Source: Mobula hypostoma
Lineage: Eukaryota
Direction of reading: 5' to 3'
Assembly (NCBI RefSeq): GCF_963921235.1
Contig: NC_086108.1
Span: 14,260,001 to 14,324,000 of the forward strand
DNA length: 64,000 nucleotides
The position numbers and the translations under genes are program-made. The notes beneath the pieces are model-generated. The model saw only the letters and a program-made list of their open reading frames with translations. It ran no database searches and was not told the DNA's origin. The first letter of the stretch is position 1. Each line of letters starts with the position of its first letter. Shown piece by piece: positions 1 to 64,000 of this stretch.

Positions 1-3000
1 CGGGTAGATGACCGGAACTGCACATAGTACTCCAAATTAGGCCTCACCAATCTGTTACTTTGTCTTAAATATATTTACTGAGGTAGCCTCCACTGATTCA
101 TTGGGCAGAGAATTTCACAGATTCACCACTCTTTGGGAAAAGCAGTTTCTCCACATCTCTGTCCTAAATTTATTCCCCTGAATTTTGAGGCTATATTCCC
201 TAGTTCTAGTCTCACCTACAAGTGGAAACAACTTTCCTGCCTCTGTCTATTCTATACCTTTCATAATTTTATTTGTTTCTCCTCTCATCCTTCTGAATTC
301 CAGCAAGTACAGTCCTAGGCGACTCAATCTAACCCCCTTATAGCCCAACCCCTCATCTTCAGAATAACCCTGGTGAACCTCCTCTGCACCACTTCCAAAG
401 CCAGTATATCCTTCCTCAAGTAAGGAAACTAGAACTGCACACAGCACTCCAGATGTGGCCCCACCAGTACACTATAAAGTTGCAGCATAACCTCCCTGCT
501 CTTAAATTCAATCCCTCTAGCAATGAAGGCCAACATTCCATTTGCCTTCTTGATAGCTTGCTGCATCTGCAAACCAACCTTTTGTGACTTATGCACAAGC
601 ACTCCAAAGTCCTTTTTGCACAGCAGCATGCTATAATCTTTTACCATTTAAATAATAATTTGATCTTCCATTTTTCCTTCTAAAGTGGATGACCTCGCAT
701 TTGTACTCTATCTGCCAGACCTTTGCCCATTCTTTACCTTATCTATATATTTCTCTGCAGACTCTCCGTGTTCTCTGCAAATTTGCTTTTCTACTCAATT
801 TGGTGTCATCGGCAAAACTTAGATCACTACACTTGATCCCCTCTTCCAGATCGTTAATGTATATTCCAAACAGTTGCAGGCTGTTGCCACTGACCCCTGT
901 GGCACACTACTCACCACTGATTGCCAACCAGAGAAACACCCATGTATCCCAACACTCTGCTTTCGATTAGTTACCCAATTCTTTATCCATGCTAATAGAT
1001 CACCCCCAAACTCTATGTATCTTTATCTCATGAATAAGTCTTTTATGTGGCACCTTATCGAACGTCTTCTGGAAATCCAGGTAAATAACACCCATCTCTT
1101 CCCCTCTATGCACTGCACTTGTTACATCCTCAAAGGACTCCAGTAAGTTTGTCAAACAGGACCTGCCTTTGCTGAATCCATGCTGCGCCTGCTTGATGGA
1201 TCCATTTCTTTCCAGATGCCTTGCTATTTCTTTAATGATAGCTTCAAGCATTTTTCCAACTACAGATATTAAACTAACTGGCCTATAGTTACATGCCTTC
1301 TGCCTACATTTTTTTTTTAAACAGTGGCATGATATTCACCTTCTTCCAATCCGCTGGGACTGCCCAGAGTCCAGAGAATGTTGGTAAATTATCGCCAAAG
1401 CCTCAACTATAGCCTTTGTCATTTCTTTCAGTACCCTGAGATGCATTCCATCAGGACCAGACGACTTGTCTATTTTTAGGACCACAAGTTTGCTCAGCAC
1501 TACCTCTTTAGTGACAGTTATTGTATTGAGGTCCTCACCTCCCATTACATCCAAATCACCTCTCCTCAGCATGTTAGACGTGTCCTCCACCGTGAAAACT
1601 GACAAAAAATTGTCATTCAAAGCCTCAGCCATTTTCTCATTACCCACTATCAATTCCCCCTTCTTGTCTTCCAAGGGACCTACATTCACTTTGGCCACCC
1701 TTTTCTGCTTTATATAATTATAAAAAACTTTTACTATCTTTTTTTATGTTTTGTACTAGTTTATTTTCATAATCTATCTTCCCTTTCGTTATTGCTCACT
1801 TAGTTGTTATTTGTTGCATTTTGAAGTTTTCCCAATCTTCCAGTTTCCCACTACTCTTGGTGACGTTGTACCCACGAGCTTTTAGTTTGATGACTTCTTC
1901 TATTTCCTTAGTTACGCAAGGCTGGCTCTCCCTACCCTTACTGCCCATGCTTTTAACTGGAATATGCTTTTGTTGAGCACTGTGAAAAATGTCTTTGAAA
2001 GTCTTCCACTCTTCCTCAACCATCCCACTATATAGCCTGTGTTCCCAGTCTACCCTATCCAACTCCTCCCTCATCCCATTATAGTCTCCCTTGTTTAGGC
2101 ATAATACACTGGTTTTAGATCAAACTATTGCACCCTCCATTTGTATGAGAAACTCAATCATACTATATTCACTCTTTCCAAGAGGATCCCTAACTACAGG
2201 ATTGCTAATTTTACCTGTCTCATTGCAAGGACCAGATCCAAGATAACATGTGCCCTTGCAGGTTCAGTAATATGCTGTTCAAGAAAGCTTTCATGTATGC
2301 ATTCTACGAAATCCTCCTCAAGACTGCCTTGACCAACTTGTTTCATCCAATCTATGAGCAAGTTAAAGTCCCCCATGATAACTGTTGTTCCATTCTTACA
2401 TGCCTCAGATATTTCTCAGTTTATTGCCTGTGCCACTGTAATGTTATTATTCGGTGGCCTATAGATAACTCCCACCAGTGATTTTTTTCCCCTTTACTAT
2501 TCCTAATCTCTATCTAGACAGATTCAACATTCTGCTCCTTAGATCTTCTATCATCTCTCACTAACACCCTGATTTCCTCCTTAGTTAAGAGTGTTACCCC
2601 ATTTTCCTTACCTTCCTGCCTATCCTTCCGTATTACGTGATATCCTTGCATATTTAATTCCCAATCCTCCCCACCTTGCAACCACCTTTCTGTAATAGCC
2701 ACTAAATCATACCCCTTTATACTGATTTGTGCCACAAGTTCACTGACCTTTTTACAAATACTACGGGCATTCAGATAAACTGCTCTTACACTCATTGTGC
2801 CTTTAAAATCTAGTAATCTTTCTCTCTTAGGCACAACTTTCCTACACTCCACCCTTAGTTTTCTCTTTTTTAATTTTTGCTTTATCTCTATCCACACTTT
2901 TCTCTTTTACTTTATCCATACTTCTCCAATCTGTTGAACTCACACCCCTGCTATTTAGTTTAAAGCCCTATCCACAGTCCTAGTTATATGATTCACCAGG

Positions 3001-3245
3001 ATCGAGGTCCCGTCACAGTTCAGGTGGAGCCTGTCCCTCTCCCTCCCCAATACTGGTGCCAGTTTCCCATTAATTCAAACCCACTTTTCCCACACTGATC
3101 CTTGAGCCACGCATTTAACTCTCTAATCATCTTAACCCTGTGCCAATTTGCACGTGACTCAGGTAGTAATCCAGAGATTACCATCTTTTTAGTTCTGCTT
3201 TTTAATTTGGTCCCTAGCTGCTCAAAATCCCTCAGCAGAACCTCT
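1..3245 (-). mobile_element. CR1 LINE, decayed (RT, APE endonuclease, ORF1 end)
   Basis: Minus-strand fragments QHGFSKGRSCLTNLLESF / YLDFQKTFDKVPH (RT), MGDFN and YLNARSI (APE endonuclease) and VISGLLP...LNAWLK (ORF1 esterase-like); many frameshifts. Confidence 0.92.
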
Positions 3246-3429
3246 GGTAACATCCTCAAAAAACTCTTTACGATTGGATAGACACGACCTACTATGCACT
3301 AAGCCGTGTTGACGATCCCTAATCATTCCGTGTCTATGCAAACACCTACATATCCAACTGCTTAGACTATCTTCCAGTAACTTGCCCATGACTGATGTCA
3401 GGCTCACAGGCTTATAATTTCCTGGCAAA

Positions 3430-3850
3430 TTCAAAGGTTTCAATGGTACATTTAATATTAGAGAAATGTATACAATATACATCCTGAAATGATTTTTCTT
3501 TGCAACCATCCACGAAAACAGAGGAGTGCCCCAAAGAATGAATGACAGTTAAATATTAGAACCAGAAAGTACCCCCCAGCTCCCCTCCCCCCACCAGCAA
3601 AAAAAAAGCATCAACATCCGTCACCAAGCACTCAAGCGTGCAGCAAAGACACAGACTTGCAGTACTCCAAAGACTACTCATTCACCTGGTATTCGACATA
3701 CCACAGGCTCTCTCTCCCTAATAAGGGAAAAAGAGGTGTCTCCGTTTCACAGCAAGAGGGGAGACATAACAAACAACTCGCTGGTTTACGGTGTTAAAAG
3801 TCCGTTGTGTCGCTTTTTCCAAGCTCTGTGCCCAAAGATCTCAGATCTTA
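3430..3850 (-). mobile_element. Non-autonomous retroelement fragment (same family as 41690-42247)
   Basis: Reverse complement shares the tail ...tttcaggatgtatattgtatacatttctctaatattaaatg...ttgaa with 42190-42247; interrupts CR1 sequence. Confidence 0.6.
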
Positions 3851-4847
3851 GAGCATTTCTTAAACATTGGAATAGCATTAGCTATCCTCCAATCCTCTGG
3901 CGTGACTAAGGAGTGGTTTTTACCTGAACTGGAGGGGGAGCTAATATCCTTGTTGGAAGGCTTGCTAGTGCTGCTCAGTGTGGTGGTGGGGGGGGGGGTG
4001 TTTAAGCTGAAGTTGCAGGGGAGTGGGAGCCATTTTACAGGGCAAATAGTAGAGTGATTCCGGGGAAGGATGTTGTTAAGCTAAGCCTACATTCCCAGGC
4101 AGGAATGAAAATGTTGAGAAATCCAATACCAAGTTGCACACTGGTGTGATAAGACCAAGGAGTAGGACTTTGTTCACCATGGTCTGTGGGGCAATAGTGT
4201 TGAATGCCGAACTGACATATGTGAATGCATGTGTCCTCATTAAAGTGTGTGTGTTTTCTAAAGGGATTGTTAAAACAGATGAGGGTCCAAAACTGCTCAC
4301 CCAGTGCAAACTGACCAGTGCTTTCTAAAGTCTCAGCATTACATCCTTGCTCTTGTGTACTAGTCCTCTTAAAATGAATACTAACATTGAATTTGCCTTC
4401 CTTGCCACCCACTCAACCTGCAAGTTAAGCTTTAGGGATCCTGCACAAGGTCACCCAAGTTCCTTTCCACCTCTGATTTCTGTATTTTCTCTCTGTTTAG
4501 AAAATAGTCTATGCCCTTGTGCCTTTTACCAAAATGCATAACCATATACTTCCCTCCACTATATTCCAACTTCCACTTCTTTGTCCATTCTCTAAACTGT
4601 CCGAGTCCTTCTGCAGTCTCCCTACTTCCTCAACACTACCTGCCCTTCTGCCTGTCTTCATATCATCCACAAACTTGGCCACAAAGCCATCAAATCTGTC
4701 ATCCAAATTGTTGACAATGTAATGTGAAAAGAAATGGTCCAACACTGACCCATGCAGAACACCACTAGTCACCAGCAGCCAACCAGAAAATGCCCCCTTT
4801 ATTCCCACTCTTTCGCTGCTCCCAGTCAGCCAATCTTCTATCCATGC

Positions 4848-5575
4848 TACACACACAGAATGATAGAGAAACTCAGCAAGCCAGGCACATCCATGGAAAA
4901 GAGCACAGTCAACGTTTCGAGCCGAGATCCTTCATCAGGACTGGAGAAAAGAAGATGAGAAGTTAGAGTAAGAAAGTGGGGGGGGTGGGCGGTGGGTGGG
5001 GGAAACACAAGGTGATAGGTAATTTCCCATTTCCATTCCATTATGTCTATCCTGGCCCCCTCCACTATTGTGATGAGGCCACACTCAGGTTGGAGGAACA
5101 ACAGCTTGTATTCCGTCTGGGTAGCCTCCAACCTGATGGCATGAACATCGATTTCTCAAACTTCTGGTAATGCCCCTGCCTTTATCATTTCCCATCTCCT
5201 TTTCCCTCTCTCTCCTTGCCTGCTCACCACCTTCCTCTGGTGCTCCTCCCCCCTTTTCTTTCTTCCATGGCCTTCTGTCCTCTCCTATCAGACCCCTACT
5301 TCTCTAGCCCTGTGTCTCTTTCACCAACCAGCTCCCCAGCTCTTGATTTCACCACCCCTCCTCCGGGTTTTACCTATCACCTTGTGTTTCTCCCTCCCCT
5401 CCTCGCACCTCTTAACTCTACTCCTCACCTTTTTTTATTTCTTCAGTCCTGCTGAAGGGTCTCAGTCCGAAATGTCAACTGTACTCTTTTCTATAGATGC
5501 TCCCTGGCCTGCTGAGTTCCTCCAGCATTTTGTGTGTGTTGGTTGGATTCCCAGCATCTGCAAATTTTCTCTTCC
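4848..5575 (+). mobile_element. Penelope-like element 3' end with inverted terminal-repeat copy
   Basis: ORF 4976-5170 ends EEQQLVFRLGSLQPDGMNIDFSNFW*, resembling the GIY-YIG C-terminus of Neptune-type PLEs. About 4848-5020 is an inverted copy of about 5372-5540. Hammerhead-like cores at 4907-4942 (-) and 5445-5480 (+, decayed). Confidence 0.8.
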
Positions 5576-6038
5576 AGGTGATAGGTGAAGCCGGGAGGGG
5601 TCTGGTCCAGGTGACTTACCTACCTTCAGACCTTTCAGCTTCCCAAGCACCTTCTCCTTAATAATAGCAACTGCACTCACTTCTGACCTCTGACACTCTC
5701 GAATTTCTGGCATACTGCTGGTATCTTCCACAATGAAGACTAATGTAAAATACTTATTCAGTTCGTCCGCCATTTTTTGTTTTGCCCATTACTACTTCTT
5801 CAGCAACGTTTTCCAGTGATCCACTATCCACTCTCACCTCCGCTTCAGAATCAGAATCAGGTTCAGTATCACTTGTATATGTTGAGAAATGTCTTTGCGA
5901 CAGCAGTACAATGCAATACACAATAATAGAGAAAAATGTACATTAAGTATGTGCATGTGTGTGAATATATATATATGTGAGTGTGTGTGTTAAATAAATA
6001 GAGCAAAAATTTAAAGAAAAAAACAGTGACATAGTATT

Positions 6039-6275
6039 TTTTTTTCGCAAACAACAGGAATTCTGCAGATGCTGGAAATTCAAGCAACATACATCAAAGT
6101 TGCTGGTGAACGCAGCAGGCCAGGCAGCATCTATAGGAAGAGGCGCAGTCGACGTTTCAGGCCGAGACCCTTCGTCAGGACTAACCGAAGGCTCTCGGCC
6201 TGAAACGTCGACTGCGCCTCTTCCTATAGATGCTGCCTGGCCTGCTGCGTTCACCAGCAACTTTGATGTATGTTG
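6039..6275. mobile_element. Fold-back (palindromic) Penelope terminal-repeat insertion with 15-bp TSD
   Basis: Arms 6084-6174 and 6186-6276 are reverse complements with one mismatch in 91 nt and an 11-nt loop. Flanked by CAGTGACATAGTATT at 6024-6038 and 6276-6290. Confidence 0.9.
6147..6182 (-). ncRNA. Minimal type I hammerhead ribozyme motif (antisense to host gene)
   Basis: Minus strand reads agtc-CTGACGA-a-gggt(ctcg)gcct-GAAA-c-GTC-gact: conserved core, stem I AGTC/GACT and a short stem II. Confidence 0.75.
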
Positions 6276-7437
6276 CAGTGACATAGTATTCATGGGTTCA
6301 ATGTCCATTCAGAAATTAGATGGCAGAGGAGAAAAACTGTTCCTGAATTACTGAGTCTGTGCTTTCAGGTTCCTGTACCTCCTTCCTGATGGTAGCAGTG
6401 AGAAAGGGACATATCTTAAATGATGCGGGGTCCTTAATGATGGATACTGCTTTTTTGAGGCATCCTCTACTCATTATATATCTGAAAAATACTTTTGGTG
6501 TCCTCTGTTATATCATAGGCCAGCTTACCTTAATAATTCATTTTCCCTCTTTTAACTTCCTTTTGTTGGTTTTTAAAGGTTTCCCAATCTTCTAACTCCT
6601 CACTATTTTTGGCTACATTACATGCCTCCTCTCTTGCTTTTACGTTGTCTTTGACTTCACTTTTCAGCCTCTTTGAGTACTACTCCTCCTTTGCTATGTA
6701 TTTATCCTGTGCCTTCCAAATTACTTCCAGAAACTCCAGGTATTGTCATTGTGCGGTTATCCCTGCTAGTATCATCTTCCAATCAGCTCCTTTCTCATGC
6801 CTCTGTAATTCCCTTTACTCCACAGTAATACTGACACATTTAGTATTACCTTCGCCCTCTCAAACTACAGGGTGAATTGTAATATTTTATGATCACGGCC
6901 TCCTACGGATTCCTTTACCTTAAGCTCTGTAATCAAATCTGGTTCATTACATAACACCCTATCCAGTATTGCTTTTTCCTAATTGGCCTTAACCACAAGC
7001 TGCTCTAAAAAACTATCTCATAGGCATTCTATAGATTCCTTCTCTTGGAAACTAGCACCAGCCTGATTTTCCCAATCTATCTGCATGTTGAAACCCCCAT
7101 GACCATCATAACATGCCTTTTTACATGCCTTTTATATTTCCCATTTTAATTTGTACCCCATTCTGGCTCCTGTTTGGAGGCCTGTGTATAACTTCCATCA
7201 GAGTCTTTTTACCCTTGCAGCTTCTTAACTCTACCTCAAGGATTCAACATCTTCCAATCCTATGTCACCTCTTTTTAAGGATTTGATTTCACTTTTTACC
7301 AATAGAGCCACCCCACCCCCTCTGCCTACCTGCCGGTCCTTTCGACACAATGTGTATCCTTGGACGTAAGCTCCCAAGTATCTTCTTTCAACCATGATTC
7401 AGTGATGCCCACAAGGTCTTTCCTACCAATCTCTAAC

Positions 7438-10400
7438 TGTAATGTATGGATCTTTTTCTCTTAAAGCAATGACATCCCTCCCCTGGCACTATGTATTGAT
7501 CTGTTGTCTACACGTGCACTGTTGTCTACGCATATGCATTGTTCTATCTCTCTCTCTCTCTCGCTGCAATGTGAATACATCAATTAAGGCTATCTCACAC
7601 GTGCATGCTTTTATTTAATCGATATGTAGTTGTGCTGCAAAATAACAAATTGGAGACAAGTACGAAAATGTCAGAAAATATCACGAACTGCGCTGACAGT
7701 TACAGCACAATTACAGGATGAAACAGCGAGAGTTAAGCAGCACAGAGAAGGCCATCACGGATGCTAACAAAAGAACGCGTGAGTAACTGCCTGCATAGTA
7801 CACAGTGAAAGACGTACTGAATTTAAAGTGAAAATAACGTATCAATGGCTTCAGTTGGGGAAGATGACATATTTCATAGTGCTAATGAATGCTGGGAGTC
7901 ATATATCAACAGGGTGGAACTATATTGTTACACGAACAACGTAGATGAGTAAAAGAAAGCCACTACACTTCTTAGCTTAATGGGTGCAAGAATGTTACAC
8001 AACTTAGTAACCCCTGCAAAATAGTTACAAGTATACTATTTTACAAAACCACTTGAGCCCTAAACTGCTGGTAATAGCTGAGAGATTCAGATTTTACAAA
8101 AGGCACCAGTCAAAAGATGAAAGCCTTTCTGAATGAATTGCAGAACTGCGCAAACTTTTCCAGTACTGTGACTTTAGAGATGGACTTACTGATGCATTAA
8201 GGGACAGGCTTGTATGTGGCATGCATAGTCAAAGCACTCAAAAGAAGCTACTGTCCGAAAGAGACCTAATCTTAGAAAAGGCACTGACCATTGACATATC
8301 GTTAGAGATTGCTGCAGAGGGTGCAGCAAAGCTACAGAAAAGGTGGTTAGAATGTGAAATGCACAAAGTGTCCCTGAATGGTGCAAAAAGCCAAAAATGT
8401 TATCGATCTGGCAAATCCTCCGATGATGTAAATTACTGTTGTTTCAAAGAAAAAGTTTGCAGAAAGTGTCACAGTGAAGGTCACGTAGATAGAATGTGCA
8501 AGGCAGACGAAAGCACAACCGAGTGAAAAGTCTTAAACACAAAGCTAAGCAAATGCATAAAGTTACCAAATGTAAAACCGAATCAGACAACATAGAGTCT
8601 GACAAAGGTGAGCTGTCATGCCTAGAACGGCATAGTATTACTGAAACAGATCACAAAATCATCTGGATCACAATAGATGTGTCTGGTGTAAAACTGAAAA
8701 TGGAGCTGGATACAGGGTCAGCTTTGTCCATAGTTCCAGAGGCTGACCACAACAAACTGCTTTCTAAGAAACAATTAGAGAAGACCACAGTGATGCTAAA
8801 GACTTAAACCGGCAAAAATGTGTCTCGCAAAGGAAACTGAAAGTGAATGTGACATATGGAGGCCAAACGCAACAGTTAGAGCTTTGTGTGTTGAAAAGTG
8901 GAGGGCCAACAATTTTTGGACATGAGTGGTTGAGAAAAATCCAACTAGACTGGCACTCAATCAAAGCTCTCAGTGTGACATCGACAGGCAACGGCAGCCC
9001 AGATGGTAGCACCAACCAGAGACTGGCACAGCTGCTTCATGCTAATGAGAAGGTGTTTGAGAAGGGGATTGGTAAACTCAAAGGAATGAAGACCAGAATT
9101 GAACTGGATGAAGCAGCAACACCAAGAGTCCATAGAATGCGTCCAGTGTCTTACGCACTACATCCTAAAGCGGACGCCGAACTGCAGAACTTGGAGACTT
9201 CTGGAATTCTCTCCATGGTTGAGTGGAGTGATTGGGCCATGCCCATTGTCCCAGTGGTCAAGAAAGGGAAAGCCGGAGCTGTTCGCATGTGTGCGGATTT
9301 CAAGGTGAGTATCAACCCTGTGTTGTCTACCGTGTAGTATCCCCTGCCACGAATAGAAGACAATTTTGCATCTTTGACAGGTGGAGAAAGGTTTTCAAAG
9401 ATTGACTTGTCACAAGCCTATCTGCCAATGGAGATTGAGGAGTCAAGCAGGAAATTCCTTATATTCACCACTCACAAGGGACTGTTCCATTATAATTGTC
9501 TTATCTTTGGCATTGCATCAGCTCCAGCAATTTGGCAAAAACCAATGGGCCAAGTGCTCTAAGATATCCCTAAAGCACAATGTTACCTTGATGACATCAT
9601 TGTGACTGACAAGAATGATGAAGAGCACCTCCAGAACCTTGGTAAAGTGCTTACCAGGCTGAGTGAGTATGGTCTGTGTGTAAAGAGAGAGAAATGTGAG
9701 GTTTTGAAGAATGAAATCTCATATTGTGGACATGTTAGTGACAAGCATGGCTTACATAAGTCACAAGAGAAGACTGAAGCAGTGCTACAGTCATCCAAAC
9801 CGGAAAATATGTCATAGCTCAGGCCATACTTGGGCCTTGTAAACTACTACTACCACAAGTTTATCCCAAACTTTACTACAGTGCTGCATCCATGGAACAC
9901 ACTGTTACAGTCAGGAGCAAAGTGGAAATGGTCAGAAAGAAGTGAGAAACCATTCAAAGAAACAAAGAGACTGATAACATCCGATGAACTGCTCACCTAT
10001 TATGACCCATTCCTACCTATCAGACTGGCATGCAATGCATTCCCTTATGGCATTTGAGCTGTTTTGTCACACATTATGAAAGATGGATTTGAATACTCAA
10101 TTGTGTTTCTTCAAGATCACTGATGAGCGCAGAACACAACAACACACAGATTGACTGAGAGGCCCTTAATATAGTATATAGTAAAAACGAAGTTCCACCA
10201 CTTCCTCTCTGGACAAAAATTTACACTAGTGACAGATCACCAGCCCTGTGTCCGTTTTCAATTCCAGAAAGGGAATTTCAGTGATGACTGCTACCCTGTT
10301 ACAATATTGGGCACGATTTCTAGGAGCCGACTCTTATGACATAGAGTTCAAGGGTATCAAACAACACAGCAATGCTGATGGCTTGTCGCATCTTCCACTA

Positions 10401-11935
10401 TTGGCAACTGAAGGAGAAATGTCTTCATGCTGTGACCCAGCAGAGGTGTTCTACAGTACATTGGTGGACCAGTTGCTGGTAACAAATTCTGAAATACAAA
10501 GGGAAATAAGACAAAAGTCTATGACATCACCATGCAAGGATGGCCAGGTCATGATAACTCTATGTTTCCAGAGTTCTCAGTGAGATGAGACCAACTGTTT
10601 GTATGCCAAAGAATGCTGATGAGCAGATCTTGTGTTGTGGTGCCTTCTAAACTGCACACCAGTGTGTTAGAAAATCTGCATGAAGGACAGCTGGGTACAG
10701 TCAAGATGAAGAGTCTCACCCGGTCTCATGTGGTGGCTGGGAAGAGATAAGCAGATTGAAAACTTGGCCAAAACTGTTTAGAATGCCAAAAAGTTCAAAA
10801 GGCATCCCCACAGGCACTGTTACGTCAGTGGGAGTGGCCATCATCACCATGGTAAAATGCACATATTGACATTCCTTGGCCTTTCATGGACTCCATGTTT
10901 CTGATTGCTGTGGATGCTTATTTGACATGTCGGAAGTCAAACACATCAGCAAAGACTGTCTCTGCTCTGAGGACTATCTTCACCAGAAATGGCTTACCCA
11001 AACAAATTGTGAGTGACCATGGTCCACAAATCATGTCAGAAGAATTCTGACTGTTCATGAAGAAAAATGGCATCAGCTCCTCACCACCCAGCAATGAATG
11101 GGTTAGCTAAAAGGTTTATCCAAACCTTCTAGAAGTCCATTAAAGTGATGGACAAGGAGGACTTTTCTCTACAGCACAAGGTGGACAGCTTCCTTTTTGT
11201 GGATTGGATCTCTGCCCATGTGACGAAAAATCAAACACCTGCAATGCTGTTCATGAGCAGGAATCTGAGATCTCAAATAGACCTCCTGAAACCAGATCTA
11301 CTGAGGGAAGTACAGAATGAACAGTTCAGCCAGTTGACAAGTGAAGCAGCGAGGAGCTTTCAAGATTGGATCAGAAGTCCTAGTGCGTGATTACTGAGAG
11401 GACAAGTGGACACCTGGTATGATAATTACAAGAACCGGACCACTGATGTACACAGTGAATGTTGGAGATCAGACATGGAGACGATACGTGGACCAGATAT
11501 TAGATGCTCCACCAAAGGACACACCTGAGTCGATTGCATACAGCAAGACAGATGCATTACAGTCACTGGACTTACCTCTCAGTAATGATGTCACTGACAG
11601 CAAGGTGACACCGGAAACCAAGAACGTTGTCTTGGATAAGACACCGACCAAACCTGATGTCACTCTACAGGTCCAAAGGCACAATGAGAACGTTATCATT
11701 GACAAGACACCTGCCAAACCTGATGCCACTCCACAGGTCAGAGGCGCTATCCTGAAAGAAACAGAGCACCACTCAAAAGACTTAACATTTAGAACTGTGA
11801 AGTTAGTCATAGGCTGTTAATGTGAAAGCATGTTTATTTGGAATATGGGTTTACGAAAGGGAAATTGAATGTTTTATACATATACAGTTTATGTTGCATT
11901 AATCGAAAGGGGGAGGAAGTGTAATGTATGGATCT
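7438..11935 (+). mobile_element. Gypsy/Ty3 LTR retrotransposon, decayed provirus with truncated 3' LTR
   Basis: 5' LTR 7438-7647 (TG...CA) and PBS-like TGGAGACAAG at 7651. Gag with CCHC-like knuckles (8221-8526), protease MELDTGSALS, RT YLDDIIV (about 9583), then RNase H and integrase remnants, all with stops and frameshifts. PPT GAAAGGGGGAGGAAG at 11905-11919; TGTAATGTATGGATCT occurs at both 7438 and 11920. Confidence 0.93.
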
Positions 11936-12560
11936 AGTTCTTTTAGCAGAATGTCTCCAGCCCCCCGCCCCCCCAGCACTGTGTATCGATGCACGAAATC
12001 ACTGACCCTGGCACTTGGAAGGCAACATGCCATACGTATGACTCTTTCACGTACACAGAATCTGCTTTCTGCTCCTCTAACTATGGAATCCCCCATCACT
12101 ACTGCACTCCTCTTCTCCCCCATCCCTTCTGAGCCACAGAGCCAGACTTAGTGCCAGACACCTGGTCGCTGTGGCTTTCCCCAAGATCATTCCTACCCCC
12201 ACCCCCACCCCGCCAATAGTATCCAAAGCAATATACTTATTATTGAGGGGAACAGCCATAGGGTAATCTGTTCCCTTTCCCTCTCCTGACAGTCACCCAC
12301 TTATTTGCCTCCTGCAGCTTAGGGGTGACTACCTCCTTGTAGCTCCTACCTATCACCACCTCATTCTCCTGTATGACCTGAAGGTTATCAGGATGCAGCT
12401 CCAATTCCTTAACACAAGGATGCAGCTCTAATTCCTAAGAAGCTGGAGTTCAATGCACCTCGTGCAGATCAGGGAGACTGGAGGTCTCCTAAAGTTAGCA
12501 CATCTAACACGAAGAACAGACCACTAACCCTGGATCTGTTTTCTTCACTCTAGGAGTGTA
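11936..12560 (-). mobile_element. CR1 ORF1 region (probable continuation of the element interrupted by Gypsy)
   Basis: AVVMGDSIVRG...MACCLPSARV (SGNH esterase-like ORF1) and VPLNNKYIALDT motifs. Confidence 0.8.
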
Positions 12561-12621
12561 CTATTGATAAAGAAAGAAAAAGTAACTTGACCAAAACTTT
12601 GTTCTTGTGCCTCTTCTCACT

Positions 12622-13377
12622 TGCTGCAAGGATCTACCCCTTAGTAATAACGATCAGAGAGACACAGAGAGAATCTGACAAGTTCCTTTATTGTCTCAGT
12701 GGGAGAACATATGAATTTATACAACTGGGTTTATACCACCTGCTAACCCTCCATTAACAATCAAAGAATAGAAAAGGTAATACCAGTAAAATGAGTTTAT
12801 GCCATGAATTGCTCTGATCTCCATGTGGGCCCTCCATATCTGCGATGGTGTGTCTATGGAGAGTTATTGCTGTTAGAGCACTCGAAGCGTTTGCTTTTAT
12901 ATTCATTCCTTACCAGGTCAAATGTTGGTTATCGGTCATCTGACTGACCTGTAACACCTTGTTGGCTCTGGTTCAGGCCAGCACCCATTTATTGCCCTTC
13001 TTCCGCAAGTGACAATTGGTAATTTATGCCTCTTTGTTCTCTTTAAATCTGGATCAAAACAGTAAACAGCTTGAATCACTCAGGGCAGACACAGACCACG
13101 CCATTCACAAACCTGCATGTTATATTATATCAGAGAACACCTCACAAATTCTTATTTGGAAATGATTTCTAGTCCAGTAGATTACCTGAAGCATCATTGT
13201 ATCTACTTTAAAACACTGATCAAGTCAAGCAACTTCACAAAATGGAAAAGGCAGAGCAGATTCACAAAGTATCAGCCTCCATCTCCTTCAAGCACATGGT
13301 AAGATTAAAGACTATTGGTCTGTCCTTGATTTGTTCGAGTTCACTGATTTGTAGACTGAAGTTCATTTTAGCCAACA
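12622..13377 (-). mobile_element. Probable solo LTR inserted in CR1 5' region
   Basis: TG...CA ends with a near 4-bp TSD (CACT/CACC). Minus-strand TATAAAA (about 12895) and AATAAA (about 12688) are in the expected order, and the flanks rejoin as contiguous CR1-like sequence. Confidence 0.5.
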
Positions 13378-14217
13378 CACCAAAGCCTGTTGAGACAAAG
13401 CCTGACCATGTAACACTAGCTCAATCACATAGTGGTTGCTGCACTTGCCTCTCATTTCTTTTTATTGGCCTTTGCCAAGTACCTCATAGTTCATTATGAT
13501 GAAAGGGCCTGTCAAAAATTCCCAGAAGAACCTTAGCTCTTTTTAAACCTTGCGCTGCCTCGCTTAGAAGCAAGTGCTCCCGATGGTCAAAGGGCGCTGG
13601 GTTTTCTTGGGAGTATGAGCTTTAATGGTTTTTTTTTCTCTTGAGGGACTATTATGTAATATCACTGTACACTTAGAATCATATGGCTGTATTACAGAGT
13701 GGAAAGCCTTTTACCCATGACAACCTTGCTGCACATCTGCACTAATTTACCCTCTATAGGATATTCATCTCTGCAGAGAGCATGCACTAATACAAGATTG
13801 TGTTTCCCTGGATGCAAGTGCTATAGCAGTAGTCTCTGTTTCCCTGGTGGGAATGCAATGTACATTTACCTTGAGAAATTGCACAATTGCACTTCAACCC
13901 TTGAAATACTGGTGTTATAATAGTTAAGGGAATGCATTCTGGTGTTACAGCCCATGTATTACAATACTCACATTATGTCATCAGCCAATGGTGAGGTATT
14001 ACAAGACTGAAGAATAACTAATGCGGTCTCATTGTTTGAAAAGGGCAAGTAGGAATAAGCCTGGAAATTACAGGATGATGAGTATTCCATCACCAGCAGG
14101 AAAGTTGAAGAAGATTCTGAAAGACAGAATTTCTGTTTTCTTGGAAAGGGAAGGACTGATCAGAAGTATCTGCATTTTATAGTGCAGGGGAGATACTGTA
14201 TCATAAGCCTCTGTTTT

Positions 14218-15639
14218 CGTCATGGTCCGGATCGGGGTCCCTTTAAATTTACCTTGTTTGTTACGATCCGGACCGTTGATTCCCTGTTTTCCCGTGTCCC
14301 TCGACTTTGGTGATTAGAGGCAATTAACACTCGGCTGAACCGGTAGTTTATAGTCTCCGGCTTTCGGCCATTCGGAGCAGGAGCGACTGCAAGGTCACGG
14401 CGTGCCAATGTCATCTAGCCGGAGTTAGCCTAGTCTCCGCCCGAAGCAAGTGCTGGTAATTCGCCTTTCCTCACTGGAGCAACCCTGTCCAGTTACCTCG
14501 CCGAAGCGAGCCTGCAAAGTTTCCTCATCAAGGTGGGTCCATCAGTTAACCCGCCGGAGAGAATCAAGAGCCGCTGTCTACTGTTCCCGGGCCAAGTCGA
14601 GAGCTCGGCGCTACCCGGAGGCTCCAAGCACTACGTCCTGGCTCTGGCGGCATCCAAGTACCACGTCCACGTCCTGGCTCCGGCGGCGTTCAAGTACCGT
14701 GTCAAGTCCTGTCCCTGGAGGCGTTCAAGTACCATGTCAAGTCCTGGCCCTAGCGGCTTCCAGTTCTGAGTCTAGTCCTGGCCCTGGCGGTCTGTGATTC
14801 CTGTCCTACCCCCTCGTCTGAATCCCTTCTCTGCCCCTCTCACCTCTAGCCCTCATCTGCAGCCCCCGCCTGCACTTTGGTCTAGTTCCATCACCAGAGT
14901 TAGATAGGTACTGTCTGGTGCCCATTCGTGTTGGTCTTGTCTTGTCTTGTCCTCACCTCCGTCGGGTAAGTCTGGCCGTCTTGCCGTTGCCCCGCGGGGA
15001 GTCATGTGTTGTCCTGTCCTCGCCTCCGTGAGGTAAGTCAGGCCGTCTTACCATTGCCCTGTGGGGAGTAATGTCTTGTCTTGTCCTGTCCTCACCTCCG
15101 TGGGGTAAATCAGGCCATCTTGCAGTTGCCCCGCGGGGAGTCGTGCCTCCGTGGGGTAAGTCAGGCCGTCTTGCCATTGCCCCGCGGAGGGTCATGAGTC
15201 CTGGCCCAATGTCCTGTACCCAAGGAGGGGTCCCGGCTCTCTGTTCTGTGTATATGTCCATGGTTCCATGTACCTGCTCTCCCGAGACCGAGGCTCTGTT
15301 TTCCATGTTCCTCCTCTACCTAGCCCATGTCATGTCCATGCCTGGTTCTGGGGTCCGAGCCCGAGGCAAGACCCAGGTACTAGGGTCCTTGCCCAGTCTC
15401 GGGTTCGGAGTCCGTACCCTAGCCTCTTCATGTCTCCTCTAGTTCTGGGAGCCAATTCCGAGTCCTAGCCCAGACCCTTGGTCCCAGCCTAGTCGTAGTC
15501 CTCAGTCCTTGTCCAATTCGCTACTCCTGCTCCTGCCTAGCTCTCCTGATATCAAACAATAAACTAAATCTAAGTAACCTCACAAGATGTGTCTTGCATT
15601 TGGGTCCACCCTTGCTCCCAATGCCCTGCCACTGTGACA
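14218..15639 (+). mobile_element. Large CpG-rich solo LTR (1422 bp) with 5-bp TSD and internal tandem arrays
   Basis: Ends (C)GTCA...TGACA with TSD GTTTT (14213-14217, 15640-15644) and AATAAA near 15557. Contains about 36-bp repeats (14630-14790) and about 50-70-bp repeats (14940-15190). Confidence 0.8.
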
Positions 15640-16023
15640 GTTTTCTGAGTAGGTAACTAAGAAAATTGATGGAGACAGAGCAGTGGACATGGTTTACATG
15701 GACTTCAGTAAGGCCATTGACAAGGTCCTATATAATAGTCTGGTGCAAAAGTTTGAGGCACAAGGGATCCAAGGTGAATTGCAAACAGTGTCCAAAATTG
15801 GCCTGGTGATAGGAGGCAGAGGGTGGTGCTGCATGGATGTTTTCTATGGCTGGAAGTTTGAGAAAAGTGCTGTACACGATCAGTGCCGTGGCCTTTGTTA
15901 TTTGTAACTTATATAAATGACTTGCATCACAATGTAGGACTATCGATTAGTAAGTTTACAATCAGGTTTACAAATTTGAAAATGAGTTTGCAAATTTCAT
16001 AAAAACTAGTGGGGGCTCTAGAT

Positions 16024-16103
16024 CAAGGGTTTCCAACCTGGGGTCCATGGACCTTTTGGCTAATGGTAAGGCTCCATGGCATTAAAAAGGTTGGTAGCCC
16101 TTG
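16024..16103. mobile_element. 80-bp hAT (Charlie-like) MITE
   Basis: TIRs CAAGGGTTTCCAACC / GGTTGGTAGCCCTTG; 8-bp TSD CTCTAGAT/TTCTAGAT. Confidence 0.85.
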
Positions 16104-16492
16104 TTCTAGATAGTGAAAATGTTGTTTAGGGTGCAGCGGTACAGAGATTAGCTGAAACATTGGGTGGAGTAGTAGCAGATAGAATCTGGCAGACGTGAAG
16201 TAATGCACTTGGGGAGGTCAAATTCTGGTATGGCGTACAGAGTAAATAGCAGAGACCTTATAAATATAGATGTATAGAAGAACCTGAGGGTGCAAGTTCA
16301 TAGTTCCCTGAAAATGATAATACAGGTAGATAGAGTAGTGAAGATTGCATTTGCTCTGCTGCCTTCTTAGGGTGAGGCACTGAGCATAGAAATTGGGAAA
16401 TGGTGTTGCAGCTCTACAATACATTGGTTAGACTACACTTGAAGTATTACATATATTTCTGGTCACCACGCTATGGGAAGGATGTGGTAGCA

Positions 16493-16495
<3 letters not shown>

Positions 16496-16544
<49 letters not shown>
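16496..16544. repeat. (GA)n microsatellite
   Basis: Perfect dinucleotide run inside CR1. Confidence 0.97.
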
Positions 16545-16546
<2 letters not shown>

Positions 16547-17519
16547 CAGAAGAGACTCGCCATGGTGTTGCCTGGAATGGAGGGCTGTAATTATCAGGAG
16601 AGATTGGATAGACTGGGTTTATTCTCTGGAATGTAAGAGGCTGGGGGATGACCTTATAGAGATTTACAAAATCATGAGGAGCTTATATAAGTTGGAAAGC
16701 AGAGTCGTTCTCAGGGGGCAGGAGAGTCCAGAACAAGAGGGTACTGTTTAAGTTGAGAGGGGAGATGTTTTAAACAAAACCTGAGGGGGAAGATTTTCAC
16801 ACAGATGGCGATGGTTTTCCTGAATAAGCTGCCAGAGGTGGATGTTGAGGTCAGTGTAATTACAGATTTAAAAAAGCATTTGGATATAAGTTTGGACAGG
16901 AAAGGTATAGAGGGATACAGGCCTAATGTGGCCAAATAGGACGAGTGTAGATAGGCACCATGGTTGGATGGAGGAGCTGCTTCTGTACTGTGTTTGACTA
17001 TACGTATGTTATAATACAAGATTTTGTTTCGCTGCAGAAAAAGATATTTTTGCAGTTTGCAATTCTCTGGAGGAAATTCATCGAATTATTCAACATAGAA
17101 ACAATCCCTACAGCTCTCGTACCATGCTGACCATTGTGCACACTTGTACTGAACCCATTTTGCAGTACATGACCTGTGTCTGACTGCACCTTGGCAATAC
17201 AAATGCTCATAATCATACTAAAATATTGTGAGAGTCTCTGCCTTCACCATCGCTCAGTTAGTCCTCCAGATTGCAACCACCCTTCAGGTGAACAAACATC
17301 TGAATTGGATCACCTTCACATTTTCTACCCCTTGCCTTTAACATGTGGCTTTTATCTTTAGAAGTCTCTTTTATGGCAGAAAGGTTTCTTTCTGTCTACC
17401 TTGTCCGACAAAATTACTCATAATTTTGTATTCCTCTAACATGTAGCTAAACTCTTCTGCTCCATACCCTCAGCCTCTTCTCCAAGCAAGTGCTCAGAGA
17501 GGATATTCTTGAGAGACCA

Positions 17520-18915
17520 TTTGCATAGTACTTGTGTGCAGTCAGGTGGTTGCTGTGATAACTTAGGATCTGATCTGAATGTGTTCCTTTACAATAACTG
17601 CCATTTATGTTTCTACTGATAAGCACGTCCACAAATGCTAGTTTCCCCTCAGTTTCTGTTTTTATTGTGAAGATAATATTGTTGTACACATCGTTGATTA
17701 GTTTGTAAATTCTTTCTAATTAACTATGACAAAGATATCATCGATGTAACTGACTCAAGTTTTGGGGTTTATAATTGCAAACACCGTCTTTTCTAACATT
17801 TGCATAATGGCCTCCGCTATGAACCCGAAGATGGGCAATCCCCTTGGAGTTTATACTTTATACTTTATTGTCGCCAAACAATTGATGCTAGAGCATACAA
17901 TCATCACAGCGATATTTGATTCTGCTCTTCGTGCTCCCTGGAGTACAAATCGATAGTAAATATTAAAAATTTAAATTATAAATCATAAATAGAAAATAGT
18001 AAAGGGAAAGTAAGGTAGTGCAAAAAAACCAAGAGGCAGGTCCGGATATTTGGAGGGTATGGCCCAGATCCGGGTCAGGATCCGTTCAGCAGTCTTATCA
18101 CAGTTGGAAAGAAGCTGTTCCCAAATCTGGCCGTACGAGTCTTCAAGCTCCTGAGCCTTCTCCCAGAGGGAAGAGGGACGAAAAGTGTGTTGGCTGGGTG
18201 GGTCGTGTCCTTGATTATCCTGGCAGCACTGCTCCGACAGCGTGCGGTGTAAAGTGAGTCCAAGGATGGAAGATTGGCTTGTGTGATGTGCTGCGCCGTG
18301 TTCACGATCTTCTGCAGCTTCTTCCGGTCTTGGACAGGACAACTTCCATACCAGGTTGTGATGCACCCCAGAAGAATGCTTTCTACGGTGCATCTATAAA
18401 AATTAGTGAGGGTTTTAGGGGACAGGCTATAGTGTGCCATTAAATTTAAAGTAGGTGCATAAGCAGAATTCTGCTAGTTCGCATGTGCTATCTTTGCTTG
18501 GTTTCCCAGGGTTTGTTTCTTCATTGGGGAGCAATTCTATTAAAATTTCTTTGTCTAGGTTAAGATCAATGGAGCTGAACAGAGAGGTGACATCAAACGA
18601 GATCATTGTTTCATCCTCATCTATGAGGATGTTGTTCAGTTTGTGCAAGAACTGTTGTACATTATTTATTGAGTGTTCATATCCTGCTAGTAGATATCAA
18701 AGACGCCGCCACATTTCTCTCACTAACTTGTAAGTAGGGATCCTGGTAACGATATAATTGGACATAGGGGTGTTCTTGCTTTGTGAACCTTTGGAAGGCC
18801 ATAAAATTGCAAAAATGTTAGCATCATTTGCCTTCAATCTGCAACACTCGCCTTTTGTGAATCTTTGCAGGTCCTGAAGCTGTTTCAAATAACGTTTTAT
18901 TTTGTTGGCTAATAC
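17520..18915 (-). mobile_element. Penelope-like element reverse transcriptase remnant
   Basis: MISFDVTSLFSSI, CLCTYFKFNG, YIDDIF (about 17735-17750) and FTIKTETEGKLAFVDV...KGTHSDQILSYHSNH are typical PLE RT motifs; split by a Rex1/Babar insertion. Confidence 0.85.
17846..18426 (-). mobile_element. Young 5'-truncated Rex1/Babar-like LINE
   Basis: Uninterrupted ORF end TLTNFYRCTVESILLGCITTWYG...RFGNSFFPTVIRLLN, followed by a 3' UTR with AATAAA and a short tandem tail. Confidence 0.85.
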
Positions 18916-19004
18916 ATGAACATCAACTGGCTGTAAAGCGCAATGATCAACTCTCCCTAGTCTCAACCAATGAAGATCAGGAGGGGCACATATTTGACTG
19001 GGCC

Positions 19005-19370
19005 TCACTGGAAATCATGCCACAAGCAAATACACGGCATGCAAAAGAATTCCTGGAGGCTTGTTTTTCTGCAAACAATTCTGTAAACAAGCATGTAGAC
19101 CTCGATCCTCTTTATGAGTCGATGTGAGCAAAATTCCAGACCACAGCAATACGAATTCCACCACACAACCAATCGTTGATGAGATTTCCATCCCACATCA
19201 CAATTGAGTTTCCAAAATGATGAGCAATCAGCTAATTGATTAGTATATAAAGGCCAAGCATTCGGAGGATACACCACAGATGACAGTGACTGATGATATC
19301 TCCTTGCATGGTGACAAAATGTTTGCAAGTAAATTGACCCAACTGTCAATGATCTGAGCTACACATAAAC
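19005..19370 (+). mobile_element. Penelope-like 3' end/terminal repeat, inverted relative to the adjacent RT body
   Basis: Reads LEIMPQANTRHAKEFLEACFSANNSVNKHVDLDPLY (GIY-YIG C-terminus-like), followed by TATATAAA and a decayed hammerhead core CTGATGA (19290-19296). Confidence 0.7.
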
Positions 19371-19371
19371 C

Positions 19372-20165
19372 ATAAGACCATAGGACATAGGAGCAGAATT
19401 AGTCCATTTGTCCTAGACTCTCCCACCATGGGAAACACCCTTTCCGCATCTACTCTGTCTAGGCCTTTCAACATTTCCCCTCATCCTTCTAAATTCCAGT
19501 GAGTACAGACCATGAATTTTCCAACATTGTATTCCATTTGCCACTTTCTTGTCTATTCTCCAAATCAGTCTAAGTCCTTTTGTAGCCTACCTGTTTCCTC
19601 AACACTGCCTGCCCCTCCTCCAATCTTCATATCATCTGCAAACTTGGCAACAAAGTCATCTATTCCATCATCTAAATCATTGATATAGAGCATAAAAAGA
19701 AGTGGTCCCAACACCAACCCCTGCGGAACACCATCACTCACTGGCAGCCAACCAGAGAAAGGATCCTTTTATTTTCACTCGCTGCATCCTACCAATCAGC
19801 CAATGTTCTAACCATGCCAGTAACTTTCCTGTAATAGCATGGGCTTGTAGCTTGGTAAGCAACCATGTGTTGCACTTTGTCAAAGGCCTTCTGAAAGTCC
19901 AAATATACAACATCCATTGCATCCCCTTTAACTATCCCTCTTGTAATCACCTCAGGTTGCAACAGGTTCCACCAGGTTTGTCAGGCAAGATTTTCCCTTA
20001 AGGAAACCATGCTGACTTTGTCCAATTTGATCCTGTGTCATGAGGTACTCCATCACCTCATCCTTAACAATTGACTCCAACATCTTCCCAAACACTGAGG
20101 TCAAGCTAACTGGTCTATAATTTCCTTTCTGCTGCTTTTCTCCCTTTTTAAAGAGTGGAATCATT
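19372..20165 (-). mobile_element. CR1 LINE RT/3' fragment
   Basis: PLFKKG...NYRPVSLTS...QHGFLKGKSCLTNL; (TTATGGTC)-type tail at about 19372. Confidence 0.85.
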
Positions 20166-21429
20166 TACGAATCTTCCGAATTATTTCCATACAGTTTCTT
20201 ATTGCAAGATATAGATGAACCTACTGAGAAAGGAAAAATAGTGGGCCTCCTCTTAAGAGAATAAGATGGGCCAAGTAACTGAAATGGCAATTGGGGAAGC
20301 ACTTTGGGTCCAGTGAACACTATTATATTAGTGTTAAAATAGTAATGGAAAAAGATAGAACCAGTCTACAGATTAAAGTTTTCAGCTGGAGCAAGACCAA
20401 TATTGAGATCATCAGGCAGGGTTGACTGGGTGACTTTATTGAAAAGCAAAGGAACAGTTGGCAAGTGGGAGGCTTTTAAAAGGGCCATATCAAGTCCAGG
20501 TGCATCATTTTCTAATTAGGGTGAAGGATAGACTTACCAAGTTCAGGGAGTCCTGGCTGATGAGAGATCTCGAGACTCAGGCCAGGAAAAGGAGGGAAAT
20601 CTTTTAAGTAGCAGTGTAGTGAGTACCTGGAATAACCTGCCAGAAGATGTGGTTGAGATCAATGTATTTGCAAGACTTAAGAGGCATCTTGGATAATGAC
20701 TTGCATGGGAAAGGCTTCAAGGGTTATGAGTCTAATGTAGTCACCTGGGACTAATAGGGAGGATATTGTGTCCAGCATGGACCAGTTGAGCCGAAGGGTC
20801 TGTTTCTGTGCTATATAGAGTGTGATATCACTCTATGACTCAAAGGGAAGTAAACCCTATTTAAGGGAAGCTTCTCCATTCTCTCCTCATAATTAAAATA
20901 CTCTATTCTAGTCAACATCTTGGTAAATCTCCCCTGCTGCCGCTCCAATGTTGTCAGAACTGCACACAACATCCCAGCTGCGGCCTAACCAATACTTTAT
21001 ACGGTTTACCATAACCTTCCTGTTTTCATATTCTCTGCTCTGGCTAATGAAGCCAAATATCCCAAGTACCATCTATGCTCTGTGCTCACACCAAGTATCA
21101 CTGGATTTGGAACCCAAAGTCTCTCTTTTGCTCAAGTCAATAACCAAGCCGTTGAACTTTCAAGCTGCCAGTCCAGTGAATGGTATTCAAGCCACCAACC
21201 CCCTTTTAATTGTATTTTGATGTAACACAACAGTATTATGATTTTCTCAGCGAACTAGGTGACTTTTAAGAGAGCATGGAAAACAAAATCCAGTGAGGTT
21301 AAATGGAACGCTGGAAATGGAGCTCCAGTGAAGTTAAGGGCAGCGGGGGCGGGGGGGGGGGTTGGGTATGGAGTCCAAGGGTGGCTTAAAGGAGAAGTTA
21401 CCCAGGAAAATGATTGGTGTCATTTACAG

Positions 21430-22319
21430 CAGTGATTCTCAACCTTGTTGGCTACGGCCCCCTTAAGAGTTCTCCTCTGGTTCCAGGGCCCCCCTTTCAA
21501 ACAGGGATACAACACGAACAGATAAACAGAAAATCATTTATTATTGAACACCAAGAAAAAAAAAATTCTGAAATCTAAGGGTTTATCCTTCTTCTCTGGA
21601 TGCGAGGTACCCAAATGTTTTTTTTCAATTTGCTTGGCCTCATGCTTTCATTTGACAATGTAGTCATGCAGTTCAAACACATGGGCAAAGATGGGTTTTG
21701 TGGAGATGCGATGAAACCATACGATAAGTATTCCACTGAATACTGCCGACACTTTTTTTTTCACCAAGGAACTCATGGGTAGAGTTATTTCTGAAATAAT
21801 AAGCGCATGAAATACAGACACATTACTGACAAAAAAAAATGCTATCACCCGGAGTCAGGAATTTTCTTTTTTCGGTGACTTCATATGTAGTAATAAATAC
21901 TTTTCACAACCTACCTTAACGTGTAATATATCCAAATACATATACTTTAAAGTTACTAGGCTAAAAAAGGCCTGGGAAGATACGCTGATCTTCGGAGAAT
22001 GAAGTATGGCGATAATGGATGTGAGAACCCTTGATTGTATACGTTGACCTGGTGCAGTCTGATTCGCGACTGACTCTGAAGTGAGGCTGTGTGGGAGGAG
22101 CTTAAGCAATGAATTTACCAGATGCGCTGAATTCAGATGGTGGGTTGGAAAGATATTATAAATAGGAGGAAAACTGTTGACTCCAATGAAGGTTGCTGCT
22201 TGGGTATTTCATTGGTTCAGTTACCAGGGCCCCCATAAACCCTTGGGGCTCCCCTTCTCACAGTTTTCAGTCAATGGCCCCCTTCAACTGTGCCATATCG
22301 CCCCTGTTGAGAATGGCTG
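21430..22319 (-). mobile_element. hAT-Charlie/Buster DNA transposon internal-deletion derivative
   Basis: TIRs CAGTGATTCTCAAC / GTTGAGAATGGCTG and 8-bp TSD ATTTACAG/GTTTACAG. Minus strand about 21560-21776 encodes KKCRQYSVEYLSYGF...PMCLNCMTTLSNESMRPSKLKK/HLGTSHPEKKDKPLDF, the BED-finger N-terminus of a Buster-type transposase (frameshifted). Confidence 0.9.
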
Positions 22320-22412
22320 GTTTACAGGAAAACACTCATTTGGTAAATTGGCTGGCAAAACAATGTCAGATGATATTTGATCTTAATAAGTTTGAGGGGT
22401 CAGTCTAACAAG

Positions 22413-22641
22413 TGTGGTAAACCATGTATATATGTTGTAACTCGGTTACCTGTCTGGACACACACCTCTGCTGACTGCCCCTTTGGCTCCTCCCACAGAG
22501 TCCTGTATAAAGGTGTTCACCTTGCCCCTCCCCCTCAGTCCGGGGGCAGACACTCACTGTGGAGGTCGTATTGTACAGCGAATAAAAGCCTTTCAGTATT
22601 TTACCAAACCTCAGTCTTTTGGAGTAATTGAAGGTGCTTCA
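22413..22641 (+). mobile_element. 229-bp solo LTR
   Basis: TG...CA ends, perfect 5-bp TSD ACAAG, TATAAA at 22506 and AATAAA at 22581. Confidence 0.85.
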
Positions 22642-22842
22642 ACAAGTCCAGCACACATATTTGTCATGAACCCTGGGTCCTTAGATCTGTGTTTTCTTGG
22701 AATGAGTGCTGTCATTCAAGTGCTTGATTCAATGAAGGCAGTGCGGTAAGGTGTTTTCCTTGAATAAGTGTTTATATAAATGTGCTTTTTATTTGGGTTA
22801 ACATTAATTTTTGTTCCATTTCCCTGGAAATAGTGTGAGTGT

Positions 22843-22859
22843 GTCTCTCTCTTTCTTTC

Positions 22860-22901
<42 letters not shown>

Positions 22902-22931
22902 CCTCCCTCCCTCCCTCCCTCCCTCCCTCCC
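22843..22931. repeat. Compound (TC)n/(CCCT)n polypyrimidine microsatellite
   Basis: Direct reading. Confidence 0.95.
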
Positions 22932-23866
22932 TGGAGTGACAGCAAAGTGAGTGTGTAGCTGAAGTGACATTTAAAAAAGAAACACATACGTTTACTTGCA
23001 GAAAAGTATGAAGTGTTTGCTTCCCTAGAGGGAATGCGATTGTAAGCTTCCTGGAGGGATTTCATTGATAGAAGTGGGTGTGCCAATAAAGAGACCTCTA
23101 TAAATCCAGGCAGATTTTTCGCTTGACAAATTTCTGTAAAATGTGCTTCCTGCAGAGATTGTGAAAATACAATTACGCTTTTTCTTTCAAAGTGTTTTGT
23201 AGAACAAGTGTTTGCTTCTCCGGAGACAGTATTTCTGTGAATTGTGTACTTACTAGATAAAGTGGTAAAATGCAGCTTTGTATTATGTATCTGCAGAGTG
23301 ACTGCTGCAATATGAGGTTATGTGTTATCTGTAGTGTTTGTATCTACCGGAGTAAGTGGATCTAGAAGAAATGCTGCACCACAAACATATGTGAGACTGA
23401 AGAAAAAGCAAAAATACAAGGCATACAGTGTATGTTGGGAAAGAACACTGCAGTGTGTGTCTCTTTAGGGACTGCTACAAGGATATTTGTCACTGGACGA
23501 AGTGCTGTGATACAAGGATTTGTCGTTTTGGATAGAGTGTTTTTATACAAGAAGTATATGTCTTTCAAGGAAGTGTTGGAGGCTAGTGTGTATGTGTCTA
23601 GACTGATGGAATACAGTGGTGTCTTTGCTGGAAGGAATGCAAGGATGTGTGACTTTGAGAGACGTTCTTGAATGCAGGTGCACATCTGCCTAAAAGGGAT
23701 GCTTTAGTACAGGGGTATGTGTAACTAGAGGGAATGTCTGGAAGGAATTATATATATGAGATGATGCATTTTGGGAAGTCAAATAGGGGCAGGACACATA
23801 CAGTAAGTGGTAGGGCACTGAGGACTTAGAATTCAAGTCCATTATTCCCTGAAAATGGCAAAACTG

Positions 23867-24883
23867 AAAGAGAAGTGGGAGAAAGAAGCAGGGTTGATAC
23901 TTTCAGAGGAGGCTTGGGGGAAAATATGCAGCTTCCAGTGGTCTTCGACTAACTCTTTGATTTGGAGAAAACATCGTTGGAAAAATATTATAAGATACTT
24001 CAAGAGCCCAAACTAGGAAAAATGTAAAGACACAAACGAGGCGTGTTAGAGAAGGTGTGGCTCCAAAGAGGCAAATCATTTCCATATTTTTTGGGATCGC
24101 CTAAATTAAGTTTATATTGGGGAAGGTATTCACAGGACATTAGTTAAGGTATTTAAGACTCAGATACCTCTGAACTTTGAGACTCTCTACTTGGGGCATG
24201 TATTGTTTTTGGAACAGAAGAAAGATAAAAAGCTGCTGCAGGCCCTTTTAGCGGCAAGTAAGAAATCAATCACCAGAAAGTGGTTAAATCCAGCATCACC
24301 TACATGAGAAGATTGGCATGAAATCATTTTGGAAATATTTAAAATGGAAAAGATGACCTACTCTCTGAGAATTCAAAAAGAAAAATTTTATCAAATTTGG
24401 AATAAATGGATTGAATTTATAACCCCAGAGTGAGCAGACTTTAGATGACTCTCCTAATGGTTTATACTGTTTGTCTCACCAACATAGTAATAGTGTTAAA
24501 GTAAGCACCCTTGGCTCGAATGTTTACTGTTCTTTTTTTATGGAAAATGTGGAATTAACACAAGTAAAGAAAAGATCTGGGGAAATTTTGGACCAGAAAG
24601 AAATGGACCAGAAGAGATGCATGGAAATTAGTATTCAACCACTATTATTAATATTTTTATAACAACTATTGTCATTATTTAGTTTAATAGAGTGGAATTA
24701 CAATTGCACATAAACATCTATTTGAGTACCTAATTATTTTCTATATTATCTCAATGTGCACTTGTGAATCTACAAATTAATATAGATTTACTCACATAAA
24801 AATGGAAAAGGCTATATATGTAAAAAAAAAGTTTGTGTATTACTTGTGAATACCTTATCCAAATAAAAATACAATTTTTTTTA
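23867..24883 (+). mobile_element. 5'-truncated L1-clade LINE with 15-bp TSD
   Basis: KEKWEKEAGLILSEEAW and a C..C..H..HIFWD ORF2 C-terminal zinc-knuckle remnant, AT-rich 3' UTR with AATAAA, and TSD AAAATGGCAAAACTG at 23852-23866 and 24884-24898. Confidence 0.85.
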
Positions 24884-25383
24884 AAAATGGCAAAACTGGT
24901 AATTAAGGTATTGAAGGAGGGATAGAGCATGTTTGCCTTAATAGGTCAGGACATAGAATTTGACATTATGGTGCAACTTTACAAAATAATGGTTAGACTG
25001 CATTTCTGACTATTACTTTATAGGAAGGATGTGGTTGCAGGGGAGAGAGTGCCTGGATCAGAATACTTTAGTCTTGGCGAGAGATTGGATGGGTTATGTT
25101 TGATTAGCCTGGAGTGAAGGAGGCTGAGGGGTAATCTGATGGTACTGTATGTCAAATTATAGGAAATGTACATAAGATAGATAGTCAGAAAACATTTTCT
25201 GTCTAAAACAAGACGGCATCAGTTTAAAGGGAAAGGAAGGAGTTGTAAAGGGGATTTGAGGGTAGGCTTTCTTTTACACAGTGATTGTTATTTAGAATGC
25301 ACTGCCAGAGGAGGTGGTAGAACTGGATACAATTGCTATTTTTAAGAGGCATTTAACCAAGAACTTGAGTATTCAAGGCATAA

Positions 25384-26235
25384 AGAAGACACAAGAGTTT
25401 GCAGATGCTGGAATCTGGAGCATCACACAAAAAGATCAAAGAACTTGGGCAATTCAGCAGGTCATGCAGCATCAGAGAGGGTACATGGATAGTCGACATT
25501 TCCAGTCGAGATCCTTCATCTAAGTTGAAAGCTAGAGGGGAAATAGAAAGCTTATAAAGAGGTGACGGGGTGGAAATACGTCTCTGCCAAAGGCGTCCCT
25601 TCCCTCTGCTAACCTGCAGGTCACCATTGGGCAAGTGTATCACTTGCTTGGACCCCAGTCAGGGTCATGCGAAGCCATGGGAGCAGGTAATGGATGTTTG
25701 CTTGAGCAATGGCAAACCACTTGGCATGATCGTGATCGCCTACGTCATGTGACACGGCACATAATTATAACAATATAGAGGTGAAGGGAAGGGGTTGGCG
25801 GGTGAGAAGAGGGATAGGCAGAGAAGTAGGGGTGAGTTGAAGCAGCATCTGGACTGAGTGGAGGAGGGGGAAGAAACATGGGATTGAGGTGAGTAGAGGA
25901 ATGACCGGGTACATGGAGGAGAGAGAAAAGGGACGGGGGAGCAGTTTGCCAGCTTGTAGAGGAGCCCAACAGAATAAATGCTACTGCTTCTCTGGCTGCA
26001 ATGGTTCTCACCCTGGCAGTGGAGGAGGCCAAGGACAGTGCGGGAATAGGGAGGGGAATTCAAAATGGCTGGCAACCAGGAGATCCAGACAGTGATGATG
26101 GATGGAGCCACATGTGCTTGGTGAAGTGATTACCCAATCGGGGTCTGGTCTCACCGATTTAGGGAATGCCACACTGGAGACAATAAATAACGCTGGTGGA
26201 TTTGCATATGAAAAACCCTTTCACCTCAAAGGACT
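25384..26235 (-). mobile_element. Decayed Penelope-like 3' end interrupted by a short unrelated repeat (about 25570-25750)
   Basis: Terminal-repeat motif gcagatgctggaatc...tcgac...ccttcatc related to the 4848-5575 family, plus a GIY-YIG-region remnant at about 25960-26230. Confidence 0.6.
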
Positions 26236-27644
26236 GAATTGTGCTAAGAAAGGGGGTGCAGGGATGAAGCACATGGTTGATGTTCCTTCAGATAGGGCTT
26301 TGGGGATAGATGTCTGAAAATAATCTTGAGAGTGGAGTGAAGTAGGGACCAGCAGTGAGTGTGTCTGGAGGGAGTATTGTAGCACAGAACAGAGGGGTGT
26401 TACAACACAGGAGTGTGTGTGTGTGGAGGGAGTACTGGAAAACCAGTGTACATCTTTTTCGTGATTGTGTAATCAAAAAATGTTTGACTGGAACAAGTGC
26501 TATCATATAGGGGGATGAATCTCTCTCTAGAGAACTGTGATGTAAAGCAAAGGCTATTGTGTAATGCTAGGCAAGTAGCACAGAGCATAACTCAGTAAAG
26601 CACAAGAACAGGCCCTTTGGCCCACCATGACTGTGCCAAACATTAAACTACTTATTAGGTACCTAACCAAGCTAATTGCTTCTGCCTACACATGTACATA
26701 TCCATCCATTTATGTGCCTCTCTGAGAGCCTCTATTGCATTTGCTTCTACTGCCATCCCTTATAGTGTATTCCAGGCACCCTCCACTTTCTATGGACTTA
26801 GACTCCTAGGTCAAACTGTAAAGGGTCTTCATTAACAATGTACTGCCCCCTTTCACTTGATCGCCCAAAGCACAGCACCTCACATTAGGCTGGGTTAAAC
26901 TTCTTTGCCCATAGTTGTAACTGATCTATATCCCACTGTATCCTTCTGAAATCTTCTGTACTATCTACAGCTCTACCAATCTTTGTATTATTTGCCAGAT
27001 TACTAATCCACCCATCCAAGTCATTTGCATATATCACAAACCCCAGAGGTCCCAGTATGGATACCTACAGATCCTGCTGGTCACAAACCTCAGCCAGTGT
27101 AAGTCCCATCAATCACTACAACTCAAGTCAATTCTGAATCCAAATAATAAAGACACCATGGATCCTCCAGAAGAATTTATGCCTGGAGCCGGTGCCACTA
27201 TACAATAGGGTCTGACCCTGGAGTTCAGGAAGATGTGTCTCTAGAATGACTGGTATAAATTTTTGTTTTTGTTACTGGGTGGAGTACTGCAATACATGTT
27301 GTTGTGTTTCTGGAGTGAGACCTATAACAAAGGGTTTTTTGTGAAGGGAGTGGTTAAAAATACAAAGGTCGCTACCTTTGTAGGAAGTGCTGTAATTCAC
27401 TGATTTGTGTATCCGAAAGGAGTGGTACAATATAATGGGCTGTGCATCAAAGGGGAGTGCTAGAACAGAAGTGTGTGTGTGTGCCTTTGGAGGGAAAATT
27501 GAAAAACACATGCACCTGTGCAGATGGTGTTCTGTAATATAAGGGCATGTACCTCTGCCTTCTTATATAAGGGTAGATGTCTTGATAGACCCCCAAACAG
27601 TAGTAAAGATGTGTCTACAAATTACAATAGGAGTTAGAAAATGC

Positions 27645-30085
27645 ATGCCAAAAGAGCAATATTACAATAGTCATGAGGGATTTGAATATGCTGGTAGATT
27701 GGGAAATCTAGTTGGTGGGAAGAGGGGGAATTTCTAGAATGCCTAGATATGGCTTTTTAGAAAAGCTCGTGGTTGAGACCACCAGGGGACCAATTATTCT
27801 GGATTAGGTGTTGAGCAATGAACCAGAATTGATAGAGAGCTTAAGGTAAAGGAACCCTTAGGAGAAATGATCATGATATGATAAAATTCACCCTGCAATT
27901 TGAGAAGGAGAAGCTAAAGTCAAATGTAGCAGTGGAGTAAAAGGAATTACAGAGGCATGAGAGAGGAGCTGGCCAAAATTGATTGGAAAAGAACACTGGC
28001 AGGGATGAAGGCAGAAAGCAATGGCTGGAATTTCTGGAAGCAATTTGTAAGGCACAGGATATATACATCCCAAAGAGGAAGAAGTATTCTAAAGGCAACC
28101 ATGGTTAACAAGAGAAGTCAAAGCCAACATAAAAGCCAAAGAGGGGGCATATATTAGAGCAAAAGTTAATAGGAAGGTATTAATTAGTAAGAGGATTGGT
28201 AAGCTTTAAAAAGCCGACTGAAGGCAACTAAAAATAGTCATTAAGAATGAAAAGTTGAAATATGGAAGTAAGATAACCAATAATATTTAGGGAATACCAA
28301 AAGTTTCTTCAGATAAATGAAGTGTTAAAGAAAGGTGAGAGTGGATATGGGCCCGCTGGAAAATGGTGCTGGAGAGGTAGTAATGGGGGACAAGGAAATG
28401 GTGGACGAACTGATTAAGTATTTTGCAACAGTCTTCACTGTGGAAGACACTATCATAATGCTGGAAATTCAAGTGTCAGGGGGTAGAAGTGTCTGAAGCT
28501 GCCATTACTAGGGAAAAGGTTCTTGGGAAACTGAGAGGTAGATATGTCAAGATGGTATACACCCCAGGGTTCTGAAAGAGGTGGCTGAAGAGATTGTGGA
28601 GGCATTGGTAATTATCTTTCAAGAATCAATTGATTCTGGGATTGTTCTGGAGAAATGGAAGTTACAAATGTTATTCCACTCTTCAAGAAGGGAGAGGTGC
28701 AGAACAAAAGGGAATTATAGGCCAGTTAGCCTAACCTCAGTGGTTTTGAAGATGTTGGAGTTGATTGTTAAGGATGTGGTTTTGGGGTACTTTGTGGTAC
28801 ATGATAAAGTAGGTCATTGTCAGCATGGTTTCCTTAAGGGAATATCTTGCCTGACAAATCTGTTGGAATTCTTTGAAGAAATAACAAATAGGATGGACAA
28901 AGGAGAATGTGTGGGTGTTGTGTCCTTTGATTTTCAGAAGGCCTTTGATAAGGTGCTGCACATGAGGCTGCTTAACAAGTTAAGAGCCTATGGTGTTACA
29001 GCAAAGATACTAGCATGGATAAAACAGTGGCTGATTGGCAGGAGGCAAAGTGTGGGAATAAAGGGAGCCTTTTCTAGTTGGCTGTCAGTGACTAGAGTTG
29101 TTCCACATGGGGTCTGTGTTGGGACTGTTTCTTTTTACATTATATGTCAGTGACTTGATTAATGGAATTGATAGCTTTGTGGATGGTATGAAAAGAGGTA
29201 GAATGGCAGTTTTGAGGAAATGGGGTACAGAAGGATTCAGACAGGTTAAGAGAATTAAGAGAGCTAGAAGAGGCAGATGGATACAGTGTCAGGAAGTGTA
29301 TGGTCATACCCTTTTGTAGAAGAAATGGAAGGGTAGACTATTTTCTAAATAGAGAGAAAATTCAAAAATTTGAGGTGCAAAGGGGCTTGAGAATCCTTGT
29401 GCAGGATTCCCTAAAGGTGAATTTGCCACTTGAGTCTTGATGAGAGAAGTAATTGCGATGTGGGCATTCATTTCAAGAGGACTAGAATATAAAAGCAAAG
29501 ATGTAATGTTGAGGTTTTCTAAAGCACTGGCGAGGCCTCACTTGGAGTATTGTGAGCAGTTTTGAGCACCTTATCTAAGCAAGGATGTGCTGACATTGAA
29601 GAGGGTTCAAAGGAGGTTCGCAAAAATGATTCCAGGATTGAAAGGCTTATCATATGAATAGCATTTGATGGCTCTGGACCTGTACTCACTAGAATTCAGA
29701 ATAATGAGTGGTGACCTCATTGAAAACTATTGAATGTTGAAAGGCCTCAATAAAATGGATTTGGAGAGGATGTTTTATATGGTGGGGGAGTCTAGGACCA
29801 GAGGACACAGCCTCAGAATAGAGGGGCATCCTTTTAGTTCGGAGATGAGGAGGAATTTCTTTAGCCACAGGGTGATGAATTCATTGCCACAGGCAGCTGT
29901 GGAGCCCAAGTAATTGGATATATTTAAGACAGAGGCTGATAGATTCTTAATTAGTCAGGATGAAGTGCTATGGGAGAGGCTTGAGATTGGGGCAGAGGGA
30001 ATAAATTGGATCAGCCATGATGAAATAGCAGAGCAGACTTGATGGGCCAAATGACCTAATTCTGTTCCTATATCTTATGGTCTTA
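27645..30085 (+). mobile_element. CR1 LINE ORF2 to 3' end
   Basis: ORF 28581-29153 with NYRPVSLTS, QHGFLKG.SCLTNLLEFF and DFQKAFDKV; CR1 3' UTR ending cttatggtctta. Confidence 0.93.
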
Positions 30086-31613
30086 ATCAAGTATTTTGTG
30101 TATCTGGAAGTGGTATAACACAATGGGTTGTATGTCTGGAAGAAACACTGCTAGCCAGGAGTGTCTCTTTGAAGAGAGTACCTAAAAACGTGTCTCTCCA
30201 GAGACTCATGGTCTTAAACCGGCCTGTGGATAGGTATTCAAAGCAAGTACATAATTCGTAATTGTAAGTGTGTGTGGAGCAAGAGCTAAAATATTGTTAG
30301 AAGGGTCTTCATAGGAAGTGTTCTATTATGGATTACCTATCCATGGAGGAACTGTCGTGGTCAGTGTATGATCAGCTCTGGGAAGAATGGTGTAATACCT
30401 GGTATAGATACAAGATGTTCATTGCAGATGATGCTATACTAAGAAGCTGCACCCATTATGCATTGCTGTGTATTCCTCTGGGCATCAACCTGTTCATTTG
30501 TGTCCCGTTTGAAGTCATAGATCATAGATCAACATGGTCCATACTGACCAAGATACTATTTAAGCTGGTCCCATTTCCAGTGTTTGGTCCATGAATGAAT
30601 CTTTCCTATCCATGTGCCTGTCTAAGTGCCTTTCAACTGTCTGTCTCAACCACTTCCTCTTGCGGCTCATTACACATACACCACATGCCCTTACGAAAAA
30701 AATAAAGTTGCCCCTCATGTTCCTAATAAATCTCTTGCCAATTCCCTAAACTTACACCCTCTAGTTCTTGATTGTCCAACCCTGGGAAAAAGACTGAGTG
30801 CATTCACCTGACCTATGTCCCTCAGGATCTTATATCTTTCTCCCTATAACTCTGTCCATCAGGTCTTGGCAAGATCTTATAAATCTTTAGTGCACTCTTT
30901 CCTATTTGATAACATATTTTGTATACGAGGATAACCAAAATTGAGCATAATACTCCATGCACTCTCACAAGTACAACCACACCATGACCTCCCAGCTTTT
31001 AATACTTATACAATACTGTTATGATACATGGGTTTTGACTGAAGAAAAGATGGCTGGAGTCACTTGGCACTTTTGCCCAAGGGTGTTTGTTCAGTGAGTC
31101 AAGAAGTCAAACTTATAAAATTCAACGAAAATAGCAAAAAGAAAATTGTCAATATATACAAAAAGATATCTACCAGAAAACACAATAAATAGCTCCATAC
31201 TATTTTCAGTGTGAACTCCTGGCAGCTCAGTCTCTCTTTTTCTCTCCCTTTCTCTCTAGCTCCTACTGAGTGTGATCCGCCCTGTTTTTTTTTAGGCACT
31301 TGGACATACCATCTTTAATTACCCACAAAGTTAACAAAGACTACACATGAATCAAAATATGCTGTGCCCCACAATGTAGTTACAACCACATTACAAAATA
31401 AACAACAGTATCTACATTAAATACAGTATACAAACAATATATATATATACACATTTACACATCCCTATTACTAAAGAAATGGAATATTCTGCTGTGTATG
31501 GTGGGAAAGGCACCATAAAGCCGATCCGAGCGTATCAGCTCGGTTATGAGAATGTACCGGGGAAGATAGTGAAGTGTGCAAACTCAGCGCAATGACAGCA
31601 GAATGACAAGGCA

Positions 31614-31616
<3 letters not shown>

Positions 31617-31642
<26 letters not shown>
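31617..31642. repeat. (TG)n microsatellite
   Basis: Direct reading. Confidence 0.95.
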
Positions 31643-31644
<2 letters not shown>

Positions 31645-31731
31645 AATGCCCATGTGTAAAGAATGTATGTGCTGAATGCTGTCTGACACAAATACTTGCA
31701 GCAAATTTGAGAATAAATTTGTATTTCAAAG

Positions 31732-32600
31732 AAAATCTTCTCAGGCTTCCAGCCGGGCACAAGTATCAATTTTAGCCGACGTTTTTGATGTCAAAGTCTG
31801 CAATCTTCATCAGGGATGATGCTTGGGCAAGTCTAGTCGGGTGATATATATACCTCCATCGTCCACCCCTCCTGATTGGTTAGTCCTCATCCTATCAGGT
31901 GGCTACAAGGTGAAGGAAAACAATTGGGCCCTTAAAAGGGCCAAGGGAAATGCCAGGAAACTTAACAACGAGGAGGAACCTGTCGCTACTGCCTGTCTTC
32001 CGTATATTTCCAGGATTAATACACAAACCCATAAGAAAGCTCAAATCACAACTTATGCGGGTGAAAAGTGACCTGGGACTCAGGACAGCTGGATTCCTGT
32101 GAATGCGCAGCAACATATATCGGCCAGACAGGACGCACGATGAAAACCTGCATCAAGGAGCACAGGAGGTGTATCTGTTTTGGATACTGGGAGAAATCAG
32201 CAGCAGCAGAAGATTACATTTGCAATGGCCAGAGGATTGACTTTGATGGCACAAAACTACTGTGTCATGCGAATAGCTTTTGGGACCGTCTGGTGAAGGA
32301 AGACATTGAAATAAAATTTGAGGAGAAGAATTTTAACAAAGACGAAGGTCTCACTATAAGTAAGAGCTGGAATTTGATTGTAAACAAGGTGGGAGAGCAG
32401 AAACCTGATAGGATGAGGACTAACCAATCAGGAGGGGCAGACGATCGGGGTATAAATACCACTGGACTAGAAATGCCCAATCATCATGCTTGGTGAAGAT
32501 GGCAGAGTTTGTCATTGAAACATTGGTTAAAATCGATACCTGTACCTCGTTGGAAGCCCAAGAAGAGTTTATTCATCATATACACTGGGAAAGCACCAGA
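31732..32600 (+). mobile_element. Penelope-like (Poseidon-type) GIY-YIG 3' fragment flanked by inverted terminal repeats
   Basis: ORF 32068-32496 has CECAATYIGQTGRTMKTCIKEH...EDIEI...NFNKDEG (GIY-YIG endonuclease). About 31732-31900 is the reverse complement of about 32400-32570. The repeat holds CCAAT, TATAAA and decayed hammerhead cores. Confidence 0.88.
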
Positions 32601-32694
32601 TTTTTTTTTAAAAAGTTGTATTTGTTTTTAGAATATCTGTCAATTATCATCAGCAAGAATCTAGAATTGTGTGGAAAGCAGTGAGGAGGTGGTC

Positions 32695-32810
32695 AGAATC
32701 AGAATCAGGTTTACTATCACTGATGTTTGTCGTGAACTTCATTGTTTTGTGGCAGCAGTACATAATAATAAAAGCTATAAATTACAATAGTATTCAAGAT
32801 GTGTGTGTGT

Positions 32811-32841
<31 letters not shown>

Positions 32842-33975
32842 AATAAATAGTAATGCAAAAAGAGAGGGGAATGAAATACTGATGGGTTCAATGTCCATTC
32901 AGAAATCTGATGTGGAGGGGATGAAGCTGTTCCTGAAGCGTTGAGTGTGTGTCTTCAGGCTTCTGTACCACCTCCTTGATGGTAGCAATGAGAAAAGGGC
33001 ATGCGCTGTGTGATTGGAGTCCTGAATGGATGCCGCCTCTTTGAGTCATCACCTTTTGAAGGTGTCTTTGACGCTGAGGAGACAAGTGCCCATAATGGAC
33101 AGACTGAGTTAACAACTTTCTGCAGCTTTTTCTGATCCTGTGCAGTGGCCCTTCCATACCAGACAGTGATGCATCCAGTTAGAATGCCAGTGAACAGGAA
33201 ATATTGATACCCTGGTGCCAGTGGGTACAACATGAACATTGTTGAAGTCTTCTGGAATCACTGCTGTAGCAAGAAGTAATTAGAGCAATTAGAGTAATTC
33301 AAAACTTCCAAAGCTTCCTCTCTTGTGTTTTATATAAACAGTCTAAGGCATATTGCATCTGAGCCAGTAACTTTTCCTTTTTCAAAGACACTATATCTAT
33401 GGAAAACTCTCCAGGTTCATTGGATTTTAGGAAGAGGGCTTCCTGATTCAGTATACGTACAGTATTCCAGCATATCTGGTTCCTTTCCATAGTTCAATTA
33501 CAAGTTCAAGTTTATTGTTGTCTAACTGTACACATGTATGCCATCAAAGGAAACAATGTTCCTCTGGACCAAGGTGCACAACACAGTACACGTAAGAGTA
33601 AAACACTACTGCTGCTTTGTACGTGATGAAGCCTGGGTAGTGGCAGGGAAATCAATAGTCTCACATCTTGGGAGAAGAAGCTGTTTCCCATCCTAACAGT
33701 CTTTGTCCTAATGCTACAGTAGGGTTCAAAGAGATAGTTGAATGTTTGGGAAGGATTATTGACAATGCTAAGAAGCCTGTGTATGTAGCACACTTAATAA
33801 ATACCTCTGATGAATGAAAGAGAGACCCCAGTGATTCTCTCAGTAGTCCTTGCAATCCTTTGTAGGGCCTCTCAGTCAGATTCCTTGCAATTCCCATACC
33901 AGACAGGGATGCAGCTGGTCAGGATACTCTCAATGGTACTCCTGCAAAAATTGGTTAGAATGGAAGTAGATACAG
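32695..33975 (-). mobile_element. Two Rex1/Babar-like 3' fragments (about 32695-33190 and 33505-33975)
   Basis: GILTGCITVWYG and ESILTSCIPVWYG motifs; (TTCTGA)n and (TTGAAC)-type tails. Confidence 0.75.
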
Positions 33976-34204
33976 AGGAGGTGTCGGGAAGGAAGGATGT
34001 GGAAACCATAGAAAGGGTGCAGAGGAGATTTACAAGGATATTGCCTGGACTGGGGAGCATGCCTTATGAGAATAGGTTGAGTGACTCGGCCTTTTCTCCT
34101 TGGAGCGATGGAGGATGAGAAGTGACCTGATAGAGGTGTACAAGATGATGAGAGGCATCGATCGTGTGGATAGTCAGAGGCTTTTTCCCAGGGCCGAAAT
34201 GGCT

Positions 34205-35757
34205 TGTTCTCTCCCTCTCCTTGCTGCTTCCGGACGACGTTTCGCATAATGTCTTGACCATAATGTCCCTCTTCTCTTTTCACACAGCATAATTAGGCTG
34301 ACCATATTTTTTTACCTTAATGCTGGATAGAAGATACGAAGCAGTAACACCGAAGGATGCTGATTATTCTTGATGATGTGGTTGGCACTCTCCTAAATGG
34401 ACGTGATATAGTCACCGCTGTCCTTTGACTGCAGCAAAGGGTTTGATGGGTGTTTCGAAGTACTTCATTACAATAAGATTTAATTAACTCTTATTGATGG
34501 GTCGCAGTTTGATCTGGCCCAATCCTGCACATGCTGAATTAGCAGAATGTGACCGCTCGAAATAGAGCTGCCCTATCCTCCTGCTGCGGTTGGTGTCGCT
34601 GCTGTGCGCATCGTGAGGTGCTGCTGAGGCTGGCCGTGCGCATGCGTTGTGGTGTCGCGTCGCGGTTTCCACGAAAGCTGGAATCACGTGTGGAAAATGG
34701 GGCCTATTGACGAGTGAGCAATTTTATACGAATATAACCCAATTTAACTGTGACCTTTGCATGCATTCTGTAAGTTAGCACATTTTAAGTCCATTTAGTC
34801 AAAAAAAGTGTCGCATTAATGCACCGATTGGGCTACTTTGAGGGCACTGTTACATACCTCATGGATACCTGTGACTGTCTTATGACCATGATGTAATTGA
34901 GTATCTTATGAGCATGAAGTAATGGTCATGTGATGATGGGGTGATGTAATTTTCCCACCAGTGTGAGGTCACGTGATGACATGTTCACCACGGTGATAAA
35001 AGGGAGACCCCTGTGGTGACGCAGTTAGTTCTTGCAGTTGAGTTTTAAGTTTAGTTTGTTATTTAATCTGTCAGATACTCTTTTATGCTGCGTATTCGTC
35101 TTATGATGCAGTTTCGTTTTAAAGTGGAGTTCTACTTTCTGTTGTAAGTAGTATTGGAGAGTGAAGACCTTACCAAAGTACAGGAATTCACCGAGTTGAG
35201 TAAACTGATATCGCTTGGCGGTTTTGGAGAGGATCGGCCTGTATTGAATCTTCGTTCAAGAAATAGTGACCTGCATTTTGAGAGACCCTGTGCTAAAACA
35301 GGAAGGATTGCGCAGTGTCTATTTTCCGGAGGAAAAGGTCAGTTCCTTTCAACTGTTTTATTTCCATCGTTGTGAATCCTGTGGACAAGGCAGGTTCCGG
35401 CTGGGATCAGCAGTAACATCACGTCTTCGAGGAATTCTTTACTTCAGGAAAGTCTCTCCTAATTGACTGTATAAATCTCTTGGACTTTCGAATTTACCAT
35501 TCTAAGAACTGTGTTCGAATTTACCACTTTAAGAACTGTTTTCGCATTTACCCCTTTAAGAACTGTTCCAGAGTTGCCGTATAGCAGTTAACTTCTGGTT
35601 AAGTTAGTCGTTTAAATACATTTCGCTATTTTTGAGCAGAGTTTAATAAATGTTTGTCTGTTTTTTTATAAAACCTGACTCAATTCTATATTCATTGTTG
35701 CCAGTCACATGACAGCACAAACAGACAGACAGAATGAGAATTTTAGTAATGTTTAGA
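34205..35757 (-). mobile_element. Probable Helitron 5' fragment (interrupted by solo LTR)
   Basis: Minus strand begins A|TCTAAACATTACTAAAATTCTCATTCTGTCTGTCTGTTTG (TC start followed by a (CTGT)n tract). It has a CpG-rich segment and an ATG at 34290 opening MLCEKRRGTLWSRHYAKRRPEAARRGREQ, an Arg-rich start reminiscent of RepHel N-termini. No 3' CTAG/hairpin end identified. Confidence 0.45.
34848..35714 (+). mobile_element. 867-bp solo LTR
   Basis: TGTTAC...TGACA ends, perfect 4-bp TSD GCAC, AATAAA at 35645, and three internal TTTACC..TTAAGAACTGT repeats at about 35492-35567. Confidence 0.85.
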
Positions 35758-36861
35758 TAATTACTAGTCCACTTTCCACACTTAACACTTCTATTTCCAC
35801 GTGTACTGCTTCTGATGCTTTTCCTTGGGTGGCTGTAGCAGGCAACGGCAGGACATGCTGTGCAGCTTTTTCTTTATCCAGCCACTCGCTGGTGAAGTAG
35901 AATTGCAGTACTTGGTGTTCTTAATATCCATTAGTGTCTTGCGATCATAAGAAAAACGTAAAGAACGAACAATTGCACCATTAGTTGGAGCTAGAGTGGT
36001 TGCTGTGACGGGGTGTGCCACTGTCTTGTTCATTTACTGTTAGCTCCTTGAGATTAAGACGCATGTTCATGGAAAACCACTGAATGGTGAACCTTTCACC
36101 GAAGAAGTTTAGAAAGCGTTCACCAGCAACTTTGATGTGTGTTCCTTGAATTTCTAGCATCTGCAGAATTCCTGTTGAAAGGTGAACCTGACTCCTAAGA
36201 GAGTTTACATGGGACACAGAGCATGGTATAGGAACAAGCCCATTGTGCACAATGTCTTCACTGAGCATGATGACAGATTAGTCCTTTTCTACCTATATAT
36301 TTCCCTCATCCTTGCATTTTCATCTATCTGTGTTCCAAGTTGTTGAATGTCACCATCGCGTCTGTGTCCACTATTCCCCCTGTGTTTTTCAGATACCTAC
36401 CACTCTGTTTAAGAAGAGAACTTACCATACACTTGTCACTTAAACTTCACCCCCCCCCCACCTTAAATGCATGACGACTACTTCTTAACATTTCTGCCCT
36501 GGGGAAAAGATTCAGACTGTCTACCTTATCTATGACTATCATCGTCTTATAAACTTCTATCAGGTCTTCCCCACAACAACAACTGTTCCAGAGAAAGCAA
36601 CCAGTTTGTCTAACCTTTCCTTTTTGCTCATTCCCTCTAATCCATGCAGCATCTGTTGCAATCCACAACATACCTTCTTATCATTACTACTACCAGGGAG
36701 AAGGTACAGGAGCCTGAAGGGACACATTCAATGTTTTAGGAACAGCATCTTCTCATCCACCATCAGATTTCTGTACGGTCTATGAACGTTACCTTGGTTA
36801 TTCATCTTTACACTATTTATTTATATATGTATTTATTTATTACAACTTTTACGTCTTGCAT

Positions 36862-37450
36862 TGAGGTGGTGGTTGGCATCCATCTGTCTCGAAGGGCAAT
36901 GGGTGATGATGATGATCATCATCACAAGCCTGGGCGGAAGGTATGGAGATCCTGAGATGCCCAGTCCCCAAGATCTCCCTCTCGACCTCACCAGTGTAGT
37001 CCAAAGGAAAGCTTATGAAGCAATATGTCTGGCACCAGCTTGGCTGCAGAAGCTGCTAGAAGGATGTTCAATAATGTCCAGCTGCCTTAGGAGCTCCGCT
37101 CTGGATTTTCTGTCTGGGTTTACTCCTGTAGCCTTCATCTCTCCTGAAGCTGCCTACAAGGCAGTGGGGCTATTTACCTGTAGCTGGGAACCTGGTTCAC
37201 GAGCACCAGGGCGTGTCCACACACCAGTGGACCTGTGTGCTATGTGTGTAGGAGCCAGACCTCCTCCCCATCCTCTGTAGTTCAGCCTGAGTCCGAAAGG
37301 AGTTCGGTTTCCGTGTGTCGCCAGTGAGGAGGCACTACAAGAGGCCTGCTGTTGGAGAGGCTTTGTATGCACAGGGAGAGACTTACACATTCAACTCTCC
37401 TTTTCGCAAGACTGCTAGCCAGCAGTGGAAGCTGAAAGTGAAGGTGACAA
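36862..37450 (-). mobile_element. RTE-related non-autonomous repeat
   Basis: End motif ggcatccatctgtctcgaag..caatgg resembles the tail of the SINE at 51106-51421; it interrupts a Rex-type 3' UTR. Confidence 0.45.
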
Positions 37451-38540
37451 GCACTACTCACTACACCACCACATCAACCATTTTGACGCTGCATTGCATT
37501 GTATTACTGCCGCAAAACAACAAATTTCATGACATATGTTGGTGATGATAACCCTGATTTGGATTCTGCCCTTTCCAAAGCCTTCGTATCTTTCTGGTAG
37601 TGAGTCAACCAGACCCGCACACAGTACTCGCATATGTGGCCTAACCAAAGTTTTATATAGCTGAAAATTTATTCCTTACTCTTGTACTCAATGCCTCAGC
37701 TAATGCACCTTCTTTACCATTCTATCTCCTTTTGTGGCCACTTGCAGGGTGCTATCGCATCAGTGTTACTAAGGGTCCTGCCATTTACTGTATGCTTTTC
37801 TCATACCTTTGACACCCAGAGTGAAACCCCTCACACAATAACTCAAGTGTCATGCTGTAGAATGATGCATGATTATCATAAGTGCATGGGCTTCCAGAGA
37901 GACTGCTGTACTTTCTCGGTTATACTCAGTGCCTTAAGAACCTGGAGATGGAATACAAGTTTCGCCTATGTTTAGTGGCAGATACTGCCTTGGTGGAGGA
38001 GGGAGCCTGATGCAAAATCAGCTAATTGGATGTAGGATTAATGACCTCAATGCAGGGATTTCCATTGTCATATCCAGAGATATGAGTCATCCTTGATGTG
38101 AACCAGCCAGAGCACCCAAACCTTCCTTGGAACTGAATGCAAGGAGCCCACACAAACTGCTCTGCAAAAATTAATGTTTTTAGTACTTCTGTGTGAAACC
38201 TGCAAATTTCTGGTTTAGCACCTCCAACATTGAATCATGGTAATTATCAATTAGCCCCGAACAGAACTATCAAACATTTGCTGCTTATTAGCACATTTAT
38301 CTGTTTACATTCTTCCCATAAAGCTGTTGATGAACTCATTGAAAGTGGAGAGAGATCAATAGTGAGAGGTTACATGACCTGAAAGTCCTGATATGTTGAT
38401 TGTAGACCATCGGTAAAGAGGTGACGTGAAGCAAAAGAGAAATCCCCTGGCACGCAATAGTGGTGATGATTTTGTCAGTGCCAGAGTTTGGGAAATGTGC
38501 CTGATGATCTCTGAGTGTTTGTTTGGAATGGAATGACTAG

Positions 38541-38559
38541 TTTTCCTTGACACTTAAAC
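38541..38559 (+). promoter_or_regulatory. U12 (minor spliceosome) branch site and AC 3' splice site of an AT-AC intron
   Basis: TTTTCCTTGAC (38541-38551) matches the U12 branch consensus TTCCTTRAC. AC at 38558-38559 directly precedes the exon in phase 2, and there is no in-frame AG acceptor at the exon boundary. An AT-AC intron at this position is known in voltage-gated Ca channel genes. Confidence 0.88.
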
Positions 38560-38665
38560 TCCATTTGAATACATGATTCTGGCTACAATCATTGCCAACT
38601 GTGTTGTGCTGGCTTTGGAACAGCACCTGCCGAATGGAGACAAGACCCCCATGGCTCGAAGTTTG
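38560..38665 (+). CDS. CACNA1E: Cav2 calcium channel alpha-1 subunit exon (exon 2 equivalent; domain I S1 and S1-S2 loop), 106 bp
   Basis: Encodes (P)[35 protein letters not shown]. Preceded by TTCCTTGAC...AC and followed by the donor GTGAGT at 38666. The peptide is the Cav2 IS1 segment; paralog assigned using the next exon. Confidence 0.9.
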
Positions 38666-39115
38666 GTGAGTACAAAGCTATCTGTTGGGGACTTGGGATT
38701 GCTAGAGGTAAGGGTTGAGGAGAAGGTGGAGGGTGCAGCGGCTTCAGACTTTCTGTTGGGAATGTGTGAAGTGTTAACTAGCAGGGTCATGTGGGTACAG
38801 ATCTGGAGATTTGAGGCGAGGAGCTGAGAGATGGATTTGGAAGTGAGGATTCAAGGTTAAGGAGCTTGCAGGACAGGATTGGAGATGTGAGAAGCCGTGG
38901 GAAGGGAAAGAGCTGGGTATATGGATACATTTCTCAGTAAGGAAGGTTGAGGAAAAGGTGGTGACAGAGACGGTGTTAGAATCTGGGTTGTTGTGGTGGT
39001 CATTTGATGAGCTACCTTTGCATACCAATGTTTGGTCAAAGTTATTCTCCAATATAATTATTTCAAACACATTCTGTTACAATCTTTCAATTGTCTTTTA
39101 TGTTCCCTCCATCAG
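38666..39115 (+). other. 450-bp GT-AG intron between the two channel exons
   Basis: GTGAGT donor and tgttccctccatcag acceptor; phase 0 keeps the reading frame. Confidence 0.9.
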
Positions 39116-39255
39116 GAACAAACTGAGCCATATTTTATTGGGATCTTTTGCTTTGAAGCTGGGATTAAAATTGTAGCACTGGGATTTGTATTCCACAAAG
39201 GATCGTATCTTCGGAATGGCTGGAATGTAATGGATTTCATTGTCGTCCTGAGTGG
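39116..39255 (+). CDS. CACNA1E: Cav2 calcium channel alpha-1 subunit exon (exon 3 equivalent; IS2-IS3), 140 bp
   Basis: Encodes [47 protein letters not shown]. Has a pyrimidine tract plus CAG acceptor (39113-39115) and a GTAAGT donor at 39256, and joins the previous exon in frame. E-x-TEPY, IKIVALG and FIVVLSG match CACNA1E as I recall it, versus DDTEPY and FVVVLTG in CACNA1A/B. Confidence 0.9.
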
Positions 39256-40579
39256 GTAAGTAATTTCAGTCTTCTTGTCTTAAAATGCACTACACAGGAA
39301 GTGGCCTAACATGACTATTGGGGTTCATATAAACCTTTCAATTCGCCTTCACAACACCCTACCGGGATGCTATTCTATTTCTGTTCTCACCCCTTAAATA
39401 TCCATTGGCTTTGACTACCAGATATCAGTTGGACAACTGTAATACCTCCTTTTGTCTCACTGTATCAAATTGATACATAACCTCAGTGTTCTTTATTAGG
39501 AAGTGATTCAGGGGTCTAGTACCTTGTGATACTGTCCAGTCAGATGAGGGCTGGTTACCTGAAGAGCTTTGCCCATTGCCCACAAATCACTCAGAATTAT
39601 CAGGGGTTACCAGGCAGTGCTGAACTGGTAAGATATGGAAAATTGCTTAGGTTTATCCTTCACCAAGAGCAGGACCATTCCAGTCCCTGATTCCCATACT
39701 CTCCTCTCCATTACCTGATAGCTTACTGTTGATGCTACAGTCATCTGCATGGACTTCAGCAAATCCTTTGACGAGGTCCTATGTAGGAAACGGCTCCAAA
39801 AGGTTAAAGCCCATGTGACTCATGACAAGTTGGGAAATTTGATCCAAAATTCACTTGTTAGGATAATGTTTGGGGGGGGGGGTGGTGTTAATTCTGTGAC
39901 ACGTGAGTGTTCAACTGTGATATCTGAGACCATTGTTGTATATTTTAACAATATGGATATGAATATAGTGGATGTGATTAGAAAGTCCATCACCAGAGAT
40001 TGTGAGGAGTCATTGAATCGTTCATTGTGGGAGTGAGATTTGAAAAAGTGAGTGGGGCCATTCAGGGAATGACAGCACCCCTACATCCTCAGGAGTCTGA
40101 TTGGAGATTTGGCATGTTATCAAAAACCTTGGCAAACTTCCATAGATGTGTGGTGGAATGTGTGCTGACTGGCTGCATCCTAAAAAAAAGGTAGTGGATT
40201 CAGCCCAGTATGTCATGGGTAAAAGCCTCACAACCACCGAGTACATCTACATGAAACGTTGCCGTTGAAAAGCAGCATCCATCATCAGAGACCCTCACCA
40301 CCCAGGCCATGTTCTTTTCTCGCTGCTGCCGTTAGATAGAAAGTACAGGTGCCTCAGGACTCACATCACCAGGTTCTAGGACAGTTATTACCTCTCAGCC
40401 ATCAGGCTCTTGAACAAAAAGGAATAGCTGCACTCATTTGAGGACTCTTGTTATTTCATGCTCATTATTTATTGCTATTTATTTATTATCTGCATTTGAA
40501 CGGTTTGTTTACAGTCCCTGATGTTTACAATTTGCAGATCCTGTTTACAGTTATCGTTCTGTAGGTTTGCTAAGTTTGT

Positions 40580-42625
40580 TAGGTTTGTCCCTGATGACTA
40601 CACCTGCAAGAAGTGCAGCTAGTTGCAGCTTTTTACAGAGCACGATGAGCTGTTGATTGACAGGCGATACAGCAAGGTAGTTACACCAAGGTTGCAGGGC
40701 ACAGGTAACTGTTGACCATTAGGAGGGGGAAAAGCAATGGGCAGTCAGTACTGGCTACCCTGTGGCTGATTCCCTCAATAACAAATATATCACTTTGGAT
40801 ACTGTTGGAGGCAATGAGCTGGCAGAGGAAAGCTATAGCAGTCAGGTCTCTGGCACTGAGTCTGTCTCCGTGACTCGGGGTGGGTGGGGGGAGAAGAGAC
40901 ATGCTGTAGTGACAGGGAATACATTGATTAGGAGAACAGACAGGATGTTCTGTCAATGAGAACAGGATTTGTGGATGGCACTTTGCCTCCCAGTGCCAGT
41001 GTCTGAGACATCTCAGACTGAGTCCATAGAGTTCTTAAGTGGGGGGTGGTCGGTGTCTGTGTTGTACCAATAACGAAGGTAGAGAGGGTGATGAGATCCT
41101 GCAAAGTAATTTCAGGGAGTTAGGTGCTAAGTTAAAGGTTTGTGACCTCACTGCAACATGCTAGTGAGGCCAGAATTGGAAGATCACACAGTTGAACACA
41201 TGGCTAAGGAGATGGTGCAGGAGGGAGGGCATCAGATTTTTAGATCATTGGGCTGCCTTCCAGGGAAGATGGGATGGTTTACAACTGAACTAATATCCTT
41301 GCAGAAAGGGTTGCTAGTGCTGCTTTGAAGGGTTTAAACTAGAGCTGAAGGGGGATGGGAATCACAGTGACAGGGCAGATAGTTGTGGGAGGTTGAGCAT
41401 GGTGGCAATAATGTTCTGAATTGCATCGACTTTAATGCAAGGAGTATTGTGGGTAGGGCTGATGAGCTTACATCATGGATAAGCGTATGGAATTATGGTA
41501 ATGTTGGCATCAGTGAAATTTGATTGCAAGAGGGGCAGAACTGGCAGCTCAATATTCAGGAGGGATTAAAGGAGTCAGAGAAAATGTTGTGGTAGTGCTC
41601 AGACAGGACAGACTAGAGAGCTCATCTACTCAGGCTATCTGGATGGAACTAAGGAATAAGAAAGGGATGGCGTTGGGGTTCCTAGGCTTCGTGGCCCTGG
41701 GGATGGGCTGATTCTGTGCCAGTGCTGCCAACTGAAGCTTCGCGGAAGAAAACAGAACATTGGGAACAGCAAATCAACTGTTTGGGCCTCTGTACTCTTT
41801 CTCTTGTTGCTGGGGAGAGTTTGTTGCCAATTCTCAAGTTGGAGATCCCAAAAAAAAAATGGAAAAGACTTTAACACTGTAAATCAGCAAGTTGTTTTGT
41901 CTATGACCCCCCTCATGCTGTGTGACACTTCTCTGCCATTTCATTAGGTGGAGGGAGGGCCTATGACATGTCAAATTGTGAACAATTAGTTTTTGTTGTA
42001 CTGCAGATCATGGTCTTTATTGGGGGTTTGTTATCACATGCTTGGTGGGTGGTGGGTGCTGATGCTTTTTGCAAAAAGTGGGGGAGGGTAAGGGTTGTTG
42101 CATTGCATGGGGGGGCTTTGGGGTTCTTACGCTTTAACTATCACTCATTCTTTGGGACGCACTTCCGTTTTCATGGATGTCTATGAAGAACAAGAATTTC
42201 AGGTTGTATATTGTATACATTCTCTGATATTAAATGGAACTATTGAATACGTTAATGGAATTACACTAAAGTCCACCCATTAGTCAGTAGGATTTAGAGG
42301 AGCAAATGTGTAAAGAGATGTGCAAGAATTATAACATTGTGATTGTCGGTGATTATAACTTTCCACATAAAAGGGCTGGATTGATTAGTTTGTCAAATGT
42401 GTTCAGGTAGGTTTCCTTAATATATAGATGTTCCTTCTACAGAGAACGTGATACCAAATCTCCTATTAGTAAATGAGACAGGGCAGGTGACAAGTGTGTG
42501 TTGGGGAAAACACGTTGGATCTAGTGATCATAATTCCATTAGTTTCAAGATAATTATGGAGAAGGATAGGTTTGGTCCTTGGATTGAGATAATTAATTTG
42601 GAGTAAGGCTAATTTTGATGGGACC
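40580..42625 (+). mobile_element. CR1 ORF1 and endonuclease region, interrupted at about 41690-42247 by a non-autonomous element
   Basis: SLNNKYITLDTVGG, AVVTGNTLIR, FNARSI and IWMELRNKKG motifs. Confidence 0.8.
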
Positions 42626-45050
42626 CGTGTCAAATGCCTTGCTAAAATCCATGTAGACAATATCCACTGCTATTCCTTCATTAACGTTCCTGGAAACATC
42701 ACGGAACAACTCTTTTAAGATTGGTTTCATGTGACCTACCATGCACAAAGCCATGTTGACTATACTTAATCAGTCTATGCTATCCAAATATTTATATATC
42801 TGGTCCCTTAGAATACCTTCCAATAATGTACCCACTACTGTTGTCAGTCTCACTAGCCTATAATTTCCCAGCTTATTCTTAGAGGCTTTCTTAAACAACA
42901 GATCAGCATTATCTATCCTCCAATCCTCTGGCACCTCACCTGTGGATAAGGATGTTTTAAGTACCTCTGCTAGGGCCCCTGCAATTCCGGCACTAACCTC
43001 CCACAAGGTCCAAGGGAACACCTTGTCAAGCCCCGAGGATTTATCCAGCCTAATTCGCCTCAGGACTTCAAGAACCTCCTCCTCTGTAATCCATATATGG
43101 TCCATGACCACACTCCTGTTTTGCCCCATTTCTATAGACTCTGTGTCCTTCTGCTGAGTAAATACATTTAAGATCTTCCCCCATCTTTTTTGGCTCCATG
43201 CATAGAAGTCCACTCTAAGCTCCAATAGGTTTAATTTTGTGCTTTGCTATCCTTTTGCTTCCCTTTGCTCCTAATATATCTGTAGAAGCCTTGGGATTCT
43301 CCTTAACCTTGTTTGCCAGAACAATGTCAAGCCTCCTTTTCACCCTCTGAATTTCCTTCTTAAGTGCTCTCTTGCCTTTCTTATACTCCTCAAATACCTC
43401 ATTTGTTCCTTCCTGCCTTTACCTGCTATGTATGTCCTCCTTCTCTTTATTCATAGTCTCAGTTTCTCTTGAAAACTAAGGTTCCCTAAATCTGTTACCC
43501 TTGCTTTTTAATCTGAGAAGATTGTGAAAACTTTGTACTCTCAACATCTTACAAGGCCTCCCACTTACCAGGTACACCTTTGCCAAAACAACTTGTCCTA
43601 ATCCACACTTGCCAGATCCTTTCTGATACCATCAAAACTGGCCTTTCTCGAATTTAGAATCTCAACCTGCAGACCAGACCCACCCTGCTCCATAATTCAA
43701 AGTTCAAAAGTTCCAGCTAAATTTATTACCAAAATGCATATATGCCACCATATTATACCCTGAGATTTGATTCTTGTAGGCATACACAGTAAATCCGAGA
43801 AAAACAATAGAATCAATGAAAGATTGCATCCAACAGGATGGGCAAACAGCCAACATGAAAAAGACACCAAACTGTAAATACAAAAGAAAAAGAAACAATA
43901 AATATCGAGAACATGAAATGAAGAGTTCTTGCAAGAGAGTCCATGGGTTGTGGGAACAACTCAATGATGGGGTGGATGAAGTTGAGTGAAGTTATTCCTT
44001 CTGGTTGAAGAGCTTGATGGTTGAGGGGTAATAACTGTTCCTTAACTCGGTGGTCTGGGTCATGAGGCCCCTGTACCACCTTCCTGATGGTAGCAATGAG
44101 AAGAGTGGTGGTGGGGCCCCTTGATGAGAGGTGCTGCTTTCCTGTGACAGGGCTTCATGTAGTTGTGTTCAGTGGTGGAGAGGGCTTTACCCATGATGGA
44201 CTGGGTTGTATCCACTACCTTTTGTTGGATTTTTCATTCATGGGCATTGGCATTTCCATACCAGGCATGATGGAACCAGTCATCTCCACTACATATCTAT
44301 AAAAATTTGTCAAAGTTTTAGATGTCATGCCGAATCTTTGCAAACTTTTAAAGAAGTAGAGGTGCTGCCGTGCTTTCTTCATAAATGTATTTACATGCTG
44401 GCCAAGAACAGATCCCCTAAAATGATAACACCAAGGAATTTAAAGTTGCTTATGCTGTTCACCTCTGATTCCCCCAATCTTGAGACGAATGATGTTATAG
44501 AAACATAGAAAACCTACAGCACAATACAGGCCCTTTGGCCCACAATGCTGTTTTCCTGTACATATACTTTAGAAATTATCTAGGGTTACCCGTAGCCCTC
44601 TATTTTTCTAAGCTTCGTACATGTATTCAAGAATCTCTAAAAAGACCCTACTGTATCCACAATCACTAGATTCAAAGTGTTCTCTACATTCGGTTATGTC
44701 ACAGGCCCTGAAGACATTCCGTAATAGGAGATCCAGTTCTTTACAGTCTCTAGTTGGGACCTGTATGTATTGATTGAAGGAATTCTCCTGAACACACTTG
44801 ACAAACTCTATCCCATTCAGCCCTTTTTCAGTATGGGAGTCCCAGTCAAAATGTGGAAAGTTCAAATCAGCTTCTAGTACAATCTTGTGTTTCTTGTAAC
44901 TGTCAACAACCTCTCTACAAATTTGCTCCTCAAAATCCTGCTGACTATTGGGTGGTCTTATAACATAATCCCTCCCGCTCTATTGTATCTAAAATAACTA
45001 AGCCCCAGAACATTAAGCTGTCAGTAGTCCTGTGCCTCCTGCAACTTACA
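42626..45050 (-). mobile_element. CR1 ORF2 fragment interrupted by a Rex1/Babar-like 3' fragment (about 43700-44480)
   Basis: ORF 42770-43225 (DKSSGLD...GEVPEDWR...GNYRLV) and an endonuclease piece NFPHFDW at 44608-44865. Confidence 0.8.
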
Positions 45051-45460
45051 GTAATTTTTACCCCCTCCCCCTTCTCTGTTATTTCATTCCCTATTCTGGC
45101 TCACCTTTTACACTTTCTCTTCACCTCACCTGCTGATCACCTCTAACTGGTGTCCCTCCTCCTTCCCTTTCTCCCTTGGTTCACTCTCCTCTCCCTTTAG
45201 ATTTCTTCTTCTTCAGTCCCGTTACCTCTTCTTTCTGTATCACCTCGCAGCTTCTCACCTCCCCCCTCCCCCACCCACCTAAATGACCCTTCACCGAGCT
45301 TCACCTCTCACACTCTAGTTTGTACTTCTTCCCCTCCCCCATCACCTTCTTATTCTTCGCCCTTCCTTTACAATCTTGATGAAGAGTCCTAGCCTGAAAT
45401 GTTGAATCTTTATTCCTTTCCATTGCTACTGCCTAAACTACTGAGTTCCTTCAGCATTTG
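45050..45460 (+). mobile_element. Decayed Penelope-like terminal repeat
   Basis: Pyrimidine-rich body similar to 5165-5540, with a decayed core ttgatgaag...tgaaatgtt at about 45375-45405. Confidence 0.65.
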
Positions 45461-47725
45461 TTCCTCTTGATGGAAAGCGCATGGAGATGGAGGTCACTGG
45501 GCAGAATCATTGCTCAGCATGGACTAGATGGGCTGAAGGATGTGTTGTAGTACTCTTAAGACCTTATGAAATTACAAGATGATGTTGAGCAGAGGTCAGA
45601 TGGGCGTACTGATGGCAGATGGAACGTAATCCTGATGATCATAAAGCGATGCACTTTGGAAGCTTGCTTAAGGAAAGGAACTAGACAATGAATGGCAGGC
45701 CTCCAGGAGGTATAAAGGAACAGAGAGTCCTCTGTGGGCACTCAAGGATATCTGAAGTTGGTAGCTTAGGTAGATGAGCACCACATAGAGCAGCAGCTGC
45801 CGTGTTCTGGTGAATGGTAAGGCTTTGGTGTAGGTCAGGATTTGGTGAAGAGGCAGAGTTATAATCTGCTAATGTTTGTTCTCTCTCTTTGTAGAAAGGA
45901 CTGGTGATAATGGATTTGCGAGGTAAGTCAGAGGAATGCTCCTCCTGTTAATTGTGGGGCCTTGGGCACATTTCCAGTCTCAGTGGTGACTTCGACCTTT
46001 AATAGGTGTGTCTAGCTGCAGCTCCCGTCAGACCACCTGGGGAGGTTTCAGCTGCAGTTAGACTCTGTAAAGTATCTGGGATGCACAGTATATGGTCGGT
46101 GTCACAATCAGTGAGTTGGTCACACCGCAGGTACCAACTGGTGACAGGAGACCACCATAAGGACTGATGGTGCCCTGTGTTAAACAGATATCGTTTTGGA
46201 TATGACTGTGGTGGCACCAGCAAAGTTGGTTCTGATGCAGAACAAGGAGGGAAACATCTAGGCGAGCAGTAGCAGTGGGGGATTTGTTAGTGATGGGGAC
46301 AGACAGGTGCTTCTGTGGCTGAGTGAGACTCCAGAATGGCCTGCTGCCTCCTTGGTGCCAGAGTCAGAGATGCCTCTTGAGTCAATACGGAACATTCTGA
46401 GGGAGAAGGAGAATAACTAGAGATTATAGTCTCACTGGTACTAACAACACAGGGAGAAGTCCTGCAGAGCAAAATTAGAGGCATAGATATAAAAAATTAT
46501 AGCAGTGTGGGATTTTAAATTTCCCCATTTTAACTGGAATTGCCTTAATGCAAGAGGATTAGATGGGATGGAATTTGTCAGGTGGGTCCATGAAAGATTT
46601 TTGAGACAAGTGACGAGGCTGTGCTCAGACCTTCTTTTGGGAAATAAACTTGAGAAAGTGGTGGAAGTGTTAGCGAGGAAGCATATGGCACAATTCTGTC
46701 AGCGGAATTGAGAAAATGTTAGTCTTCCAGTTGAGGCCTTGAATTGGGTAATGCTTATTTCAGTAACTCGAGAGGGGACCTCGTGAAATTAGACCAGGAG
46801 TAGATGTTGTGGGCAGCACCATCTGACAAATGGGAGTCTTTTAAAGGAGAGTTCGCAAGAGTTCAGAGCCAGTATGTTCTAGTAAGAGTGAAAGGGAAAG
46901 AGAGCAAAATTAGGAAACCTTGGATGTCAAAGAATACTGAAGGTTTGATCGGGGAGAAAATGGAAACAAATGGCAGGTACAGGCAATTTGGAGTAGACCA
47001 TCATATCACTCAGTCCTGGCCCACAGTTCAATATGATTATAGCTGGCCTCAACTCCCGTGCAATAGAGCATAGAATGTTCTGTTCTAATCTGTACCACAT
47101 AGGGACAGGCCCTTCAGCCTAGAATGTTGAGATGAGCTAATTAAACCTGCAATTAAAAGACCTCCTGCTCATATCTCTCTGTTCACTGCATATTTATGGT
47201 GCCCTTTAAAACACGTGTCTCCATCACCTCCCCTGCAAGAGCATTACAGGAACCCACCACTGTGTAAAAACTTACCCCTCACATCTCCTTTGAATTTTCC
47301 ACTTCCCATCTTAAACGCTTGCCCTCAAATGTTAAACATTTCGACCCTGGGAGAAAGATACAAGCTGTCTGTCTATGTTTTGCATAATCTTATAAATGTC
47401 TATCAGGTCTTTGGCACTCCAGAAAAGACAACTAGATTTGTTCAATCTCTCCCCATAGCACATGCCCTCTAATCCAGAGGGCACCCTGATGAAACTCTCT
47501 GCATCCTCTACAAAGCCTCCACATCCTATTTATAATGAGGCTATCAGAAGTGAATGCTATACTCCAGATGTGGCCTAACCAGAGTTGTATAAAGCTGCAG
47601 TATAATTTCCTGACTACTGAACGCAATGCCCTGAATAGTAAAGGCAAGCATTCCACATGCCTTCTTTACCATTCTGTCAACTTGTGCAGCCACTTTCAGG
47701 GAACTATGGACTTGTACCCTAAACT

Positions 47726-48600
47726 CCCTCTGTACAATAAGGGTCTAGTCATTAATTGTGCATTCTCTTTGCATATTAATACTAAGGGTCCTGGCATTAG
47801 CTGTCTATTCCCTCTGTACATTAATACTGTTAAAGGACCAGTCATTAACTGTGTATTCTCTCTGTACATTAACTGTTAAGGGTCCTGTCGCTAACTTTGT
47901 AATTTCTCTGTACATTAACTATTAAGTGTCCTGTCATTAACCGTGCTTTCTCTCTGTACATTAACACTGTTAAGGATCCTGACATTAAGTGTGTAATCTC
48001 TAGTACATTAACTATTAAGGGCCCTGTCATTAAACTGTGCATTATCTCTGTACATTAACCATGCTTTCTCTCTGTACATTAACTGTTAAGGATCCTGTCA
48101 TTAACTGTGCATGCTCTCTGTACATTAACTGTTAAGGGTCCTGTCACTAACTTTTGTAATTTCTCTGTACATTAACTGTTAAGTGTCCTGTCATTAACTT
48201 TGTAATTTCTCTGTAAATTAACTGTTAAGTGTCCTATCATTAACCGTGCTTTCTCTCTGTGTACGTTAACACTGTTAAGGATCCTGACATTAAGCGTGTA
48301 ATCTCTCTACATTAACTGTTAAAGGTTCTGTCACTAACTGTGCATTCTCTCTGTACATTAACTCTGCATTCTGTCTGTACATTGACTGTTAAGGATCCTG
48401 TCATTAAACCGTGCATTCTCACTGGACATTAACTGTGCTTTCTCTCTGTACATTAACTGTGCATTCTGTCTGTACATTAACTGTTAAGGACCCTGTCATT
48501 AAACTGTGCTTTCTCTCTGTACATTAACTGTGCTTTCTCTCTATACATTAACTGTTAAGGACCCTGTCATTAAACTGTGCATTCTCTCTGTACATTAACA
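47726..48600. repeat. Minisatellite, about 46-bp unit (two CATTAACTGT-containing sub-units), derived from CR1 sequence
   Basis: Consensus TCTCTGTACATTAACTGTTAAGGGTCCTGTCATTAACTGTGCATTC with interspersed half units of about 24 bp; begins seamlessly from the minus-strand CR1 at about 47090-47730. Confidence 0.92.
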
Positions 48601-48759
48601 GAACAGAGGTAAATAGGATAAAGATGGTAAATAGATCGTCAGCAGAGATTGTGGCTGTTGTGTTCCTGAATGCCTGTCTCTCAAATTTGATGCTGCTTGC
48701 TGAGTTTCTCCAGCATTTTGTCTCTGTCCCTTGAATTTCCAGCATCTGCAGATCTTCTC

Positions 48760-50210
48760 GTCTCAAATTTGATTAAATTTTCTGAAGAGGTGACGAGGAG
48801 GATTGAGTATGTGGGGACAGTTGACATTGTCTACATGGCCCTTAGCTTGGCCTTTGACAAGGTTCCTCATGGTATGTTGACCTGGAAGATTAGATCTAGC
48901 TAATTGGGTAAAATATTAGCTTGGAGGAAGGGGTCAGAGGATGTATTCAGATTGGGGCTTTGTGACTAGTGGTGTGCAACAGGGGTCAGTGCTAAGTCCA
49001 TATTTGTCATCTGTATTAATGATTTGGATGACAATACTTGTTAAATGGTTTGTAAGTTTGAGGATGACACCAAAATTGGTGGTGGTGTGGGCAACGAAGA
49101 AGATCATTTAAGGTTACAACAGAATCTAGATGGGGAAGTAGGCTGAGGAATGGTAGATAGGATTTAACTCTAAAAAGTGTGAGGTGTTGCATTTTGGTAA
49201 GTTAAACCAGGGCGGGACTTGACACTAAATGGTCGGGCCCTGAAAAGTATTGTAGAACAGAGAAACGGAAGGTTACTGGTTCATAGTTCCATGAAAATGG
49301 TGACACAGATGAGCAGAGTGGAGAAGGAGGTGTTTTGCACACTGGGCTTCATCAGTCAGTTCAGGAGTAAGGATGTCATGTTGCAGATGAACTAGTCATT
49401 GGTGAGACCACACTTGGATTACTGTGTGCAGTTCCAATTGCCCAGGTGTAGGAAGGATGTCATTAAACTGGAAAGGATGCAGAAAAGTTTAACAAGTTTG
49501 TCAGGATTCCTGATGGTCTAGTGGTTAGGATTTGGTGCTTTCATCGCCCTGGACCGGGTTGGATTCCTGGTTAGTAAAGATAGTTTTGGGGATGTCAGAG
49601 GTAAGTTTATTTCATGCAGAGAGTGGTAGGTGTGAAACATGCTGTCATGGGTGGTGGTAGAGGCAGATACATTAGCCACATTTAAGAGACCCTTAGTTTG
49701 GAGATAGAAAAAATGGTGAGATATGTAGGAAGGATGGATTAGATTGACCTTGAGTAAGTTAAAAGGCTGGCACAATATTGTGGCTGAAGGGCCTGGACTG
49801 GAAGCTATGAGTGACTATATAGGCTGGGTCTTTTTTCCCTGGAGAGTAGGAGGCTGAGGGGTGACACTTTAGTGGTTTATGAAATCATGAAGGGAATAGA
49901 TAGGGTGAGTGGTCACCTTTTTCGCAGGGTAGAGGAGTTTAGAGTGTATAACTGAGAGGGAGGAGAGTTAAAGGGAACCTTAGTAGCAACCTTCTCGTGC
50001 AGTGGTGGGTATATGAACAAGCTGGCAGAGGAAGTGGAAGAGATGGGTACAATTACAAGATTTAAAAGACAGTTGGACAGGTTCATGGCCTGGAAAGATC
50101 TAGAGAGATATGGGCCTGTTAGAAGGATAAGGGACACTCTTAACTGAGACTAGCTCAAGTAGACATCTTGGTCAGCTTGGATGAGCGAGGCCAAAGTTTC
50201 CATGTTATGG
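48760..50210 (+). mobile_element. CR1 LINE RT/3' end with internal tRNA-CR1 insertion
   Basis: DIVYMALSLAFDKVPH, GVQQGSVL and KFEDDTK motifs and a CR1 3' UTR. Confidence 0.85.
49507..49578 (+). pseudogene. tRNA-Glu(TTC)-derived pseudogene
   Basis: TTCCTGATGGTCTAGTGGTTAGGATTTGGTGCTTTCATCGCCCTGGACCGGGTTGGATTCCTGGTTAGTAAA aligns end to end with the vertebrate tRNA-Glu sequence as I recall it. Anticodon TTC; stems and T-loop mutated, many as CpG decay. Confidence 0.85.
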
Positions 50211-51105
50211 AATCTATGAATCGTCTTTATTTGTGATGGAATTGTTTAGCTCTGTCTTTTGTATGCTGGTTTTGCCACTCAGTTAGTTCTTCTGCACTCA
50301 TTGAATTAGTTGGTTCCCTACATTAATGGTGATTGCATATTGTGGAATATACCAGCCATGAGGTTATGTATTGTAGTGATCGACATTTCAGCTGCTGAAT
50401 ATCTATATGATACTTCCCAATTCATGCTGCCACTGTCACTTCTGTTTTTGGACATTTGCTGACAAACTGATCTATCAAACAGAAGAGATTCTGCAGATGC
50501 AGGATAGCCAGAGACCTTTTTGAAAAGGAAAGAAGAAGCCAGAATAAGAATTTGGGGGAGTGGGTGAGGAGTACAGGCTAGAAGGTGACAGGTGAAGCCA
50601 GATGAGTGGGGGAGGGGGTGATGAAGTGAGATTCTACTGTGGGAGATTTACAGTTAACCTACCAGCCACATTTATTTGAGGAGGATGGAGCAGTTTGATG
50701 AAACTCTTCCATTTACTGGGTGGTTGTTAAACTTTGTGTAACAGCAGTGGAGGTCGGGATTTAACAAGGATCATTGTAACCGTGAGACAGCAGCTGTCCA
50801 AGTTGTGCCATTGAAAAGTTGTTTGGATCATTTGTTTTACCAGAGTTCAGAGGTGGGACCACTGGATTTTTCACACTGATTCATAGCTTTGGAAGCATGG
50901 GAAAATTCCAGATTCGCAGAATGCCCGAAGTCTGGAATTGTGACAAAAAGTGTGAAGATTCGTAATGGCACACCCACAAAACGGCTCACAGAATGTGCTG
51001 AGAAAGCCTGATGAAATTTAAAATTTAAAGAAAAATGTAAAGTGATGCACATTGGCAGAAAGAATAAGGAGAGACAATATAGATTGAATAGCACAGTTAT
51101 AAGTA

Positions 51106-51421
51106 AAGTAAGTAAAGGCATCCGTTAGTCTTGCGAGACCATGGATCTGCGCCTGGAAAGTCTTCACTCTCCAGGGTGCAGGCCTGGGCAAGGTTGTGTG
51201 GAAGACCAGCAGTTGCCCATGCTACAAGTCTCCCCTCTCCACGACACCGATGTTGTCCAAGGGAAGGGCATTAGGACCCATACAGCTTGGCACCAGTGTC
51301 GTCGCAGAGCACTGTGTGATTAAGTGCCTTGCTCAAGGACACAACACGTTGCCTCGGCTGGGGCTCAAACTCACGACCTTCAGATCGTTAGACGAATGCC
51401 TTAACCACTTGGCCACGTGTC
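51106..51421 (-). mobile_element. Full-length tRNA-derived SINE with 14-bp TSD
   Basis: Minus-strand head cacgTGGCCAAGTGGttaaggc...GAGTTTGAGCC (Pol III A and B boxes), (TTAC)n tail, and TSD CACAGTTATAAGTA at 51092-51105 and 51422-51435. Confidence 0.9.
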
Positions 51422-54400
51422 CACAGTTATAAGTAGAGTACAGGAATAAACAAAATTTAAAAGAGACAGCACAGATTGAGAGAGGGGTTTGTAGACTGTG
51501 GGGTGCTGCGATTTCATAAATAGAGACATCGAGAAGGAGATGATGTTGGTCTGTGTAGAACACTGGTTGAGCCTTAGCTGGAGTTGCCCCTCAGGTCCCT
51601 TTTAAATCTTTCTCCTTTCACCCTAAATCTATGAGTTCTAGCTTTGAACTCTGCTACACTGAAGAAAAAATATTACTGCCCATTTTATCTACCATTAAAA
51701 TTTCATACTTCTCTAAGATTGCCCCTCATTCTCCTACATCCCAAGGAATAAAGACCTATCCTGGGGCTAAGCCAAAGACCCTTTTATTCTCTCTAGCCAC
51801 AGGCAATGTCCTGGGGGACTGGAGGGTAGCAAATGTTGTTCCATTGCTTAAGAAGGGAAATAAAGATACTCAAGGAATGTATTGGCTAGTGGATGTCATG
51901 TCAGAGGTAGGGAAATTTTTGGAGAGGATTTTTAATGATACAATTTATACACATTTGGAAGAGCATGACCCAAATAGGGGCAGTCAGCATGGCAGGTCAT
52001 GTCTTACTAACTTGGTTGAGTTTTTGAGGTAGTGACCAAGGTGATTAATGCTGCAGTGGTTAGTGGATGTTGTCTGCATGAACTTGAATAAGGCAAAGTT
52101 TTTCATTGTAGGCTGAATCAGAAGATTTGGATACATAGGGTCTATCTTGAACTGGTGAAAATTGGGTAAAATGTTGTTGGGTGGGTTAGTAAATTTTCAG
52201 ATAACACAAAGATTGGTAGAGTTGTGGATGTTTAATTTAAGCAAGTGTAAAGTGCTGTTCTTTACAAGGTCATGAGTCATACAACACAAAAAGGCCCTTT
52301 GGCCCAATTGATCCATGCTGTCCAAGATGCCCTTCTAAACTAGTCCAATTTGGCTCCATTTGGGCCATATCCTCCTTAACCTATCATATCCATGCATTTC
52401 TTCAAATACATTTAAAGTGTTGAATTACCTGCCTCAGCCACTTCCTCAAGCAACTCATTCCATATACTGACCACCCTCTGAGTGAACAAAAAGTTGCCCC
52501 GCAATTTTAAACTTCTCCCCTCCTGCCTTAAACTTGTACCCTCTAGTTCTTAGTTCATGATTTTATACTTTAGATCATTCCTCATTCTCCTACACTCCAG
52601 TGAAAACAGTTCAACCTGGCTCAGCCTTTCTCCAGAACTCAGTCCCTCAAGTTCAAGAACATAAGATTTAGGAGCAGGATTAGGCCATCTGGCCCATCGT
52701 GCCTGCTCCACCATTCACTAAGATCATGACTGATCTGGCCATGGACTCATTTCCACCTACCTGCCTTTTCCCCATAATCCTTAATTCCCCTAACTTGCAA
52801 AAAAAAACCCTCTCAAAAGAACCCTCCTCAAAGATTTCCTCTACACTTTTTCCAACTTACTGGTAACTTTCCTATAGCAGAGTTACTAAAACTGAGCAAA
52901 TCTTGTAGAACCACAACTAATATCCCAAATTCTGTATTCACTGCCCTGACTAATGAAAGCCAGTGCCCGAAGCTGCCTTGATCAGTCTACTTGTGATGCT
53001 ATTTTCAGTGAATGATGTACTTTTACTCAAAATGCCCTTCTGTTCTACAACACTCCTCAAACCTCCTGTGCTTGGTATGTCTTCCCAAAGTGCAACATCT
53101 TGCACTTACCCAAATTGCCATTCTTCAGCCCACATGCACAGTTGATCAAGATCTACCATTTTCATTCTCAATGACACTACCTATTTTAGTATCCCTTGTA
53201 GATTCTTATCCAAAATACTGAGATAGCTGACAAGTAGTAATGAGCATCGCAATGAATCCTAGTCATAGGCCTGCAGTCCGAAACCACTAGTCATAGGCCT
53301 GCGGTCCAAAAAACAAATCTCCCCCATCACCCTCTGCTTCCTATCCTCAAGCTAATTTTCTATCCAATTAGCTAGCTCTTGCTAGATCCAATGCAGTCTA
53401 ACATTCTATAACAGTCTGCACATGGAACGCTATCAAAAGGTCTTACTGATGTCTGTATAGGCCATGTCAACTGCCCTGCCTTCATCACCTTTCTTGGTTA
53501 CTACTTCAAAAAAACTCAATCCTAATCATGAGACAGGATCTCCCATGCATAAAGCGATGCTGACTGTCCCTAATCACCCCATGTTTTTCCAAATGCTTGG
53601 ATACCTTTTTCCTCAGAATCTCTTCTGGTAAATTGCTTACCACAGTTGTTAGGCTTACTGGTTTATATTCTGGTCGAAGTTCCCAGATTTTTCTTTGTAG
53701 CCCTTCTCAGATAAAGGCACAACATGAGCCACCCTCCAGTATTCCAGCACTTCACTCAATGCTAATGATAATGCATATATCCCAGCGAGGGCACCTGTAA
53801 TTTATTTAGAGTATATTAACTATATGCTCATCACTGAAGGAGATATAATTGAGTTGACATCTCTGACAAGGTCAGATGCAGTTGATCTAATAACAATAAC
53901 AACGGCAGTGATTTAAATCCATCAAATATAATTGCTTTTAAGCTCTTGTATCTCTCTAGAATGAAGCTCCACTGTGTAGGTAAGGTAAATAGAGAAGAAA
54001 ATAAAAGGAAAGCTTTCTGAAAAGATTAAAACCAATGATTAAATGTCAAAAGCAATAATATTGCTGGATGAGTGAGGGGAATAGAGGGAAGTTGTATGAA
54101 GTTGGTAGGCCTTGCCTCTTTTTTTTACAAACGTACAACAGTACAATATAGGAACAGGCCTTTGGCCTACAATGACTGTGCCAACCATCGTGCCAAATTA
54201 AACTAATCTCATCTGTTGTATATGGCCCCTGTCCCTCTATTCCTTGCCTGTTCACATATCTGTATACTTGCCTGTAAACATTGCTACCTGTATAGTTTCC
54301 CCTTAGATTTGACTACCCAAAATGTATTACCTCACTCTTATTGTACCTGAATTAACCTCCATCTTTCATTTCTCTGCCTGAATTTCCAGCTGGTTCATGT

Positions 54401-55133
54401 ATCCTTCTGTTTCCTTTGATAACATTCTTCCCTTCCTCTGTCTTCGCCAATTTTGTATAATAAACCAACTTATTAAATAGATCAGTTACATTTTCTCTAT
54501 TGTAAACTATCGAGGTCCCAGCAGTGATCCCTATGAAATACCACTGATCACTGACCTTCATCCTGAATAACACCCTACTACTGTGGTCCTTTGTCTTCCA
54601 TGGCAAAATCAGTTTTGGATCCAATTTGGCATCTTACTATAAATCTTATAGCATTTGTTGTTTTGGACCATCTTAGAGATAAAATTTGGTTTTGATGAAA
54701 AGTTACCCAGTTTTGTTTTTTGCTGGTTGAAGATGCCTCGTCCCAGTGCCTGTATCTTTCTACGTTTTAAAGCTTGTGTATCACATACTGATTAATTTTA
54801 AATACAGTGGGATTTTCTATATCTATCTCAATGAATTTCAGATCCCTACCACTCTCTCTCCTAGTTATTGATCTTTTTAGAATCATAGATGTGTAGCTCA
54901 CAAACAGGCCTTTCAGCCCAACTAGTCCATACCATAAGACCGTAATACAGGAGCAGAATTAAGCCATTTGGCCCATTGCATCAGAACCGCCATTCCATCA
55001 TAGCTGACTTATTATCTCCCTTCACCTAATTCTCCTGCCTTCTTCCCATAACCTTTGTCACCCTGACTAATCAAGAACCTAACAATCTCCACTTTAAGTA
55101 TACTCAATGACAAAACTGCTCACAGTACTCCAA

Positions 55134-55614
55134 TCTGATGGCATGAACATTGACTTTTCAAACTTCCGCTAATGCCCCACCTCCCCCTTGTACCCCATCT
55201 GTTACTTATTTATATACATACATTCTTTTTCTTTCTCTCCTTTTTCTCCCTCTGTCCCTCTCACTATACCCCTTGCCCATCCTCTGGGCTTTTCTCCCCC
55301 CTCCCCCTTTCCTTCTCCCTGAGCCTCCTGTCCCATGATCCTCTCATATCCCTTTTGTCAATCACCTGTCCAGCTCTTGGCTCCATCCCTCCCCCTCCTG
55401 TCTTCTCCTATCATTTTGGATCTCCCCCTCCCCCTCCCCCTCCCACTTTCAAATCTCTTACTAGCTCTTCTTTCAGTTAGTCCTGACGAAGGGTCTCGGC
55501 CCGAAACGTCGACTGTACCTCTTCCTAGAGATGCTGCCTGGCCTGCTGCGTTCACCAGCAACCTTGATGTGTGTGGCTTGAATTTCCAGCACCTGCGAGA
55601 TTTCCTCATGTTTG
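55134..55614 (+). mobile_element. Young Penelope-like terminal repeat with 13-bp TSD
   Basis: Starts in the ORF end (DGMNIDFSNFR*), followed by a pyrimidine-rich UTR and an intact hammerhead motif. TSD CACAGTACTCCAA/CACAATACTCCAA at 55121-55133 and 55615-55627. Confidence 0.88.
55479..55514 (+). ncRNA. Minimal type I hammerhead ribozyme motif (sense to host gene)
   Basis: agtc-CTGACGA-a-gggt(ctcg)gccc-GAAA-c-GTC-gact; predicted cleavage after C55510. Confidence 0.8.
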
Positions 55615-57225
55615 CACAATACTCCAAGTGCGGTTTGACCAGTGCCTTATAAATTCTCAGCATCACATCCTTGCTCTTATATTCAAGTCTTATCCATACA
55701 AATACAAACATTACATTTGCCTTCCTTACCACTGAATACTGCAAGTTAACCTTTAGGGAAACCTGCACAAGGCCTCCCAAGTCCCTTTGCACCTCTGATT
55801 TTTGAATTTTTTTCCCCATTTAGAAAATAGTCTATGCTTTTATTCCTTCTACCAAAGTACATGACCTTATACTTCCCTACACTATATTCCTTCTGCCACT
55901 AATTTGCCCATTCTCTCAATCTGTCTAAGTCGCTCCTTCAGCACTACCTGCCCCTTCACCTATCTTTGTATCATCTGCAAACTTGGCCAGAAAATCATCA
56001 ATTCTGTCATCCACATCACTGACAAATAATGTAAAAAGCAGTGCTCTCAACACTGACATCTGCGGAACACCACTAATCACTGGTAGCCAACCAGAACAGG
56101 CTTTCTCCATTCCCACTCTTTGCCTCCTGCCAGTCATCCAATCTTCTATCAATGCTAGATTGTTCCTGTAATACCATAGGCACTTACCTTCTTTAGCAGC
56201 CTCATCTGTGACACCTTGTCAAGAGCCTTATGAAAATCCAAATAAGCAACATCTGCTAACTCTCCTCAGTCTATCCTATCTGTTATTTCCTGAAAGAATT
56301 CCAAGAGATTTTTCAGGCAAAACAAATTTCCTGTAAGGAAATCATGTTGACTTTGGCCTACTTTATCATGTGTTTCCAAGTATCCCAAAACCTCATCATT
56401 AATAATGGGCTCCAATATCTTCCCAACCACTGAAGTTGGGTGCAATAGCCTACAATTTCCTTTCTTCAACCTCCCTGCCTTTAAGAGTAAAGTGACATTA
56501 ATGATTTTTTAGTCGTCTGGAACCATTTCAGAATCTACTGATTTTTGAACGATTATTACTAATCCCTCCACAATCTCTTCACCTACCTCTTTCAGAACCA
56601 TGTGGTGTAGTCCATCTGATCCAGATGAGTTATCTATCCTCAAGAGGTTTCAGGATCCTAAGCACCTTCTCCTTAGTAATAGTAACTACACTCATTAATG
56701 CCTCCCTGACACTCTTGAAAATGTAGCATACTGCTAATATCTTCCACAGCGAAGACTGATGCAAAATACTTATCTAGTTCATCTGCCAATTTTTTTGCAT
56801 CCCATTGCTACTTCATCACTGTCATTTTCCAGCACTCTTGCCTCTCTTTTATTCTGTATATATCTGAAAAAAAAACCTCTTTGATATCCTACTTTATATT
56901 ATTGACTAGCTTAACTTCATATTTCATCTTTTCCCTTCTAATGATTTTTTTAGTTGCCTTCTGTTGGTTTTTAAAAGCCACAGTTGCCTCATCATCCCTT
57001 TAGAATACCATTATATCTTTGGGATGTATCTATCCTGTGCCTTTTGAATTGCTCCCAGAAACTCCAGCCATTGCTGCTGCCGACGTCCCTGATAGAGTCC
57101 CCTTCTAATCAACTTTGGCCAGCTCCTCTCTCATGTTTCTGTAATTCCCTTTACTCCAGTGTAATACTGATATATCTGACTTTATCTTCTTCCTCTCAAA
57201 CTGCATAGTGAATTCTATCATATTA

Positions 57226-58655
57226 TCAGAATCAGGTTTATTATCACCGGCATGTGTTGTGAAATCTGTTAACTTAGCAGCAGCAGTTCAATGCAATACA
57301 TAATATAGAAGAAGAAGAAGAAGAAGAAAAAATAAGTAAATCAATTACAATACATGTATATTGAATAGATTAAAAATCGTACTAAAAAACAGAAATAATA
57401 TATATTAAAAAAGTGAGGTAGTGTTCAATGTCCATTCAGGAATCGGATGGTAGAGGGGAAGAAGCTGTTCCCGAATCGCTGACTGTGTGCCTTCAGGCTT
57501 CTGTACCTCCTACCTGATGGTAACAGTGAGAAAAGGGCATGCCCTGGGTGCTGGAGGTCCTTAATAATGGACACTGCCTTTCTGGGACAGCACTCCCTGA
57601 AGATGTCCTGGGTACCTTGTAGGCTAGTACCCAAGATGGAGCTGACTAGATTTACAACCCTCTGCAGCTTCTTTCGGTCCTGTGCAGTAGCCCCCCCCCC
57701 CCCCGCCCATACCAGACAGTGATGCAGCCTGTCAGAATGCTCTCCTCTGTACATCTATAGAAGTTCTTGAGTGTATTTGTTGACATACCAAATCTCTTCA
57801 AACTCCTAATGAAGCATAGTCGCTGTCTTGCCTTCTTTATAACTGCATCGATATGTTGGGACCAGGTTATATCCTCAGAGATCTTGACACCTAGGAACTT
57901 GAAGCTGCTCACTCTCTCCATTTCTGATCCCTCTATGAAGATTGGTATGTGTTCCTTCGTCTTACCCTTCCTGAAGTCCACAATCAGCTCTTTTGTCTTA
58001 CTGACGTTCAGTGCTAGGTTGTTGCAGCGACACCACTCCACTAATTGGCATATCTCACTCCTGTATGTCCTCTCGTCACCGTCTGAGATTCTAGCAACAA
58101 TGGTTGTATCATCACCAAATTTGTAGATGCCATTTCACCTCTGCTTATCCACACAATCATGGGTATAGAGAGAGTAGAGCAGTGGGTTAAGCACACACCC
58201 CTGAGGTGTACCGGTGTTGATCGTCAGTGAGGAGATGTTATCACCAATCCACACAGATTGTGGTCTTCCGTTTAGGAAGTCAAGGATCCAATTGCAGGGG
58301 GAGGTACAGAGGCCTAGGTTCTATAACTTCTCAATCAGGATTGTAGGAATGATGGTGTTAAATGCTGAGCTATAGTCGATGAACAGCATCCTGATTTAGG
58401 TGTTTGTGTTGTCCAAGTGGTCTAAAGCCATGTGAACAGCCATTGAGATTGCATCTACCGTTGACTATTGTGGTGATTGGCAAATTGCAATGGGTTCAGA
58501 TCCCTGCTGAGGCAGGAGTTCAATCTAGTCATGACCAACTTCTCAAAGCATTTCATCACTGTAGATGTGAGTGCTACTGGGCGATAGTCATCAAGGCAGC
58601 CCACATTATTCTTTTTAGGCACTTGTATAATTGTTGCCTTTTTGAAGCAAGTGAG
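57226..58655 (-). mobile_element. Rex1/Babar-like LINE RT and 3' end
   Basis: LFIDYSSAFNTI, EWCRCNNLALNVSKTKELIVDFRK and NFYRCTEESILTGCITVWYG motifs; TTCTGA tail. Confidence 0.9.
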
Positions 58656-58919
58656 AAGTTATGATCACAGGTTCCTTTACCTTGAGCTCTTTAATTAAAT
58701 CTAGTTCATTACACATAATATCCAATCCAGGATTATCTTTGTCCCAAATGGGCCCAACCACAAGCTGCTCTAAACGGGTATCTTGTAGGCATTCTACAAA
58801 TTCCCTCTCTTGGGATCCAGCACCAACCTGATTTTCCCCATCTAGCTCCTTGACTACTGTAGCATTGCCCTTTTGACATGCCTTTTCTACCTTCTGTTGT
58901 AATTTATAACCCTCATTCT

Positions 58920-59920
58920 GGAAAATTACAGGAGGTAGGGATTCAGAGTAAGGTGTGTGAATGGGTGTAGAATTGGCTCAAAATGAGAAAACAACGAGTT
59001 ACGGTGAGAGGATTATTTTCACACCTAGAAGATGTTCAAAGAGGAGTTACACAAGGATTGGTTTTGGGGCCGCTGCTGCTTTTAATTTACATTAATGGTT
59101 TGGATAAGTGCACAACAAATAAACTAGTAAGGTTTGCCAGTGACACAAAATTAGAGGGAACAGGCTAATAACATTCAGGCACAGTTAGATCTAAACAAAA
59201 TCCATATGTGGGCAGATAAGGCAGATGAAATTTAATGTAAGTAAATGTAAAATATTACATAAAAGTATTGATAGAAATATACAATTGAGGGGGTCTTGAG
59301 TTAGAAAGTGCACTTTATGACAAGGATTTGGGCATCCTGGAAAACTCATCACTATCAACATCTAGATAATGCACGGAAGTGATTAGGAAGGCTAATAGAA
59401 TGCTGTACTGTATAATGTGCTCAGTGGAGTTCAAGTCTAGAGACGTTCTCCTTAAGCTGTATAATGTGCTTGTGAGGCCACACCTTGAGCACCGTGTGCA
59501 GTTTTGGTCTCTATACTGTGTGAGCAATGTGAAGACACTGGAGGGAGTCCAGAGAATGGCAACTAGACTCTTTCCAGGTCTGCAGGGTATGAGTATGATT
59601 GAAAGACTTAAATCTTTGTAGCCTAAATAGATGTAGAATTGAGAGGAGATATGGTAACATGATAGCATGATAGAAGTGTCCAAAATCATTAAGGGTATAA
59701 GTAAAGTGGATGACAGCTGCACTTTAAAATTAATCCGTCATCAAGGAATCATGGATGGAAAATGGTTAAAGGAAGATTTCAGACTCATATCAGGAAGCAT
59801 TTCTTTACACAGTGAGTTGTGGACACGTGGAACAAACTGTAGGTTGTGTAGTTGAGAGTAGTACCTTGGAGTCTTTCAAATCCAAACTCAATAGTTATTT
59901 CAACACACTATCTGAATAGG
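58920..59920 (+). mobile_element. CR1-like LINE RT/3' fragment (distinct AT-rich subfamily)
   Basis: GVTQGLVLGPLLLLIYINGL...FASDTKL and LYNVLVRPHLEH..QFWS motifs. Confidence 0.85.
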
Positions 59921-59959
59921 AATTTGTTGGGCTGCTCTTGTCAAAAACTTTCTAATGTT

Positions 59960-60700
59960 CTAATGTCATTGGTTCCAATATATACCATGACCTTTGGCTG
60001 CTCACCTTCCCTCTTGAGAATCTTCTGCAGCCTCTCTGAGACATCTTGGACCTTAGCACCTGGGTGGCAACACACCATCCTTGCATCTCTTTCGTGGCCA
60101 CAAAATCTGTAATCCCTCCCCCTATCTAGTCTCCTATCACTGTCACTCTGCCTGGCTTTGCCCTTCTTTGCTGAGCCTGAGAGCCAGTTACAGTGCTACT
60201 GTCCTGGCTGCTGCTGCTGTGCCTGATAAGTCCTTCCTCCACTGCATGCCCCCCCCCACCCTCCAGCAGTATCCAAATGGGTATGCTTGCTGCTGAGGTG
60301 AATAGCCACATGGGAACCTTGTGCTGACTGCTTCTTCCCTTTCTTCTCCTGGTGGTTACCCATTGCTATCTGAAGTGAGACCAGTAAAAGTCTCATCTTT
60401 GAGGTTTTCAGCCTTCTGGATGATTCTGACTACATCTAGCTCCAGCTTTATGTAAGTAAATCTAAAGTATTACATATAGGAATTAGTTTATCAGTCGGAA
60501 CTGAAGTTGGTTGCACTTTCTGCAGATGTTGTCATCAGGAAAACTATAAGGTACCCTGAAATCCCGCTCTCACAGGGGAAGCATTTGACTGCCTGAACTA
60601 CCATCTTTCCAACCCCTGTAATACCCCTAACTTCGCAAGCTTACGTGAGTTCTAGCCTGTGTCTGTTCTCACCGAAGTCTGCTGAGCCGAACTTTGGCCA
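59960..60700 (-). mobile_element. CR1 ORF1/5' fragment
   Basis: VTVIGD motif and similarity to 11936-12560. Confidence 0.65.
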
Positions 60701-61525
60701 CTCCAACAATAGCTGCTCCACTTGCACCTTGGTTCTTTTTTAATTGGCCCCTACTGAGTCATTAAGAGATCATTATGATTGCATCCTGCTGAGAAGTTTC
60801 AAAAGGCGGAAGCCCTTTTTACATCTTGCACTGCTTCACCAATGAATGTCTTCTCATGATGATTGCAGACCGCTGAAAATTTAACAAGATTCCATCTAAG
60901 CTCAACACATTTTCTTGTGATTGACATGGATTCCTGTACCTTCCTACTTGCCCGAGTGTCTTATAAATGTTGTTAATGTACGTTCCTCAAGCACTTCCTC
61001 TGGGAGCTCGTTTCATGTACCCACTATCCTCTATGAAAATAACTTATTTTACAGGTTCCTATCAAATCTCTCCCCTTTCACTTTAAACCTATGTCCTCCA
61101 TGTTCTTGGTTCCCTAATCCTAGGAAAAAGACTGTGCATATTTATTTATTGACCCTCTCTTTGCCCCTCATGGTTTTGTACAGCTCTATAAGATCACCAT
61201 GCTTCTACTTTCCAATGCATACAGCTTCTGCTCAACATCTCTCCTTAACTCAGTCTCTCAAGTCCAAGCAAATTTCCTCTGCACTCTTCCCAACTTAATG
61301 GCATCTTTCCCATAGCAGGGCGAGCAAAGTGGAACACTGTAATCCAAATGCAGCCTTGTACAAGTGCAAAATAACATCCCAAATTCTATACTCAGTGCCC
61401 TGATTGATGAAGGTCTGTGTACGAGGCAATTTCTTCTCTGTACTGTCTGCCCATGATTGAAATGAGCGTTTGCTAAGAGAAACAGTACTTTCCATCGATT
61501 CCAGGCATGTTACTTATAAATGGAT

Positions 61526-62110
61526 AATAAACACAAAATAATCTGCAGATGCTGTAAAAGATCAAAGCAACACTTTCAGTACGCTGAATGAACTCAGCAG
61601 ATCAGGCAGCATCAGTCAGAAACGATGAGTGGACGTTTCGGGCCGGAACCCTTCATCAGGACTGAAGAATGAAAGATGGGGAAGGATTTGAAGAATGCAG
61701 GATCTCCCGGTAGCCACCCACTTCAACTCTGCTTCCCATTCCCATTCATATATGTCCATACATGGCCAGAGGAGCAACACCTCATATACTGTCTGGGTAG
61801 TCTCCAGCCCCTTGGTATGAACATAGAATTCTCCAACTTCCGGTAATTCCCTCCCCCTCCCTTCCTCTATCCCTATTTCACTCTACACCTCCCCCAGCTC
61901 CCTCATGGTTCCGCCTCCTTCTTCTACTACCCATTGTTTTCAGGGCTATGACGTCAATGCTTCCCCTCCCCCACCCCTTTGTCTTTCCGATTACTGGTCT
62001 ATCCACTGACGCTACAAGCATTCTTCAAATCCTTCCCCATTCTTCAGTCCTGACGAAGGGTTCCGGCCCGAAACGTCGACTCATCGTTTCTGACTGATGC
62101 TGCCTGACCT
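61526..62110 (+). mobile_element. Penelope-like 3' fragment with inverted terminal-repeat copy and 13-bp TSD
   Basis: EEQHLIYCLGSLQPLGMNIEFSNFR* remnant; about 61590-61698 is an inverted copy of about 62018-62110; TSD CTTATAAATGGAT at 61513-61525 and 62111-62123. Confidence 0.88.
62046..62081 (+). ncRNA. Minimal type I hammerhead ribozyme motif (sense to host gene)
   Basis: agtc-CTGACGA-a-gggt(tccg)gccc-GAAA-c-GTC-gact; predicted cleavage after C62077. An antisense partner lies at 61628-61663. Confidence 0.8.
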
Positions 62111-64000
62111 CTTATAAATGGATGCATCTCATTCTAATCTTCCCTCAGTTCTAAAGAAAACAACTCTGCTGTAGCTATTCTCTGCTAAGCTATTCAGGCC
62201 TGACAATATCTTAAATGTCCTCTCTACTTGGTGTCCTCTCTCACACCTAAACTTCCATTCTGTAATATGGTGATCACAGAAATGCACAGTACTGCAGCTG
62301 TGGTCTAGTTAGAATTTTACAGCATACAAACATGCTCCCTTTGTCAAAAAGGAGGAATACCCCATACATCTTCAAGTTACTTCAGGAGGAACATAGGGAT
62401 ATATTTTACCTGAACATTCAATATAGTCACATGAACCAAAATTATATTAGATGTATTAACAGGTTTGAAGGTGGATAAGTTGAGGTATTGTAGTCAGCTG
62501 TGAAAGGTAAGGAAGGAGATTGCTGGATCTTTGGCAACATAAGAGGTGTCGAGAACTCCAAATCTGGTATCTTTATTGAAGAAGGTAACAGGAGCTAAGC
62601 CAGTTATTACAGCTGTAATATCAGTGGTAAGGAAATCAGTAAAAAAAAACATTTTGCGGGACAGCAATCATCTGCACTTGATAGATGGAGATTTAATTAA
62701 GGATACTCGATTGAGGTCTTGACTGATAAATTTGGCTGAATTTTTTAAATGCTCAAATAAAGTAGGCAGTCAGTATCTTTTTCCCTGGGTTGAGATGTCT
62801 AAAATTACAGGGTATATGCATTTAAGATGAGATGGAACAAGCTCAAAGCAGATGTATAGCACGTGTTTTTTAACATAGAGAGTGGTAGATGCCTTATGTG
62901 TGCTGCCAGGAGTAGTAGTGCAAGCCAAATATGATGGAGGCATTTAAGAGTGTCAGAAATAGACACTGGAATGTACAGAGGGGATATCGACATTGTTTAG
63001 ATAGGAGCGATATAGGCATTATGTAGACAGGAAGGGTACGAGTGTTCTTTAAGCAGAAGGGATCAGTTAGGTTAGGAATTTAATTAATAGTTTAATTTAC
63101 TCAGCACATCGTGGCCTGTTCCTGTGTCATACTGTTCTCTGTTCTAAAGAAGTCCTATGTGTATGATTGAGTGTAGTGTTAGTAATGTATTTCAGATGGA
63201 TTTCAATTGTCCAACTTGGGAGACTAGTCCAGAGGGTAAGAGCCTGTTAGATCTAGTGCAATATGAATTACGTGGAGATAGTTTCACCTTAGGTTCAGCA
63301 CACTGGTACCGCCCGGGGAGGGACATGGGAGAAACAGTCAGTGCAGGTTACCCTGTGGCTGTCCTGCTCAATAATAAGTATATTGGTTTGGAGAAGGGTC
63401 TTGGCCCAAAATGTAGACTACCTAATAATTTCCATAGACCTGCCTGACCTGCTGAGTTCCTCCAGCATTTTATGTGTGTTGCTTTGTTTTGGATACGGTT
63501 GCGTGGGTCAACCTAGCTGAGGAAACTCACAGCAGTCAGATCTCGGGCACTGAGCCTGGCTCTGTGATTCAGAAGGGAAGAGGAAGAAGAGGTGAGAAGT
63601 AGTGATAGAGGATTCGTTGGTTATGGGAACATACAGGAGGGTGTGCAGAAGAGAACAAAGTTCCCGGATGATATTCATTGTTCATTGACTATATTTAAGA
63701 GGGAGTTAGATATGGCCCTGGTGGCTAAAGAGATCACGGGGTATGGAGAGAAGGCAGGTACAGGGTTTCTTAGTTGGATGATTAGCCATGATCATACTGA
63801 ATGGCGGTGCAGGCTCGAAGGGCCGAATGGCCTATTCCTGCACCTATTTTCTATGTTTCTATATATTGCCTTCCAGGTGCCAAGATCAGGGACATCTCAG
63901 ATTGAGCCTATAGCATAATTAAGAGAGAGGGTGAGCAGCCTGAGGTCATGGTCCACTTTGGTACTAATATAGGCAGGAAGGCTGATGAGGTCCTGCAAAG

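Follow-up and report, generated by a model that had tools for sequence, protein, structure and literature searches.

Two hammerhead motifs in a calcium-channel intron

The window, a 64,000-nucleotide stretch of the Mobula hypostoma genome, contains part of a gene for a Cav2 alpha-1 subunit on the plus strand (Table 1). In a phmmer search against solved structures, exon 3 matched Cav2.1, Cav2.2, and Cav2.3 chains, and the best single stretch was to Cav2.3 (91.1 bits). Judged by its sequence, the host gene is most like CACNA1E (Cav2.3). Exon 4 begins at window-equivalent position 117136, so two hammerhead motifs described in an earlier note on this DNA (here A and B) both lie in sense orientation within one intron. 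That note had placed them on the sense strand of a single calcium-channel intron, and the borders of exons 3 and 4 identify it as intron 3. A third perfect sense copy is located in the same intron at 106606, outside the window.

Table 1. Features of the Cav2 locus and of the two Penelope-like element (PLE) insertions
Feature	Position	Strand	Remarks
Cav2 alpha-1 exon 2	38560..38665, start approximate	+	Open frame, splice signals
Cav2 alpha-1 exon 3, most like Cav2.3 (CACNA1E)	39116..39255	+	phmmer; AG/GT borders
Intron 3, 5' part	39256..64000, continues to window-equivalent 117135, ~78 kb total	+	Exon 4 located in neighboring stretches
Left target-site duplication, insertion A	55121..55133	+	13 bp, 1 mismatch to right copy
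Insertion A, 5'-truncated PLE, subfamily A	55134..55614	+	Last 12 GIY-YIG frame codons, then terminal repeat (pLTR)
Minimal type I hammerhead A	55479..55514	+	Cleavage predicted 3' of 55510; inverted partner absent within 3 kb
Right target-site duplication, insertion A	55615..55627	+	
Left target-site duplication, insertion B	61513..61525	+	13/13 identical; empty-site contig in run X7
Inverted pLTR arm of insertion B	61526..61698	-	Antisense hammerhead copy at 61628-61663; inverted repeat I17
Sense part of insertion B	61698..62110	+	GIY-YIG frame end, then pLTR
Minimal type I hammerhead B	62046..62081	+	Predicted cut after 62077; 34/36 nt predicted paired with 61628-61663
Right target-site duplication, insertion B	62111..62123	+	

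The core, stems, and loops of both motifs read as the earlier note had described them. Each 36-nt motif consists of a helix I of AGUC/GACU, the box CUGACGA, one extra A, a helix II of GGGU/GCCC, and GAA-ACGU-C, with a helix II loop of CUCG in A and UCCG in B. The CUGANGA and GAAA boxes and a UH cleavage triplet are present in both. Minimal hammerheads (min-HHRs) were described in the pLTRs of metazoan PLEs by Cervera and De la Pena in 2014 (PMC4209133), the source of the defining features for helix I, helix II, and the extra nucleotide. Motifs A and B fall within the published helix I length of 4 to 5 bp and have G10.1-C11.1 in helix II and an extra nucleotide after position 9. Both lack a helix III loop, positions 15.2-16.2 form a palindromic ACGU in each, and a nested dimer can be drawn. 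Their identification as PLE terminal-repeat hammerheads of the minimal type I, which would need to dimerize through ACGU, fits the published class as well as PLE anatomy.

A motif search, suggested in the earlier note, gave a divided answer. A minimal-hammerhead descriptor matched 35 times in 1.55 Mb (three Cav2 genes) versus 0 times in each of five shuffles, which puts the motif above chance sequence, although the 35 matches are copies of one repeat lineage and are not statistically independent. In contrast, a scan with Rfam covariance models returned no hammerhead among eight matches at E ≤ 10; the best of these, mir-3926 at 6142-6218, was rejected as a head-to-head pLTR palindrome. Alone, each 36-mer folded no better than shuffles (z = -0.96 and -0.93). 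Compensatory changes in helix I or II were absent among the 35 matches from this one lineage, where changes were one-sided only. A search for further hammerhead families that might show covariation yielded 1,478 matches, and the first 100 listed were almost all decayed copies of the same lineage.

Two separate insertions of one Penelope-like family

Motifs A and B belong to separate 5'-truncated PLE insertions of different subfamilies, each with its own 13-bp target-site duplication. Insertion A, which is 90% identical over 451 nt to a longer family copy (in L056), is nested in an older LINE fragment, and both of its flanks match one LINE. Insertion B spans 61526-62110 in all. Its inverted arm is 94 to 96% identical to subfamily B ends, its sense part matches family copies that adjoin RT and GIY-YIG frames at 88% in an alignment of 455 columns, and its own GIY-YIG frame end is broken, with ~42 nt missing. 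Unrelated sequence, 6.4 kb long, separates A from B. Insertion B is absent from a contig of a second organism (run X7), which joins 61512 to 62111, so this insertion is not conserved; orthologous conservation, as expected of a domesticated intronic ribozyme, was not found for B in this one contig, and no contig orthologous to the site of A was seen.

Longer copies of the family carry frames for RVT_1 (E = 7e-7, just under the cut-off) and GIY-YIG (E = 9e-5), and the peptide and repeat that close these frames are those of insertions A and B. The order of RT and then a C-terminal GIY-YIG endonuclease fits an EN+ PLE. The longer copies also have a C-x3-C-x2-C linker before the endonuclease, a feature of the Neptune and Nematis clades (PMC8557442). 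A hammerhead in the repeat 3' of the frame, 5' truncation, and an adjacent inverted pLTR, all features of PLEs, were each found. No full-length tandem unit was seen among the copies examined, and the four extended copies, truncated or inverted units, show no direct pLTRs around a full-length frame. Among the papers listed by literature searches on shark and elasmobranch Penelope elements, none was on this family, judged by the listings; the supplements of PMC4209133 and of a 2026 preprint (10.64898/2026.07.22.740005) could include it.

Copy number, strand, and folding argue against a cis dimer

The earlier note had proposed that A and B are compatible monomers that could pair in cis. Pairing across 6.5 kb, with both copies cut, would sever the intron or release a 6.6-kb ribozyme-bounded RNA and so tune channel expression. 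In favor of this proposal, no other two of the 35 intact copies in the three genes lie on the same strand within 7 kb of each other. However, with 35 copies, a single pair of this kind does not exceed chance. Exact genome-wide matches numbered 12,508 for the core and 41,113 for a one-letter variant (0 for reversed-pattern controls). From these two copy numbers, 147 or 2,649 same-strand pairs within 6.6 kb are expected by chance, and two motifs at this distance are therefore unsurprising. Counted by eye in the first 100 matches listed for each of two core searches, close same-strand pairs numbered 1 and 4. The same kind of count in one of these searches, again over the first 100 listed, gave 20 inverted pairs. 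In the dominant subfamily, a G-U pair replaces G10.1-C11.1.

Strand was counted across the three Cav2 genes (1,550,400 bp). All PLE copies together were 95 sense and 91 antisense. Intact copies showed no bias in these genes (19 sense, 16 antisense; P = 0.74), in a test of limited power (95% interval of the sense share, 0.37 to 0.71). One LINE control was antisense biased (26 sense, 49 antisense; P = 0.011), and a second was unbiased (63 and 68). Within the host gene, intact copies leaned sense (13 versus 7; strict form, 5 versus 0, P = 0.06), while those in the two paralogues leaned the other way (6 sense, 9 antisense). The sense excess in the host gene was dropped once the paralogues had been added. 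With the pair expected from copy number, no strand bias, and insertion B missing from another organism, the proposed effect on channel expression is not supported.

Folding predictions bear on the same proposal. The fold-back of insertion B, with a predicted duplex of more than 100 bp, had a z of -13.7, and 0 of 20 shuffles were as stable. Locking of motif B by its inverted arm, an outcome that the earlier note had itself held against its proposal, is predicted by computation only; the partner is transcribed first, 400 nt ahead. Helix II is predicted to form its first pair with a probability of 4.7e-22 in B and 3e-20 in the third sense copy, compared with 0.41 in A in its local context. In nearest-neighbor energies, which leave out Mg2+ and tertiary core contacts and are uncalibrated on a known dimer-cleaving motif, the antisense arm forms duplexes of -68.3 kcal/mol with B and -61.3 kcal/mol with A, the active dimer reaches -14.7 kcal/mol and, at 1 M and without any loop cost, is 9.9 kcal/mol less favorable than two free monomers, and the loop cost for A-B corresponds to an effective concentration of about 2e-7 M. 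The compatibility of the two monomers stood: cores, helices, and ACGU palindromes are intact and match each other, and a mixed A-B dimer is a nested structure with an energy equal to that of homodimers. Yet cutting of the channel transcript by such a dimer is not supported by these models, in which B is locked.

Probable passengers in the pre-mRNA

Very probably, the motifs are hammerheads of two independent 5'-truncated PLE insertions in Cav2 intron 3 and are likely inert passengers in the pre-mRNA. Going by the literature, the motif would serve the PLE itself, acting on transcripts of tandem elements, which it would cut as a dimer or with element protein. Copy B is predicted to pair over a long stretch with the inverted arm upstream of it while it is being transcribed. 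Copy A, without a free partner nearby, would prefer an inactive, rod-shaped fold, and the same antisense arm could also capture it. If B is locked and A lacks a free partner, little or no cleavage of the intron would follow. Published minimal PLE hammerheads are reported as inactive monomers with low activity as dimers (PMC4209133), and for the anole element, no RNA-seq ends are reported where its hammerhead would cut (PMC11167929). Counting against inert passengers, copy A partly keeps helix II in its local context and lies 62 kb ahead of exon 4, so that even slow cutting would be given many minutes.

We regard it as very unlikely that copy A alone is cut slowly through PLE protein or through pLTR-bearing nuclear RNA in trans; splicing would survive, so the cut would be tolerated and play no regulatory role. 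The absence of a nearby inverted partner for A and its partly kept helix II would permit this. The pLTR bin was the deepest of 30 in three of four runs, in contigs summed over the family and with an RNA origin that is a guess, and the anole hammerhead cleaves when element protein is added (PMC11167929). These four came from 15 runs with small shares and consist of contigs, in which RNA starts and ends are not visible, so they give no evidence on expression or cleavage. Splicing can survive co-transcriptional intron cleavage (PMC4410947, citing Dye et al. 2006); this would account for the absent strand bias. However, antisense copies are as frequent as sense copies, and perfect antisense duplexes should therefore outcompete a 12-bp dimer.

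If the insertions affect the channel transcript at all, the effect could be noncatalytic, with the fold-back of B serving as an A-to-I editing substrate or a pyrimidine tract as a weak cryptic acceptor; we consider this reading very unlikely. The long duplex predicted in B would suit editing, and a pyrimidine tract ending in AG directly precedes the motif in both subfamilies; in Drosophila virilis, helix I marks the end of a Penelope intron (PMC4209133). Two observations count against these effects: PLE copies lack strand bias, and inverted pairs are very common. We would give equally little credence to a broader scenario. In it, sense introns of this genome would hold intact PLE hammerheads by the tens of thousands; those left free, copy A among them, would be cut in vivo through element protein or trans partners, nicking long neuronal pre-mRNAs including Cav2.3, and the inverted arm made at insertion would be an off switch that decides which copies can cut. 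The cis dimer is extremely improbable. Tuning of a neuronal gene by a ribozyme in its intron is documented for Cpeb3 (PMC10919898); published dimer activity is low even when copies adjoin (PMC4209133).

Insertions A and B are one more locus of a known motif class; the finding is ordinary and, as found, matters little. Were the cis dimer, or cleavage of any kind, to prove real, transposon ribozymes would be acting on the transcript of a host channel gene, and within the literature surveyed this would be the first case of PLE hammerheads active in vivo. The function of PLE hammerheads has been called unclear (PMC8557442), and the ray family offers a handle on it through its huge copy number, the natural occurrence of both locked and unlocked copies, and its dominant G-U subfamily.

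Comparison with known systems

Compared with the min-HHRs of PMC4209133, helix II is shorter here (4 bp, versus 7 to 8 bp in Schistosoma) and copies are more numerous (>50,000 including the variant, versus 4,000 to 9,000 in coelacanth and Xenopus). As far as consulted, that paper names no cartilaginous fish; its supplements could. Full-length tandem units, as in Neptune and Nematis PLEs (Craig et al. 2021, PMC8557442), were not found among the family copies examined. In other respects the family resembles these C-terminal EN+ elements, with strong 5' truncation, RT followed by GIY-YIG, an inverted truncated copy directly adjoining the 5' end, and, in longer copies, the CX2-5CxxC linker, a likeness that would suit either clade. 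Like Anolis Poseidon PAc (Frangieh et al. 2024, PMC11167929), it is a vertebrate PLE with a pLTR hammerhead, but PAc belongs to another clade, Penelope/Poseidon, without the linker zinc finger. Activity of the PAc hammerhead has been measured (it needs element protein and is dispensable for insertion).

The HDV-like ribozyme of Cpeb3 (PMC10919898) and the human RECK and C10orf118 hammerheads (PMC10761166) are likewise sense-strand motifs in host introns. Those ribozymes are single-locus, conserved, and active as monomers, with a half-life of 2 to 3 min for Cpeb3. In contrast to such domesticated ribozymes, A and B are young repeat copies without helix III, and B is absent in another organism and predicted to be locked. 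The non-LTR retrozymes described by Li et al. in 2026 (preprint 10.64898/2026.07.22.740005) are also PLE-derived type I hammerhead repeats and are reported from a chondrichthyan genome as well. We rejected a retrozyme reading of this locus because tandem units are lacking; A and B also have separate target-site duplications. Retrozymes are head-to-tail tandem units of 51 to 972 bp, whereas A and B are separate insertions from different subfamilies.

Two intact hammerhead motifs in intron 3 of a Cav2 gene

Reading of the sequence confirmed the two 36-nt motifs, A and B, that an earlier note had located by eye; they differ only in loop II. An Rfam scan did not report a hammerhead. The host gene, on the + strand, encodes a Cav2 alpha-1 subunit, with one frame in the window matching solved Cav2.1, 2.2, and 2.3 chains (best single stretch, Cav2.3). 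Neighboring stretches of the contig containing the window (G000:C50) place the end of exon 1 at window-equivalent position -123869 and the start of exon 4 at 117136. With exon 4 starting there, both motifs are sense and inside intron 3 (~78 kb), so that exon positions agree with their assignment to one calcium-channel intron. Intron 1 (~162 kb) starts with ATATCCTT, from the exon 1 end at G000:C50:14136132, and closes with a branch-like TTCCTTGAC followed by AC. These ends point to an AT-AC minor-class intron, which we take to be usual for such channel genes.

Features in the window and, above position 64,000, at window-equivalent positions (PLE, Penelope-like element; pLTR, PLE terminal repeat)
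Feature	Position	Strand	Remarks
Palindrome, near-perfect	6065-6276		91-nt arms, 99%; two head-to-head pLTR ends
G-U motif, example	6147-6182	-	
Decayed LTR-retrotransposon-like pol frames	~8137-11817	+	intron 1; protease, RT, integrase-like by eye
Intron 1 3' end	38543-38559		
Cav2 frame	39116-39255		
Tandem array	47729-48599		intron 3; units of 46 and 24 nt
tRNA-like sequence	49507-49578	+	35 bits (Rfam); probably decayed tRNA or SINE head
Insertion A	55134-55614		within older LINE piece; 13-bp duplication, one mismatch
Pyrimidine tract + AG	55455-55478		
Motif A	55479-55514	+	
Insertion B	61526-62110		perfect 13-bp duplication
Inverted repeat arm of B	61526-61698		
Sense piece of B	61698-62110		
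GTAATT donor-like site	61843		subfamily B; on stop codon
Pyrimidine tract + AG	62020-62047		
Motif B	62046-62081	+	
Nested inverted PLE ends	105800-107350		intron 3; G000:C50:14365700-14367400
Third perfect motif	106606	sense	intron 3; in nested PLE-end cluster; predicted locking arm 760 nt upstream

Predicted folding and ability to cut

The proposal that A and B form a compatible dimer survives only in part. A nested, active mixed dimer can form on paper (predicted -14.7 kcal/mol), but two free monomers are more stable by 9.9 kcal/mol and the best inactive dimer by ~16, in energies that are uncalibrated and lack the tertiary contacts of the core. Closing the 6.5-kb loop adds a further cost, equal to an effective concentration of ~2e-7 M. 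Each lone 36-mer is predicted to prefer a rod pairing core GACG with cut-site CGUC. Independently of the limits on dimer energies, motif B is predicted to be locked in the fold-back duplex that the earlier note had named as telling against cleavage: 61560-62160 folds with a z of -13.7, 34 of the 36 nt pair with 61628-61663, and the first helix II pair has a probability of 4.7e-22. The inverted arm would be transcribed first and motif B afterwards. This arm could capture motif A too (predicted -61.3 kcal/mol), and the copy at 106606 is predicted to be locked likewise (3e-20). Because copy A is partly free (predicted helix II pair probability, 0.41) and 62 kb of intron remain downstream, its slow, assisted cutting may be conceivable.

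When the inverted arm is left out, the predicted fold pairs motif B with pLTR sequence upstream of it in the same insertion, at 61951-61995 (helix II pair probability, 0.02), possibly a built-in inhibitory fold.

Copy number and strand bias

Across 3.48 Gb, the exact core with G10.1-C11.1 matched 12,508 times and its G-U variant 41,113 times, the two patterns differing slightly in length; reversed-pattern controls gave no genome-wide matches. The strict form alone would give an expected 147 same-strand neighbors within 6.6 kb, and both forms together 2,649. The host gene (605 kb) holds 63 copies, with 13 sense and 7 antisense among those intact. Among the 35 intact copies of three Cav2 genes, no two besides A and B lie on the same strand within 7 kb of each other, in line with chance expectation. 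An Rfam mir-3926 match was false, produced by the head-to-head pLTR palindrome.

Any harm done by sense copies to long pre-mRNAs would be expected to show as their depletion. Three Cav2 gene bodies (1,550,400 bp), with exons checked on the sense strand, yielded 186 copies, of which 95 are sense and 91 antisense. Intact copies showed no sense depletion in these genes (19 sense, 16 antisense), including those with no inverted partner up to 1 kb away (15 and 8; P = 0.21); non-intact copies split 76 to 75. One LINE control was antisense-biased (26 sense, 49 antisense; P = 0.011) and another unbiased (63 and 68). For intact copies, the sense share has an interval of 0.37-0.71, which excludes strong purging and is compatible with mild purging. 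Tolerated cutting would give the same strand picture, because splicing can survive intron cleavage, according to PMC4410947.

The commonest motif form has U instead of C11.1. It outnumbers the G12 change at the same CpG (2,522 copies) by a factor of 16 and the G8 change (2,806) by a factor of 15, so it spread from source elements and does not reflect decay; this G-U closing-pair subfamily has amplified most. Core-breaking G12 and G8 changes occur at levels that decay would give. One substitution thus hints that the core is kept in active elements, to the element's benefit.

Comparison with known Penelope-like elements

Each motif lies 200-300 nt past the stop of a frame sharing its terminal peptide with the GIY-YIG frames of longer family copies. 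These longer copies match RVT_1 and GIY-YIG and carry a C-x3-C-x2-C linker, a type that PMC8557442 treats as a mark of Neptune/Nematis-type PLEs. Alignable sequence between insertions A and B is confined to short stretches (74-82% identity) around motif and frame end, so they represent two subfamilies and two insertion events. In run X7, sequenced from another organism, one contig (depth 7.9, ~91% like the window) joins 61512 directly to 62111; by this single contig, the insertion B site appears empty there.

In both subfamilies, a pyrimidine tract and AG lie directly before or overlap helix I. Together with the donor-like site, they could delimit a pLTR intron, as in Drosophila Penelope.

The motifs are real, of a class already known, and ordinary in placement. 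Feature by feature, both match the minimal hammerhead of PLE terminal repeats as set out in PMC4209133, and both follow GIY-YIG-type frame ends, which bears out the earlier attribution to such repeats. The inverted-plus-truncated layout of insertion B is likewise the PLE insertion footprint described in PMC8557442.
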